Notes under the pieces: model-generated | Seen by the model: the letters and a program-made list of their open reading frames with translations, nothing else | What the model was told of the DNA's origin: nothing | The model's database searches: none | Part shown: piece by piece, positions 1 through 12,523 of the stretch | How positions within the stretch are numbered: position 1 is the first letter of the stretch | How the letters are laid out: every line of letters starts with the position of its first letter | Source of the DNA: a virus | Taxonomy: Duplodnaviria > Heunggongvirae > Uroviricota > Caudoviricetes | IMG/VR virus record: IMGVR_UViG_2541047958_000002 | Location: 1 to 12,523 of that record | Direction: 5' to 3' (one strand) | DNA length: 12,523 nucleotides | Translations under genes and position numbers: made by a program

Positions 1-216
1 TTATTGGTTATCCGCTTTAGAAGCATTGACCTGATCTTCCCATGATGCGATCTCAGATTCCCGCCAGCGCTTAGGGTTGCCGGGAATCGTTGGTTTAGGG
101 AAGGGGCAGGTGAAGCTCGAAGGCATGCGCGCCGGTGTACTCCAAAAGTACAGCGTACTCCGGGAAATTTTGTATCGAGCCAGGATGTCACTGGTAAACA
201 AGATGCCGTCATTCAT
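1..216 (-). CDS. alpA: AlpA-family phage transcriptional regulator / excisionase-like DNA-binding protein (71 aa)
   Basis: Complete minus-strand ORF (stop at 1-3, ATG at 214-216). The product has an 'ISRSTLYFW' HTH-like segment and an 'FPKP...RWRESEI..WE' tail that match my recollection of AlpA/Phage_AlpA proteins. A GGAG lies about 9 nt upstream of the ATG on the minus strand. Family assignment is from memory, not a search. Confidence 0.7.
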   Translation of the reverse strand: MNDGILFTSDILARYKISRSTLYFWSTPARMPSSFTCPFPKPTIPGNPKRWRESEIASWEDQVNASKADNQ

Positions 217-233
217 TATTCTTTACTCCAGGC

Positions 234-260
234 AAAAAAATGCCCTCGCAATGGAGGGCA
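234..260 (-). terminator. Intrinsic terminator-like hairpin in the alpA 5' region (minus strand)
   Basis: Plus strand reads A7 (234-240) then TGCCCTC-gcaatg-GAGGGCA (241-260). On the minus strand this is a 7-bp GC-rich stem with a 6-nt loop followed directly by seven U. It sits 18-44 nt upstream of the alpA start codon. Confidence 0.5.
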
Positions 261-362
261 AATGGGGGATAACGTGGCAGTGCATTCGCACCCAATATCC
301 CATGCTTTGTCGATACCGATGTTTCTGGCGACGTTCGTGCTGTCAGCTGAAGATAGCGGGAT

Positions 363-899
363 GTGGCGGAATATGTCGGCGTTCAACATGCGCAGGCCGT
401 GAAGCTTTGTTATCGGATAGCAGACCTGTACGGCTTAACCTCACCAACTGGCAGCGAAACATCATTCACTTTCGACGCTGTTGAAGCTCGTGATTTCATT
501 GATGGCGGTTGGTCATGCCAGGAGTACGTGGAGCTTGAACGCTTTCAGGAAGCGATAACCAACCATACCGGTGACTCCAACAATATGGTTGAACCTGTAA
601 CGACGGCTTACAAATTGCCAGATGATTTTATTTGCATGCTTACTGGTAGAGCTAAATATCTTCGAGAAAAAGGAGAGATCAAATCACCTGAGCTTTTGGA
701 GCGAGCCGCTGCCGCGCTTCAGGGGGAAAGCGTTAATACCTCCTCCATTCCTAATGGATGGAAACTCGTTCCGATTGACCCAACAAAAGATATGTTGCGT
801 GCGGGGCAATCGGTGGTTGGGTTCTGGCTGAATACAGTGCATTGCTACTCGAAAATGCTCGCCGCTGCACCAGCAGCACCGCGGCAGGAGGTGAAGTGA
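363..899 (+). CDS. Hypothetical phage protein (up to 178 aa; start uncertain)
   Basis: Longest plus-strand ORF in this interval and co-directional with the downstream genes. The first start is GTG at 363; the in-frame ATG at 586 (MVEPVTT...) is an alternative. No family recognised. A terminator follows at 936-958. Confidence 0.45.
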   Translation: MAEYVGVQHAQAVKLCYRIADLYGLTSPTGSETSFTFDAVEARDFIDGGWSCQEYVELERFQEAITNHTGDSNNMVEPVTTAYKLPDDFICMLTGRAKYLREKGEIKSPELLERAAAALQGESVNTSSIPNGWKLVPIDPTKDMLRAGQSVVGFWLNTVHCYSKMLAAAPAAPRQEVK

Positions 900-935
900 C
901 GAACAAGATGACGAGAGTTACCATAGATATAAATC

Positions 936-958
936 AAGGCCCTTAGGGGCCTTTTATT
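936..958 (+). terminator. Rho-independent terminator downstream of the 363-899 ORF
   Basis: AAGGCCC-ttag-GGGCCTT stem-loop (936-953) running into TTTTATT (952-958). Confidence 0.6.
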
Positions 959-992
959 CTATGATAAACGGACTTTGTTTGAGAGTGACGCC

Positions 993-1319
993 ATGAAGCC
1001 CAAGAAGCTAAATGCTGAGCAGCAATACAAATTAGACCTTGAATTGGTCAAGAAGAAGCCTGCGAACCGGACCGAGGCAAAAGCCCATTTGGCCGCACAG
1101 TTACGGATCAGCAAGTACAAGACGCAGACCTCTTCCAAAATCCGCGTAGGCAGTTTTAAGGGGCGGAAGAAGGTACATTTCAGTAAGGCGGAACAAGCAG
1201 CCAGGGCAGCACTAAATAAAGCAAATGCCATTAGATTTTCCGAAGGGGAGGTCGAGTCCGTCGATACGGATAGAATCTCAGAAAGTAACAAACGCTGGCG
1301 CGGGAGAACTGCTGACTAA
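993..1319 (+). CDS. Hypothetical lysine-rich small protein (108 aa)
   Basis: ORF 975..1319 in the track begins at TTG; the ATG at 993 ([11 protein letters not shown]...) is the more plausible start. Basic, Lys/Ala-rich composition. Its stop overlaps the next start (TAATG at 1317-1321). Confidence 0.5.
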
Positions 1320-1573
1320 TGTCTGACTGGAATATTGCTGCAAAGCCGCAGGAAGAACGCGACAAGGTTAATGTTGACCTGGCAGCCTCCGGCGTGGCCT
1401 ACAAAGAGCGCCTGAATATGCCGGTTATCGCCGAGCAGGTAGCTCGTGAGCAACCAGAGCATCTACGAGAGTATTTCATGGATCGCGTGCGGCACTATCG
1501 CGAGCAGAGCGTTGCATTGCCTAAGGCATCTGATCCTCGCTACATTGAAATGACTGAGCAAAATGCAAAATAA
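1319..1573 (+). CDS. Hypothetical small protein (84 aa)
   Basis: ATG at 1319 overlaps the upstream stop (translational coupling). No overlapping ORF on the opposite strand is better. No family recognised. Confidence 0.5.
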
Positions 1574-1589
1574 ATTTCAGGAGATTCAA

Positions 1590-1850
1590 ATGGAAAATAG
1601 CATGAGCATCACAACGATTCTTGAAAGAGAAAGGGAGCTTGATGATCTTGTTAAGGTGTGCCTCGATGAGCTTGAGGTGATTGACATCCATGGACAGGTT
1701 TACTCAATTCCTCTTTCCCACCTAACGAACGCAGAGCAGGTGGTACATTGGGTCTGGAAGATTGCTGAGAGAGGTGATTTCGCCATGGATGTTGTTCGTA
1801 AATTTACTGAAGTTGCGTCCCATCATGTGGGGTTTGACGCTAAAAAATAA
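1590..1850 (+). CDS. Hypothetical small protein (86 aa)
   Basis: ORF 1563..1850 in the track; the internal ATG at 1590 is preceded by AGGAG (1578-1582) with about 7-nt spacing. No family recognised. Confidence 0.5.
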   Translation: MENSMSITTILERERELDDLVKVCLDELEVIDIHGQVYSIPLSHLTNAEQVVHWVWKIAERGDFAMDVVRKFTEVASHHVGFDAKK

Positions 1851-1920
1851 ATCGCCAAGGACCGATTTAATAGCTATACACATGTTTTACATTCCGCTCG
1901 CATCTTAACCAAATCTTTCT

Positions 1921-1929
1921 TGGTATAAT
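1921..1929 (+). promoter_or_regulatory. Candidate extended -10 promoter element (TGgTATAAT) upstream of the zinc-ribbon gene
   Basis: TGGTATAAT at 1921-1929 matches the extended -10 consensus TGnTATAAT. There is no convincing -35 at 16-18 bp, which is acceptable for extended -10 promoters. It lies about 40 nt upstream of the ATG at 1969. Confidence 0.4.
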
Positions 1930-1968
1930 GATTTTTTACAGGCGAATGACGTGTGAGGTCCGGGATTT

Positions 1969-2166
1969 ATGACTTGTGAAGTATGTAACAAACAACCCCT
2001 TGGACGAAGGGACCCGCCTCTTCCATGCATGGTCTTGCAAGGCGATAAATCCGTTAACTTCAGCCATCACGGACGCGAAGCAAACGAGCGTTATTACAAA
2101 TGCTCGGAATGCGGTCATGAGTGGATGAGAGAGACAGGAAATTGCGGCGAAGGCTGGATTCCTTAA
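1969..2166 (+). CDS. Small zinc-ribbon protein (65 aa), possibly an Ogr/Delta-like zinc-finger regulator
   Basis: ORF with GAGG about 10 nt upstream of the ATG. Cys pairs CEVC (res 3-6) and CSEC (res 45-48), with an 'ERYYKC' context before the second pair that resembles the 'ERYHQC' of P2 Ogr as I recall it. The spacing between pairs differs from Ogr, so the family call is tentative. Confidence 0.45.
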   Translation: MTCEVCNKQPLGRRDPPLPCMVLQGDKSVNFSHHGREANERYYKCSECGHEWMRETGNCGEGWIP

Positions 2167-2190
2167 CTATATATTGTCGCTATTCGCAAA

Positions 2191-2219
2191 TTGATTTTCT
2201 CAAATCATCCCGCCATAAT
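2191..2219 (+). promoter_or_regulatory. Candidate sigma70 promoter (-35 TTGATT, 17-bp spacer, -10 CATAAT)
   Basis: TTGATT at 2191-2196 and CATAAT at 2214-2219 with a 17-bp spacer. It would start a transcript running through the dyad elements at 2245-2343 into the ORF at 2370. Confidence 0.3.
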
Positions 2220-2244
2220 TAAGTCGCAGTCGGCCTGAACACCC

Positions 2245-2291
2245 GATTGTGACTTCTGCGCATTTAAGGGGACTTAAATGCGACCACAATC
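2245..2291. promoter_or_regulatory. 47-bp imperfect palindrome (nested inverted repeats) in the leader
   Basis: Outer arms GATTGTG (2245-2251) / CACAATC (2285-2291); inner 10-bp arms CGCATTTAAG (2259-2268) / CTTAAATGCG (2273-2282) around a 4-nt centre GGGA. No T-tract follows, so it is not a canonical terminator. It may be an operator or an RNA structure. Confidence 0.35.
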
Positions 2292-2313
2292 TGAAATCCT
2301 CACCTTGTCACAG

Positions 2314-2343
2314 ATGCAGAAATGCACCTGCGATTTTCTGCAT
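2314..2343. promoter_or_regulatory. Second dyad-symmetry element (9-bp arms, 12-bp spacer) just upstream of the RBS
   Basis: ATGCAGAAA (2314-2322) and its reverse complement TTTCTGCAT (2335-2343), separated by 12 nt. It ends 16 nt before the AGGAGG at 2360-2365. Confidence 0.35.
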
Positions 2344-2369
2344 TCTGCGGTTTCCGTTAAGGAGGCCGT

Positions 2370-2768
2370 ATGACTCTTCCAGTATCGGAGTATGGGAACG
2401 TCAATCACTGGTTGGCAAATGGTGGCGGCTGGTTCTTCAATCTCGACTATGACAAAGAAGTGCTGGCTAAGGCTCTGGTTCACAAAGCAGCTGAGCTGCC
2501 ACTCGTCATCGAGCTGGTTACCGCTGAGCGTAAAATCGTTATCTGCCACGCTGACTACCCGCATAACGAATATGCGTTCGATAAGCCCATCCCGAAAGAT
2601 ATGGTCATCTGGAATCGTGAGAGGGTTAAGTCCTGGCAGTTATACGTCAAGACAGTGGACATCGATGCTGACTCCGCGTCGGTCACTCTGTCCGTCACCA
2701 ACCCGCTGAACAACAACATCGGAAGGCTCTATGACCCAACGGAATATACCGGCCTGCAGTACCTCTGA
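2370..2768 (+). CDS. Lambda-type Ser/Thr protein phosphatase (PPase/PrpA family) homolog, N-terminally truncated and C-terminally divergent (132 aa); probable remnant
   Basis: Residues about 8-88 ('[22 protein letters not shown]...ELPLVIELV...VICHADYP...VIWNRER') match the middle of lambda phosphatase / E. coli PrpA as I recall them. The upstream GDxHG, GDxxDRG and GNHE metal-binding motifs are absent: the frame is closed by a TAA at 2358-2360 and there is no room upstream. The C-terminus lacks the GH motif. A strong AGGAGG (2360-2365) sits 4 nt before the ATG. Confidence 0.6.
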
Positions 2769-3147
2769 TTTTGCTCGGAAGGTGATCGGCGTGCCGTGGG
2801 CTAACCGGGCCTGCTCGTTCGATAGGGTCGACTGCTGGGGCTTGTGCGTGCTGTATTACCGGCACGTTCTCGGCATTGAACTGCACCAGACGCCGGACTA
2901 CGAAGCCGGTGAGGACTTCTTCACCTGCTATCAAAGTGATGTCGTTTTCTGGCACCCGGTGGATAAGCCGGTCGAGGGCGGGATATTCGTCGGGTACCGC
3001 GGCGCGCAACCGGCGCATGTTGGCCTGGTACTGAACCGGCAGGCGCTGCACTCGCGCGGCGAGAACGGAAGCGTACGCATGGACTCGTTGCTGGTCATTC
3101 AGCGGGCATTCACCAAAGTGGAGTTTTTCGAATATGGCGCTGGTTGA
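2731..3147 (+). CDS. NlpC/P60-family peptidase domain protein, phage tail protein K-like (138 aa; start uncertain)
   Basis: Contains 'DCWGL' (catalytic-Cys context of NlpC/P60, cf. DCSGL) and a later 'HVGLV' His motif. It overlaps the upstream ORF by 38 nt if the ATG at 2731 is used; GTG at 2791 preceded by GAAGGTGA is an alternative start. It is shorter than typical K proteins and has no JAB/MPN region. Confidence 0.55.
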
Positions 3148-5611
3148 GATATCGAATTTTCCAGGAACGCCTAAGCTGCGTTGCAGGGTGCCAAACGGCA
3201 CCCTTTTTTATGACTGGCTGGCGGCCAATGATGGTAACTTTCACCGCGATCTGCTGATCGTCCGCAACGGCGTAAAGTTGGGCGAAGATGATGAGCTGGC
3301 GTTTGAGCTATGCGAACTGGACACCGTCCAGATATTCGACCAGCCGAAGGGCATCATTGGCGACATTCTCAGCCCGATCTTCAAAGTTGTCGGCGCGGTA
3401 TTCTCTTTCCTTGCGCCAAAGCCGGCGATCGCCAATACAGGCGGCAACACGATTGACTCGCCAAACAATAGCCTGACCGGCCAGACGAATACGGCGCGCG
3501 TCTACAAAGCAAAACCGGACATCTACGGACAAATCCGTTCGTTCCCGGACCTGATTCAGGAGTCGCTTTTCGAATACGTGCGCCAGAGCGACACGGATGG
3601 CGGCCTGAAGTACGTTACTGAGTGGATGTGCATCGGGATCGGCAAATATGATTACGAGTCTGTGCGTTATTCAGAGTCCAGCCTAGGAAGTATGGCCGGT
3701 GCAGAGTTCCAGTTTTACCAGCCGGGTGAAGTGATCCCTACCATCAACGAAGGCTACGGGTTCGACGACGTGGATGGCCAGGAAGTGCCCGGGCAAAACG
3801 AATCGGATAATTTCCCGATCGAGACTGCTACGGCTACTACGGTTGTGAGCGGAACTTACTCCGGCGGGCAGATTGCGGTAAAAATTATCAAGCAGGCTGA
3901 GTTTGATTACTTCATGGGCCTGGTCCTGCCGCACGCCGTTACTTTTACGATTAACGTCACCTACAGCACGCCAACCGGCAACGTAACGCAGGATGTCGAT
4001 TTCTCCGGCACGCTGATATCGGCTGTCGAAACAAACGACGGCGCGGTGGTTAACCCGGTCCGGTGGTACACATTCACGATGAGGGATCTAATTGGCCCTC
4101 CTGACGTGCCGGCAACGGCGACTATTAACACGACGAAGTTCATCCTTAACGATAACGAAGCGCTAGTGGTAGGCCCGTTCTTCTCGCCGGTCGAATCTGC
4201 CCAGTTATGGCTGCACACTCAGGTGCAGCTGGGCGGCAAAAAGTCCGCTGACTGGAAGGTCACGATCTGGAAAATTGACGATTACTACAACCAGGTGCCG
4301 GGTACTCAGCAGACGTTCACGTATCATCAGGGGACGCCGCACAAATCATCGAGCGAAGTATTTTACCGTACCGATAAGCTGACGCCGACCGGCGGTTTCG
4401 GCAAGTACGCTATTAACTTCCAGCGCACAGATAACTCGAGTGATGCCTCTATCCTGAAGGTTGAGGAGATCCACTCGGTCAACGTCAGAACCAACGTCGT
4501 GCATCCAACCGATACGCTGGTGCGCGTGAAGGTAAGGGCGACGGAGAACGCCCTGGGCAGCCGTGACCGCAAGTACAACGCACTGGTGACGCGTCAGACC
4601 ATCAGTTACAACCTGACGACGCAATCGGTGGATTACACCCTGCGGGCCTCGCGCTCGTTCGCTGATGCAGTGGCGCATACCTGGCTGATTATGGGCGAGC
4701 AGCCGGTAAGTAGCATTGACCTGTACGGGCTGTACTCGATTGCCGAAAGTCTGCCGGATGAGCGCCTGGGTTACTTCGACTACACGTTTGACGACGAGAA
4801 CGATTCGTTGGGCGACAGGGTGCAGGCTATCTGCAATGCGGCCTCTGTCATTGCGTACTGGGACGATGGCGTGCTGACGTTTACTCGCGATCAGAAGGTT
4901 GAGTACCCGGCGGCCGTATTCAACCGGGCCAATATGAAGACGGACGAGTACAAAATGACGTACGAAGCCACTCTTCCTGGCGGCTATGACGGCGTGCAGG
5001 TGTCCTACGTTCATCCGACAACCAACAACAAGACGTACATCAACTACCGCGTGCTGAACGGCGCTATCGTCGAGCAGGAAGCGGAGAACCCGAACAAAAT
5101 CGATATAGTCGGCTTCCGTAACGAGTATCAGGCGCGGGAACGCGCGCTGCGCGAAACGAAGCGCCTTATCTACTCCCGGGTGAAGATGAACGCCAAAGTG
5201 TTTGAGGACGGGATCATGCAGGTCGGTAGCGTCGTGCAGATAGCGGATATCTACGACAGCAACCAGCAGCAGGGATACATCACAGGCCGCGCCGGGAATA
5301 GCTTTGATACAAGCGAGCCAATCGCGTTTACCGGCTCGATGTATGTCCTGGTGACCGACAGCCTGGGCAACCCGACTCTGCGCTATCCGGCGACGGCACG
5401 CGCCGACACGAAGTACGGATTCACCGCGGCAATACCCGACATTCAACTTAATATCTGGAACGGAGACACCGTGCAGCTCCCGTCGCGCTACCTCATAGCA
5501 ACGGTGGAGGAGCTGAACAGCCAACTATGGACGGTCAATAGCATCAAGCCGAACACAGATAACACGGTATCTCTGACCGTCGCGGAATACAGCGACGCCA
5601 TCTACCAATAA
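3134..5611 (+). CDS. Phage tail tip / host-specificity protein (825 aa) with a tail-assembly-protein-I-like N-terminal region and a J-like central region
   Basis: Long ORF whose ATG overlaps the upstream stop. The N-terminal about 150 aa ('...FLAPKPAIANTGGNTIDSP...YGQIR') resembles lambda gpI as recalled. Later segments ('DRVQAICNAASVIAYWDDGVLTFTRDQ', 'GFRNEYQARERALRETKRLIYSRVK...VGSVVQIADIYD') resemble conserved blocks of lambda host-specificity protein J. Codon composition matches the flanking genes. Confidence 0.75.
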   Translation: MALVEISNFPGTPKLRCRVPNGTLFYDWLAANDGNFHRDLLIVRNGVKLGEDDELAFELCELDTVQIFDQPKGIIGDILSPIFKVVGAVFSFLAPKPAIANTGGNTIDSPNNSLTGQTNTARVYKAKPDIYGQIRSFPDLIQESLFEYVRQSDTDGGLKYVTEWMCIGIGKYDYESVRYSESSLGSMAGAEFQFYQPGEVIPTINEGYGFDDVDGQEVPGQNESDNFPIETATATTVVSGTYSGGQIAVKIIKQAEFDYFMGLVLPHAVTFTINVTYSTPTGNVTQDVDFSGTLISAVETNDGAVVNPVRWYTFTMRDLIGPPDVPATATINTTKFILNDNEALVVGPFFSPVESAQLWLHTQVQLGGKKSADWKVTIWKIDDYYNQVPGTQQTFTYHQGTPHKSSSEVFYRTDKLTPTGGFGKYAINFQRTDNSSDASILKVEEIHSVNVRTNVVHPTDTLVRVKVRATENALGSRDRKYNALVTRQTISYNLTTQSVDYTLRASRSFADAVAHTWLIMGEQPVSSIDLYGLYSIAESLPDERLGYFDYTFDDENDSLGDRVQAICNAASVIAYWDDGVLTFTRDQKVEYPAAVFNRANMKTDEYKMTYEATLPGGYDGVQVSYVHPTTNNKTYINYRVLNGAIVEQEAENPNKIDIVGFRNEYQARERALRETKRLIYSRVKMNAKVFEDGIMQVGSVVQIADIYDSNQQQGYITGRAGNSFDTSEPIAFTGSMYVLVTDSLGNPTLRYPATARADTKYGFTAAIPDIQLNIWNGDTVQLPSRYLIATVEELNSQLWTVNSIKPNTDNTVSLTVAEYSDAIYQ

Positions 5612-5632
5612 GAACCGTCCCCGACCAACCAG

Positions 5633-5658
5633 ACCCGGCCACCGTGCCGGGTTTTTTT
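5633..5658 (+). terminator. Rho-independent terminator between the tail-tip gene and the tail-fiber gene
   Basis: ACCCGGC-caccgt-GCCGGGT stem (5633-5652) followed by seven T (5652-5658). The T-tract ends 11 nt before the ATG at 5670. Confidence 0.75.
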
Positions 5659-5669
5659 ATGGAATCAAT

Positions 5670-8102
5670 ATGGCTACGCAACCTACAAACTTGCCTGTTC
5701 CAAGCGAATCACCACGCGACCTGAAGTTCAACGCCGGGAAAATTGATGAATTTGTAACTTCCCTGGCTGAATGGTATGTGGACCGCTTCGGAATAAAGCA
5801 TTACACCATCGAAGGACTGAAGAATCTGGTACTGCAGCAGATTTATAATCTCGGCTGGAATCCGGTTGGAACATTCCAGGGCGGTGCAACTCTGACAGCG
5901 GCTGGTGACATCATCCAGGACACAAGCACGGGTGTATGGTATCGCTGGGATAACCTGGCAACACTGCCTAAAGTTGTTCCTGCTGGCTCAACTCCTGCAT
6001 CATCTGGTGGGATCGGAGAAGGTAAGTGGCTCGCCGTTGATGTGAGTGATGTGCTTAGAAAGGAGCTGGCTGAACCTGGTGGTGCTGGCATGATGGGTTA
6101 TGACGACTTTGAGTCTTATCAGGATGGTACTGTTGGCAGTGCCATTAAGGATCAGAACTTCAGAAAAAAAATAATCTACAAACTTCCATTTCAGTTCACT
6201 GGGTATTCTGATGCACTGGCGGCAATTGGAGCTGGAAGCATCATATACCCGCAGGGTGCTGACTATGATGATGATGGTCTACTCTTCATTAACTATGTGC
6301 CTAATGCTGGAGGGTCGCTTAGGGTAATAGTTGTTTATAACCAGGCAGGAGAGCAAGTAACGTGGTTTTATAGTCCAAACAGTAGTAATCAGTCTGTGGC
6401 TATATATGGCGGAAGCTCATCACGTAGATTGTATGACAGACGTCTTGGGGATGATTTTGTTTATTATTATGACATAACCACATTACCCGCAGCAGGTAGC
6501 ACGCTTTCAGGGCACACAATAACGACAATTCAGTCGGCTGGATCACATATGTGCATTGAGGGTAATTTACTCTTCTGCACATTAAACGCGACACCGATAG
6601 GAACATCGCAGTCGCAGACGGTTGTAAATTCGTACCGTGTTGATACTGGTGAGAAGCAGGGAACTATAAATGTCTCCCAGATGTTGACAGGGTTTGCAAC
6701 TCCAGAGCTTTCGCCAACCTACTATTACAGGGTATGGAAAATTCAAGGTTTGGCATACAAGAATGGAATCCTCCATATTGGGGTTGGTGGGAGCTATCGC
6801 CCTACATTAGATGATGCAAAATATCCTGTGCATGATTACGGCGTCCTCCGAGTGTCACTCTCTGGTGAGTTAATAGACCACTCTGTTGTGAAATCAGATA
6901 AGTTGATGACATATCTGGCATCAAACGGTTGCACCGTCTCAAGAACAGAGTCAGAGGGATGTTTCAAGCACCCTGACGGCACTATCCATTCAATTCTTAT
7001 TGGTGATATGGCTGAATCATCTCCTAGCACACCCAATGGCATTGTTATAATGAGGGAGTTTTCACGGGATGGATTTAACATGCTGGATGCCGCTTCCGGA
7101 TATTGTCCTCTCCCAACGTATGGATTTAATCGACTTATGCGATCTGAGCAGGGGGCATTGTGCGATCCCGTATTAAACACAGTATTTAGTAGCGTAACTC
7201 AGATTCTTGATTTAATGGCTTCATTAAACTTAACTGAGTTCTCATGGTTTTCAACCATAGCACCTTCACTAACCACAATACCCGGCCTTAATTACGTAAT
7301 AGGACAAATCTACCATGTTACCAATCTTAACAATGGAGGATTTGTTATTGAATCTTCTGGTACTGCGCTTGGGATGGAAGTGTATAGCGTAGTTGGAAGT
7401 CTTGGATCATGGACTGCTACAAGGCGTTCCATTTCAGGTTCAAAGATTAATATTAATAATGCAGGTAGCTTAGGACAAATTTCATTTACAGCATCTACAG
7501 GTAAAGAAGTTGGTATTGCCCAAATAAGCTATACAGGGACTTCTACACCTCTTGTTATCGGCTCTGGAGGAACTTTAAACCCTAATGCTATTTTCTTCTT
7601 CACAAATCCGACAGTGACAAGTGAAAGTGGGGGAACTCAATCTTTTCAGATTTACAATAATCAGGTACTACCTGGCGTCTCTAGCGCGCAGTCTAACGGG
7701 AGTGCGTCATTTAAATGGACTCAGTTCTACGCCGATTCTGGTTCCATTAACACATCTGACAGAAGGAAGAAGACAGATTTCGAGGATATAAGTGAAGCCG
7801 AAAAGCGTGTAGCTATCAAGATTAAGGGAATGATTTGTCGGTACAGAATGAAGGATGCGGTAGCTATTAAAGGCGATGGCGCAAGATATCATATAGGTGC
7901 AATTGTTCAGGATGTTATCTCTGCGTTCGAGGATGAAGGACTAGACCCCATGCTTTACGGTATGGTTTGTTATGATAAGTGGGATAAGAAGGAACCAATA
8001 TATGATGAAAATGGTGCTATGATATTCTCAGGTTGCGAAGCCGGTGATGGTTACTCTTTAAGATATGATGAGATGTTATGTTTCATTATCTCAGCCATTT
8101 GA
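5670..8102 (+). CDS. Tail fiber / tailspike protein (810 aa) with a C-terminal intramolecular chaperone (peptidase S74-type) self-cleaving domain
   Basis: The N-terminal about 150 aa carry a 'YRWDNLATLPKVVPAGSTPASSGGIGEGKW' block that I recall from endosialidase-type and related tail fibers. The C-terminal about 115 aa ('TSDRRKK...ARYHIGAIVQDVISAF...MVCYDKW') match the Ser-x4-Lys autoproteolytic chaperone domain. The central 500 aa are unassigned and AT-rich. Confidence 0.85.
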   Translation: MATQPTNLPVPSESPRDLKFNAGKIDEFVTSLAEWYVDRFGIKHYTIEGLKNLVLQQIYNLGWNPVGTFQGGATLTAAGDIIQDTSTGVWYRWDNLATLPKVVPAGSTPASSGGIGEGKWLAVDVSDVLRKELAEPGGAGMMGYDDFESYQDGTVGSAIKDQNFRKKIIYKLPFQFTGYSDALAAIGAGSIIYPQGADYDDDGLLFINYVPNAGGSLRVIVVYNQAGEQVTWFYSPNSSNQSVAIYGGSSSRRLYDRRLGDDFVYYYDITTLPAAGSTLSGHTITTIQSAGSHMCIEGNLLFCTLNATPIGTSQSQTVVNSYRVDTGEKQGTINVSQMLTGFATPELSPTYYYRVWKIQGLAYKNGILHIGVGGSYRPTLDDAKYPVHDYGVLRVSLSGELIDHSVVKSDKLMTYLASNGCTVSRTESEGCFKHPDGTIHSILIGDMAESSPSTPNGIVIMREFSRDGFNMLDAASGYCPLPTYGFNRLMRSEQGALCDPVLNTVFSSVTQILDLMASLNLTEFSWFSTIAPSLTTIPGLNYVIGQIYHVTNLNNGGFVIESSGTALGMEVYSVVGSLGSWTATRRSISGSKININNAGSLGQISFTASTGKEVGIAQISYTGTSTPLVIGSGGTLNPNAIFFFTNPTVTSESGGTQSFQIYNNQVLPGVSSAQSNGSASFKWTQFYADSGSINTSDRRKKTDFEDISEAEKRVAIKIKGMICRYRMKDAVAIKGDGARYHIGAIVQDVISAFEDEGLDPMLYGMVCYDKWDKKEPIYDENGAMIFSGCEAGDGYSLRYDEMLCFIISAI

Positions 8103-8302
8103 AAAATAACGATGACCTTCCAATGTTAAAACATTGATTTGTGCTGTTTTTTATTCATTGTTGCAAGGTCATTGTATATTATTTGAATGGGTTTAGACTC
8201 TAGTATTTCGAATTGTTTAATGGTTTTAACTAATCATGAGTATGGATGGCAACAGCAAAATCGTGTTAGGATAGGAAAAAATCGATTTCAGGACTCAAAT
8301 CA

Positions 8303-8336
8303 ATGAATGACTCACTTCAATGACTCACTTCAATGG
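8303..8336 (+). repeat. Tandem 13-bp direct repeat (ATGACTCACTTCA x2, with partial flanking copies)
   Basis: ATGA / ATGACTCACTTCA (8307-8319) / ATGACTCACTTCA (8320-8332) / ATGG. The unit length is not a multiple of 3, so successive ATGs fall in all three frames. Confidence 0.6.
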
Positions 8337-8498
8337 CTAACTCGAATTGTTGGCGTATATTGTCTGATAGATATGATAATGATTCTGTTGGGTATCAACG
8401 AGTGGTCGAAGTGGGTCATTTTCTCAAATTGCATCATGATTGCTATATGGGGATGGTCTGAGCGTAACAATTACAGGGGCTCAAGTAATGGAGAGTGA
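8307..8498 (+). CDS. Hypothetical small hydrophobic protein (63 aa, two predicted transmembrane segments)
   Basis: ORF in AT-rich DNA where chance ORFs are rarer. Hydrophobic stretches 'IVGVYCLIDMIMILLGI' and 'WVIFSNCIMIAIWGW'. Its ATG is the first copy of the 13-bp repeat. The RBS is weak. Speculative. Confidence 0.3.
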   Translation: MTHFNDSLQWLTRIVGVYCLIDMIMILLGINEWSKWVIFSNCIMIAIWGWSERNNYRGSSNGE

Positions 8499-8709
8499 AG
8501 AGTTTTTAGCTAGCCTCAAGCCTGGAGAAAAATGGTTGGCTGAAGGGGTGGTAAGAAGTAGAAAAGAAGGTGCCTGGAGTGTTATCCGTATATCTGATAA
8601 CGATAGCCAATGGGAGGCTACCTTCATGGGAAGAACATTGCCGGTGCTTTTCAGATCTAAAGAGTTGGCACTAATCGCTTTACTTGAACTATCTGTATGC
8701 CACGACTAA
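8488..8709 (+). CDS. Hypothetical small protein (73 aa)
   Basis: ORF 8440..8709 in the track begins at TTG; the internal ATG at 8488 is preceded by AGGGG (8475-8479). Its stop is followed by the bidirectional terminator. No family recognised. Confidence 0.4.
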   Translation: MESEEFLASLKPGEKWLAEGVVRSRKEGAWSVIRISDNDSQWEATFMGRTLPVLFRSKELALIALLELSVCHD

Positions 8710-8711
8710 AA

Positions 8712-8731
8712 GCGGCGTAAATTTACGCCGC
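8712..8731. terminator. Bidirectional intrinsic terminator between convergent genes
   Basis: Perfect 20-nt palindrome GCGGCGTAAATTTACGCCGC (8712-8731). It lies 3 nt after the plus-strand stop (8707-8709) and 8 nt after the minus-strand stop (8739-8741). A/T runs flank both sides; the U-tract is better on the minus strand. Confidence 0.55.
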
Positions 8732-8738
8732 ATAAATA

Positions 8739-9710
8739 TTAGACTACTCTTCGCAAAATCGGTATTGCAGTAAATATTTTGACAATGATAATTGAAGATG
8801 CAATGTAAAATACTGCCGCCAGAGGAATGCCCCATACATAATTTGTAATTGGCAGGTACTTCCATGAAGTGAAAATAATTAATGGGTGAACTAGGTAGAT
8901 GCCAAATGCATGCTTTGAAATTATTTTTATTATTGGGTTTGTTAAGTTAGATATGTTCTTAGCATAACCAATGCAAGCAAATGTCGTAGCTATCGCCGTA
9001 ATGGCTATAATCGGGCTGAAGTTCTTCAAGCTCATTCCTTGATATTCGCCATGAACTATCCCTTTGTTAACATAAATGGTAATAACGGAAAGTGTCAATG
9101 ATAGGATAGCAAATACAATTCTGTTCTTAATTATCAAGTCTTCCTTACGTGCAGCTATGTATCCTGCAAAAACATAGAGCATTAAATAACTTGCAAATGG
9201 AACGCTTATCTTTGGAACGGGTATTCCTATTGCATTAAGCTCCGGGTATAAGGATGTGCTGTAAAACAGAATTGCGAATATCAATAGGCTATAGCGTGTT
9301 CTTATCTCTCTACATCCCATAACTATCATTGGAACAAAAAGATAAATTGCAATGTAATCGTACATAAACCAAAGGTGTATGCTTGATGGTTTCATAGGGC
9401 TAAAACTATCTATGCCTGCATTTTTAAAAATTATCAAATATGCTGCGTAAATTATCCACCAAAACGCCAGTGGAATTACAAGGAGATTTATTCCTTTAAG
9501 GATGAAGCCTTCGAATTCAATTTTTTTGTTAGCATAGAGAAAGCCGGTTATGACAATGAATATACCAATGCATTGTTTCGAAATTGCACTATAAACATTG
9601 GCCCACTCCCAGTCAGGCGCGAGTTTGGCCCCAACAGGCCCGGCGCTGGCATGCAGTAGAACTACCAATATTATTGCTATGAAACGTGCAAAGACCACTC
9701 CATAATTCAT
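8739..9710 (-). CDS. Integral-membrane acyltransferase, acyltransferase-3 (AT3) family, probable polysaccharide O-acetyltransferase (323 aa)
   Basis: Minus-strand ORF with GGAG 7-8 nt upstream of the ATG. Strongly hydrophobic multi-pass protein with an N-terminal 'FARFIAIILVVLLHA' motif typical of AT3 proteins (cf. 'LRAIAVLxVVxFH'). AT-rich codon usage. Confidence 0.8.
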   Translation of the reverse strand: MNYGVVFARFIAIILVVLLHASAGPVGAKLAPDWEWANVYSAISKQCIGIFIVITGFLYANKKIEFEGFILKGINLLVIPLAFWWIIYAAYLIIFKNAGIDSFSPMKPSSIHLWFMYDYIAIYLFVPMIVMGCREIRTRYSLLIFAILFYSTSLYPELNAIGIPVPKISVPFASYLMLYVFAGYIAARKEDLIIKNRIVFAILSLTLSVITIYVNKGIVHGEYQGMSLKNFSPIIAITAIATTFACIGYAKNISNLTNPIIKIISKHAFGIYLVHPLIIFTSWKYLPITNYVWGIPLAAVFYIASSIIIVKIFTAIPILRRVV

Positions 9711-9753
9711 GAATGTCTCCAGTTGACGGGCTTACGCCCGTCTTAGTTGATTA

Positions 9754-11712
9754 TTATTTATTAAGCACACTTAAGATCTTATCTTTAAATCCGTTCACTG
9801 CCATCTGTGAGCCATCTTTTGATAAATGCCCCCCATCTGAATACATGATTTTGTCATTGAATATTGAACGGCAGGTTCCGTTAGAACAAAACACTTCATA
9901 CGGGTCCATGTAGTAAGTATTTCTCATTGACTGGGCAGCCTTCTTTAACATCTGATTTAGTTTGTACGAGTGAGCAGTTCTCTCTCTTACATTCAATTGT
10001 TCAGAACACGGACCTGTCGCAAATGATGGTCTAGTGATACAAGCCACCACACCATTTTTATCGCCAACCCGAGGAGGAGAACCGATAATAATCAAAGGCC
10101 TTCCTCCTGTGTCTTTTCTTAGTAACTTAAGTTGCTCGATAACATATGAATAATATTCATCTTTATCCTTAAAGATGATTTTTTCGCCAGTTTTACGGTT
10201 GGTAAGAACATCTTTTGATGTATCCCAAGAGTGCGAAATAATGAGAGGCTTACTGTTACCTTTAAGCAAGTTGTACAAGTTGCCATATTGCCCGGAGCAT
10301 AGATTGTCCGGCCCGGTCCCTGGCGTTCGGATTGAGTCTCTGCTTATTAAGCACCCATGAGCAAACAAGGTGTCAGCTTTAATATGGTTATCTTTAAAGA
10401 AATTATCCAGGCCATATGCATACTGATTGGCATAACTATCGCCAGCCACTATTACTGATGATTCCTTTACATTTAAATCACCTATTGTTTTTTTGTAGCC
10501 ATAATCGTGACCACCATATTGCTCAAAGTGATATTGGCCTGCATTCTCGGCCAAGGTTACGTATTTTTCATTAACACGCCATGTCATGCCGTTACTTTCA
10601 TAGGAGTATTTTCCTGCGAAAATCAAGATGGCAATGATTGAACCTACGCACGAATATACAGTAACAATTTTAAATTTATCGAGTTTAACGTTATGGAGTC
10701 GGAATGTTTTCTCAATACAGTAAAACGTGATCAGGGAAAAAATTGCTGTGATTATTATCATGGCAATTTTATCAATGATATCTGGCGTAGTTGCAATATA
10801 GTAGTTATAAAAAACTATCACGGGCCAATGTACAAGATACAAAGAGTAACTGATTAACCCTATGTATATGGCAACTTTGTTATCTGTTACAACTGAAACT
10901 TTAGCATTGCCAGCGTAAATGGCCATGCCCGCGCCAATACATGGGATTAATGCCATTACACCTGGGAATTGAGTTGTTTCATTGTACATAAACATGCTGA
11001 TAATAATAATTGCTATACCAGTCATGTATAGTACATTAAGAATCATACCTTTTGGCTGTTTTAATCTTTCAAGGAATACGACTATAGCCCCAACAGCAAA
11101 TTCGAATGCTCTGGATGTTGTTAGAAAATATGACTTATTAGAATCTGAAGGTAGTAGTGATTGTGAGTAAATAATGCTCACTACAAACATTATACTGATT
11201 ATAGCGATAATGCCATTTTTTGATTTTAATTTGTACGCCAACGTTAACAATAAAGGCCATACGAGATAGAATTGCTCTTCGACAGACAAAGACCATGTAT
11301 GTAGCAATGGTTTTGTGATTGATGAAGCGTCAAAGTAGTCACTACTTAACCAAAAGAAGAAGTTTGATAAAGAAATGACTGCAAATATGAGAGACTTTCC
11401 AAAATCAATCATTTGCTGCGGTGAAAATAAGAGCATGGCAGCAATTAAGCTCAGAGCACTTACAAAAAATAACGCTGGAAGAAGCCGCAATGCACGACGG
11501 GTATAAAATTGACCAAAAGTAAAAGCGTTTGATTCAAGTTGCCCAGTAATATTTCTGGTTATCAAATAGCCGCTGATAACAAAGAAAACGTCTACGCCAA
11601 CGAAACCACCAGGGAAGCTAAGCCCTATGTGGAAGAAAATCACGCCAAGGACGGCTATTGCACGTAATCCGTCAATGTCTCCACGATACTTTTTTGCGAC
11701 AACTAAGTTCAC
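9754..11712 (-). CDS. OafA-like O-acetyltransferase: N-terminal AT3 membrane domain fused to a C-terminal SGNH hydrolase-like domain (652 aa)
   Basis: Minus-strand ORF with a GTG start. The N-terminus 'DIDGLRAIAVLGVIFFHIG...VGVDVFFVISGYLIT...TWSLSVEEQFY' matches AT3 signature blocks as recalled for Salmonella OafA. The C-terminal soluble domain has SGNH-like blocks ('VAGDSYANQ', 'DGGHLS'). It sits 43 nt upstream of the 323-aa AT3 gene on the same strand, so the two are likely an operon. Confidence 0.85.
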   Translation of the reverse strand: MNLVVAKKYRGDIDGLRAIAVLGVIFFHIGLSFPGGFVGVDVFFVISGYLITRNITGQLESNAFTFGQFYTRRALRLLPALFFVSALSLIAAMLLFSPQQMIDFGKSLIFAVISLSNFFFWLSSDYFDASSITKPLLHTWSLSVEEQFYLVWPLLLTLAYKLKSKNGIIAIISIMFVVSIIYSQSLLPSDSNKSYFLTTSRAFEFAVGAIVVFLERLKQPKGMILNVLYMTGIAIIIISMFMYNETTQFPGVMALIPCIGAGMAIYAGNAKVSVVTDNKVAIYIGLISYSLYLVHWPVIVFYNYYIATTPDIIDKIAMIIITAIFSLITFYCIEKTFRLHNVKLDKFKIVTVYSCVGSIIAILIFAGKYSYESNGMTWRVNEKYVTLAENAGQYHFEQYGGHDYGYKKTIGDLNVKESSVIVAGDSYANQYAYGLDNFFKDNHIKADTLFAHGCLISRDSIRTPGTGPDNLCSGQYGNLYNLLKGNSKPLIISHSWDTSKDVLTNRKTGEKIIFKDKDEYYSYVIEQLKLLRKDTGGRPLIIIGSPPRVGDKNGVVACITRPSFATGPCSEQLNVRERTAHSYKLNQMLKKAAQSMRNTYYMDPYEVFCSNGTCRSIFNDKIMYSDGGHLSKDGSQMAVNGFKDKILSVLNK

Positions 11713-11825
11713 GAGAGAAGCCTACTAAAGTTAAAACGCGCATTTTAGTAGCTATCAGGACATGAAAAAAGAGAAAACTAGTAAATTATCAATAAACTAT
11801 ATCTACGTTCCTGAGCGAATGTGTT

Positions 11826-11834
11826 GGTGATCAC
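11826..11834. promoter_or_regulatory. GGTGATCAC palindromic motif, copy 1 (contains a Dam GATC site)
   Basis: Exact 9-mer containing the 8-bp perfect palindrome GTGATCAC. It sits in the divergent control region between the acyltransferase operon and the LexA-box promoter. Confidence 0.3.
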
Positions 11835-11882
11835 AAAACATGAGCAACTAATACAATTGTTTGCAATCCTTCAGACACATAA

Positions 11883-11891
11883 GGTGATCAC
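11883..11891. promoter_or_regulatory. GGTGATCAC palindromic motif, copy 2 (contains a Dam GATC site)
   Basis: Identical 9-mer 57 bp from copy 1, with similar A-rich 3' flanks (aaaaca / ggaaaaa). Confidence 0.3.
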
Positions 11892-11929
11892 GGAAAAATA
11901 GTATTGCCATAATTTAGAGGATAGATGTG

Positions 11930-11945
11930 CTGTATTTATATACAG
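11930..11945. promoter_or_regulatory. LexA (SOS) box, CTGT-N8-ACAG
   Basis: CTGTATTTATATACAG matches the E. coli LexA consensus CTGTATATATATACAG at 15 of 16 positions. It overlaps a candidate -10 (TATATA 11937-11942); TTTAGA at 11913-11918 is a possible -35. A T7 run follows. Confidence 0.6.
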
Positions 11946-11979
11946 TTTTTTTGGGGCTATATGCCGCATCGTTCAAATA

Positions 11980-12201
11980 TTGAGATCGCCTTCATGGGCC
12001 TCGATTGTGCATGAAAGGTCAGGCCGCAGGATTGTGAAAACTGCTGATTTTGTTCAGGAACTTCTAAAGGTCAGCTGGGACTTCAGCATGGAAGAGGCGA
12101 ACCTTTGGATAGCAAGGTACACAACCTGCTTCAAAGACATCACTCCTGATCACGGGGAGAACAAAACCTGGTTCATGTACAACCCGAATGGAGGGCTTTG
12201 A
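11980..12201 (+). CDS. Hypothetical small protein (73 aa; start uncertain, TTG in the track)
   Basis: ORF lying between the LexA box and the UmuD'-like ORF. Its stop (12199-12201) is 1 nt from the next ATG. No canonical ATG start with an RBS was found, so the call is weak. Confidence 0.3.
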   Translation: MRSPSWASIVHERSGRRIVKTADFVQELLKVSWDFSMEEANLWIARYTTCFKDITPDHGENKTWFMYNPNGGL

Positions 12202-12202
12202 T

Positions 12203-12523
12203 ATGGGGTTCCCAAGTCCAGCAAGGGATTACATCGAAAGTAAGCTTAATGTGAATGTTATATGCGGAGTCACCACTAACAGCCTAGTGATTGAGACATC
12301 GCAAGGATTTGCTGTGATAGAAAAGGGCATGAAGCCATCGCCAGACAGTACCTACCTGATTTCGTATTCAGGAGGTTGTCACTTTGCCAAACGTAGAGGC
12401 GATGCGCTGATAACGATAGATGGTGAAGTACTTGAAGGAGAGGTTCTGGATGAGGTGGATGTGAAGGGAATTCTGACCTACCTGATTAACCGGGCGGTGG
12501 ATGATGATAACCCGGTGATTTAA
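12203..12523 (+). CDS. UmuD'-like protein (S24 LexA/UmuD superfamily), beginning at the GFPSPA cleavage-site motif (106 aa; track ORF starts at 12188)
   Basis: The ATG at 12203 is preceded by GGAGGG (12190-12195). The product starts 'MGFPSPARDYIE', matching the 'C/GFPSPAxDY' auto-cleavage junction of UmuD/MucA. Downstream blocks 'STYLISYSGGCH' and 'RRGDALITIDGEV' align loosely with 'ATYFVKASGDSM' and 'HGDIVIAAVDGEF' of UmuD. The protein is shorter than UmuD. The stop is at the window end. Confidence 0.5.
   Translation: MGFPSPARDYIESKLNVNVICGVTTNSLVIETSQGFAVIEKGMKPSPDSTYLISYSGGCHFAKRRGDALITIDGEVLEGEVLDEVDVKGILTYLINRAVDDDNPVI

Follow-up and report, generated by a model that had tools for sequence, protein, structure and literature searches.

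A probable host-range and lysogenic-conversion slot with separately recombining spike and acyltransferase cassettes in a decayed siphovirus prophage

The window, that is the whole 12,523-nt stretch of DNA analysed here, holds an AT-rich block that begins inside a tail spike gene and ends at a LexA box. We were curious to know whether this block is one horizontally acquired module, as an earlier note on the sequence had proposed, or a set of parts with separate histories. The features of the locus are collected in Table 1.

Table 1. Features of the window, with positions, strands and the basis of each assignment
Feature	Position	Strand	Basis
TipJ-family tail-tip protein, 825 aa	3134..5611	+	NCBIfam NF040662, E=1.6e-147
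Spike codons 1-59, backbone-specific adaptor segment	5670..5846	+	breakpoints of relatives
Tail_spike_N anchor domain, about aa 60-134	5847..6070	+	Pfam PF18668, aa 67-123, E=8e-14
Recombination joint in spike linker, EPGGAGMMGYDDF	6071..6116	+	GAGMMGY = aa 138-144; G+C change point 6098
Receptor-binding part, aa 150-695, predicted beta-propeller platform and distal domain	6117..7754	+	homology, AlphaFold model
Peptidase_S74 intramolecular chaperone domain	7755..8102	+	Pfam PF13884, aa 696-758
Insert between spike gene and AT3 cassette, ~0.6 kb	8103..8708	+	not found in L010, L017, E47
GC-rich hairpin, terminator-like, GCGGCGTAAATTTACGCCGC	8712..8731	.	pattern scan; between convergent ORF73 and AT3 genes
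AT3-only membrane acyltransferase, 323 aa	8739..9710	-	Pfam PF01757, E=5.6e-35; phrog_3333 'O-acetyltransferase'
AT3-SGNH fused acyltransferase, OafA/OafB type, 652 aa	9754..11712	-	Pfam PF01757 and PF19040
AT-rich divergent control region, right border of variable slot	11713..11929	.	G+C 0.345 (11713-11979)
LexA (SOS) box, CTGTATTTATATACAG, perfect CTGT-N8-ACAG	11930..11945	+	read from sequence
Right-hand backbone: 73-aa ORF (phrog_3893) and short UmuD'-like S24 peptidase	11980..12523	+	phrog_3469 'UmuD-like', E=8.6e-41

The composition step is confirmed and lies where the earlier note had placed it, from about 6.15 kb to the LexA box near 11.95 kb: G+C falls from 0.553 over 2627-6099 to a mean of 0.393 over 6100-11950 (0.55 to 0.39), and single change points fitted by maximum likelihood lie at 6098 (left) and 11953 (right). 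The likelihood ratio of the left step was 113.6 nats, which was reached by 0 of 500 shuffles in each of three shuffle types, the maxima being 9.0 for single bases, 18.5 for 50-nt blocks and 54.6 for 300-nt blocks. The figure of roughly one third G+C given for the block was overstated, as the block has about 39% (spike part 42%, acyltransferases 37-38%), and 0.32-0.33 is reached only by some of its 300-nt windows. Along the window, G+C is 0.554 in the TipJ gene, 0.510 in spike codons 1-144, 0.424 in spike codons 145-810, 0.387 in the 8103-8738 spacer, 0.369 in the AT3 gene, 0.379 in the AT3-SGNH gene and 0.472 in the umuD-like end. Third-position G+C (G+C3) is 0.71 in TipJ, 0.47 in the N part of the spike, 0.36 in its C part and 0.36-0.37 in both acyltransferases, with one down-step at the TipJ/spike boundary and another near codon 100-150. 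Since G+C3 falls from 0.71 to 0.36, the shift is not merely an effect of amino-acid composition.

To the left of the slot, the TipJ gene is a conserved GC-rich backbone gene, with 84-96% nucleotide identity to Enterobacter phage CobraSix and to many prophages of E. coli. Breakpoints within the first 140 spike codons fall into at least six classes: most backbone relatives break off in 5672-5823, M10-type and EF7-type relatives match the window up to 6070-6088, and the draft relative L010 is unrelated over 5670-5846 (45% identity), begins to match at 5847 and is 95.8% identical over 5850-6085. The anchor domain itself matches residues 1-152 of gp13 in PDB 9occ_G (E=9e-33). Among 5426 complete E. 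coli genomes, homology from the left ends at 5672-6070 in 28 and homology from the right begins at 6117-6126 in three, while no genome bridges 6071-6116; with left homology ending at 5672-6088 overall, the proposed junction inside the 810-aa spike gene is borne out. Separate searches with the two parts of the protein, as suggested earlier, retrieved quite different phage records, namely 1107 for residues 1-149 (best Salmonella Vi II-E1 at 72%) and 41 for residues 150-695, all at ≤26% identity. The linker motif GAGxxG[YF] is common to the spike of the window, the unrelated M10 spike and the E47 spike. These alignments show the junction to be a true recombination joint. The earlier note had held that uniform composition, or one relative matching the whole gene end to end with the same flanking genes, would speak against a mosaic; the composition is stepped, and a single relative goes part of this way, as L010 runs straight through 6098 at 87-96% identity. 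The same junction is thus carried by L010, and the fusion of N-anchor and receptor domain therefore predates this prophage, in which it did not arise.

The receptor-binding part is 91.6% identical at the nucleotide level to that of E47, C6 and JML285, which carry a phiV10-type anchor, and 94% identical at the amino acid level to that of the Hafnia MAG locus L023. One receptor-binding part (92-94% aa) is hence found on three N-anchors, Tail_spike_N in the window, the epsilon15/phiV10 type in E47 (80% aa identity to phiV10 in the spike N-terminus) and the T7 type (PF03906) in L023, while only 11 homologous clusters occur among 5.8 billion proteins. An AlphaFold model of spike residues 145-810 reached a pLDDT of 57, with 70-90 over model residues 25-320, and Foldseek gave the receptor-binding proteins of S. 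aureus phages phi11 (Gp45), 80alpha and P68 as best PDB matches (E=2e-13 to 5e-9, probability 1.0, TM-scores only about 0.3). Tail proteins of staphylococcal and Weissella phages are weakly similar to the receptor part as well (23-25%), as is phrog_22693; phi11-type proteins, however, serve on Gram-positive hosts with wall teichoic acid as receptor. Because model confidence is moderate, neither the fold nor a possible enzymatic activity can be assigned with certainty, and the propeller fold class appears better supported than a specific family, as sialidase-type propellers match too. The S74 domain matches PDB entries 3gud, 7y5s and 4uw8, and Ser696 in the motif SDRRKK is its predicted self-cleavage serine. 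This domain is 93% identical (nt) in L012, where the receptor-binding part is at 68%, and has no match in L010, where the receptor-binding part is at 85%; the two parts are hence exchanged independently.

Spike and AT3 genes converge, and the AT3 product has the motifs R9-X10-H20 and FIVITG51; the loop motif RXXR, essential in Oac, is missing from it. Its clade comprises only four clusters, each adjoining a fibre of this receptor-binding family; the protein is 93, 59 and 58% identical to acyltransferases behind same-type spikes against 18-23% for acyltransferases behind spikes of other types, so that AT3 type follows spike type. Five contexts, four phage backbones and one prophage remnant, have the spike domain together with this AT3 clade. 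We regard the 323-aa protein as a putative O-antigen O-acetyltransferase that forms a pair with this receptor-binding domain. The AT3-SGNH protein matches phrog_6705 'O-antigen acetylase' over its full length (E=2.4e-159), and the PHROG matches agree with the earlier view of the acyltransferases as surface-modification genes. The 652-aa protein carries R17-X10-H28, GGFVGVD, FFVISG, RALR73, GDS424 and DGGH626, and hence all catalytic motifs required in OafA/OafB, that is R/K-X10-H, GG-F/Y-XGV-D, RXXR and the Ser/Asp/His triad (GDS, DxxH) (PMC7448272). It is 98-99% identical in PK5 and CUPF12, its nearest named homologues stand at 54% (Citrobacter, Morganella) and about 40% (Yersinia, Pseudomonas), and no solved structure was matched by sequence at E≤0.01. 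L010 has gtrABC in its place, and the gene is a cassette separate from AT3. L017 keeps a fibre end, AT3 and a contiguous AT3-SGNH in the same order at 78% nt identity, and part of the block therefore travels together over some time span.

The insert behind the spike gene consists of orphan DNA (8103-8355) and a segment (8356-8708) with ORF 8488-8709 (73 aa, no family); ORFs 8307-8498 and 8440-8709 are present as well, of the three only 8488-8709 being called by gene callers. No Pfam, NCBIfam, PHROG or phage tblastn match was found for 8103-8708, and 8356-8740 has a counterpart, at 99.7% identity, in PK5 and CUPF12 alone. In L010 and L017, only 45-48 nt separate the spike or spike-remnant ORF from the AT3 gene, and the hairpin falls within the AT3 cassette as bounded by L010 (from 8709) and L017 (from 8704). 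Domain searches and ORFs thus agree with the content previously listed for the block: fiber part, chaperone, two small ORFs and both acyltransferases.

On the right, homology resumes at 11923 with L010 and other E. coli loci and at 11930 with EF7. The LexA box precedes the 73-aa ORF and the UmuD'-like gene, and this backbone is 92.8% (nt) identical in L010, 97.7% in PK5 and 81.9% in EF7 (only 11930-12206). A promoter scan gave no more sites than shuffled sequence, and no transposon-like repeats were found at the flanks of the block. The host element is a remnant of about 14 kb of a decayed temperate siphovirus prophage; it has no head, tube or lysis genes, and as the locus now stands, its spike gene therefore cannot serve in a virion.

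The proposal of a single module stands in one respect, as backbone relatives replace the whole of 5.8-11.9 kb up to the LexA box. The same backbone carries a GDPD-type spike with a hypothetical gene and an acyltransferase of 345 aa in EF7-18-51, a GDSL esterase spike with an acyltransferase of 361 aa in 20A24, and a spike of 665 aa with two acyltransferases in M10, the acyltransferases being on the opposite strand in each case and followed by an S24 peptidase gene. It fails in the identities inside the block, which are discordant. For N-anchor, receptor-binding part, S74, AT3 and AT3-SGNH in this order, percent identity to the window is 95.8, 85.4, none, 92.1 and absent in L010; none, 91.2, 93.4, 65.7 and absent in E47; none, 86.1, 97.4, 70.9 and absent in L023; and none, a fragment, none, 79.3 and 78.2 in L017. 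For the spike domain, the nearest loci are of the E47/Hafnia type, where the AT3 reaches only 59-60% identity (in E47, beside the spike C part, about 66% nt and 59% aa), and the AT3 is nearest to L010 (92% nt). The low-G+C island of spike C part and AT3 recurs on other backbones, in E47 (0.42-0.45 and 0.35-0.37 against flanks of 0.49-0.54) and in L023 (0.426 and 0.35 against 0.53-0.55), and none of the 5426 complete E. coli genomes has the spike C part together with the acyltransferase pair. At least five pieces recombine separately (N-anchor, receptor domain, S74, 0.6-kb insert, AT3, AT3-SGNH), and the AT-rich block is an ordinary swappable part of a decayed prophage, with separate histories, not one imported unit.

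Could the whole 5.85-kb block still have come from one donor in a single recombination event, with crossovers in the spike gene and the LexA-box region? We consider this unlikely. Uniform G+C3 across the three genes (0.36-0.37), the difference of backbone relatives over the entire interval until homology returns at 11923-11930, the colinear L017 and the presence of ORF73, AT3, AT3-SGNH and umuD together in PK5 and CUPF12 at 97-99% identity would fit such an event, and a block put together stepwise elsewhere could still arrive here in one step. Against it, among the genomes sampled only the source lineage combines the C part of the spike with both acyltransferases, the rank order of relatives reverses between the spike part (E47/L023) and AT3 (L010), gtrABC replaces AT3-SGNH in L010, the segment 8103-8708 is an additional insert, S74 is exchanged by itself and the N-anchor/receptor junction shared with L010 was not created in this prophage.

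It is very improbable that the G+C drop reflects the encoded proteins (Ile/Phe/Leu/Lys-rich membrane proteins and a beta-rich fibre), with the junction a domain boundary instead of a recombination joint. O-antigen-related genes are generally AT-rich in enterobacteria, and both acyltransferases are multi-pass membrane proteins with G+C of 0.36-0.41 at codon positions 1 and 2; the largest change, however, is at synonymous third positions, the soluble spike domain has the same shift, the composition steps coincide with homology breakpoints at both ends and the same domain is found on three unrelated anchors. That the block is a chimera of the assembly, or a recent one-off rearrangement of no biological standing, is scarcely credible: no complete E. 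coli genome covers ≥80% of the window and the prophage has an internal deletion junction at 2626, but at least seven contigs carry an identical 810-aa spike protein, three contigs examined from sequencing runs SRR11949102, ERR9953953 and ERR4556438 have the same neighbours, four further places share most of the neighbouring genes, and one locus (L004) is 100% identical over 12523 nt in a 65.7-kb contig with ordinary chromosomal flanks.

Several known systems resemble the locus. In phiV10 (Uetakevirus), as in the window, a plus-strand fibre gene is directly followed by an AT3-only O-acetyltransferase gene on the minus strand, and its oac is annotated as acetylating the O-antigen of the host and conferring superinfection immunity (PMC9558356). 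The E47, C6, JML285 and L012 prophages join the receptor-binding part of the window to a phiV10-type N-terminus, and an AT3 of the window's clade comes after that spike. The window differs from phiV10 in an AT3 only 26% identical to its Oac, an unrelated receptor-binding part, a TipJ-type siphovirus instead of a podovirus backbone and the second acyltransferase. The two-domain AT3-SGNH architecture is that of BTP1 GtrC (= OafB) and Salmonella chromosomal OafA; the BTP1 gene converges with the tailspike gene next to it and shields the O-antigen from that spike (PMC4413052), whereas in the window it is one gene away from the spike, behind the AT3-only gene. A conserved N-terminal anchor with an exchangeable receptor-binding part is shared with the P22-like tailspikes (P22, epsilon34, Sf6) and with CBA120 and G7C; in epsilon34/P22, aa 1-115 are conserved, with three forms of the C-terminus (PMC2629481), and Tail_spike_N was first described in CBA120 TSP1 and G7C gp66. 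For receptor-binding proteins, a large-scale study documents the shuffling of protein fragments (PMC10684548). In contrast to these spikes, the one in the window is anchored to a siphovirus tail tip of the TipJ type, and its exchangeable part combines a predicted beta-propeller with an S74 chaperone in place of a beta-helix.

Thus, with a probability of roughly 0.8, we propose that 5.7-11.9 kb of the window is a hypervariable host-range and lysogenic-conversion slot of a temperate siphovirus prophage family, with cassettes that recombine separately. The slot would be anchored on the left by the TipJ gene and the first 25-140 spike codons and on the right by the LexA-controlled umuD-like operon, and would take up six cassettes from a shared low-G+C pool (Tail_spike_N anchor, receptor part, S74, 0.6-kb insert, AT3, AT3-SGNH), the beta-propeller receptor-binding part being joined at the conserved GAGxxGY linker. 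The spike trimer would fold with the help of S74, which would then cleave itself off, and bind surface polysaccharide. In the lysogen, both acyltransferase genes may be expressed from the opposite strand and would move acetyl from cytoplasmic acetyl-CoA onto polysaccharide, presumably the O-antigen, in the periplasm; with the polysaccharide acetylated, same-spike phages would no longer adsorb and the serotype would change. Spike and AT3 would then form a recognise-and-mask pairing of the kind already known from phiV10, Sf6 and BTP1.

The abrupt fall in G+C content that the earlier note had read by eye inside the tail-spike gene was borne out by a sliding profile together with per-segment values: the tail genes to the left of the block (2627-6099) have a G+C content of 0.553, the block itself (6100-11950) 0.393, and the last 0.5 kb 0.472. 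The borders read by eye were nearly exact, as single change-point fits placed the steps at 6098 and 11953, the left one with a likelihood ratio of 113.6 nats that was reached by none of 500 shuffles each of single bases, 50-nt blocks and 300-nt blocks (maxima of 9.0, 18.5 and 54.6 nats, respectively). The sole correction is quantitative, the block being about two-fifths G+C (0.42 in the spike part, 0.37-0.38 in the acyltransferase genes) instead of one third. Synonymous sites shift most: G+C3 falls from 0.71 in the TipJ gene to 0.47 across spike codons 1-144 and to 0.36 over the remaining spike, and is 0.36-0.37 for each of the two acyltransferase genes. The low-G+C island, comprising the spike C part and the AT3 gene, was seen again in the backbones of E47 and L023, two carriers of the same receptor-binding part, indicating that the composition is a property of the cassettes and not of this junction. 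The ORFs listed earlier match those found in the window; of its two small ORFs, ORF73 is recognised by gene callers and RefSeq annotation, but the other is not.

Features of the window and the matches that describe them
Feature	Position (strand)	Matches and remarks
DNA polymerase III theta subunit homologue	1319-1573 (+)	PF06440, E=6e-35
Chimeric ORF, 132 aa	2370-2768	formed at the internal deletion junction
TipJ-family tail-tip protein, 825 aa	3134-5611	
Spike, 810 aa	5670-8102 (+)	Tail_spike_N and Peptidase_S74 domains
Receptor-binding part of the spike	6117-7754	aa 150-695
S74 part of the spike	7755-8102	
Perfect 13-nt tandem duplication	8307-8332	ATGACTCACTTCA x2
ORF73	8488-8709	
Terminator-like hairpin	8712-8731	
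AT3-only acyltransferase, 323 aa	8739-9710 (-)	PF01757, aa 6-310, E=5.6e-35; phrog_3333 'O-acetyltransferase'
AT3-SGNH acyltransferase, 652 aa	9754-11712 (-)	PF01757, aa 12-329, E=7e-31; PF19040, aa 410-642, E=1.5e-29
Predicted LexA box	11930-11945	CTGTATTTATATACAG, perfect CTGT-N8-ACAG

The left junction does lie inside the spike gene and the spike is a genuine mosaic, as breakpoints, alignment and a split-protein search all attest. Its Tail_spike_N domain (PF18668, aa 67-123, E=8e-14) is accompanied by PDB matches over aa 67-144 that include, besides other tailspike entries, CBA120 TSP3/TSP4, and the Peptidase_S74 match (PF13884, aa 696-758) begins at profile position 1, with Ser696 within SDRRKK as the predicted cleavage serine. 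A megablast search with 5300-6500 in 5426 complete E. coli genomes returned 31 matches: 28 came from the left and ended at 5672, 5713, 5746, 5758-5767, 5815-5823 or 6055-6070, three came from the right and started at 6117-6126, and no match in these genomes crossed 6071-6116. Correspondingly, in a five-locus alignment the window tracks the backbone relatives EF7-18-51 and M10 to about 6085, then E47 from about 6117. The joint falls within the linker ...EPGGAGMMGYDDF... (aa 135-147). Its GAGxxG[YF] motif, which could be the source of short homology for exchange, is shared by the spikes of E47 and M10, the latter being otherwise unrelated. When the spike was searched in two parts, as had been proposed, quite different phages matched each of them: residues 1-149 hit 1107 phage records (with Salmonella Vi II-E1 leading at 72%, then ENT47670 and CobraSix), and residues 150-695 just 41, every one at 26% identity or less. 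The receptor-binding part of the window's spike is thus of the kind that is exchangeable at the anchor boundary. The comparison locus L010 is continuous across 6098 at 87-96% identity, which implies that the fusion of anchor and receptor-binding part is older than this prophage.

The receptor-binding family is small (11 clusters in a set of 5.8 billion proteins) and is carried on three anchor types: the Tail_spike_N type in the window and in P0002; the epsilon15/phiV10 type in E47, C6, JML285 and L012, the N-terminus of the E47 spike being 80% identical to that of the phiV10 fibre; and the T7 type (PF03906) in L023, a contig of a Hafnia sp. MAG (GCA_036655315.1, JAVVQH010000191.1, 1745-5440). 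The 884-aa fibre of L023 has a T7-type N-terminal domain followed by 665 C-terminal residues that share 94% identity with the spike of the window, and it is convergent with an AT3 gene whose product is 60% identical to that of the window, with a terminase fragment on one side and lysis genes on the other. This receptor-binding part was therefore put together in a MAG assigned to another genus, on another tail type. The S74 part has its own history: nucleotide identity is 93-97% in L012 and L023, where the receptor part shows 68% and 86%, and it has no match in L010, although the receptor-binding part there is 85% identical.

A structural model of the spike, of moderate confidence (pLDDT 57; 70-90 across model residues 25-320), gave 5efv, 6v8i, 9m7x and 6iab as top Foldseek matches, with E values down to 2e-13 but a TM of only about 0.3. 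Propeller-type receptor-binding proteins of phages of staphylococci (phi11, 80alpha and P68) match the model best, ahead of sialidase propellers, and matches from a viral structure library agree. Judging from this model, the receptor-binding part likely belongs to the propeller fold class, its specific family being uncertain. Distant E. coli phage homologues are labelled 'Endo-N-acetylneuraminidase', a function that we rejected for the spike, as identity to the labelled homologues is 25%; the label presumably stems from the S74 chaperone domain that they share.

The earlier note had taken the block for one horizontally acquired module, and part of the evidence does favour a unit. The backbone relatives replace the interval as a whole, with a GDPD-type spike, a hypothetical gene and a 345-aa acyltransferase in EF7-18-51 (homology being regained at 11930), a GDSL-esterase spike and a 361-aa acyltransferase in 20A24, and a 665-aa spike with two acyltransferases in M10. 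The locus L017, moreover, retains a fibre end, AT3 and AT3-SGNH in order and matches 8704-11797 without a break at 78% identity. Against a single module stand the discordant identities of the pieces, an additional insert and the exchange of one acyltransferase gene for gtrABC. The rank order of the relatives flips between the spike part and AT3, which rate differences alone cannot account for, so that pieces inside the block must have recombined. The spike C part occurs in three and the acyltransferase pair in two of 5426 complete E. coli genomes, none of which holds both. At the position of the window's AT3-SGNH gene, L010/L011 (10485-14237) carry a complete gtrA-gtrB-gtrC glucosylation operon, indicating that acetylation and glucosylation cassettes are interchangeable at one position. 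We conclude that the cargo block was put together from cassettes that recombine separately and occupy a conserved slot of a prophage remnant; what had been observed is confirmed and its interpretation partly supported, in that the junction and the mosaic spike hold but the single cargo module does not. Transposition was rejected as the exchange mechanism, since a repeat search of 5600-12200 gave only short, chance-level matches and no transposon-like repeats bounding the block. The AT3 protein of L010/L011 is the closest to the window's among non-remnant loci (93% at the amino acid level). In the IMG/VR locus L020, a rearranged AT3 fragment lies beside a gtrC-sized ORF, with nothing more.

Identity of four comparison loci to the window, by segment
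Locus	N-anchor	Receptor part	S74	AT3	AT3-SGNH
L010	95.8%	85.4%	no match	92.1%	replaced by gtrABC
E47	no match	91.2%	93.4%	65.7%	absent
L012	no match	67.7%	93.4%	65.6%	absent
L023	no match	86.1%	97.4%	70.9%	absent

The additional insert, segment 8103-8708, is absent from L010, L017 and E47. For its part 8103-8355, neither 5426 complete E. coli genomes nor the phages matched by the window as a whole gave any match, sensitive blastn of 8103-8740 found nothing besides E. coli PK5 and CUPF12, and ORF73 had no tblastn match in phages and no Pfam, NCBIfam or PHROG family. The tandem duplication lies at the start of a 63-aa ORF with one hydrophobic stretch. In PK5 (L001 9001-14356) and CUPF12 (H45, H63), the same ORF73/AT3/AT3-SGNH/umuD cassette is present at 97-99% nucleotide identity; in PK5 it is found in a prophage remnant beside tRNA-Asn and mtfA. 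The PK5 breakpoint at 8356 was rejected as a module boundary, because it abuts a truncated integrase gene and is thus a deletion end point within that remnant. The AT3 gene of PK5 contains an inserted IS5 and the AT3-SGNH gene of CUPF12 is interrupted by an IS1 element, so in both strains the conversion genes are undergoing inactivation by IS elements. As far as can be read from the sequence, the window's cassette has the marks of a lysogenic-conversion 'moron', namely orientation opposite to the late operon, a putative terminator-like hairpin of its own, lower G+C and a position near the prophage end. This hairpin was the exception in the promoter/terminator scan, in which promoter-like sites were no commoner than in shuffled sequence.

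The window corresponds to 4332-16854 of a 65.7-kb contig (L004) with which it is identical, and the exact spike protein occurs on at least seven contigs, three of which, from three different sequencing runs, were examined and have one arrangement. The element extends over about 14 kb, from an integrase gene to a UmuD'-like gene (L004 3170-16854), and has chromosomal genes on either side, those on the right including yciB, yciC, ompW and trpA; in E. coli 20A24 and EF7-18-51, intact relatives are found at this chromosomal site. The Nin-region DNA stops at 2628 and homology to the intact relatives starts at 2626-2628, midway through a minor tail gene, and the prophage is therefore a deleted one, without head, tail-tube and lysis genes. 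On the NinI phosphatase-like side of this internal deletion junction the HK225/phi80 match stops at 2628. The remnant also has no tape-measure gene, and the TipJ and spike ORFs are intact. The theta-subunit segment is 98% identical at the nucleotide level in some E. coli prophages and was found in phage HK639 too. In some backbone relatives (L73, M37H and 23CRST004; H31, H35, H37, H160), an HNH endonuclease gene lies between the TipJ and spike genes, and 23CRST004, which is one of these, loses homology to the window at 5672, the spike start codon. At the right border, the predicted LexA box precedes a 73-aa ORF and a short gene for a UmuD'-like S24 peptidase (phrog_3469, E=8.6e-41), the layout of a putative SOS-regulated umuD-like operon. 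This 73-aa ORF, within 11930-12523, belongs to phrog_3893 and is annotated as 'DNA polymerase V' in RefSeq. No Y-family polymerase or SRAP (SOS-response-associated peptidase) gene follows the UmuD'-like gene at L004 16854-17090, in contrast to the intact relative in 20A24, which has both before yciB.

The 652-aa protein matched phrog_6705 'O-antigen acetylase' over its full length (E=2.4e-159), and a sequence search for solved structures gave none at E<=0.01. OafA activity needs R/K-X10-H in TMH1, a GG-F/Y-XGV-D loop, FFXISG and RXXR, and the SGNH triad consists of a Ser in block I (GDS) and Asp and His in block V (DxxH) (PMC7448272). All AT3 motifs are present (R17-X10-H28, GGFVGVD at 35, FFVISG at 43 and RALR at 73), as are those of the triad (GDS at 424, DGGH at 626), so that the window's protein shares every feature required in Salmonella OafA/OafB (PMC7448272). 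The smaller protein is a single-AT3 protein within the range of about 320-340 aa and, with seven long hydrophobic stretches in a crude hydropathy scan, of multi-pass membrane type. Characterised AT3 acetyltransferases have an invariant TMH1 His, the Phe and Gly of FFXISG and one TMH6 Gly; the window's 323-aa protein contains R9-X10-H20 and FIVITG with F51 and G56, and V16, H20, F51, G56 and G183 are invariant in a nine-sequence AT3 alignment. The RXXR of loop 2-3, essential in Oac and OafA/B but 'highly but not absolutely conserved' (PMC7448272), was not found near residues 60-80, the sole RXXR being REIR at 134, which lowers confidence that the protein works exactly like Oac.

The AT3 gene adjoins, in convergent orientation, a temperate-phage spike or fibre gene in the window, L010, E47/C6, L012, L023 and L017, and likewise in phiV10. 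Acyltransferases behind spikes of the same receptor-binding family share 93, 59 and 58% identity with the AT3 of the window, those behind other spike types on the same backbone just 18-23%. The clade of this AT3 comprises four clusters among 5.8 billion proteins, and all members with known context adjoin, convergently, a fibre of this receptor-binding family. A rare, probably propeller-type receptor-binding domain and one small AT3 clade thus co-occur tightly in five contexts, four phage architectures and the L017 remnant. Two relatives of the receptor-binding family are found without an acyltransferase, in phages that carry DNA polymerase or recombination genes. A scan of species-representative genomes (GTDB) with the 323-aa AT3 gave no relatives, so the origin of the cassette beyond Escherichia and Hafnia is not traceable by that scan. 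By analogy with known systems, both acyltransferases would acetylate the polysaccharide recognised by the spike and so block re-infection: phiV10 Oac, according to the record, acetylates the host O-antigen and has a role in superinfection immunity (PMC9558356), Sf6 Oac is a further precedent for acetylation-based masking, and BTP1 GtrC/OafB shields the O-antigen from the convergent tailspike that the same prophage encodes (PMC4413052). We tentatively propose, at a probability slightly under one half, that the probable beta-propeller receptor-binding domain and the small AT3 form a two-gene 'recognise-and-mask' unit for one particular surface polysaccharide, grafted onto at least four tail architectures, its two genes still recombining with one another. 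On this reading the recipients were a siphovirus of the TipJ kind, another Tail_spike_N phage whose tape measure is of lambda type, podoviruses of the epsilon15/phiV10 type and a T7-type-fibre phage.

P22-like phages are an established case of spikes with a conserved anchor and an exchangeable receptor part (PMC2629481), large-scale fragment shuffling has been documented for the proteins by which phages interact with their hosts (PMC10684548), and conversion genes adjoining spike genes are already an established arrangement. As these principles are known from P22, Sf6, epsilon34, phiV10 and BTP1, the locus leaves current understanding unchanged. It is a clean, well-delimited case of temperate phages varying host range and host surface chemistry together, with a fixed slot, conserved flanks, domain-level joints in the spike gene and an acetyltransferase type that tracks the spike type, and its conversion genes and intact spike gene have outlasted decay to a 14-kb prophage remnant. 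The practical value lies in annotation, as the co-occurrence of the spike domain with a tiny AT3 clade leads to the hypothesis that both address the same O-antigen. If the two genes do form such a unit, the receptor of a spike domain that otherwise defies annotation could be predicted from its AT3 partner, and vice versa, and the pair would be a marker for a rare enterobacterial lineage of phi11-like propeller spikes.

Follow-up and report, generated by a model that had tools for sequence, protein, structure and literature searches.

What does the large central part of a phage tail fibre do when no domain can be recognised in it, and which receptor does the fibre serve? This question was raised by an 810-residue protein encoded in a 12,523-nucleotide stretch of DNA (the window), in which the fibre gene lies within a 13.7-kb prophage remnant of E. 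coli (gene content of L015). The E. coli flanks of the remnant show 99.9% identity, and similarity to Enterobacter phage CobraSix starts inside the gp22 homologue at 2626, at about the remnant junction. The initial annotation had read the protein as a tail fibre that ends in an intramolecular chaperone, and had named a beta-helix depolymerase or a receptor-binding domain as candidates for its centre. Pfam and PDB sequence matches support a tail fibre or receptor-binding protein of this build, and the depolymerase had to be abandoned. We consider it likely that the protein is a modular CobraSix/Sf11-type fibre, built from an adaptor, a hinge, a propeller-sandwich body, a stalk and an S74 chaperone, with O-antigen as its receptor and its gene left in a prophage remnant. 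The reading frame is intact and full length, and we divide it as follows.

5670..8102, plus strand: tail-fibre open reading frame, ATG start, 810 aa, 87.7-kDa precursor
5670..5849, plus strand: virion-attachment helices, aa 1-60, by homology to the N-terminus of the Sf11 tailspike gp13
5850..6044, plus strand: small beta domain of the Tail_spike_N (TSP1/gp66) type, aa 61-125, from Pfam and the model
6045..6161, plus strand: flexible hinge and apparent recombination breakpoint, aa 126-164, from pLDDT, similarity borders and GC
6162..7079, plus strand: five-bladed beta-propeller 'platform', presumed glycan-binding domain, aa 165-470
7080..7559, plus strand: linker helices and 'tower'-like beta-sandwich, aa 471-630, from the model
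7560..7754, plus strand: beta-rich stalk before the predicted cleavage site, aa 631-695, from the model and PDB alignments
7755..8099, plus strand: intramolecular chaperone (Peptidase_S74), aa 696-810, 13.1 kDa, from Pfam and PDB sequence matches
7755-7757, plus strand: Ser696 codon TCT
7770-7772, plus strand: Lys701 codon AAG

The N-terminal part relates the fibre to a known tailspike. In a sequence search of the PDB, aa 1-152 matched gp13 of the Shigella siphophage Sf11 (9occ_G, E 8.9e-33). Six gp13 trimers dock onto the distal tail protein ring in Sf11, where residues 4-59 form helices that bundle with an adaptor helix contributed by the distal tail protein (PMC12724387). The fibre model has helices at residues 15-29 and 47-60, for which the monomer pLDDT is low, followed by a Tail_spike_N domain (Pfam PF18668, aa 67-123, E 8e-14) modelled with a pLDDT of 92-95. 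The gene that precedes the fibre gene is also of the Sf11 type and is intact:

3134..5611, plus strand: tail-tip hub protein, 825 aa, homologue of Sf11 gp14 (BHUB2; 9occ_E, E 1.2e-254)

This hub gene also matched phrog_469 (E 2.5e-253), and the region is syntenic with gp23-gp24-gp25 of CobraSix. The hub, as a homologue of Sf11 gp14, shows that the fibre gene occupies the same place as the tailspike gene of Sf11 and CobraSix. The fibre thus resembles Sf11 gp13 (9OCC) and CobraSix gp25 in its homologous N-terminal adaptor of about 150 aa and in being encoded directly after a gp14-type hub. However, the body of Sf11 gp13 is a P22/Sf6-like beta-helix enzyme, whereas the fibre carries a propeller-sandwich-stalk-chaperone cassette of lower GC content. 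The most likely product of the gene is a receptor-binding tail fibre, homotrimeric and modular, of a temperate siphophage of the CobraSix/Sf11 type.

The two parts meet at a hinge, which in the model has a pLDDT below 50 for aa 131-159. A hinge near residue 160 is common to the fibre and Sf11 gp13, in which it lies at about residue 162 (PMC12724387). Similarity to CobraSix and ENT47670 stops at 5819 and 5890, and similarity to the fibres of E. coli prophages begins at 6117-6126 (query positions 448-457). The GC content falls from 0.554 in the hub gene to 0.504 in aa 1-150 of the fibre, 0.441 in aa 151-470, about 0.41 in aa 471-810 and 0.37-0.38 in the downstream acyltransferase genes. The central region therefore does lie in an AT-rich block, as had been noted initially, and the drop in GC begins at the hinge, coinciding with the break at about aa 150. 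Among homologues, per-domain identities vary independently, with breakpoints at domain borders, and the part at aa 471-630 recombines separately from the propeller. Judging from these sequence comparisons, the hinge at about aa 130-160 is also a recombination joint.

At the other end of the protein, the initial annotation had recognised a Ser-x4-Lys chaperone signature in the C-terminal 115 or so residues and had predicted cleavage at or next to Ser696; the signature was confirmed, and the matches support Ser696 as the predicted cleavage serine. The sequence around the site reads INT-S-DRRK-K-TD. Profile searches returned Pfam PF13884 (Peptidase_S74) for aa 696-758 with 40.3 bits against a cut-off of 22, and the match begins at profile position 1, which is Ser696. 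PDB sequence searches matched the C-terminus to the phi29 gp12 fragment (3gud_A, E 4e-22), T5 pb1 (4uw8, E 2e-17) and the endoNF chaperone (3gw6, E 7e-6), with further matches to 6eu4 and 7y5s. Ser696 aligns with the first residue of the fragment released from phi29 gp12 (SDERHK), and Lys701 with the lysine of the same fragment. In the 4uw8 chain, Ser696 aligns with an Ala in the stretch INTADARLK, which we take to be an engineered Ser-to-Ala substitution in T5 pb1. Studies of endoNF and T5 pb1 reportedly place a Ser/Lys catalytic dyad at the start of the chaperone domain. S696, D697 and K701 are kept without exception in 10 homologues, and the 115 residues of the chaperone were modelled with a pLDDT of 86-95. 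The stalk before it can be aligned with the stalks that precede the chaperones of 7y5s, 6eu4, 4uw8 and 9vvr; its pLDDT is only 42-68 in the monomer model, and it would need the trimer for folding. The chaperone may nucleate the trimerisation of the stalk and then cut the Thr695-Ser696 bond, which would release the 13.1-kDa fragment from a mature fibre predicted at 74.6 kDa. The arrangement is that of K1F endosialidase (3GW6), phi29 gp12 (3GUD) and T5 pb1 (4UW8), with a beta stalk that leads into an S74 domain at the very C-terminus, a Ser-x4-Lys pair matching residue for residue and a predicted release of about 13 kDa. The cargo differs: here it is a five-bladed propeller, while the other proteins carry a six-bladed sialidase propeller, a beta-helix appendage or a fibre tip. 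Among close homologues of the cargo, the chaperone occurs as two divergent alleles, with 97% and about 54% identity.

The central body was assigned from its predicted structure. No match was found in Pfam for aa 150-640, even at E<=10, in NCBIfam for the fibre, or in the PDB by sequence for the centre, so that the initial impression of a region without recognisable match was correct for these three databases. It did not extend to PHROGs, where phrog_22693 matched aa 165-471 (E 1.4e-14), to a phage tblastn search, in which 39 records matched the centre, or to an exhaustive HMMER search, which found 191 cluster representatives at E<=1e-3. The monomer model shows, with a pLDDT of 91.5, a five-bladed beta-propeller plus a beta-sandwich. 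The blades are four-stranded, and an N-terminal strand closes the propeller. A linker with a short helix at about 483-487 and a helix at 509-518, the latter present in both models, leads to the sandwich (aa 523-630) and on to the stalk. By a wide margin, the closest structures to the model are non-enzymatic receptor-binding proteins of Staphylococcus phages; no beta-helix fold is among the top structural matches listed, nor was a pectate-lyase-like Pfam match found at E<=10. As modelled, the central body has the fold of the wall-teichoic-acid-binding proteins of the Staphylococcus phages phi11, 80alpha and P68.

This relation to phi11 Gp45 (5EFV), 80alpha (6V8I) and the P68 fibre (6IAB) is one of fold. 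Comparison by hhalign of a 78-sequence family profile with phi11 Gp45 gave a probability of 5% and no homology signal, and membership in one sequence family with Gp45 was dropped. As homology to Gp45 cannot be detected at the sequence level, the fold is the only basis of the functional analogy, and even in phi11 the sugar site is modelled only. Unlike that of the Staphylococcus phage proteins, the receptor of the fibre cannot be wall teichoic acid because the host is Gram-negative. The anchor is of the Sf11-gp13/TSP_N type instead of a coiled-coil stem or BppU_N, and in the monomer model one beta-sandwich plus a stalk takes the place of the two similar tower subdomains that follow a short helix in phi11-type proteins. 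A self-cleaving chaperone is predicted here at the C-terminus, whereas none is described for the staphylococcal proteins in the literature consulted on them. For phages of Gram-negative hosts, our literature searches found no characterised five-bladed-propeller fibre but only surveys, in which it is said to be unclear what propellers do in phages.

The sequence family to which the centre belongs has no Pfam model. A word-indexed protein search returned 11 close relatives only, and the family became visible only through the exhaustive HMMER search. Its conserved domain of about 430 aa reaches to about aa 590. Among 60 members, 25 carry an S74 chaperone, three a BppU_N domain and three a pectate-lyase-like domain. 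Homologues of the central domain are found in Kayfunavirus and other coliphages (e.g. vB_EcoP-U8, QOI58473) and in Twortvirinae (ZCSS1, QQV88498; phiSA_BS1, AVP40439), with 22-27% identity over 300-510 aa and with the motifs YPQG, K-x-QG, GG-x-Y and E-x-E kept. The U8 homologue has both Tail_spike_N and S74, as the fibre does. The anchors of these homologues are different from that of the fibre, with a T7 fibre N-terminus or a myophage baseplate context. Two database names that are attached to family members are misleading. The PHROG label 'glycerophosphoryl diester phosphodiesterase' was rejected for the phiSA_BS1 and ZCSS1 proteins, which have no GDPD domain in Pfam, and the label is thus no evidence of enzymatic activity. 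The name 'endo-N-acetylneuraminidase' of the coliphage homologues stems from the chaperone alone. In the U8 homologue, the similarity to endoNF is confined to this domain, and the endosialidase catalytic domain has no match. The fibre protein itself has no match to PF12219 (End_tail_spike), and its modelled propeller is five-bladed, not the six-bladed sialidase propeller.

Which glycan might the propeller bind? The genomic neighbourhood offers an indication in the form of two genes downstream of the fibre gene:

8739..9710, minus strand: AT3-only acyltransferase, 323 aa (PF01757, E 5.5e-35)
9754..11712, minus strand: AT3-SGNH acyltransferase, 652 aa, O-antigen acetylase type (PF01757 and PF19040)

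The AT3-only protein is 59% identical to the acyltransferase that adjoins the fibre of E. coli E47, and the AT3-SGNH protein matched phrog_6705, 'O-antigen acetylase' (E 2.4e-159). An AT3 gene lies directly downstream on the opposite strand in all five E. coli prophage contexts of the fibre family (the arrangement recurs in L005, L007 and L011), and in one of the five (L005) it is followed by gtrA/gtrB/Glucos_trans_II genes. This adjacency, found once together with gtr-type genes, supports an O-antigen receptor and lends circumstantial support to the initial suggestion that the target is the polysaccharide modified by the adjoining acyltransferases. In two other phage contigs no acyltransferase adjoins the fibre gene, and the adjacency may simply mark the usual spot of moron insertion after the last tail gene. 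According to the mechanism that we propose, the propeller would bind a surface glycan within or near its central cavity but would not need to degrade it, the glycan would be O-antigen, and the downstream acyltransferases would modify this O-antigen, so that lysogens could exclude phages with this fibre.

An alternative explanation, which we regard as possible but unlikely, is that the propeller is an enzyme, either a glycan depolymerase or an O-antigen esterase/deacetylase, and the fibre a true tailspike. A polar cluster of Q195, D200, K357, Q359, E427 and E429 is near-invariant in the family and was placed, by strand assignment only, on the innermost strands, which surround the central cavity and where E427-x-E429, K357-x-Q359, Q195 and D200 could form a catalytic centre. 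Its conservation across phages of Gram-positive and Gram-negative hosts is unlike that of a specificity-determining site and leaves room for catalysis or for a structural metal site. However, the structures closest to the model are non-enzymatic, no CAZy-type or other Pfam match appeared at E<=10, and the enzyme names of the relatives have no domain support. At one position, 83% of the family have Glu, but the fibre (Gln241) and all close E. coli homologues have Gln. A structural ion site would explain equally well why a polar cluster is conserved and buried in the channel of a propeller. Slightly less likely still is the wider proposition that the cluster is a catalytic centre and that the family of about 190 clusters is an unrecognised class of phage enzymes processing surface glycans. 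If this were true, an attractive case would be an O-antigen de-O-acylase or depolymerase with a substrate protected by the adjoining acyltransferases.

The state of the prophage raises another alternative. The gene content of the remnant includes no capsid, terminase, tape-measure, distal-tail, tube or lysis genes, and no distal tail protein partner with an adaptor helix is encoded in it. As the remnant is without most virion genes, this copy of the fibre probably no longer reaches and arms a virion. The gene might nevertheless be kept intact for use by host or phage, as a donor cassette that incoming CobraSix/Sf11-like phages would acquire by recombination at the conserved N-terminal joint, or as a component provided in trans, which we consider improbable. 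Consistent with such a use, the gene is full length, an identical fibre protein occurs on 7 contigs, the adjoining hub gene is also intact, and mosaicism is evident in the family, its breakpoints falling at domain borders. Codon comparison with the E. coli E47 homologue indicates that the gene is under purifying selection relative to its homologues, but the dN/dS of 0.14 (684 codons) reflects past selection in functional phages and not in the remnant. Intactness may only reflect a recent deletion; moreover, the gene follows a terminator-like hairpin, and a scan from 5500 up to the fibre start found no promoter-like site. Within the modular-fibre reading, the gene may persist beside the host-beneficial acyltransferases and as recombination stock. 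Finally, a right-handed beta-helix depolymerase of P22/Sf6/K5 type in the centre, for which one could invoke the adaptor-sharing Sf11 gp13 and CobraSix gp25, annotated or shown as tailspikes, and the additional pectate-lyase-like domain of three of the 60 family members, is refuted at the level of a confident model and is very improbable.

The fibre is an ordinary modular fibre that belongs to known kinds, and our findings overturn no current understanding. They correct the expectation that the unassigned body of a coliphage tail fibre is a beta-helix depolymerase. The propeller platform of the phi11/P68 type, which had been studied in Staphylococcus phages only, is represented by a sequence family of about 190 clusters. 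This family also serves phages of E. coli, Salmonella and Erwinia, often fused to a chaperone of the self-cleaving type. The clean module borders are of practical value for fibre engineering, and the pairing of fibre and acyltransferase provides a concrete receptor hypothesis and a natural system for receptor masking by lysogens.

The fibre is encoded by a single long open reading frame of 810 codons with an ATG start, and the window carries the following features around it.

1319-1573, plus strand: 84-aa homologue of the theta subunit of DNA polymerase III (PF06440, E 6e-35); phage HK639 has one too
5631-5654, plus strand: strong terminator-like hairpin (9 bp stem with 6 GC pairs, then a T-run) between hub and fibre genes, 16 nt upstream of the fibre ATG
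5670-8102, plus strand: tail-fibre gene
8739-9710, opposite to the fibre: AT3 acyltransferase, downstream of the fibre
9754-11712, opposite to the fibre: AT3-SGNH acyltransferase (phrog_6705 'O-antigen acetylase', E 2e-159)

A model of the full-length fibre monomer (pLDDT 81.9) gave the following layout.

aa 15-29 and 47-60: N-terminal helices, low model confidence
aa 61-125: small beta domain, Tail_spike_N (Pfam match aa 67-123)
aa 131-159: disordered hinge
aa 165-590: propeller and sandwich, high confidence
aa 590-695: beta stalk, poorly modelled in the monomer, as would be expected if it folds only as a trimer
aa 700-810: chaperone, confident

The N-terminal anchor belongs to the family of gp13, the tailspike of the Shigella siphophage Sf11, which matches aa 1-152 (9occ_G, E 9e-33). 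Residues 4-59 of Sf11 gp13 form helices that bundle with the adaptor helix of the distal tail protein, and the Sf11 tail tip carries six gp13 trimers with a hinge near residue 162 (PMC12724387). The gene upstream of the fibre (3134-5611, 825 aa) is a homologue of the Sf11 gp14 hub (E 1e-254), and the order NlpC/P60 protein, hub and fibre is the same as in gp23-gp25 of Enterobacter phage CobraSix.

At the other end of the protein, the Ser-x4-Lys signature reported in the initial annotation is present (INT-S-DRRK-K-TD), with Ser696 encoded by TCT at 7755-7757 and Lys701 by AAG at 7770-7772. A profile search also found the chaperone domain: Pfam Peptidase_S74 ('chaperone of endosialidase') matches aa 696-758 from profile position 1, with 40.3 bits where the curated cut-off is 22. 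Sequence searches of solved structures matched the C terminus to the auto-chaperone fragment released from phi29 gp12 (3gud_A, E 4e-22), of which residue 1 aligns to Ser696 (SDERHK versus SDRRKK), to the T5 L-shaped fibre pb1 (4uw8, E 2e-17), of which the crystallised chain has Ala at the position of Ser696 (INTADARLK), and to the endoNF chaperone (3gw6, E 7e-6). S696, D697 and K701 are unchanged throughout an alignment of ten homologues. By three sequence-level criteria, the C-terminal domain is a bona fide S74 intramolecular chaperone; its predicted self-cleavage would release 115 aa (computed 13.1 kDa) and leave a mature fibre of 74.6 kDa.

The central region was modelled separately (aa 150-640) by AlphaFold2 with a 78-sequence alignment, giving a mean pLDDT of 91.5 and a pTM of 0.87. 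Five four-stranded blades were modelled at approximately aa 192-236, 244-288, 290-334, 358-404 and 428-463, in a ring closed by strand 165-172 and followed by helices and a beta-sandwich at aa 523-630. Foldseek ranked highest the 80alpha baseplate receptor-binding protein (6v8i), phi11, NF5 and the P68 tail fibre (6iab), with E-values of 5e-13 to 5e-10. The best matches in a viral model library were a Staphylococcus myophage fibre (TM 0.77), viral protein I6P8H5, the neck appendage of Bacillus phage GA-1 and an E. coli podophage fibre. The phi11 and P68 proteins have a five-bladed propeller 'platform' followed by a 'tower', and the central cavity of the platform was proposed to hold wall teichoic acid GlcNAc (PMC4901313; PMC6795507). 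Since the modelled fold and the top structural matches fit this arrangement, the fibre centre is, as confidently modelled, a phi11/P68-type platform and not the candidate beta-helix of the initial annotation. The kinship with the phi11 receptor-binding protein Gp45 is at the level of fold, as profile-sequence comparison with the fibre family gave a probability of 5% and no sequence homology, whereas Twortvirinae and coliphage proteins are true sequence homologues. The body may work like the phi11/P68 platform, but the fibre lies outside the Gp45 sequence family and differs from the phi11 and P68 proteins by its Sf11 gp13-type anchor and its added chaperone.

The initial annotation had also found no recognisable match for the centre. 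This holds for Pfam (even at E<=10), NCBIfam and PDB sequences searched with aa 150-640, but not for PHROGs (phrog_22693, aa 165-471, E 1.4e-14), nor for tblastn, which found 39 phage records at 22-27% identity from Kayfunavirus and other coliphages and from Salmonella, Erwinia, Weissella and Staphylococcus/Mammaliicoccus Twortvirinae phages. When 1.84 billion representatives were searched exhaustively with HMMER, 191 clusters were collected at E<=1e-3; their domain of about 430 aa is nearly always part of a larger protein (several hundred to about 1400 aa). Additional domains among 60 members were Peptidase_S74 (25/60), Tail_spike_N (9/60), BppU_N (3/60) and pectate-lyase-like domains (3/60); because these partners vary, the propeller is a cassette on many anchors, often together with a chaperone. 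Two relatives carry enzyme names, 'endo-N-acetylneuraminidase' in phage vB_EcoP-U8 (L002 2254-5109) and 'glycerophosphoryl diester phosphodiesterase' (GDPD) in phage phiSA_BS1 (L018 1187-4093), for which Pfam and PDB contained no matching catalytic domain; both look like propagated misnomers. In the literature searched, we found no characterised five-bladed-propeller fibre in any Gram-negative phage, and surveys list 'n-bladed beta-propeller' domains as 18% of predicted Klebsiella prophage depolymerases with a role called unclear.

Does the propeller bind or cleave its target? Across the propeller family, Q195, Q359 and E427 are 99-100% conserved and P194, D200, K357 and E429 at least 92%, with R425, E463 and several glycines also highly conserved. 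By strand assignment, the polar residues among them surround the central channel, where they occupy innermost strands in blades 1, 4 and 5. Among phages whose host glycans are unrelated, such conservation is not expected of a specificity site; it would suit a structural core (an ion or hydrogen bonds) or a catalytic centre. A catalytic centre would make the propeller an enzyme. However, the closest structures belong to binding proteins, no match to an enzyme family was obtained, the enzyme names on relatives lack domain support, and residue 241 (6390-6392), Glu in 83% of the wider family, is Gln in the window and in each of the nine close homologues of the alignment. We therefore consider an enzyme rather unlikely; by analogy, the propeller probably binds non-catalytically. 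Gln241 could mark the loss of a residue for catalysis or ion binding, or mean nothing.

The fibre gene is a mosaic. Nucleotide similarity to CobraSix stops at 5819 and to ENT47670 at 5890, and similarity to three E. coli prophage fibres starts at 6117-6126 (approximately aa 150), where the breakpoint coincides with the hinge and a GC step. The AT-rich block of the initial annotation is borne out: GC is 0.554 in the upstream gene and drops to 0.504 (aa 1-150), 0.441 (aa 151-470), about 0.41 (aa 471-810) and 0.37-0.38 in the acyltransferases. Domain-by-domain identity varies independently among ten homologues, as with P0002 (propeller 92%, chaperone 55%), P0008 (75% and 97%) and P0004 (propeller 78%, sandwich 87%). 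The chaperone (aa 696-810, 7755-8099) occurs among homologues P0001-P0011 as two divergent alleles, about 97% and 54% identical to the window, and their shuffling among fibres with closely related propellers shows that it is exchangeable between cargos. The part shared with the homologue of E. coli E47 is under purifying selection, as estimated from codon comparison (dN/dS 0.14 over 684 codons).

The exact fibre protein is present on seven contigs. On the longest (L015), the window (4332-16854) is almost all of an E. coli prophage remnant of about 13.7 kb (approximately 3170-17000), inserted between a kch/yciI/4HBT-thioesterase side and a yciB/yciC/ompW/trpA side, with flanks 99.9% identical to E. 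coli chromosomes. From the integrase at one end to the UmuD-like fragment at the other, it contains a few small genes including the theta homologue, a chimeric ORF, the NlpC/P60 protein, hub, fibre, a 73-aa ORF and two acyltransferases. Because capsid/head, terminase, tape-measure, distal-tail, tube and lysis genes were not found in the element, it is almost certain that no virion made by this element itself could carry this fibre copy. A recombination or deletion joint lies near 2626 (region ~2212-2768), with lambdoid nin-region DNA to its left (HK225/phi80 NinI-NinB-NinE, 89-91% identity) and CobraSix similarity to its right, beginning within a homologue of the gp22 minor tail gene; the ORF across it (2370-2768) is probably chimeric. 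With the hairpin at 5631-5654, the fibre cassette may be expressed separately from the tail operon, and a scan from 5500 to the fibre start found no promoter-like site.

Between fibre and acyltransferase lie the conserved 73-aa ORF (8488-8709, plus strand), 'hypothetical' in the E. coli PK5 annotation, and a terminator-like hairpin (8712-8731, minus strand) behind the minus-strand acyltransferase gene. PK5 (L004 12133-17366) carries the acyltransferase pair and UmuD-like genes at 97.5% identity to 8356-12510 without any fibre; the neighbours there are tRNA-Asn and an integrase fragment, and IS5 splits the AT3-only gene. In CUPF12 the acyltransferase region is broken by IS1. The block thus moves and decays apart from the fibre. 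The E47 fibre (894 aa), with an ISKox3 (ISL3-family) transposase just 5' of it (L001 5844-7064), comes from another type of prophage, in which the tail genes differ and the acyltransferase is directly followed by a holin/GH19 lysis cassette.

An AT3 gene lies directly 3' of the fibre on the opposite strand in all five retrieved E. coli prophage contexts (the window, E47, P0002, P0004 and P0008). The enzymes of E47 and the window share 59% identity, and at P0002 the AT3 gene is followed by GtrA, family-2 glycosyltransferase and Glucos_trans_II genes. Two other phage contigs with the fibre have no AT3/gtr-type neighbours. The adjacency may also reflect a common moron slot behind the final tail gene. 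Temperate phages of Salmonella and Shigella use O-antigen acetylases or gtr clusters to change the receptor of their own tailspike, so that superinfection is excluded. By this logic, the recurrent fibre-acyltransferase pairing argues for O-antigen as the receptor, and we infer by analogy that the propeller fibre would recognise it. Overall, the modelled propeller corrects the beta-helix guess; the fibre would not surprise a specialist, and it yields a testable hypothesis linking O-antigen and the acyltransferases.

Follow-up and report, generated by a model that had tools for sequence, protein, structure and literature searches.

A stretch of phage DNA of 12,523 nucleotides (positions 1 to 12,523 of IMG/VR virus record IMGVR_UViG_2541047958_000002; hereafter the window) carries two small overlapping genes behind its tail-fibre gene, the first of which, ORF1, begins within a 13-bp tandem repeat. 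The explanation that we favour, and to which we would give about an even chance of being correct, is that the two genes form an accessory cassette that occupies a variable cargo slot in a temperate Escherichia siphovirus prophage, and that the repeat is a lineage-fixed duplication which probably lowers the translation of ORF1. The duplication would then be a single mutational event, fixed in the lineage of the window, and not a hypermutable tract. If this is true, the locus carries a caution, namely that a non-triplet repeat at a start codon can mimic a phase switch and yet be unable to close the frame.

Tandem Repeats Finder reported one array in the whole window (8306-8335, period 13, 2.3 copies, 100% matches). 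From this output, an alignment with the related loci L013-L016 and a regular-expression census, we delimited two perfect plus-strand copies of ATGACTCACTTCA at 8307-8332 (i.e., 8307-8319 and 8320-8332), with a partial copy, ATGG, at 8333-8336 directly 3' of the second full unit. No exact match to the 13-mer exists outside these two adjacent sites, and a search allowing up to 2 mismatches returned 4 matches versus 0.3 expected; chance is ruled out as the origin of the repeat. The initial annotation had placed ATGs in all three frames here, and they are indeed found at 8303, 8307, 8320 and 8333 (frames 2, 0, 1 and 2, respectively), which follows automatically from a 13-nt unit that holds one ATG. 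It had also described the start as ATGA, two repeat units and ATGG. The region does read TCA-ATGA-(ATGACTCACTTCA)x2-ATGG, so the repeat is as described, but the leading ATG at 8303 is not in the ORF1 frame: in the window it opens merely a 6-codon ORF on the plus strand (8303-8323; MNDSLQ), the TGA stop of which overlaps ATG 8320. By contrast, one-copy loci read ATGAATGACTCACTTAAGTGG (translated as MNDSLKW..., P0001), and both these sequences and a simulation of copy number show that those relatives start ORF1 at the counterpart of ATG 8303. Upstream lies a conserved leader of the ORF1-ORF2 module (8262-8302, plus strand), delimited by similarity to L016, by reading of the sequence and by the partition function. 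It contains a Shine-Dalgarno-like AGGA at 8290-8293, mostly unpaired in the partition function, at a spacing of 9 nt to ATG 8303 and 13 nt to ATG 8307. In L016, which has a different tailspike (756-aa), similarity to the window starts at about 8262, about 43 nt past the tailspike stop.

We then considered how copy number is distributed among homologous loci, a comparison that had been suggested as a check on slippage. Two copies were present in all seven near-identical sequences, which come from various samples (the window and L003, L005, L006, L009, L017 and L018; the six loci share 99.96-100% identity with the window across 5.6-10 kb), and one copy was present in all five loci of sister lineages (L013, L014, L015, L016 and L024; 93.6-96.6% identical). 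There are thus two states only, each fixed within its own lineage, and the comparison revealed no within-lineage variation. As the two-copy loci are essentially one clone, their uniformity rules out fast switching only; with only two clades, the 13-bp indel could be either a gain or a loss. The alleles differ not just by the indel but also by two substitutions at the 3' end of the unit, meaning that they are old fixed alleles rather than interconverting phases.

These data bear directly on the earlier proposal that gain or loss of one unit would shift the frame that is read downstream and so act as a slippage-based on/off switch. A reversible slipped-strand contingency tract of this kind, controlling either ORF1 or the choice of downstream frame, would be consistent with a unit that is not a multiple of three and lies exactly at the ORF1 start, with the two copy-number states among related loci, and with neighbouring genes that modify surface antigen, a class of genes often subject to phase variation. 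We nevertheless consider it most improbable, because the frame is never closed. Specifically, when we simulated 0-6 copies of the unit, an ATG in the ORF1 frame was present at every copy number of at least one (from two copies upwards, the penultimate unit provides it), since each unit brings its own. Unit gain or loss therefore leaves the same long frame open, while the other frames in the series offer only ORFs of 6 or 9 codons, or one of 42 aa in a frame without selection. Repeat number determines the rate of switching (reviewed in PMC11868660), and two copies of a 13-nt unit (2.3 when the partial copy is counted) are far below the numbers that make tracts hypermutable. The absence of variation within either set of loci, and the two additional substitutions that separate the sets, likewise speak against a switch.

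Both small ORFs look like genuine genes, judging by the substitution pattern of ORF1 and by a homologue of ORF2. ORF1 (8307-8498, plus strand), which we characterised from the ORF list, hydropathy, AlphaFold2 modelling and substitutions, encodes 63 aa, or 60 aa in one-copy alleles. Its hydrophobic segments span approximately residues 14-30 and 36-50, and the C-terminal tail after them (SERNNYRGSSNGE) is polar, with no net positive charge. Kyte-Doolittle peaks of 2.66 (residues 20-30) and 2.45 (residues 37-47), together with an AlphaFold2 model of a helical hairpin (H2-27 and H32-60; pLDDT 78), bear out the original description of a two-helix hydrophobic product of 63 aa, which presumably resides in the inner membrane. 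Relative to L013, ORF1 carries 5 synonymous and 0 non-synonymous changes, and relative to L016 it carries 5 and 2. In the other two frames, the changes relative to L013 are all non-synonymous, and rescoring the changes relative to both loci (L013 and L016) gives almost exclusively non-synonymous changes (0-1 synonymous). This pattern indicates purifying selection on the protein in the ORF1 frame, at least in the past, and the frame is intact in all 12 sequences that hold its start (the window and eleven loci); ORF1 is thus probably a real gene. Across a collection comprising 15 billion proteins, gene finders did not call the 63-aa product once; the 60-aa form was called in only three assemblies. 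A word-indexed homology search with ORF1 recovered one cluster, at least 95% identical.

ORF2 (8488-8709, plus strand) overlaps ORF1 by 11 nt (ATGGAGAGTGA), in agreement with the previously noted 73-aa ORF overlapping the first. The mechanical ORF list gives it as 8440-8709 from a TTG; the length of 73 aa is counted from the ATG, which has AGGGG 9 nt upstream. It corresponds to hypothetical protein WP_021579245.1 in the annotation of E. coli PK5, an accession for which a literature search returned nothing. From the ORF list, an AlphaFold2 model (pLDDT 77, pTM 0.65) and a homologue, P0005, we describe its product as a predicted soluble protein with an alpha-beta4-alpha arrangement. P0005 is a distant homologue, with 52-55% identity, found by exhaustive phmmer search. 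Its gene follows an SGNH tailspike gene after a 79-nt gap, without ORF1, and is itself followed by the same 79-aa gene as in the window. Consistently, ORF1 is absent between the tailspike gene and the ORF2 homologue in L019-L022. The word-indexed search with ORF2 returned three clusters, all at least 95% identical, and scans with the ORF2 alignment found nothing. Four giant repeat proteins (containing FG-GAP and SpaA repeats) also appeared as candidate homologues of ORF2 and were rejected, as their scores were summed from many weak repeat matches. Our preferred account would have ORF2 as the older gene, encoding a small soluble alpha/beta protein and lying directly after the tailspike gene in distant relatives, and ORF1 as an addition upstream of it in one narrow lineage, overlapping the ORF2 start.

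At the level of RNA, a long imperfect hairpin is predicted in the mRNA (8305-8421, plus strand; 48 pairs, 11 of them G.U), with the repeat as its 5' arm; we defined it from folding statistics, the pair list and inverted repeats I1 and I2. The 11 G.U pairs make the predicted hairpin specific to the plus strand. Copy 1 of the repeat pairs with 8408-8421 and copy 2 with 8400-8407, such that the in-frame ATG at 8307 lies inside a 14-bp basal stem, after which comes UUUUCUC. The hairpin has a predicted minimum free energy of -42.5 kcal/mol (z = -3.3), a stability reached by 0 of 200 shuffled sequences and by 8 of 500 permutations of synonymous codons. Pair probabilities in the basal stem were 0.91-1.0 (8307-8318 with 8408-8419, in three contexts), with a weaker terminal G.U pair (8305-8421; 0.34-0.52), while the probability of being unpaired was 0.01 for ATG 8307 and 0.57-0.78 for ATG 8303. 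The start region alone (8270-8365) is unremarkable (z = -0.14), the structure appearing only with the downstream arm. The second repeat copy is predicted to stabilise the basal stem by about 7 kcal/mol. For one-copy alleles, the in-frame start has its A and U unpaired with a probability of 0.74-0.98, z is only -1.7, and 7-78 of 500 synonymous permutations are as stable. We found one compensatory pair in the hairpin, which is not significant (109/500). Taken together, the predictions give the hairpin modest support. We also considered a quasipalindrome template switch as a one-step origin of the duplication and rejected it, as the second copy exactly equals the first and is not the complement of the downstream arm; such a template switch is a possible origin of the paired difference (C/G versus A/T) at positions 8318 and 8408.

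A stem of 14 bp followed by a U-rich run may also be read as a terminator or stabiliser of the late transcript of the tail-fibre gene, with ORF1 non-functional (now or ever) in this allele and the duplication a product of neutral decay. It accords with the omission of the 63-aa ORF by gene finders and with an in-frame ATG that is both buried and poorly spaced, and it gains from L016, in which ORF1 starts only about 43 nt past the tailspike stop with no separate terminator, as well as from signs of decay elsewhere in the prophage (a large deletion and a frameshift; see below). Set against this are the substitutions, which indicate past purifying selection in the ORF1 frame, the intact ORF1 in every sequence that includes its start, and a terminator scan in which the long hairpin was not called. 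On balance, we regard this reading as possible but doubtful.

If, as we favour, the duplication acts on translation, the mechanism might be as follows. In one-copy relatives ORF1 starts at the counterpart of ATG 8303, 9 nt after AGGA and at the open edge of the predicted hairpin. With 13 additional bp, this ATG falls out of frame in the window, and ORF1 is open there only because an overlapping ATG that already existed (ATGAATG) has come into frame. The latter (ATG 8307) is 13 nt from AGGA and, by prediction, buried in the stabilised basal stem, so that ORF1 translation is probably reduced and ribosomes diverted to 6-codon out-of-frame ORFs, while ORF2 would retain its own ribosome-binding site. 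A stronger version would treat the ATG-bearing 13-nt unit and the leader hairpin as a translational gate for a dose-sensitive small membrane protein (a new effector, exclusion or toxin-like), with copy number acting as a heritable, slowly reversible rheostat and not as a frameshift switch; we think this very improbable. In such a scheme one copy would correspond to an 'on' state, with the ATG at the open edge of the stem and a good Shine-Dalgarno spacing, and two or more copies to a 'low' state, with the ATG buried in a longer stem behind decoy mini-ORFs.

The start codon within a stable predicted hairpin also recalls toxin mRNAs, and ORF1 could accordingly be a type-I-toxin-like peptide whose mRNA is kept inert by the 5' structure, the duplication attenuating the toxin and ORF2 being either unrelated or a modulator at the protein level. 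The small size of ORF1 (60-63 aa), its two hydrophobic helices, a structure more stable than synonymous recodings generally allow (8/500), the location in a prophage and the observation that ORF2 can persist when ORF1 has lost its 5' end are all in keeping with this idea. We consider it unlikely, however, given that no antisense promoter or terminator and no Rfam match accompany the locus (a consensus scan found no minus-strand promoter-like site in 7900-9000, and Rfam gave no match at E <=1 over the same interval, which leaves room for a novel sRNA), that the Shine-Dalgarno sequence is not sequestered, that translational overlap with ORF2 is atypical, that PADLOC gave no real match, and that a two-helix protein of 60 aa is above the size of most type I toxins, which are smaller.

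Database searches placed neither protein in a family. ORF1 and ORF2 had no match above noise in Pfam, PHROGs, NCBIfam or PADLOC (for both ORFs together, the sub-threshold noise consisted of Pfam 2TM at E 0.09, a PADLOC CorA-like profile at E 0.019 and one PHROG at E 0.076, with none from NCBIfam) and no significant match to any solved fold. Similarly, tblastn with both proteins against 50,697 phage records found nothing, nor did a scan, with a conserved 24-mer, of contigs from metagenomes, species-representative genomes and viruses. Neither ORF showed similarity, in sequence or in profile, to the known superinfection-exclusion families (HK97 gp15/YebO, Cor and Sie). The family and fold searches thus speak neither for nor against the earlier suggestion of an exclusion protein or a toxin-like pair.

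The genomic setting suggests an accessory role. In agreement with the reported AT-rich surroundings of both ORFs, GC content is 0.33-0.44 across 8000-8750 compared with 0.53-0.58 at 5000-5750 (the tail-tip gene). The window has tail genes like those of Enterobacter phage CobraSix, in which the gene order is tailspike, variable ORFs and UmuD-like, and the cargo slot of the window lies between the tail-fibre gene and LexA-controlled umuD-like genes. The neighbours of ORF2 are two acyltransferase genes on the minus strand, one of the AT3 Oac type (8739-9710) and one of the AT3-SGNH OafA type (9754-11712); across loci, the stretch from ORF2 to the 79-aa gene holds one of two cargoes, either AT3 plus AT3-SGNH acyltransferases or AT3 plus gtrABC. 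Between the convergent genes, a terminator scan identified a common GC-rich hairpin, GCGGCGTAAATTTACGCCGC (8712-8731, minus strand). It had been taken for a bidirectional terminator, but its T-run is on the minus strand only, and the call applies only to the AT3 acyltransferase gene at 8739-9710. By a consensus scan, which is weak evidence either way, there is no promoter-like site from the fibre stop to ORF1 (8103-8306), and the sole plus-strand promoter-like site is located inside ORF1 (8350-8377). Given the lack of such a site before ORF1, its expression from the repressed prophage is unproven.

A third lineage, associated with a tRNA-Asn island (L004, L007, L008, L010, L011, L012, E. coli PK5 and CUPF12), has a breakpoint that locus comparison places at 8347-8356, at which a truncated integrase fragment replaces everything on the 5' side, including the ORF1 start and the repeat. 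As this lineage lost the 5' end of ORF1 and kept ORF2 and the acyltransferases, ORF1 is dispensable to the host. The prophage of E. coli that harbours the cassette is visibly decaying: a NinI phosphatase fragment is fused straight to the tail genes (i.e., a large deletion) and the 79-aa gene has a 1-nt frameshift.

What the pair does can be approached from its location, as phages often hold host-protecting genes in cargo slots of this type. ORF1 could be an accessory protein of the cytoplasmic membrane, expressed from the prophage, for which analogy would point to superinfection protection as the most likely role; tight control of translation by the hairpin would be in line with a membrane protein whose dose matters. 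One could also imagine a toxin-antitoxin or abortive-infection pair, i.e., a membrane effector with a cytosolic partner. The 11-nt overlap suggests coupled translation, and both proteins are small and encoded in a cargo slot beside defence-like receptor-modifying genes, but we judge such a pairing improbable. Under our favoured reading the value of the locus is modest: it offers a conserved small gene pair without a known family, one member being a predicted two-helix membrane protein, in an O-antigen-modifying cargo slot, and its predicted leader hairpin provides a concrete hypothesis for restrained expression of a small membrane protein.

Comparison with known systems helps to place these features. 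Like the simple-sequence contingency loci of Neisseria, Haemophilus and Campylobacter, the window has a tandem repeat with a non-triplet unit where a coding sequence begins, near genes that alter the cell surface. Unlike them, it has a long unit (13 nt) in just two copies, which do not vary among near-identical strains; as every unit supplies an ATG, the ORF is never closed, and the alleles are lineage-fixed with extra substitutions. With the type I toxin mRNAs (hok, tisB and zorO) it shares a short hydrophobic ORF whose start codon is predicted to lie in a stable long-range stem, but here no antisense RNA or Rfam family was found, the Shine-Dalgarno sequence is free, the two-helix protein is larger and a downstream ORF overlaps it.

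A further parallel is with dual-start holins. In lambda S, the sdi stem-loop sets the choice of start, and class II pinholins, of approximately 70 aa, span the membrane with two helices. ORF1 resembles these systems in combining a small predicted two-helix membrane protein with alternative ATGs at close spacing and with predicted RNA structure where translation would initiate; in the allele of the window those ATGs lie in different frames. Holins of this type also have a charged C-terminus, and the tail of ORF1 has no net positive charge. Neither an endolysin nor a spanin gene adjoins ORF1 in the window and ORF1 has no holin family match, its neighbours being the tail-fibre and acyltransferase genes. 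The latter belong to serotype-conversion cassettes (Oac-type AT3, OafA-type AT3-SGNH and gtrABC), which are the immediate neighbours of the pair in the same variable slot; ORF1 and ORF2 differ from them in being on the opposite strand and dissimilar, and ORF2 is also found without such a cassette.

The remaining comparison is with small inner-membrane proteins of superinfection exclusion, of which T4 Imm is one. Another is HK97 gp15, the product of a moron located in the tail operon, which prevents the entry of DNA (PMC3594210). ORF1 departs from gp15 in lacking sequence or profile similarity to it and in having two helices and an overlapping partner ORF. It shares with this YebO-like type a small, hydrophobic and AT-rich gene situated among or after the tail genes of a temperate phage, and, as with morons, the ORF1 gene is absent from relatives that keep its flanks (L019-L022) and deviates in base composition.

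ORF1 (8307-8498, plus strand, 63 aa) and ORF2 (8488-8709, plus strand, 73 aa from its ATG) overlap by 11 nt. ORF1 has two hydrophobic segments by hydropathy and is modelled as a helical hairpin (pLDDT 78), and GC content is 0.33-0.44 around the pair versus 0.53-0.58 in the tail-tip gene; the initial annotation had thus correctly described two small overlapping ORFs in AT-rich DNA, the first a two-helix hydrophobic protein. Read directly, positions 8300-8340 have the form TCA-ATGA-ATGACTCACTTCA-ATGACTCACTTCA-ATGG, and Tandem Repeats Finder placed an array at 8306-8335 (period 13, 2.3 copies, 100% identity), the sole tandem array in the 12.5-kb window. Because the 13-nt unit holds one ATG, it follows arithmetically that the ATGs at 8303, 8307, 8320 and 8333 cover all three frames, as had been noted; contrary to that account, ATG 8303 is out of the ORF1 frame in the window.

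It had further been proposed that gain or loss of a unit would shift which downstream frame is read and could thus act as a slippage-based on/off switch. We rebuilt the locus in silico with 0-6 repeat copies. A single copy leaves the first ATG in the ORF1 frame; from two copies upward, the penultimate unit supplies the in-frame ATG in every case, and the product invariably begins MTHFNDSLQWL.... The remaining ATGs give ORFs of 6 or 9 codons or one of 42 aa. Since an in-frame ATG is kept, unit gain or loss can neither close ORF1, which stays open with at least one copy, nor open another long frame, and unit number alters only the position of the in-frame ATG. This counts against the proposed switch.

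Proteins of either kind are very rare: among 5.8 billion protein clusters there was one for ORF1 and three for ORF2, all at least 95% identical, and searches of IMG/VR, JGI metagenomes, phage records and species-representative genomes matched neither protein. From fetched contigs encoding ORF1/ORF2 we defined three lineages. Lineage A (the window with contigs L003, L005, L006, L009, L017 and L018) matches the window at 99.96-100% identity over 5.6-10 kb. Lineage B (L013, L014, L015, L016 and L024) is 93.6-96.6% identical where it shares sequence with the window (L016 diverges further in its tail genes, to about 78%) and carries other tail fibres and gtrABC cargo. Lineage C is a tRNA-Asn island found in E. 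coli PK5, CUPF12 and others (L004, L007, L008, L010-L012). From 8356 onward its identity is about 97.5%, and ORF2 and the acyltransferases are kept; further 5', beyond about 8347-8356, a truncated integrase fragment stands in place of all sequence, the repeat and ORF1 start among it. Of this phage type, the tRNA-Asn/mtfA island (L001 in PK5, NZ_CP074024.1 1886587-1893505) retains the right end alone: an ORF1 3' remnant, ORF2, both acyltransferases, the 79-aa gene and an S24 peptidase gene, with a truncated Arm domain as the integrase piece at its junction. In PK5 the 323-aa acyltransferase is, in addition, interrupted by an IS5. It looks like a domestication of O-antigen-modifying cargo.

Across homologous loci, every member of lineage A has two repeat copies and every member of lineage B a single copy, TCAATGAATGACTCACTTAAGTGGCTAAC, from which ORF1 begins at the ATG equivalent to 8303 (MNDSLKW..., 60 aa; proteins P0001 and P0010). 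Lineage A is effectively one clone, and its uniform copy number excludes fast switching only. Switching rates are set by repeat number (PMC11868660). The low copy number, the lack of variation within lineages and two further substitutions between the one- and two-copy alleles (CAA versus AAG at the unit 3' end) count against a hypermutable contingency tract. The repeat is not a frameshift-type phase switch; the best explanation is one duplication event that became fixed in a single clonal lineage of a decaying prophage.

The repeat also forms part of a predicted mRNA structure. An inverted, imperfect copy of the unit lies at 8407-8419, and the fold of 8285-8430 is one long imperfect hairpin in which 8305-8363 pairs with 8367-8421 (48 pairs, 11 of them G.U, which makes it specific to plus-strand RNA). 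This predicted hairpin (8305-8421) covers the first 38 codons of ORF1, with the repeat units as its 5' arm: copy 1 (8307-8319) pairs with GAAGUGGGUCAUUU and copy 2 (8320-8332) with GAGUGGUC. Its energy is -42.5 kcal/mol (z = -3.3), a stability reached in 0 of 200 dinucleotide shuffles and 8 of 500 synonymous-codon permutations. The basal 14-bp stem includes ATG 8307, with UUUUCUC on its 3' side; in each of three sequence contexts, 8307-8318/8408-8419 paired with probabilities of 0.91-1.0, the sole weaker pair being the terminal G.U one, 8305-8421 (0.34-0.52). One-copy alleles retain the hairpin at -32 to -34 kcal/mol, with z only -1.7 and 7, 19 and 78 of 500 synonymous-codon permutations as stable; in the same background, the duplication adds about 7 kcal/mol (-35.9 to -42.5). 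The lineages differ at one pair on both sides (C8318-G8408 in A, A-U in B) and by one G-C to G-U change, with no pair broken. The single compensatory pair is not statistically significant (109/500) and could also have arisen by template switching within the quasipalindrome.

Since an overlapping ATG pre-existed in the ATGAATG motif, ORF1 remains formally open after the duplication, but its translation is probably reduced: Shine-Dalgarno spacing would be worse (13 nt versus 9 nt), the start codon would be buried in the stem, and decoy mini-ORFs would compete. For the two-copy allele, the fold leaves ATG 8307, the in-frame one, unpaired with a probability of 0.01 and the out-of-frame ATG 8303 mostly open (0.57-0.78); in one-copy alleles the in-frame ATG sits at the stem edge, its A and U unpaired at 0.74-0.98. 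That the hairpin acts as a translational restraint on ORF1 is a reasonable but unproven reading of these folds.

Both ORFs are probably genuine genes. In its non-overlapping part, ORF1 of the window differs from L013 by 5 synonymous and 0 non-synonymous changes, all five of which would be non-synonymous in either other frame, and from L016 by 5 synonymous and 2 non-synonymous changes. With about 20% of sites synonymous, we calculate a neutral chance of roughly 4e-4 for five of five; the ORF1 frame has therefore been subject to purifying selection, which the 42-aa frame has not experienced. For ORF2 we counted 4-6 synonymous and 3-5 non-synonymous changes. Gene finders call the 60-aa form of ORF1 in three assemblies and the 63-aa form nowhere. 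Better evidence for ORF2 than its substitutions is a homologue, P0005 (71 aa, 52-55% identical), encoded in metagenome contigs L019-L022, 79 nt 3' of an SGNH-type tailspike gene, with a GC-rich hairpin in front of it and GAGG as its ribosome-binding site; ORF1 is absent between the two genes, and the same 79-aa gene as in the prophage comes next. This placement makes ORF2 an older backbone gene and ORF1 a lineage-restricted addition.

The window represents the right-hand end of a prophage of Escherichia. Its first genes encode a tail protein of the NlpC/P60 type, a tail-tip protein (825 aa) and a fibre (810 aa) bearing an S74 chaperone domain; ORF1, ORF2 and two convergent O-antigen-type acyltransferases (AT3; AT3-SGNH) follow, and a small gene of the 79-aa type and one resembling umuD complete the order. 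The tail genes are about 84% identical to those of Enterobacter phage CobraSix. That phage has a matching order (tailspike, variable ORFs, UmuD-like), so the slot occupied by ORF1 and ORF2 is one for variable cargo. The gene in front of the ORF1-ORF2 module also varies: at least three fibres or tailspikes occur there, one of 810 aa with S74, one of 811 aa and one of 756 aa with a GDSL lipase domain. From ORF2 to the 79-aa gene, the window type has the AT3 and AT3-SGNH acyltransferases, and the alternative cargo (L013, L015, L016 and L024 compared) is a 328-aa AT3 with gtrA, gtrB and a Glucos_trans_II glucosyltransferase. The last ~200 nt of the window fibre gene (7900-8107) match a fibre of other E. 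coli prophages at 90% identity (JML285: L002, NZ_AP024114.1 1441003-1446689); next to that fibre come a convergent acyltransferase gene and then a lysis cassette with two holins, GH19 endolysin and DUF2514, ORF1 and ORF2 both being absent. Upstream of the acyltransferase operon, the palindrome-containing motif GGTGATCAC occurs twice (11826-11834 and 11883-11891, spaced 57 bp), each copy with one Dam GATC site, an arrangement reminiscent of the Dam-dependent phase variation of phage gtr operons.

The bidirectional terminator described after ORF2 was not recovered as such: the hairpin at 8712-8731 has a T-run on the minus strand only and so resembles a terminator of the convergent acyltransferase gene. 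Right after the fibre stop, a weak AT-rich hairpin, CAATGTTAAAACATTG (8121-8155), is followed a few bases on by the T-run GCTGTTTTTTATT; a terminator scan made no call there, and the hairpin could mark the end of the late transcript in the window lineage.

The stretch 2212-2700 holds part of a lambdoid gene for a NinI Ser/Thr phosphatase (identity 91% with HK225 and 89% with phi80), which adjoins the CobraSix-like tail genes near 2626. All of the phage genome between the nin region and the distal tail genes seems to be missing, and the prophage is therefore defective. The 79-aa-type gene (11961-12201, plus strand), whose 79-aa relatives before umuD are labelled 'DNA polymerase V' in RefSeq, is frameshifted in the window lineage by a 1-nt insertion near 12001 (TTCATGGGCC versus TTCA-GGGCC in L007 and L013). 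Just 5' of it and the umuD-like gene, CTGTATTTATATACAG at 11930-11945 fits the LexA (SOS) box pattern CTGT-N8-ACAG; the site is kept in L013, and its second half-site is ACAT in L007.

Searches for protein families, defence systems and RNA families gave no match for the ORF1/ORF2 region. The ORF2 model is alpha-beta4-alpha (pLDDT 77, pTM 0.65), and three structure searches gave it no significant neighbour; Foldseek returned nothing from the PDB at E <=0.001, and the best BFVD match, an uncharacterised protein, was not significant (E 0.034). Function can therefore be judged solely from kind and place. The pattern of losses argues against ORF2 as a toxin neutralised by ORF1. Our most likely guess, held with low confidence, is a cassette with an accessory or exclusion role at the membrane. 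HK97 gp15 is one of the small phage membrane proteins that block superinfection (PMC3594210). ORF1, predicted to be a small hairpin protein of the membrane and encoded in AT-rich cargo 3' of the tail genes, shares its setting with proteins of that kind.

Follow-up and report, generated by a model that had tools for sequence, protein, structure and literature searches.

Introduction

Why would an Escherichia coli prophage carry two different membrane acyltransferase genes, side by side and facing its tail-spike gene? Acylation of surface glycans by prophages is a well-known route to serotype change and to the blocking of related phages, and prophage O-acylation of this kind alters serotype, vaccine epitopes, and phage susceptibility. 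The window examined here is a stretch of 12,523 nucleotides of viral DNA, in which a preliminary description had recognized an AT3-SGNH gene and a standalone AT3 gene and had proposed two distinct acetylations or two substrates at the cell surface. The comparisons reported here suggest that the two genes probably encode independent lysogenic-conversion O-acyltransferases assembled by modular exchange, which would extend a known theme to uncharacterized E. coli enzymes and does not overturn current understanding.

Two Unrelated Acyltransferases

The larger gene (9754..11712, minus strand) encodes a fused AT3-SGNH acyltransferase of 652 aa with the OafA/OafB architecture. It starts with GTG, and its length equals that given by RefSeq/PGAP for the E. 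coli PK5 copy, which is 97.5% identical. Pfam finds Acyl_transf_3 (PF01757) at residues 12-329 (E 7.4e-31; 107.8 bits against a cutoff of 31) and PF19040, the "SGNH domain fused to AT3," at residues 410-642 (E 1.5e-29). The protein matches phrog_6705, "O-antigen acetylase," over its full length (E 2.4e-159), and alignments spanning 96-99% of it show 30-31% identity to BTP1 GtrC, D3 Oac, and further phage proteins annotated as O-antigen acetylases.

All residues shown to be essential in OafA/OafB are present in the large protein. Its AT3 domain contains R17-X10-H28, a form of the R/K-X10-H motif of the first transmembrane helix with its invariant catalytic histidine (PMC7448272), followed by GGFVGVD (35-41), which is the fusion-specific GG-F/Y-XGV-D/P/V motif of periplasmic loop 1-2, FFVISG (43-48), and, in the third helix, the RXXR motif R73-A-L-R76; GGFVGVD and R73/R76 match G34/F35/D39 and R69/R72 of OafA (PMC7448272). 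In the SGNH domain, GDS (424-426) of block I and D626-G-G-H629 (D626xxH629) of block V provide the catalytic triad, the roles of which follow from the OafA mutants S412/D587/H590 (Pearson 2020, PMC7448272). A hydrophobic segment (349-367) lies after the AT3 domain, in line with the extra transmembrane helix before SGNH that characterizes OafA/OafB.

The smaller gene (8739..9710, minus strand; ATG start) encodes an AT3-only protein of 323 aa, in which Pfam detects a single PF01757 domain at residues 6-310 (E 5.6e-35; 121.4 bits against a cutoff of 31) and no second domain. Both genes are thus on the minus strand exactly where the preliminary description had placed them, and the Pfam matches confirm the AT3 and SGNH domains that it had assigned. 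The small protein keeps R9-X10-H20, whose first-helix histidine is present in 185 of 186 relatives, and its F51-I-V-I-T-G56 aligns with the F and G columns of the FFXISG-like motif of the second helix, which are conserved in 96-99% of relatives. A Kyte-Doolittle hydrophobicity scan shows about 7-8 clear segments in each AT3 region, against the roughly 10 transmembrane helices expected for the AT3 family.

The two proteins do not match each other in BLASTP at E<=0.01, and a recent tandem duplication was therefore rejected as the origin of the pair. Both genes show dN/dS values of 0.04-0.15 (0.04-0.06 for the large gene); the 0.11 of the small gene indicates a constrained protein under purifying selection. 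No solved structure in the PDB is related by sequence to either protein (E<=0.01 for the large one), no cultured-phage DNA matches the two-gene segment, and a search for close relatives among 185,579 species-representative genomes gave none, the best reaching 30% identity.

Loss of the RXXR Motif in the Small Protein

The small protein belongs to a rare clade, linked to tail spikes, that lacks RXXR. At the corresponding position it reads K72-G73-I74-N75-L76, with G73 and L76 in place of the two basic residues. All five clade members have G73 together with L or V at position 76, whereas the other 186 relatives have R at the first of these positions in 153 cases (82%) and R or K at the second in 185 (99%). 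The clade is tiny: among 1.84 billion representatives, E<=1e-30 is reached only by a single cluster at 50% identity and a single relative at 34%. The small protein retains R9, H20, H112, and H275 along with almost every other family-invariant residue, and K62 and K72 remain near the lost motif.

Mutation of RXXR abolishes activity in Oac (arginines R73/R75), OafA, and OafB, and in an OafB model the arginines bind the 3'-phosphate of acetyl-CoA; the motif has nevertheless been described as "highly but not absolutely conserved" among characterized AT3 enzymes (PMC7448272). Because both basic residues are lost, the chemistry of the small protein may differ, or it may not be a transferase. A natural RXXR-less AT3 protein under selection could be used to test the proposed role of the motif in acetyl-CoA binding.

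Organization and Expression of the Cassette

The two genes form part of a cassette (8704..11797, minus strand) that comprises a terminator, AT3, a hairpin, AT3-SGNH, and a proximal promoter, and that is 78% identical by blastn to a diverged copy at another chromosomal locus (L021). The putative -10 hexamer of the promoter, TAAAAT (11742..11747, minus strand), lies 29 nt upstream of the GTG start and is kept as TAAAAT or TAGAAT in the window, L021, L027, and L029 despite saturated synonymous divergence. Upstream of this promoter, a candidate CRP-like site, TGTGA-N6-ACACA (11820..11835, minus strand), has half-sites conserved in the same four sequences and may serve as a CRP target. The window also contains two copies of GTGATCACC 57 bp apart, and GATC is lost from the L021, L027, and L029 promoters (TGACC, TGAGC). 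Dam/OxyR-dependent phase variation of the gtr type through these repeats was rejected, as the GATC sites are not conserved in the homologous promoters.

At the other end, a bidirectional terminator-like hairpin (8712..8731) lies between the stop codon of the small gene and that of a 73-aa ORF. Six of the pairs in its 8-bp stem are GC, and on the minus strand TTTTAG comes next (fold z = -3.0); the hairpin is conserved in L021. A second, GC-rich hairpin occupies the 43-bp intergenic spacer (9725..9742, minus strand; -16 kcal/mol, z = -4.9), with a GGAG ribosome-binding site 4 nt downstream. It has no U-tract and is therefore not a canonical terminator, and it was rejected as an intrinsic terminator between the genes. 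It is kept in L021 with one compensatory pair, and a hairpin in the spacer position also follows homologues of the large gene that have no small AT3 gene after them; to judge from these homologues, it belongs to the large gene's own 3' end. The view that the two genes form one operon is no more than plausible, as this conserved hairpin stands between them.

The G+C content of the cassette is 0.35-0.40, vs. 0.53-0.58 in the TipJ-like tail gene. With a predicted promoter and terminator of its own, deviant G+C, and a slot that holds different acyltransferase genes in sibling prophages, the cassette has the apparent makeup of a phage moron. Rfam and tRNA scans of the window were empty, and the PADLOC defense-system models returned nothing meaningful for it.

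The Tail Spike and the Convergent Arrangement

The tail-spike gene (5670..8102, plus strand) encodes 810 aa with Tail_spike_N and Peptidase_S74 chaperone domains in Pfam and matches to many tail-spike PHROGs. Its N-terminal anchor (aa 1-125) is specific to the phage backbone, and its beta-propeller head with the S74 chaperone (aa 126-810) is exchangeable, the latter part being 92% identical to spikes of two other phage backbones. In an AF2 model the propeller core has a pLDDT of 70-90, and the head as a whole is modeled with moderate confidence (mean pLDDT 58). The best fold matches in the PDB are the receptor-binding proteins of the Staphylococcus aureus phages phi11 and 80alpha (E 2e-11), with weak matches to sialidases. 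The preliminary description had left binding and degradation of a polysaccharide both possible; the resemblance of the modeled head to binding-type propeller proteins gives no indication of degradation, and the spike contains no endosialidase Pfam domains. A hint from phrog_22693 that the spike is a glycerophosphodiesterase was rejected, as neither Pfam nor NCBIfam gives a GDPD match to the window protein at a threshold as lax as E<=1; it is a sibling prophage (L003) that has this domain.

The acyltransferase genes are indeed convergent with this gene, but they do not follow it directly as had been described: 636 bp separate the stop codons, and a 73-aa orphan ORF (8488..8709, plus strand) lies between them, inside a lineage-specific filler of 598 bp (8106-8703). 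This ORF is annotated as a hypothetical protein in PK5 and has no match in Pfam, PHROG, NCBIfam, PADLOC, or the phage tblastn search. It is missing from L021, L022, and L026, where the stop codon of the tail spike is 27-48 bp from that of the AT3 gene. The idea that ORF and filler descend from the C-terminus of a former tail spike was rejected, as tblastn with six tail spikes finds nothing.

Each Enzyme in Other Prophages

The clade of the small protein adjoins the same propeller head (61-92% identical), convergently, in four temperate contexts: the siphovirus-type prophage of the window, E. coli prophages of a second type, a Hafnia phage, and a remnant island. In the second prophage type (L022, L034, L037, and L038) and the Hafnia phage (L026), homologues that are 57-60% identical occur alone, 27-31 bp after spikes with a head 70-92% identical to that of the window. 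The same head without an AT3 gene is found in phage L035, which encodes DNA polymerase A and SNF2, and in L036, neither of which looks like a lysogen. Convergence with tail spikes, in this case P22-like ones, recurs in a sister clade (33-35% identical), and a truncated 88% copy of the small gene adjoins a GtrII-family O-antigen glucosyltransferase. A phage tblastn search with the small protein gives only four records at E<=1e-5, all weak, and Sf6 is not among them.

In prophages of Citrobacter and Morganella (L031 and L032), the same post-tail slot is occupied by a lone homologue of the large gene (54% identical), again convergent with the tail genes. In L027 and L029, an AT3-SGNH homologue (75-77%) lies beside a standalone AT3 gene of a different lineage (22-25% identical), which is convergent and not co-oriented. 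L021 is the diverged two-gene copy, with the same order and proteins 81% and 86% identical. Sibling E. coli prophages at yciB (EF7-18-51 and 20A24) share the window's backbone, with 92-96% nucleotide identity in TipJ, and have a single convergent AT3 gene in this slot, flanked by the tail spike and the umuD-like genes. Unlike the window, they encode an AT3 protein of 345 or 361 aa that is only 22-26% identical to either window protein, and their tail spikes are of GDPD or GDSL type rather than propeller-headed.

The two enzymes thus belong to unrelated lineages, and each appears to work alone elsewhere, next to tail-spike or tail-tip genes of other prophages, which fits the two distinct acetylations proposed earlier. 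The natural recurrence of one AT3 clade with one tail-spike head in several phage types offers a clean experimental system in which to match acyl marks to the receptor-binding proteins that they block.

Comparison with Known Systems

Experimental precedent comes from GtrC of phage BTP1, an OafB-type protein convergent with the tail spike that is both necessary and sufficient for protection against BTP1 (PMC4413052); Sf6 Oac, PhiV10, and D3 provide further precedents for O-acetylation by phages (PMC9558356). With OafB/GtrC(BTP1) and OafA the large protein shares PF01757 plus PF19040, R-X10-H, GG-F/Y-XGV-D, RXXR, GDS, and DxxH, and like BTP1 gtrC its gene is prophage-borne and transcribed convergently with a tail-spike gene. 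However, identity to these proteins is only about 30%, the carrier is an E. coli prophage of siphovirus type, not a P22-like phage of Salmonella, and, unlike its counterparts, the large gene is followed by a second, unrelated AT3 gene.

The small protein recalls Sf6 Oac and its homologues (OacB/C/D and PhiV10 Oac), which are serotype-converting O-acetyltransferases. Like them it is AT3-only, about 330 aa long, probably multi-pass, and carried by temperate phages. It shares R-X10-H in the first helix with them and, by analogy, may be expected to block the phage's own tail spike. It is nevertheless very distant from Sf6 Oac and lacks the RXXR arginines essential there, and its gene lies beside a tail spike and not beside an integrase.

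CUS-3 of E. coli K1 is like the window in combining a glycan-specific spike that has an S74 chaperone with an O-acetyltransferase, and in CUS-3 both act on the same glycan. In contrast to the AT3 membrane proteins of the window, NeuO is a soluble hexapeptide-repeat acetyltransferase, and the CUS-3 spike is an endosialidase. O-acetylation by NeuO raises phage resistance (PMC3046976, PMC13001214).

Proposed Function

Positions 8704-11797 of the window form a 3.1-kb accessory cassette for what are probably two unrelated inner-membrane O-acyltransferases, a pair assembled by modular accretion and not by duplication. Transcription probably starts at the conserved promoter upstream of the large gene and would run through the U-less hairpin to the terminator after the small gene. 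The AT3 domain of the large protein (R17, H28, R73, and R76) would pass acetyl from cytoplasmic acetyl-CoA across the membrane, as in OafA/OafB, and its periplasmic SGNH domain (S426, D626, and H629) would transfer it to a sugar of a surface polysaccharide. The small protein would perform both steps alone, in the manner of Oac, at a different position or sugar. As its clade travels with one particular propeller head, its product most likely makes the receptor glycan of the lysogen unrecognizable to the spike, which would amount to lysogenic conversion and would exclude kin phages.

Most likely, then, the pair acetylates the surface sugar recognized by the spike. The O-antigen is the most likely substrate, and a capsule or another glycan is possible. 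The sequence comparisons themselves establish the domains and motifs, the linkage and modular history of the genes, their intactness, and the purifying selection on them; from these we infer the substrate class and acetyl as the acyl group, as well as co-transcription and the exclusion phenotype. The linkage between small clade and head, the AT3-SGNH genes in post-tail slots, and the BTP1-like arrangement support, by comparison and analogy, surface-glycan O-acylation for seroconversion or superinfection exclusion. A more specific proposal, which we regard as speculative, is that the small protein and the propeller head form a matched "writer/reader" receptor module that moves as a unit between unrelated temperate backbones, the RXXR-less writer differing in donor binding or donor from all characterized AT3 enzymes.

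Weighing Other Explanations

The missing arginines invite the idea that the small protein is not an acetyl-CoA-dependent O-acetyltransferase, but uses another donor or acyl group or is a non-catalytic modulator or inhibitor, so that only the AT3-SGNH protein acetylates. The uniform replacement in its clade and the requirement for RXXR in three tested enzymes point this way, and phage epsilon15 has been proposed to encode inhibitors of AT3 function (PMC9558356). However, the other family-invariant residues are nearly all retained, the dN/dS indicates constraint, and the motif is not absolute in characterized enzymes, with two lysines still nearby; we regard this reading as improbable. The same loss could fit a dependent role in a single two-component system, in which the AT3-only protein passes the acyl group to its neighbor's SGNH domain, or the reverse, for one joint modification. 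Whether AT3-only proteins need a partner is asked openly in the field (PMC9558356), L021 preserves the pair order and hairpin, and L027 and L029 also place AT3-SGNH beside a standalone AT3. Such a joint system is nonetheless very improbable: both partners occur singly (the small one in five of the prophages named above and the large one in two), the second AT3 of L027 and L029 is of another lineage and orientation, and the large protein's own AT3 motifs are complete.

The reading of two independent enzymes leaves the target to be weighed. They might modify a glycan other than the O-antigen (K antigen, enterobacterial common antigen, colanic acid, osmoregulated periplasmic glucans, or peptidoglycan), the benefit being immune evasion or envelope physiology rather than phage exclusion. 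All of these polymers are modified by AT3 proteins (PMC9558356). CUS-3 pairs a capsule-specific spike with a capsule O-acetyltransferase, the head of the window spike is a propeller with weak sialidase matches, and the acyltransferase genes are retained in remnants that have ceased to make phage. Against this, the closest annotated or characterized relatives of the large protein are O-antigen acetylases, the truncated copy of the small gene adjoins a Gtr-type O-antigen glucosyltransferase, and tight linkage to the tail-spike head argues for the phage receptor as the substrate, whichever glycan that is. We therefore consider this explanation unlikely.

A Prophage Remnant and the Persistence of Its Genes

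The siphovirus-type E. coli prophage in the window, integrated next to yciB/ompW, survives as a deletion remnant and is not a viable phage: head, packaging, lysis, and most tail genes are lost. A chimeric ORF (2370..2768, plus strand) spans the deletion junction at about 2626, with a NinI-like N-terminus (phrog_246, residues 8-91) fused to a minor-tail C-terminus (phrog_396, residues 87-132), and collinearity of the window with two fuller prophages (L005 and L008) begins only at 2626. Near the opposite end, a LexA (SOS) box, CTGTATATAAATACAG (11930..11945), an exact CTG-N10-CAG palindrome, lies upstream of divergent umuD-like genes (11980-12201 and 12188-12523; phrog_3469, UmuD-like, E 8.6e-41).

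Since this prophage cannot make virions, "self-exclusion" no longer benefits the phage, and the locus is an example of conversion genes outliving their phage. In at least 24 contigs both acyltransferase genes remain intact, and they do so through several further prophage deletions, among them some that shorten the spike to 517 or 240 aa. The cassette occurs in just two complete genomes of E. coli, and each has one gene broken by an insertion sequence, the small gene by IS5 in PK5 and the large gene by IS1 in CUPF12; the cassette is therefore dispensable in some lineages.

Gene Content and Domain Architecture

The preliminary description placed two acyltransferase genes beside the tail fiber, and both open reading frames (ORFs) were recovered on the minus strand with exactly the boundaries it proposed, far beyond chance: a large one at 9754-11712 (652 aa) and a small one at 8739-9710 (323 aa), separated by a 43-bp spacer. 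The AT3 and SGNH domains it predicted were likewise confirmed by Pfam: Acyl_transf_3 matched both proteins, covering residues 12-329 of the large one (E = 7.4e-31) and forming the sole domain of the small one (E = 5.6e-35), and PF19040, the SGNH domain of the AT3-fused type, matched residues 410-642 of the large protein (E = 1.5e-29). Over its full length, the latter protein is also matched by PHROG 6705, "O-antigen acetylase" (E = 2.4e-159).

Upstream of the acyltransferases, the plus strand encodes an NlpC/P60 tail protein, a TipJ-like tail-tip protein (3134-5611), and a tail spike of 810 aa (5670-8102); the spike combines Tail_spike_N with the chaperone domain Peptidase_S74 at its C-terminus. 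On the other side of the acyltransferases are umuD-like ORFs (11980-12523; phrog_3893 and phrog_3469), divergent from the cassette and preceded by a perfect LexA box, CTGTATATAAATACAG, at 11930-11945. This region looks truncated or split, because at this position the full prophage, L004, encodes an S24 peptidase and a Y-family polymerase. A 598-bp lineage-specific insert (8106-8703), missing in comparison loci L021, L022, and L026, separates the tail spike from the small AT3 gene; searches of Pfam, PHROGs, NCBIfam, PADLOC, and cultured phages gave no match to its 73-aa orphan ORF (8488-8709, plus strand).

Relatives of the Large Acyltransferase

No BLASTP similarity between the large and small proteins was found at E ≤ 0.01, and the two enzymes are unrelated, each working alone elsewhere. 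In L021, a homologue of the large protein (86% identity) is followed by one of the small protein (81%), and the cassette extent common to this locus and the window is 8704-11797. Homologues of the large protein at 75-77% identity occur in L027 and L029, prophage remnants at the dsbB locus, where the neighboring gene encodes a different, convergent 343-aa AT3 that is split in L027 and the further locus L028. Each of these is a small remnant island holding the AT3-SGNH homologue and an integrase fragment (L027 8001-11095; L029 8001-11048), a second, independent pairing of the large enzyme with a standalone AT3.

More distant homologues (54%) were found in prophages of Citrobacter amalonaticus and Morganella morganii, in which no other acyltransferase is present; the convergent neighbor is a gpJ-like tail protein or a GDSL-type tail spike. 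In the related prophages L004 (12045-15749) and L032 (7628-11952), the tail spike carries a GDSL/SGNH esterase domain of deacetylase type and is convergent with an AT3 or AT3-SGNH gene; such loci thus join a putative acetyl remover to an acetyl adder.

Association of the Small AT3 With a Tail-Spike Head

The small protein comes from a tiny clade. In a search of 1.84 billion cluster representatives, E ≤ 1e-30 was reached only by its own 50% cluster and one 34% relative, and species-representative genomes held no match closer than 30%. Clade members at 57-60% identity are carried by a second type of E. coli prophage, located at yfgI/pdeF (L022, L034, L037, and L038), and by a Hafnia phage contig encoding a T7-like terminase (L026); in all five, the homologue is the sole acyltransferase, convergent with the tail spike and 27-31 bp from its stop codon. 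In one viral contig (L039, 521-3250), an O-antigen glucosyltransferase gene of the GtrII family is followed directly by an 88% copy of the small AT3 that is cut off after residue 233.

The tail-spike head (residues 126-810) is 92% identical to those of L022 and L026, and the N-terminal anchors differ. The L034 head is 70% identical, again with the AT3 present, and in L021 a C-terminal tail-spike fragment (61% identical) remains beside the acyltransferase pair. A 329-aa AT3 adjoins this head in all three complete E. coli genomes that hold it, and a sister AT3 clade (33-35% identical) is also convergent with P22-like tail spikes bearing Head_binding N-termini. No acyltransferase was found in L035 (72% head), a phage that encodes DNA polymerase A and SNF2, or in L036 (50% head). 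Among temperate phages, the tail-spike head and the small AT3 family therefore move together, which is the comparative signature to be expected if the enzyme modifies the receptor read by the spike.

The head matched no Pfam family and has only 13 homologues. Its AlphaFold model is a beta-propeller (mean pLDDT 58, core 70-90), with best PDB fold matches to the receptor-binding proteins of S. aureus phages phi11 and 80alpha (E = 2e-11) and weaker ones to sialidase-type propellers.

Catalytic Motifs and Selection

The large protein holds every residue that mutagenesis of OafA and OafB showed to matter (PMC7448272; PMC9833829), including R17-X10-H28, GGFVGVD (35-41), FFVISG (43-48), and R73xxR76 in the AT3 domain, and GDS (424-426) and D626xxH629 in the SGNH domain. 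The small protein retains R9-X10-H20 and nearly all family-invariant residues (W34, F51, G56, H112, W114, Y123, P127, G183, G270, Y272, and H275), and has G73 and L76 at the expected basic positions of RXXR. This loss is common to all five members of its clade; of 186 other relatives, 153 have R at the first position and 185 have R or K at the second. Oac, OafA, and OafB all require the RXXR arginines, which have been modelled as contacts to the 3'-phosphate of acetyl-CoA (PMC7448272; PMC9833829; PMC4413052).

Comparison with diverged copies gave dN/dS values of 0.11 (small gene) and 0.04-0.06 (large gene), indicating strong purifying selection on both. This selection shows that the small protein is functional, although it may bind its donor differently.

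Proposed Origin, Role, and Substrate

We propose that modular exchange united two independent conversion enzymes. The AT3-SGNH gene occupies the position flanked by the tail spike and the umuD-like genes, a slot in which sibling prophages at the same yciB site have one different AT3; the small AT3 would have arrived together with the tail-spike head. Each enzyme would O-acylate a surface glycan at its own position, altering the serotype and hiding the receptor from phages that carry the matching spike. The pairing of tail spike and acetyltransferase already has an experimental precedent. Serotype change and receptor masking have been shown for GtrC/OafB of BTP1, whose gene is likewise convergent with its tail spike (PMC4413052), and for Sf6 Oac, PhiV10, and D3 (PMC9558356). 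Prophage acetyltransferases are also common, occurring in 5-30% of Klebsiella prophages per K-locus (PMC13123978).

The substrate is most likely O-antigen, judging from the closest annotated relatives and the truncated copy adjoining a GtrII-type glucosyltransferase; capsule or another glycan is possible by analogy with NeuO of CUS-3. The new elements here are these particular uncharacterised proteins, at ~30% identity to their closest studied relatives; the tandem arrangement of AT3-SGNH and AT3-only genes; the close link between one AT3 clade and a single tail-spike head in different backbones; the RXXR loss in that clade; and the persistence of both acyltransferase genes in prophage remnants.

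Prophage Origin and Decay

The window is 100% identical to E. coli contig L006, where it is flanked by an integrase-side early region on one side and chromosomal yciB, yciC, ompW, and trpA-E on the other. Positions 1-2625 are lambdoid nin-region DNA (NinB, NinE, NinI, and a DNA polymerase III theta homologue), which at ~2626 passes abruptly into the middle of the tail module, producing a chimera of a NinI-like phosphatase gene and a minor-tail gene (2370-2768). Fuller copies of the same prophage (L005 and L008) keep the tape-measure and upstream tail genes and are collinear with the window only from 2626. This junction and these copies identify the prophage in the window as a ~14-kb remnant unable to make virions. 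The head, packaging, lysis, and most tail genes are gone from it and kept in L005 and L008, and a large internal deletion is the source of the fusion.

In further-deleted derivatives, both acyltransferase genes are intact despite a tail spike shortened to 517 aa (L007 and L010) or 240 aa (L011). The cassette was found in just two of 5,426 complete E. coli genomes, both copies being broken, by IS5 within the small gene in PK5 and by IS1 within the large gene in CUPF12. In CUPF12 (L002, 1-14738), an inserted 11.5-kb resistance region with ISEcp1-blaCTX-M-55, qnrS1, aac(3)-IId, IS26, and Tn3 fragments separates the small AT3 from the large gene's SGNH end. In PK5 (L001, 14529-20366), the cassette, the 73-aa ORF, and the umuD-like genes adjoin tRNA-Asn and an integrase fragment, not yciB, and the two alignment pieces at IS5 share 4 bp (window 9529-9532).

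Expression Signals

The cassette is AT-rich: its G+C content is 0.35-0.40, whereas the TipJ-like tail gene has 0.53-0.58. The large gene is preceded on the minus strand by a putative -10-like TAAAAT (11742-11747) and a putative CRP-like TGTGA-N6-ACACA (11820-11835), both kept in the window, L021, L027, and L029 despite saturated synonymous sites. The 43-bp spacer yielded no promoter-like site and contains a strong hairpin (9725-9742; -16 kcal/mol, z = -4.9), kept in L021 with one compensatory change. Equivalent hairpins lie at the 3' side of large-gene homologues that have no small gene after them, and this hairpin is therefore the large gene's own 3' element. It has no U-tract, and a GGAG ribosome-binding site lies 4 nt downstream of it; a terminator-like hairpin (8712-8731) comes after the small gene. 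The simplest reading of this arrangement is co-transcription of both genes with read-through of the spacer hairpin. The sequence GTGATCACC occurs in two copies 57 bp apart upstream of the large gene (11820-11835 and about 11877-11892), the proximal one within the conserved CRP-like site, ~93 bp upstream of the inferred transcription start.

Follow-up and report, generated by a model that had tools for sequence, protein, structure and literature searches.

What controls the acyltransferase genes at the end of this E. coli prophage, and do the two identical GATC-centred palindromes upstream of them take part in that control? A first-pass annotation of the DNA had proposed a Dam-dependent epigenetic or phase-variable switch like that of gtr or opvAB, and had offered operators for a dimeric regulator as the alternative. 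Having compared the window (the whole 12,523-bp stretch that was analysed) with homologous loci, we lean towards another reading, in which the region would be a cAMP-CRP-activated (class I) promoter of a prophage O-antigen acyltransferase moron; as control elements go, a CRP-type operator is ordinary.

The window is the end of an E. coli prophage, in which tail protein and tailspike genes are followed by two acyltransferase genes on the minus strand:

3134-5611, tail protein gene
5670-8102, tailspike gene, with Tail_spike_N and Peptidase_S74 domains
8739..9710, minus strand, second acyltransferase gene (323 aa, Acyl_transf_3), 43 bp downstream of the 652-aa gene
9754..11712, minus strand, gene of a 652-aa OafA-like acyltransferase with a GTG start and Acyl_transf_3 (AT3) and SGNH domains

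The 652-aa acyltransferase, a protein found in identical form in many E. coli assemblies, is the product of the gene that the intergenic region controls; the 323-aa gene is probably co-transcribed with it, and the same two-acyltransferase arrangement is present in L135, the closest of the diverged loci considered below. The slot is the classic position of an O-antigen modification moron, which made the hypothesis of phase variation reasonable a priori, and the O-antigen is likely to be the receptor of the prophage's own tailspike. In a related prophage of E. coli Z142-3 (L002, 1989-5045) the slot is occupied by gtrA, gtrB and a DUF6056 GtrC, so that gtr and acyltransferase cassettes are interchangeable for O-antigen modification. 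The region upstream of gtrA in Z142-3 is only ~115 bp long and has a single GATC, and thus is without the four-GATC signature of phase variation in Salmonella.

The sequence GGTGATCAC has exactly two matches in the window, both of them inside the 248-bp divergent intergenic region (34% G+C) that is flanked by the acyltransferase GTG (11712, minus) and the ATG of a small gene (11961, plus):

11826..11834, proximal GGTGATCAC copy, which reads GTGATCACC on the acyltransferase sense strand
11883..11891, distal GGTGATCAC copy, near the edge of the acyltransferase promoter module

The two copies are 57 bp apart from start to start, and in each of them a GATC (11829-11832 and 11886-11889) forms the centre of a perfect 8-bp palindrome, GTGATCAC, just as the first-pass annotation had described. 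In dinucleotide shuffles of the whole window, GGTGATCAC had a mean of 0.10 matches and reached two or more in 2 of 200. When the intergenic region was shuffled, some exact 9-mer direct repeat arose in 16% of cases and at least two GATCs in 17%; two GATCs within one common 9-mer context arose in 0.04%. As an event specified in advance the pair is therefore unlikely; the motif was chosen after inspection, however, so these statistics alone are no proof of function. The two GATCs are the only ones in the intergenic region, and the next (11984) lies within the plus-strand coding region. Across the whole window GATC is scarce, with 33 observed against ~50 expected from dinucleotide shuffles (199 of 200 shuffles had at least 33).

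On its other side the intergenic region meets the module that closes the prophage:

11930..11945, plus strand, LexA (SOS) box CTGTATTTATATACAG, the sole CTGT-N8-ACAG in the window
11961..12523, plus strand, divergent SOS-boxed gene pair, which marks the prophage end

The LexA box stands 15 nt upstream of the small-gene ATG (11961). At the equivalent place E. coli Z142-3 has a perfect box, CTGTATATATATACAG, and in E. coli PK5 the box is degenerate and ends in ACAT. The end module of such prophages, which is UmuD-like, looks SOS-regulated. The first gene of the pair is small and is annotated 'DNA polymerase V' in PK5. In the window it is frameshifted by a 1-nt insertion at ~11994 (within 11961-12201; TTCATGGGCC in place of the TTCAGGGCC of PK5 and Z142-3), after which the ATG-11961 frame ends after 17 codons and only the TTG-11980 ORF is left; the same insertion is found in L224. 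The second gene encodes a 111-aa protein with a weakly UmuD/HumD-like N-terminus, annotated as an S24/S26 family peptidase in PK5. Homology to the pol V-like module of other prophages, including Z142-3, begins at ~11923, which assigns the SOS box to the plus-strand module and both GGTGATCAC copies to the acyltransferase module.

Several further features of this junction may be recorded. TTGCCA at 11904-11909 (5/6 against the -35 consensus) lies 18 bp upstream of a TGCTGT (TACTGT in PK5) that overlaps the LexA box, and the two may form an SOS-regulated plus-strand promoter; its -35 would then come from the acyltransferase module, and the distal GGTGATCAC copy would lie ~50 bp upstream of its start. 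In the Citrobacter-type homologous loci L139 and L143 an SOS box likewise adjoins the acyltransferase. Insertion sequences strike the acyltransferase/SOS module repeatedly: in L226 (1023-2243) the SOS-box side has given way to an ISL3-family element ~225 bp upstream of the acyltransferase, in PK5 (L001, 10874-11854) an IS5 splits the second acyltransferase of a prophage that is now a remnant beside tRNA-Asn, and in CUPF12 (hit H2) an IS1 lies within the first acyltransferase.

If the palindromes were the regulatory elements, one would look for them in related promoters. Within E. coli both GGTGATCAC copies are invariant in 12 loci, including PK5 and ten further contigs; the E. coli loci are at least 99% identical over the acyltransferase-side module, so retention of both copies there says nothing either way. 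The ten further contigs, which encode the identical protein, differ from the window by 0-1 upstream bases, except for L226 with its insertion sequence beyond ~-225, and the complete E. coli genome collection holds just two near-identical copies of the module. Among species-representative genomes, metagenome contigs and viral contigs the only relatives have ≤45% identity, and in the GenBank phage collection nothing matches the module at the DNA level and protein matches are at only ~31%. The informative loci came from the protein search, in which the acyltransferase had matches of 86% (P0002), 77% (P0003) and 75% (P0004) identity. The loci of these closer homologues, L135 (86%), L136/L137 (77%) and L138 (75%; member of a cluster that includes Pseudocitrobacter), stand in other genomic contexts and have a recognisably homologous promoter. 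In a 54%-identity group from Citrobacter and Morganella (L139-L143) the promoter is unrelated and has no GGTGATCAC and no more than one GATC.

Over the upstream 200 bp, identity is 49-57% among the window, L135 and the L136/L138 pair (L136 and L138 share 79%), a divergence that makes any conservation in this promoter informative. Across 213 columns and four lineages there are two islands of conservation and no more. The first and most conserved is ATAGnTACTA(A/G)AATGC, 28-43 nt before the acyltransferase start codon; the second is TTTTGTGA-N6-(A/G)CACA. In the window they hold two candidate elements:

11742..11747, minus strand, candidate -10 hexamer TAAAAT of the acyltransferase promoter (TAGAAT in homologues), within the first island
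11820..11835, minus strand, candidate cAMP-CRP operator TGTGATCACCAACACA, a 9/10 match to the core, with the T-rich 5' flank TTTTGTGA

On the sense strand the dyad of the second island reads TGTGATCACCAACACA in the window, TGTGACCGTGAACACA in L135, TGTGAGCATTCACACA in L136 and TGTGAGCATTCGCACA in L138. Its half-sites are identical across the four lineages in 9 of 10 columns and its spacer in 1 of 6, against a background of 29%.

Neither GATC, and no GGTGATCAC, is found in the control regions of L135, L136/L137 and L138 that share this promoter. At the place of the proximal copy the homologues read TGTGACCG and TGTGAGCA. The GTGA of the proximal copy is part of the conserved TGTGA half-site and its TCACC lies in the variable spacer, so that the GATC is composed of GA from TGTGA followed by two bases at the beginning of the spacer; the latter are CC or GC in the homologues, which therefore have no GATC there. 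In the stretch of the distal copy 2 of 10 columns are conserved, and the diverged homologues have nothing similar and no GATC. The first-pass annotation had itself named lack of conservation in related elements as evidence against a Dam switch, and the comparison comes down on that side.

What is conserved around the proximal GATC resembles the CRP core consensus TGTGA-N6-TCACA (PMC2504297): TGTGATCACCAACACA (minus strand, 11835 to 11820) has one mismatch to it, and across the lineages the first base of the right half-site is A or G, not T. Conserved half-sites around a free spacer are the footprint one would expect of a dimeric CRP-family operator, and CRP itself is the likely binder of the proximal dyad. 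The ICAP consensus AAATGTGATCTAGATCACATTT itself contains GATC (PMC2504297), so that a GATC within a good CRP site needs no separate explanation. The proximal GATC would on these grounds be a lineage-specific by-product of a spacer that follows the CRP consensus (TGTGATC) and not a conserved regulatory element.

One could nevertheless suppose that nothing here is regulatory, both GGTGATCAC copies and the CRP-like dyad being fortuitous in an AT-rich promoter region. The ease with which 9-mer repeats arise in shuffles of the intergenic region would fit, as would the number of matches to TGTGA-N6-TCACA with ≤2 mismatches, at or below chance in the window (3 against 6 expected). A one-mismatch match to the CRP core is thus not rare, and the case depends on the footprint in four lineages, of which L136 and L138 are mutually close. 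Chance does not readily account, however, for the disparity between half-site and spacer columns at one of the only two peaks in 213 columns, nor for an indel between lineages that preserves helical phase (see below), and we consider this explanation unlikely.

It could also be that both copies are operators, 57 bp apart, for a dimeric regulator that recognises GTGATCAC itself, such as a repressor encoded by the prophage. The presence of a perfect palindrome in two exact copies within a single control region invites this view, and the proximal copy, by reading of the sequence, extends to a 14-bp near-palindrome, TTGGTGATCACAAA. The axis of the conserved dyad (11827.5), however, lies 3 bp from that of the palindrome (11830.5), which points to selection on the CRP-type dyad; TGTGA and (A/G)CACA persist in the homologues and the palindrome's TCAC half does not, and none of them has a counterpart of the distal copy. 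There is no other GTGATCAC in the window, one-mismatch matches to it are at chance level (6 against 4.6 expected), no gene for a DNA-binding regulator was identified beside the locus, and 57 bp, or ~5.4 turns, would set two sites on opposite faces of the helix. We regard operators of this kind as very unlikely. The first-pass annotation's notion of operators for a dimeric regulator survives in part: the proximal copy does lie within a conserved dyad, TGTGA-N6-ACACA, but the dyad is not centred on the palindrome, and the distal copy bears no sign of an operator.

The geometry of the promoter is compatible with activation by CRP. Taking the start 7 nt after the conserved TAnAAT -10, we infer that transcription begins near 11735. 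In the window the -35 is a poor one (TTTTCA or TTTTTT), as is usual for activator-dependent promoters; L136 has a better one (TTTACA, 16-bp spacer). A scan with the sigma-70 consensus did not report this promoter, its sole match being a plus-strand ATCACA-16-TACAAT at chance level. From the dyad centre to the predicted start the distance is -92.5 in the window, -91.5 in L135, and -80.5 in both L136 and L138, the lineages being separated by an indel of 11-12 bp, or about one helical turn. CRP acts at class I promoters from positions near -61.5, -71.5, -82.5 and -92.5 (PMC4132738); the dyads would thus lie near -92.5 and -82.5, with -80.5 being 2 bp off the latter for a start placed from the hexamer. 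In model promoters, CRP at -92.5 gives only weak class I activation (PMC4132738). Around the candidate -10 and start there is an inverted repeat with perfect 8-bp arms, CTACTAAA/TTTAGTAG (11722-11729, 11744-11751), that is not conserved in L135.

We thus envision that a CRP dimer binds TGTGATCACCAACACA ~92 bp upstream of the predicted start, or one helical turn closer to it in the Pseudocitrobacter-like homologues, and that the bound CRP would, through the alpha C-terminal domain, draw RNA polymerase to a promoter with a good -10 (TAAAAT) and a poor -35; O-antigen acylation would thereby be tied to carbon-source status. Should this be so, the prophage links modification of its host's O-antigen to the carbon/cAMP state rather than to a stochastic epigenetic switch, which would be a modest addition to what is known of the regulation of lysogenic-conversion genes.

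Activation by CRP leaves the exact nine-base identity of the distal copy to chance, at the 0.04% of shuffles given above. Fortuitous recurrence of the motif is the likeliest account of this copy, which would otherwise amount to no more than a stray CRP half-site; in neither case would it have a conserved role. On neither strand, examined by eye, is there a second CRP half-site to pair with it at N6 spacing, and a second full CRP site there was rejected because ACATA, AAAAA and TATGT, the pentamers in partner position, do not fit.

Repeats of other kinds in the region were considered as well. An imperfect direct repeat, AGAGAAGCCTACTAAA at 11714-11729 and AGAGAAAACTAGTAAA at 11770-11785, with a spacing of 56 bp, close to that of the GATC pair, prompted the idea of an ancient ~56-bp tandem duplication, which we rejected (lag-56 match z = 1.2, family-wise p 0.64, nothing found by TRF). 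A 27-nt imperfect inverted repeat (70% complementary; 11782-11808 and 11890-11916) brackets both GGTGATCAC copies and probably arose by chance. An invertible segment was set aside as well, the repeat being AT-rich and weak with 81 bp between its arms, and no recombinase gene being identified in the ORFs examined. A search for a structured 5'-UTR or known RNA in the region gave no Rfam match up to E = 1.

Among known systems, the Dam switches of the gtr and opvAB kind come first to mind. The likeness is one of gene class and position: these too govern O-antigen modification encoded on prophages or islands, AT3-SGNH acetyltransferases included, with GATCs upstream of the operon, and the acyltransferase slot is that of gtrABC in Z142-3. 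The acetylating gtrC of Salmonella Typhi (family 2) is phase-variable through Dam and OxyR (PMC5364305). The gtr switch, however, has four GATCs in two pairs (-110/-97 and -46/-33 in P22) and three OxyR half-sites; its GATCs lie within the half-sites ATAGnTnnnAnCTAT, which match at 9-10/10, and the proximal pair is in the core promoter, with GATC4 at -33 (PMC2909390). In switches of the gtr/opvAB type generally, three or four half-sites permit OxyR to occupy alternative positions, and OxyR bound over the core promoter acts as a repressor; the signature is shared by homologous control regions that phase-vary, methylation is reciprocal between ON and OFF cells, and switching needs dam and oxyR. 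The window instead has two single GATCs, centred ~95 and ~152 bp upstream of the predicted start and thus outside the core promoter. The OxyR half-sites that the first-pass annotation had suggested looking for around them did not emerge from our scan: no half-site that overlaps a GATC scores above 5/10, and the best in the region, 8/10 at 11921-11935, is away from both and is equalled or exceeded in 26% of shuffles. A family 3 gtr region in which one GATC is altered to GAAA showed no phase variation (PMC5364305).

The other classical precedent, pap, involves a different regulator. The pap switch has two GATCs ~102 bp apart, in ACGATC context; they lie in Lrp sites, and the co-regulators are PapI and PapB. 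The window resembles it in having a surface-structure operon with two GATCs upstream, but their spacing is 57 bp and their context GGTGATCAC, the neighbouring genes are acyltransferase and UmuD-like genes, and no papI/papB-like gene was identified near the acyltransferase locus. Judged by its sequence, then, the locus lacks each of the defining features of known Dam switches that we tested, and, with the motif absent from homologous promoters as well, classical heritable phase variation of the gtr/opvAB/agn43 (OxyR) or pap (Lrp) kind is in our view highly improbable, its two identical palindromes and fitting gene class notwithstanding. A wider lesson may be drawn: because the GATC in TGTGATC belongs to the CRP consensus, paired GATC palindromes upstream of O-antigen genes should not be called gtr-like without OxyR or Lrp sites and conservation.

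A closer parallel to the embedded GATC is found at Salmonella dgoR and nanA, where GATCs lie within predicted CRP sites at under-methylated loci that show ON/OFF subpopulations; methylation at nanA is crp-dependent, and nearby 'outsider' GATCs are possibly involved (PMC7708049). As in those promoters, the proximal GATC (11829-11832) lies inside a CRP-type site, covering the final GA of TGTGA and the two spacer bases that follow it, and the site shares the 10-mer TTTTGTGATC with the predicted dgoR CRP site, TTTTGTGATCTAAATTGTA (PMC7708049). By analogy, CRP at the proximal site might occlude Dam and leave this GATC under-methylated, while methylation would weaken CRP binding; expression of the acyltransferases could then be heterogeneous or bistable and depend on Dam and the carbon source, in the E. 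coli lineage only, with the distal GATC perhaps contributing via a higher-order complex. A preprint names CRP as a methylation-sensitive factor, and the shared 9-bp context of the two GATCs, so improbable by chance, would find a reason. On the other hand, the proximal GATC is absent from the homologous promoters: three diverged homologues keep the CRP-like site without either GATC, which places Dam outside the conserved design and would make any Dam input recent and lineage-specific. The distal GATC, moreover, has no recognisable protein site, and the consensus by itself would lead one to expect a lone GATC in a CRP spacer. Interplay of CRP and Dam at the proximal site therefore seems to us a minor prospect, and it is quite unlikely that the conserved CRP operator, its acquired spacer GATC and the second palindrome 57 bp upstream together make up a CRP-and-Dam bistable switch independent of OxyR and Lrp. 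If they did, acylation of the O-antigen would differ between individual cells and follow the carbon source, and the locus would place phage-receptor modification under epigenetic control with a new architecture.

The class I CRP promoter that we favour finds its counterpart in the lac P1 type, with which the acyltransferase promoter shares a 16-bp dyad with T-rich flanks, conserved half-sites around a free spacer, and a poor -35; it differs in the genes that would be placed under such control, which are prophage O-antigen-type acyltransferases and not catabolic genes.

Follow-up and report, generated by a model that had tools for sequence, protein, structure and literature searches.

A predicted LexA-controlled cassette with a shortened HumD-like protein at the end of a defective lambdoid prophage

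We found that the right end of a 12,523-nt stretch of viral DNA (hereafter the window, to which all positions refer) carries a two-gene cassette that, judged from sequence and profile comparisons, is a diverged variant of the known LexA-regulated HumD class of phage proteins. LexA-regulated and pre-processed homologues of UmuD' have been known on phages since P1 HumD, and the basic idea is not new; the loop-less minimal architecture of the HumD-like protein and its conserved winged-helix partner are mildly new. The cassette consists of a LexA box, a gene for the partner (ORF1) and the gene for the HumD-like protein (ORF2), which we name mini-HumD. The locus in the window is a partly decayed copy.

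A minimal UmuD'-type protein

ORF2 is located at positions 12203–12523 on the plus strand and encodes 106 aa. The original prediction was of a UmuD-like ORF that starts exactly at the GFPSPA motif, and this was confirmed: the gene opens with ATG GGG TTC CCA AGT CCA GCA, and the product starts with MGFPSPARDYIE, containing the motif MGFPSPA. A strong Shine-Dalgarno sequence (GGAGG, positions 12190–12194, plus strand) is present 8 nt 5' of the ATG, inside the end of ORF1, and the stop codon (12521–12523) is the last triplet of the window. UmuD gains the GFPSPA N-terminus only via RecA*-stimulated cleavage at Cys24/Gly25. Following the specificity of methionine aminopeptidase, the initiator Met is removed where Gly is at position 2, as it is in ORF2, and the mature N-terminus would thus be GFPSPA. 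Whereas E. coli UmuD' (PDB 1UMU) needs RecA*-stimulated autocleavage, the equivalent form would be made directly from ORF2. The same holds for P1 HumD, N15 gp26 and phiKO2 gp23, which are of the UmuD' type, lack the N-terminal pro-segment and start with MGFPSPA.

To place ORF2 among known families, we compared it to several profile collections. It matched phrog_3469, annotated as 'UmuD-like protein' (E 7.2e-41, 139 bits), where residues 1–105 of ORF2 are aligned to positions 1–105 of a profile of 106. This is ORF2's own family, with a match over the full length, and it includes mEp390 gp26 and homologues in Flotzy, phiES15, Midgardsormr38 and Klebsiella prophages. Its members share with ORF2 the length, the partner ORF, the LexA box and the genomic position, whereas the identity between ORF2 and the phage members is only 47–54%, and the copy in the window differs from them by its frameshifted partner and its deleted prophage. 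These phage relatives were reached by tblastn; a megablast of positions 11750–12523 against the phage collection gave no match. When we aligned the profile of the family to a HumD profile built from the P1, N15, HK140 and M171 HumD proteins, hhalign reported a probability of 98.4% (E 7.8e-15) with positions 1–106 aligned to 1–129, that is, homology over the full length. In addition, an AlphaFold2 model based on the family alignment (pLDDT 72) has a confident beta core and a low-confidence N-terminal arm, and ORF2 has the beta fold of the LexA/UmuD C-terminal domain (S24 fold). Since the PHROG match, the full-length match to the HumD profile and the model agree, we assign ORF2 to the HumD branch of the UmuD family, of which it is a diverged and shortened member. 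The S24/UmuD fold for which a profile search had been proposed was thus found, and these comparisons support well the view that ORF2 is a UmuD'-type protein made in truncated form from the start, as is P1 HumD.

ORF2 is nevertheless different from the full-size HumD proteins. These have 127–129 aa and pass both the Pfam family Peptidase_S24 (PF00717; 36 bits for P1 and 28 bits for M171) and the NCBIfam HumD model NF051876 (164.8 bits for M171), whereas ORF2 passes neither. It remained below the gathering threshold of Peptidase_S24, with no match to Pfam even at E≤10, and its match to NF051876 reached 28 bits over residues 1–23 only, with an equivalog cut-off of 120 bits. As it falls below both thresholds and lacks the catalytic dyad, we treat ORF2 as a HumD variant that stands outside the equivalog. 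The overall identity to E. coli UmuD' is about 15%.

The family is strongly conserved despite this divergence from HumD. The 27 aligned members, with identities down to 38%, all begin with MGFP and almost all share SPA.DY, and their length is constant (105–107 aa). The ratio dN/dS of ORF2 is 0.035–0.12, where the lowest value was obtained in the comparison to E. coli PK5, and ORF2 is under strong purifying selection. The most conserved parts are the N-terminal arm and the C-terminal strand, whereas the region of the catalytic cleft is deleted or diverged. At the C-terminus, the protein has an acidic, Pro-containing and hydrophobic tail, of which the variants in the family include DDDNPVI, DDDIPIM and SDDYPF. 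Of the 65 members whose tails were compared, 58 have Pro at −3/−2, 52 have two or more acidic residues among the final eight, and 60 end with a hydrophobic residue. This type of tail is common to HumD, where it reads DD.PV(I/L), and is absent from UmuD.

The original prediction also included a replacement of Ser by Cys at the catalytic position, based on an alignment of SGGCH to SGDSM. We reject this alignment. In four independent alignments (hmmsearch against PDB, hhalign against UmuD, MAFFT with HumD and UmuD', and hhalign against the HumD profile), Cys59 (TGT, positions 12377–12379, plus strand) is found opposite E93 or F94 of UmuD or the HumD equivalent, in the hairpin before K97, and never opposite S60. 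Furthermore, the position is variable in the family, with C, R, S, N, T or Q in the 27-member alignment and Cys in only 20 of 52 scored members. The supposed novelty of a Cys nucleophile is thus absent. Concerning the true equivalent of S60, the alignments fall into two groups. In hmmsearch against PDB and hhalign against UmuD, G35-F36-A37 is opposite G58-D59-S60, which places Ala37 at the position of S60. In MAFFT and in hhalign against the HumD profile, about 11 residues (UmuD SGDSMIDGGIS) are deleted and GFAVIE is aligned to DLLIVD. This loop deletion is in better agreement with the predicted order of the strands than the Ala37 alignment. K63 of ORF2 may correspond to K97 of UmuD, a position with K, R, Y or G across the family. 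With either alignment, ORF2 lacks the S60/K97 dyad of UmuD; it has lost the nucleophile altogether and is predicted to be catalytically dead. In the full-size HumD proteins the dyad is retained variably, with Ser and Lys in P1 HumD, Thr in N15 and HK140, and Ala together with Met in M171. Such occasional retention is the pattern expected for proteins that do not need to cleave themselves.

The LexA box and the frameshifted partner gene

The near-consensus SOS box of the original prediction is present at positions 11928–11947 (TGCTGTATTTATATACAGTT; no strand assigned), with the core CTGT-N8-ACAG at 11930–11945 (CTGTATTTATATACAG). To score it, we derived a matrix from 18 canonical boxes of E. 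coli that come from the literature rather than from a database, so that the scores are approximate. The box reaches 26.7 bits, which is in the top range of those 18 boxes, whereas the best scores obtained when the window was simulated 300 times with a first-order Markov model did not exceed 19.0 (median 11.0). The bare motif CTGT-N8-ACAG is by itself not rare (one match in the window with 0.15 expected, and at least one match in 29 of 200 shuffles), in which it differs from the full 20-mer. We furthermore found the box in the same position at 10 of 10 related loci, 12–24 nt 5' of the first gene of the cassette and with scores of 18–26.5 bits; these loci include E. coli prophages, mEp390, Flotzy, HK140, Cronobacter phiES15, Erwinia Midgardsormr38, Pantoea AH07, P1 humD and N15 gene 26. 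At the equivalent site, the GenBank record of P1 annotates a LexA site for lxr and humD. We thus conclude, from the score relative to the simulations and from the retention at all 10 loci, that the SOS box is real and conserved. Its CTGT-N8-ACAG core, AT-rich spacer and location in a promoter or 5' region are those of gammaproteobacterial LexA boxes. From the motif and its conservation we infer that LexA represses the cassette, in line with the control that had been predicted.

That the box overlaps the −10 element of a promoter holds in part. In an alignment with E. coli PK5 and M171, the probable −35 element TTGCCA (positions 11904–11909, plus strand) corresponds to TTGCCA of PK5 and TTGACA of M171, and the probable −10 element TGTGCT (positions 11926–11931, plus strand), which overlaps the LexA box at its left edge, corresponds to TATACT of PK5. 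The overlap is thus supported by position, whereas a promoter scan detected neither a sigma-70 site at the LexA box nor a terminator, and did not call the −35 element. TGTGCT agrees with TATAAT at three of six bases and has lost the conserved A2, and the −10 element is probably degraded in the lineage of the window. The promoter at the box is therefore one that we infer from the related loci.

Downstream of the box, a small ORF had been noted in the original prediction; it is present, yet not as an intact gene. ORF1 (positions 11961–12201, plus strand) is a pseudogene of a family of 79-aa winged-helix proteins, phrog_3893. Its ATG at 11961, which is preceded by a Shine-Dalgarno-like GGGG (11953–11956, plus strand; read from the sequence, 4 nt before the ATG), is at the position of the start codon in intact 79-aa homologues. 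An extra T at 11995 causes a +1 frameshift relative to PK5 and M171 (TTCATGGGCC in the window compared to TTCA-GGGCC), and the native frame stops at 12014 after 17 codons. The remainder reads as an ORF of 73 aa with a TTG start (11980–12201); this reading, for which the native frame is broken by the inserted T, matches phrog_3893 with an E-value of 5e-26. An AlphaFold2 model of ORF1 (pLDDT 87) has a winged-helix topology, and in the repaired frame dN/dS is 0.08–0.13. Both the frameshift and the membership in a conserved partner family had been missed in the earlier reading. The insertion was found identically in four independent assemblies that share an identical ORF2, and we thus take it for a genuine allele rather than an error of sequencing; a fifth assembly has IS1 inside ORF1. 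With ORF1 frameshifted, only ORF2 can be made intact in the lineage of the window.

In the relatives, the 79-aa gene is intact and its stop codon abuts or overlaps the start of the HumD-like gene. A trace of this arrangement is found in the window, where the stop codon TGA (12199–12201) ends 1 nt before the ATG of ORF2 at 12203, and stop and start are likewise coupled in Flotzy (TAATG) and other loci. In many phages and plasmids, HumD-like genes are translationally coupled to a member of this conserved 79-aa winged-helix family. Neither ORF1 nor ORF2 has a match in Pfam, and a search with PADLOC gave no significant match to a defence family, with a trypsin-like model scoring highest (E 0.019, for ORF1 of Flotzy). 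We also considered if ORF1 could be ImpC of impCAB, which is DinI-like, and rejected this since ORF1 has a winged-helix topology and, on plasmids, matches IncX3 cassettes rather than imp operons. In public annotation, the winged-helix partner is mislabelled as 'DNA polymerase V'.

Genomic setting and distribution of the cassette

The window covers the right-hand end of a lambdoid prophage that is defective and adjoins the chromosomal gene yciB of E. coli. A gene for a TipJ-like tail protein is followed by a tail fibre or spike gene, two acyltransferase morons on the minus strand (O-antigen acetylase-type) and the cassette. Upstream, the prophage contains an ORF in which a NinI-like protein and a minor tail protein are fused, and homology to the tail region begins abruptly at about position 2626. 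These two observations indicate a large internal deletion. Scans for Rfam families and tRNAs found nothing in the window. An identical ORF2 was found in at least 24 contigs, in which the cassette is followed by a remnant of an SRAP gene of 23 codons and then by yciB-yciC-ompW...trpA. In the phages, the HumD-like gene is followed by attP/int. Thus, the umuC partner that had been expected beyond the end of the window is not there, and we found no umuC in cis in any of the family loci examined. We also checked a UmuD-like leader fused to a mini-HumD core (P0054, 141 aa) for a downstream umuC; this gene adjoins acnA and looks like a truncated orphan.

Given these signs of decay, the cassette in the window could be a non-functional relic of a decaying prophage, in which ORF2 is intact only because it has not had the time to decay. 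The T insertion shared by four assemblies and the IS1 in the fifth, the −10 element TGTGCT in place of the TATACT of PK5, the fusion ORF with the abrupt start of tail homology and the reduced SRAP gene would all fit this explanation. We nevertheless regard it as improbable, since ORF2 is not only intact but identical in the contigs mentioned above and retains its own strong Shine-Dalgarno sequence, and since the LexA box is a better match than the boxes of PK5 or M171. The low dN/dS in the comparison to PK5 also argues against a relic, although it mostly reflects the history before the decay. Still, with a weakened −10 element, a frameshifted ORF1, a reduced SRAP neighbour and an internal deletion in the prophage, the locus in the window may well be decaying or poorly expressed.

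Across the family, the gene order is similar: a tail fibre gene, dinI or acyltransferase/gtr morons, the LexA box, the 79-aa ORF, the HumD-like gene, and finally attP/int or the chromosome. A phage dinI is transcribed in the opposite direction from the same LexA-box region in mEp390, Flotzy, HK140 and the Enterobacter loci. The LexA control and the location are shared with known antirepressor loci, as Gifsy dinI-gfoA, 186 tum and N15 antC are small LexA-box genes outside the immunity region, near the tail-fibre end and dinI (PMC3121763). The cassette could thus be a LexA-controlled antirepressor, of which ORF2 or ORF1 binds the prophage repressor and thereby triggers induction. This is very unlikely in our view and we rejected it. 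The antirepressor class belongs to phages with a non-cleavable repressor, whereas the cassette phages have a cleavable CI: mEp390 CI has the standard self-cleaving features, with the Ala-Gly site, the Ser of GDSM, the Lys of KK and a Peptidase_S24 match of 75 bits, and no antirepressor would be needed. An antirepressor would also leave the invariant UmuD'-specific arm GFPSPA.DY unexplained, and it does not fit the presence of the cassette on conjugative plasmids of the IncX3 type, where a phage repressor is absent.

On plasmids, the pair of ORF1 and the HumD-like gene was found in 1,045 records, which are mostly IncX3 conjugative plasmids of about 46 kb. The two-protein pair is thereby known from lambdoid prophages and from about 1,000 plasmids, and in neither setting does it occur with umuC.

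Possible functions of the cassette

On balance, we lean slightly towards a role of the HumD type, in which the cassette is SOS-induced and provides a ready-made dimer of the UmuD' type that serves the host UmuC without RecA*-mediated processing. LexA would bind at 11928–11947 and repress the promoter whose −10 element overlaps the left half of the box. Upon DNA damage, the transcript would be produced and translated into ORF2, with GFPSPA as its N-terminus after removal of the Met. ORF2 retains the N-terminal arm of UmuD' and its C-terminal strand as well as the core beta-strands, and lacks the Ser60 loop; without the loop, it would not be a protease and would need no activation. It would then dimerise and replace UmuD' beside the host-encoded UmuC, as P1 HumD does, and the outcome would be translesion synthesis independent of cleavage, for the benefit of the lysogen or the phage. 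Both the dimerisation of ORF2 and its pairing with the host UmuC are suggested here by analogy to HumD. In intact loci, ORF1 would be co-translated as the 79-aa winged-helix partner. The cassette type is carried by many temperate enterobacterial phages, between the tail-fibre or moron region and the attachment site.

The comparison to known systems is consistent with this role in several respects. P1 HumD, N15 gp26 and phiKO2 gp23 are likewise preceded by a LexA box (about 15–20 nt upstream) and have no umuC in cis. According to a note in the GenBank record of P1, HumD 'functionally complements E. coli UmuD'', and in SOS mutagenesis P1 HumD can take the place of UmuD' beside UmuC (McLenigan et al. 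1999, as cited in PMC11541004 and PMC4713147); among the HumD proteins compared here, complementation is documented for P1 HumD only. Differences exist as well. ORF2 lacks about 11 residues around the position of Ser60, a region that P1 HumD retains, and any contacts of this region with UmuC or RecA would be lost, which counts against a role of the HumD type. The same can be said of the core of ORF2, which is very diverged, and of the lack of a umuC in cis across the family. P1 and N15 do not have the 79-aa winged-helix gene upstream, and P1 instead has a divergent lxr. The near-constant presence of the partner elsewhere hints at a somewhat different mode of action. Compared to E. coli UmuD', ORF2 differs by the missing Ser60, the additional acidic Pro-hydrophobic tail and the absence of an operon with umuC. 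Pol V operons of the impCAB, mucAB and rumAB type resemble the cassette in that LexA-regulated UmuD-like genes are found on mobile elements and in association with DinI-like genes, but they encode a cleavable full-length homologue of UmuD together with a homologue of UmuC, whereas the cassette lacks both the pro-segment and a gene for a polymerase. Since it travels without a polymerase gene, any effect on mutagenesis would depend on the host UmuC.

As the main alternative, ORF2 could modulate or inhibit the SOS response instead of serving as a subunit of Pol V. It would have retained the UmuD' arm and the dimer strand to form a heterodimer with the host UmuD or UmuD', or it would compete for RecA*, UmuC or other partners of UmuD. 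During induction, host SOS mutagenesis or checkpoint functions would then be damped or redirected, with the winged-helix partner and the adjacent DinI contributing to this pathway. Such a function would fit the conservation of the N-terminal arm and the C-terminal strand beside a deleted or diverged catalytic cleft, and the constant absence of a cognate umuC. It would also agree with the divergent dinI, whose product binds RecA filaments, sharing the LexA-box region in mEp390, Flotzy, HK140 and the Enterobacter loci, and with the tail, whose presence in HumD but not in UmuD suggests an additional docking function. As the closest characterised relative, P1 HumD, promotes mutagenesis (P1 record and McLenigan et al. 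as cited above), we find modulation or inhibition rather doubtful.

A further and equally tentative possibility is that mini-HumD and the 79-aa partner form a distinct two-protein SOS effector that is not a subunit of Pol V. Here, the UmuD' arm and the tail, which resembles the tip of SSB, would dock on replication or repair proteins of the host (RecA*, UmuD or enzymes that interact with SSB), and would reprogramme the damage response of the host for the mobile element.

Under the HumD-type role that we prefer, the family would be of use to understand Pol V. Mini-HumD is a natural and strongly conserved 'minimal UmuD'', which has discarded the protease loop and kept only the core strands together with the arm at the N-terminus and the strand at the C-terminus. 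If it still activates UmuC, the parts of UmuD' that are required for Pol V function become defined. In addition, the HumD-like genes of many phages and of IncX3 plasmids are accompanied by a conserved and uncharacterised winged-helix partner. The dependence of any mutagenic effect on the host UmuC bears on mutation under SOS control, both in lysogens and in bacteria with IncX3 plasmids of the NDM type. In the single record of an IncX3 plasmid that we examined, the HumD-like gene is annotated as 'S24 family peptidase' and is interrupted by IS26.

Prophage state and the region beside the cassette

The ORF on the plus strand at 2370-2768 is chimeric: it combines a match to a NinI-like Ser/Thr phosphatase over residues 8-91 with one to the end of a minor tail protein over residues 87-132. 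Megablast places the abrupt start of homology to the tail region of E. coli prophages at 2626-2628. The junction near 2626 appears to be the scar left by a large internal deletion in which the lysis genes, the head genes and most tail genes were lost, so that the prophage is defective.

On the near side of this junction, an 84-aa ORF (1319-1573, plus strand) matches phrog_1105, 'DNA polymerase III theta subunit' (E 2e-41), and is a homologue of Hot of phage P1. In P1, hot adjoins lxr and humD, whereas in the window about 10 kb separate the hot homologue from the HumD-like gene.

Two tandem acyltransferase genes on the minus strand (8739-9710 and 9754-11712) separate the tail fibre from the cassette, which comprises the LexA box, the winged-helix gene ORF1 and the HumD-like gene ORF2. 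One of these encodes a 652-aa protein of the O-antigen acetylase type with Acyl_transf_3 and SGNH domains (phrog_6705, E 2e-159). At the same position, relatives carry gtrA/gtrB-type genes, dinI, a reverse transcriptase or AbiGi. With this varied gene content, the site is a moron or defence hotspot. One chromosome of Klebsiella pneumoniae carries, directly upstream of the cassette, a gene for a reverse transcriptase of 494 aa (RVT_1; L016:2440-3924); this gene in the hotspot could be a defence-associated reverse transcriptase or belong to a group II intron.

C-terminal tail and a chimeric relative

ORF2 ends in the tail DDDNPVI (residues 100-106, window 12500-12520), and such a tail is found family-wide. 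This hallmark is shared with HumD (EFDDCPVI), whereas UmuD lacks a tail of this type. Variants within the ORF2 family include DDDIPIM, SDDYPF and VSDDSPF, which resemble the C-terminal tip of SSB, DDDIPF. The tail may serve as a docking motif or as a degron.

An orphan gene that adjoins acnA (L029:2958-3383; 141-aa protein P0054) encodes a UmuD-like cleavable leader (..FIRPAELREI..LFSDSMQC/GFTSPAADY) that is fused to a core of the ORF2 (mini-HumD) type without the Ser loop; its C-terminus is divergent. At this locus, no obvious LexA box and no obvious umuC were found. P0054 is probably a recombinant of a umuD with a prophage mini-HumD.

Decay, naming and spread of the cassette

ORF1, which is frameshifted in the window, appears to have been hit elsewhere as well. 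In one E. coli assembly with an identical ORF2, sequence that is presumably an IS1 end takes the place of the region before about codon 20 of ORF1 (L013:1-307). This replacement would have inactivated ORF1, together with its promoter and LexA box, in a second event independent of the frameshift. The 79-aa winged-helix protein of the ORF1 family (L001:15212-15451, and many RefSeq records) carries the PGAP and UniRef name 'DNA polymerase V', for which neither the sequence nor the fold of the protein gives support; the label appears to have spread from the neighbouring gene.

Just past the window end, the ORF2 stop is followed immediately by what is left of a gene for an SOS-response-associated peptidase (SRAP/YedK-like; L011:6331-6400, minus strand), namely no more than its first 23 codons. 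This gene is whole in strains M171 and CUPF12.

The cassette of ORF1 and the HumD-like gene is also carried by 1,045 plasmid records. On IncX3 blaNDM-type conjugative plasmids, it is flanked by ISKox3 and IS26. In pHNGD64-NDM (L031:3400-4100), the LexA box beside ISKox3 is reduced to its right half, ATGCATACAG, and the HumD-like gene is truncated by IS26.
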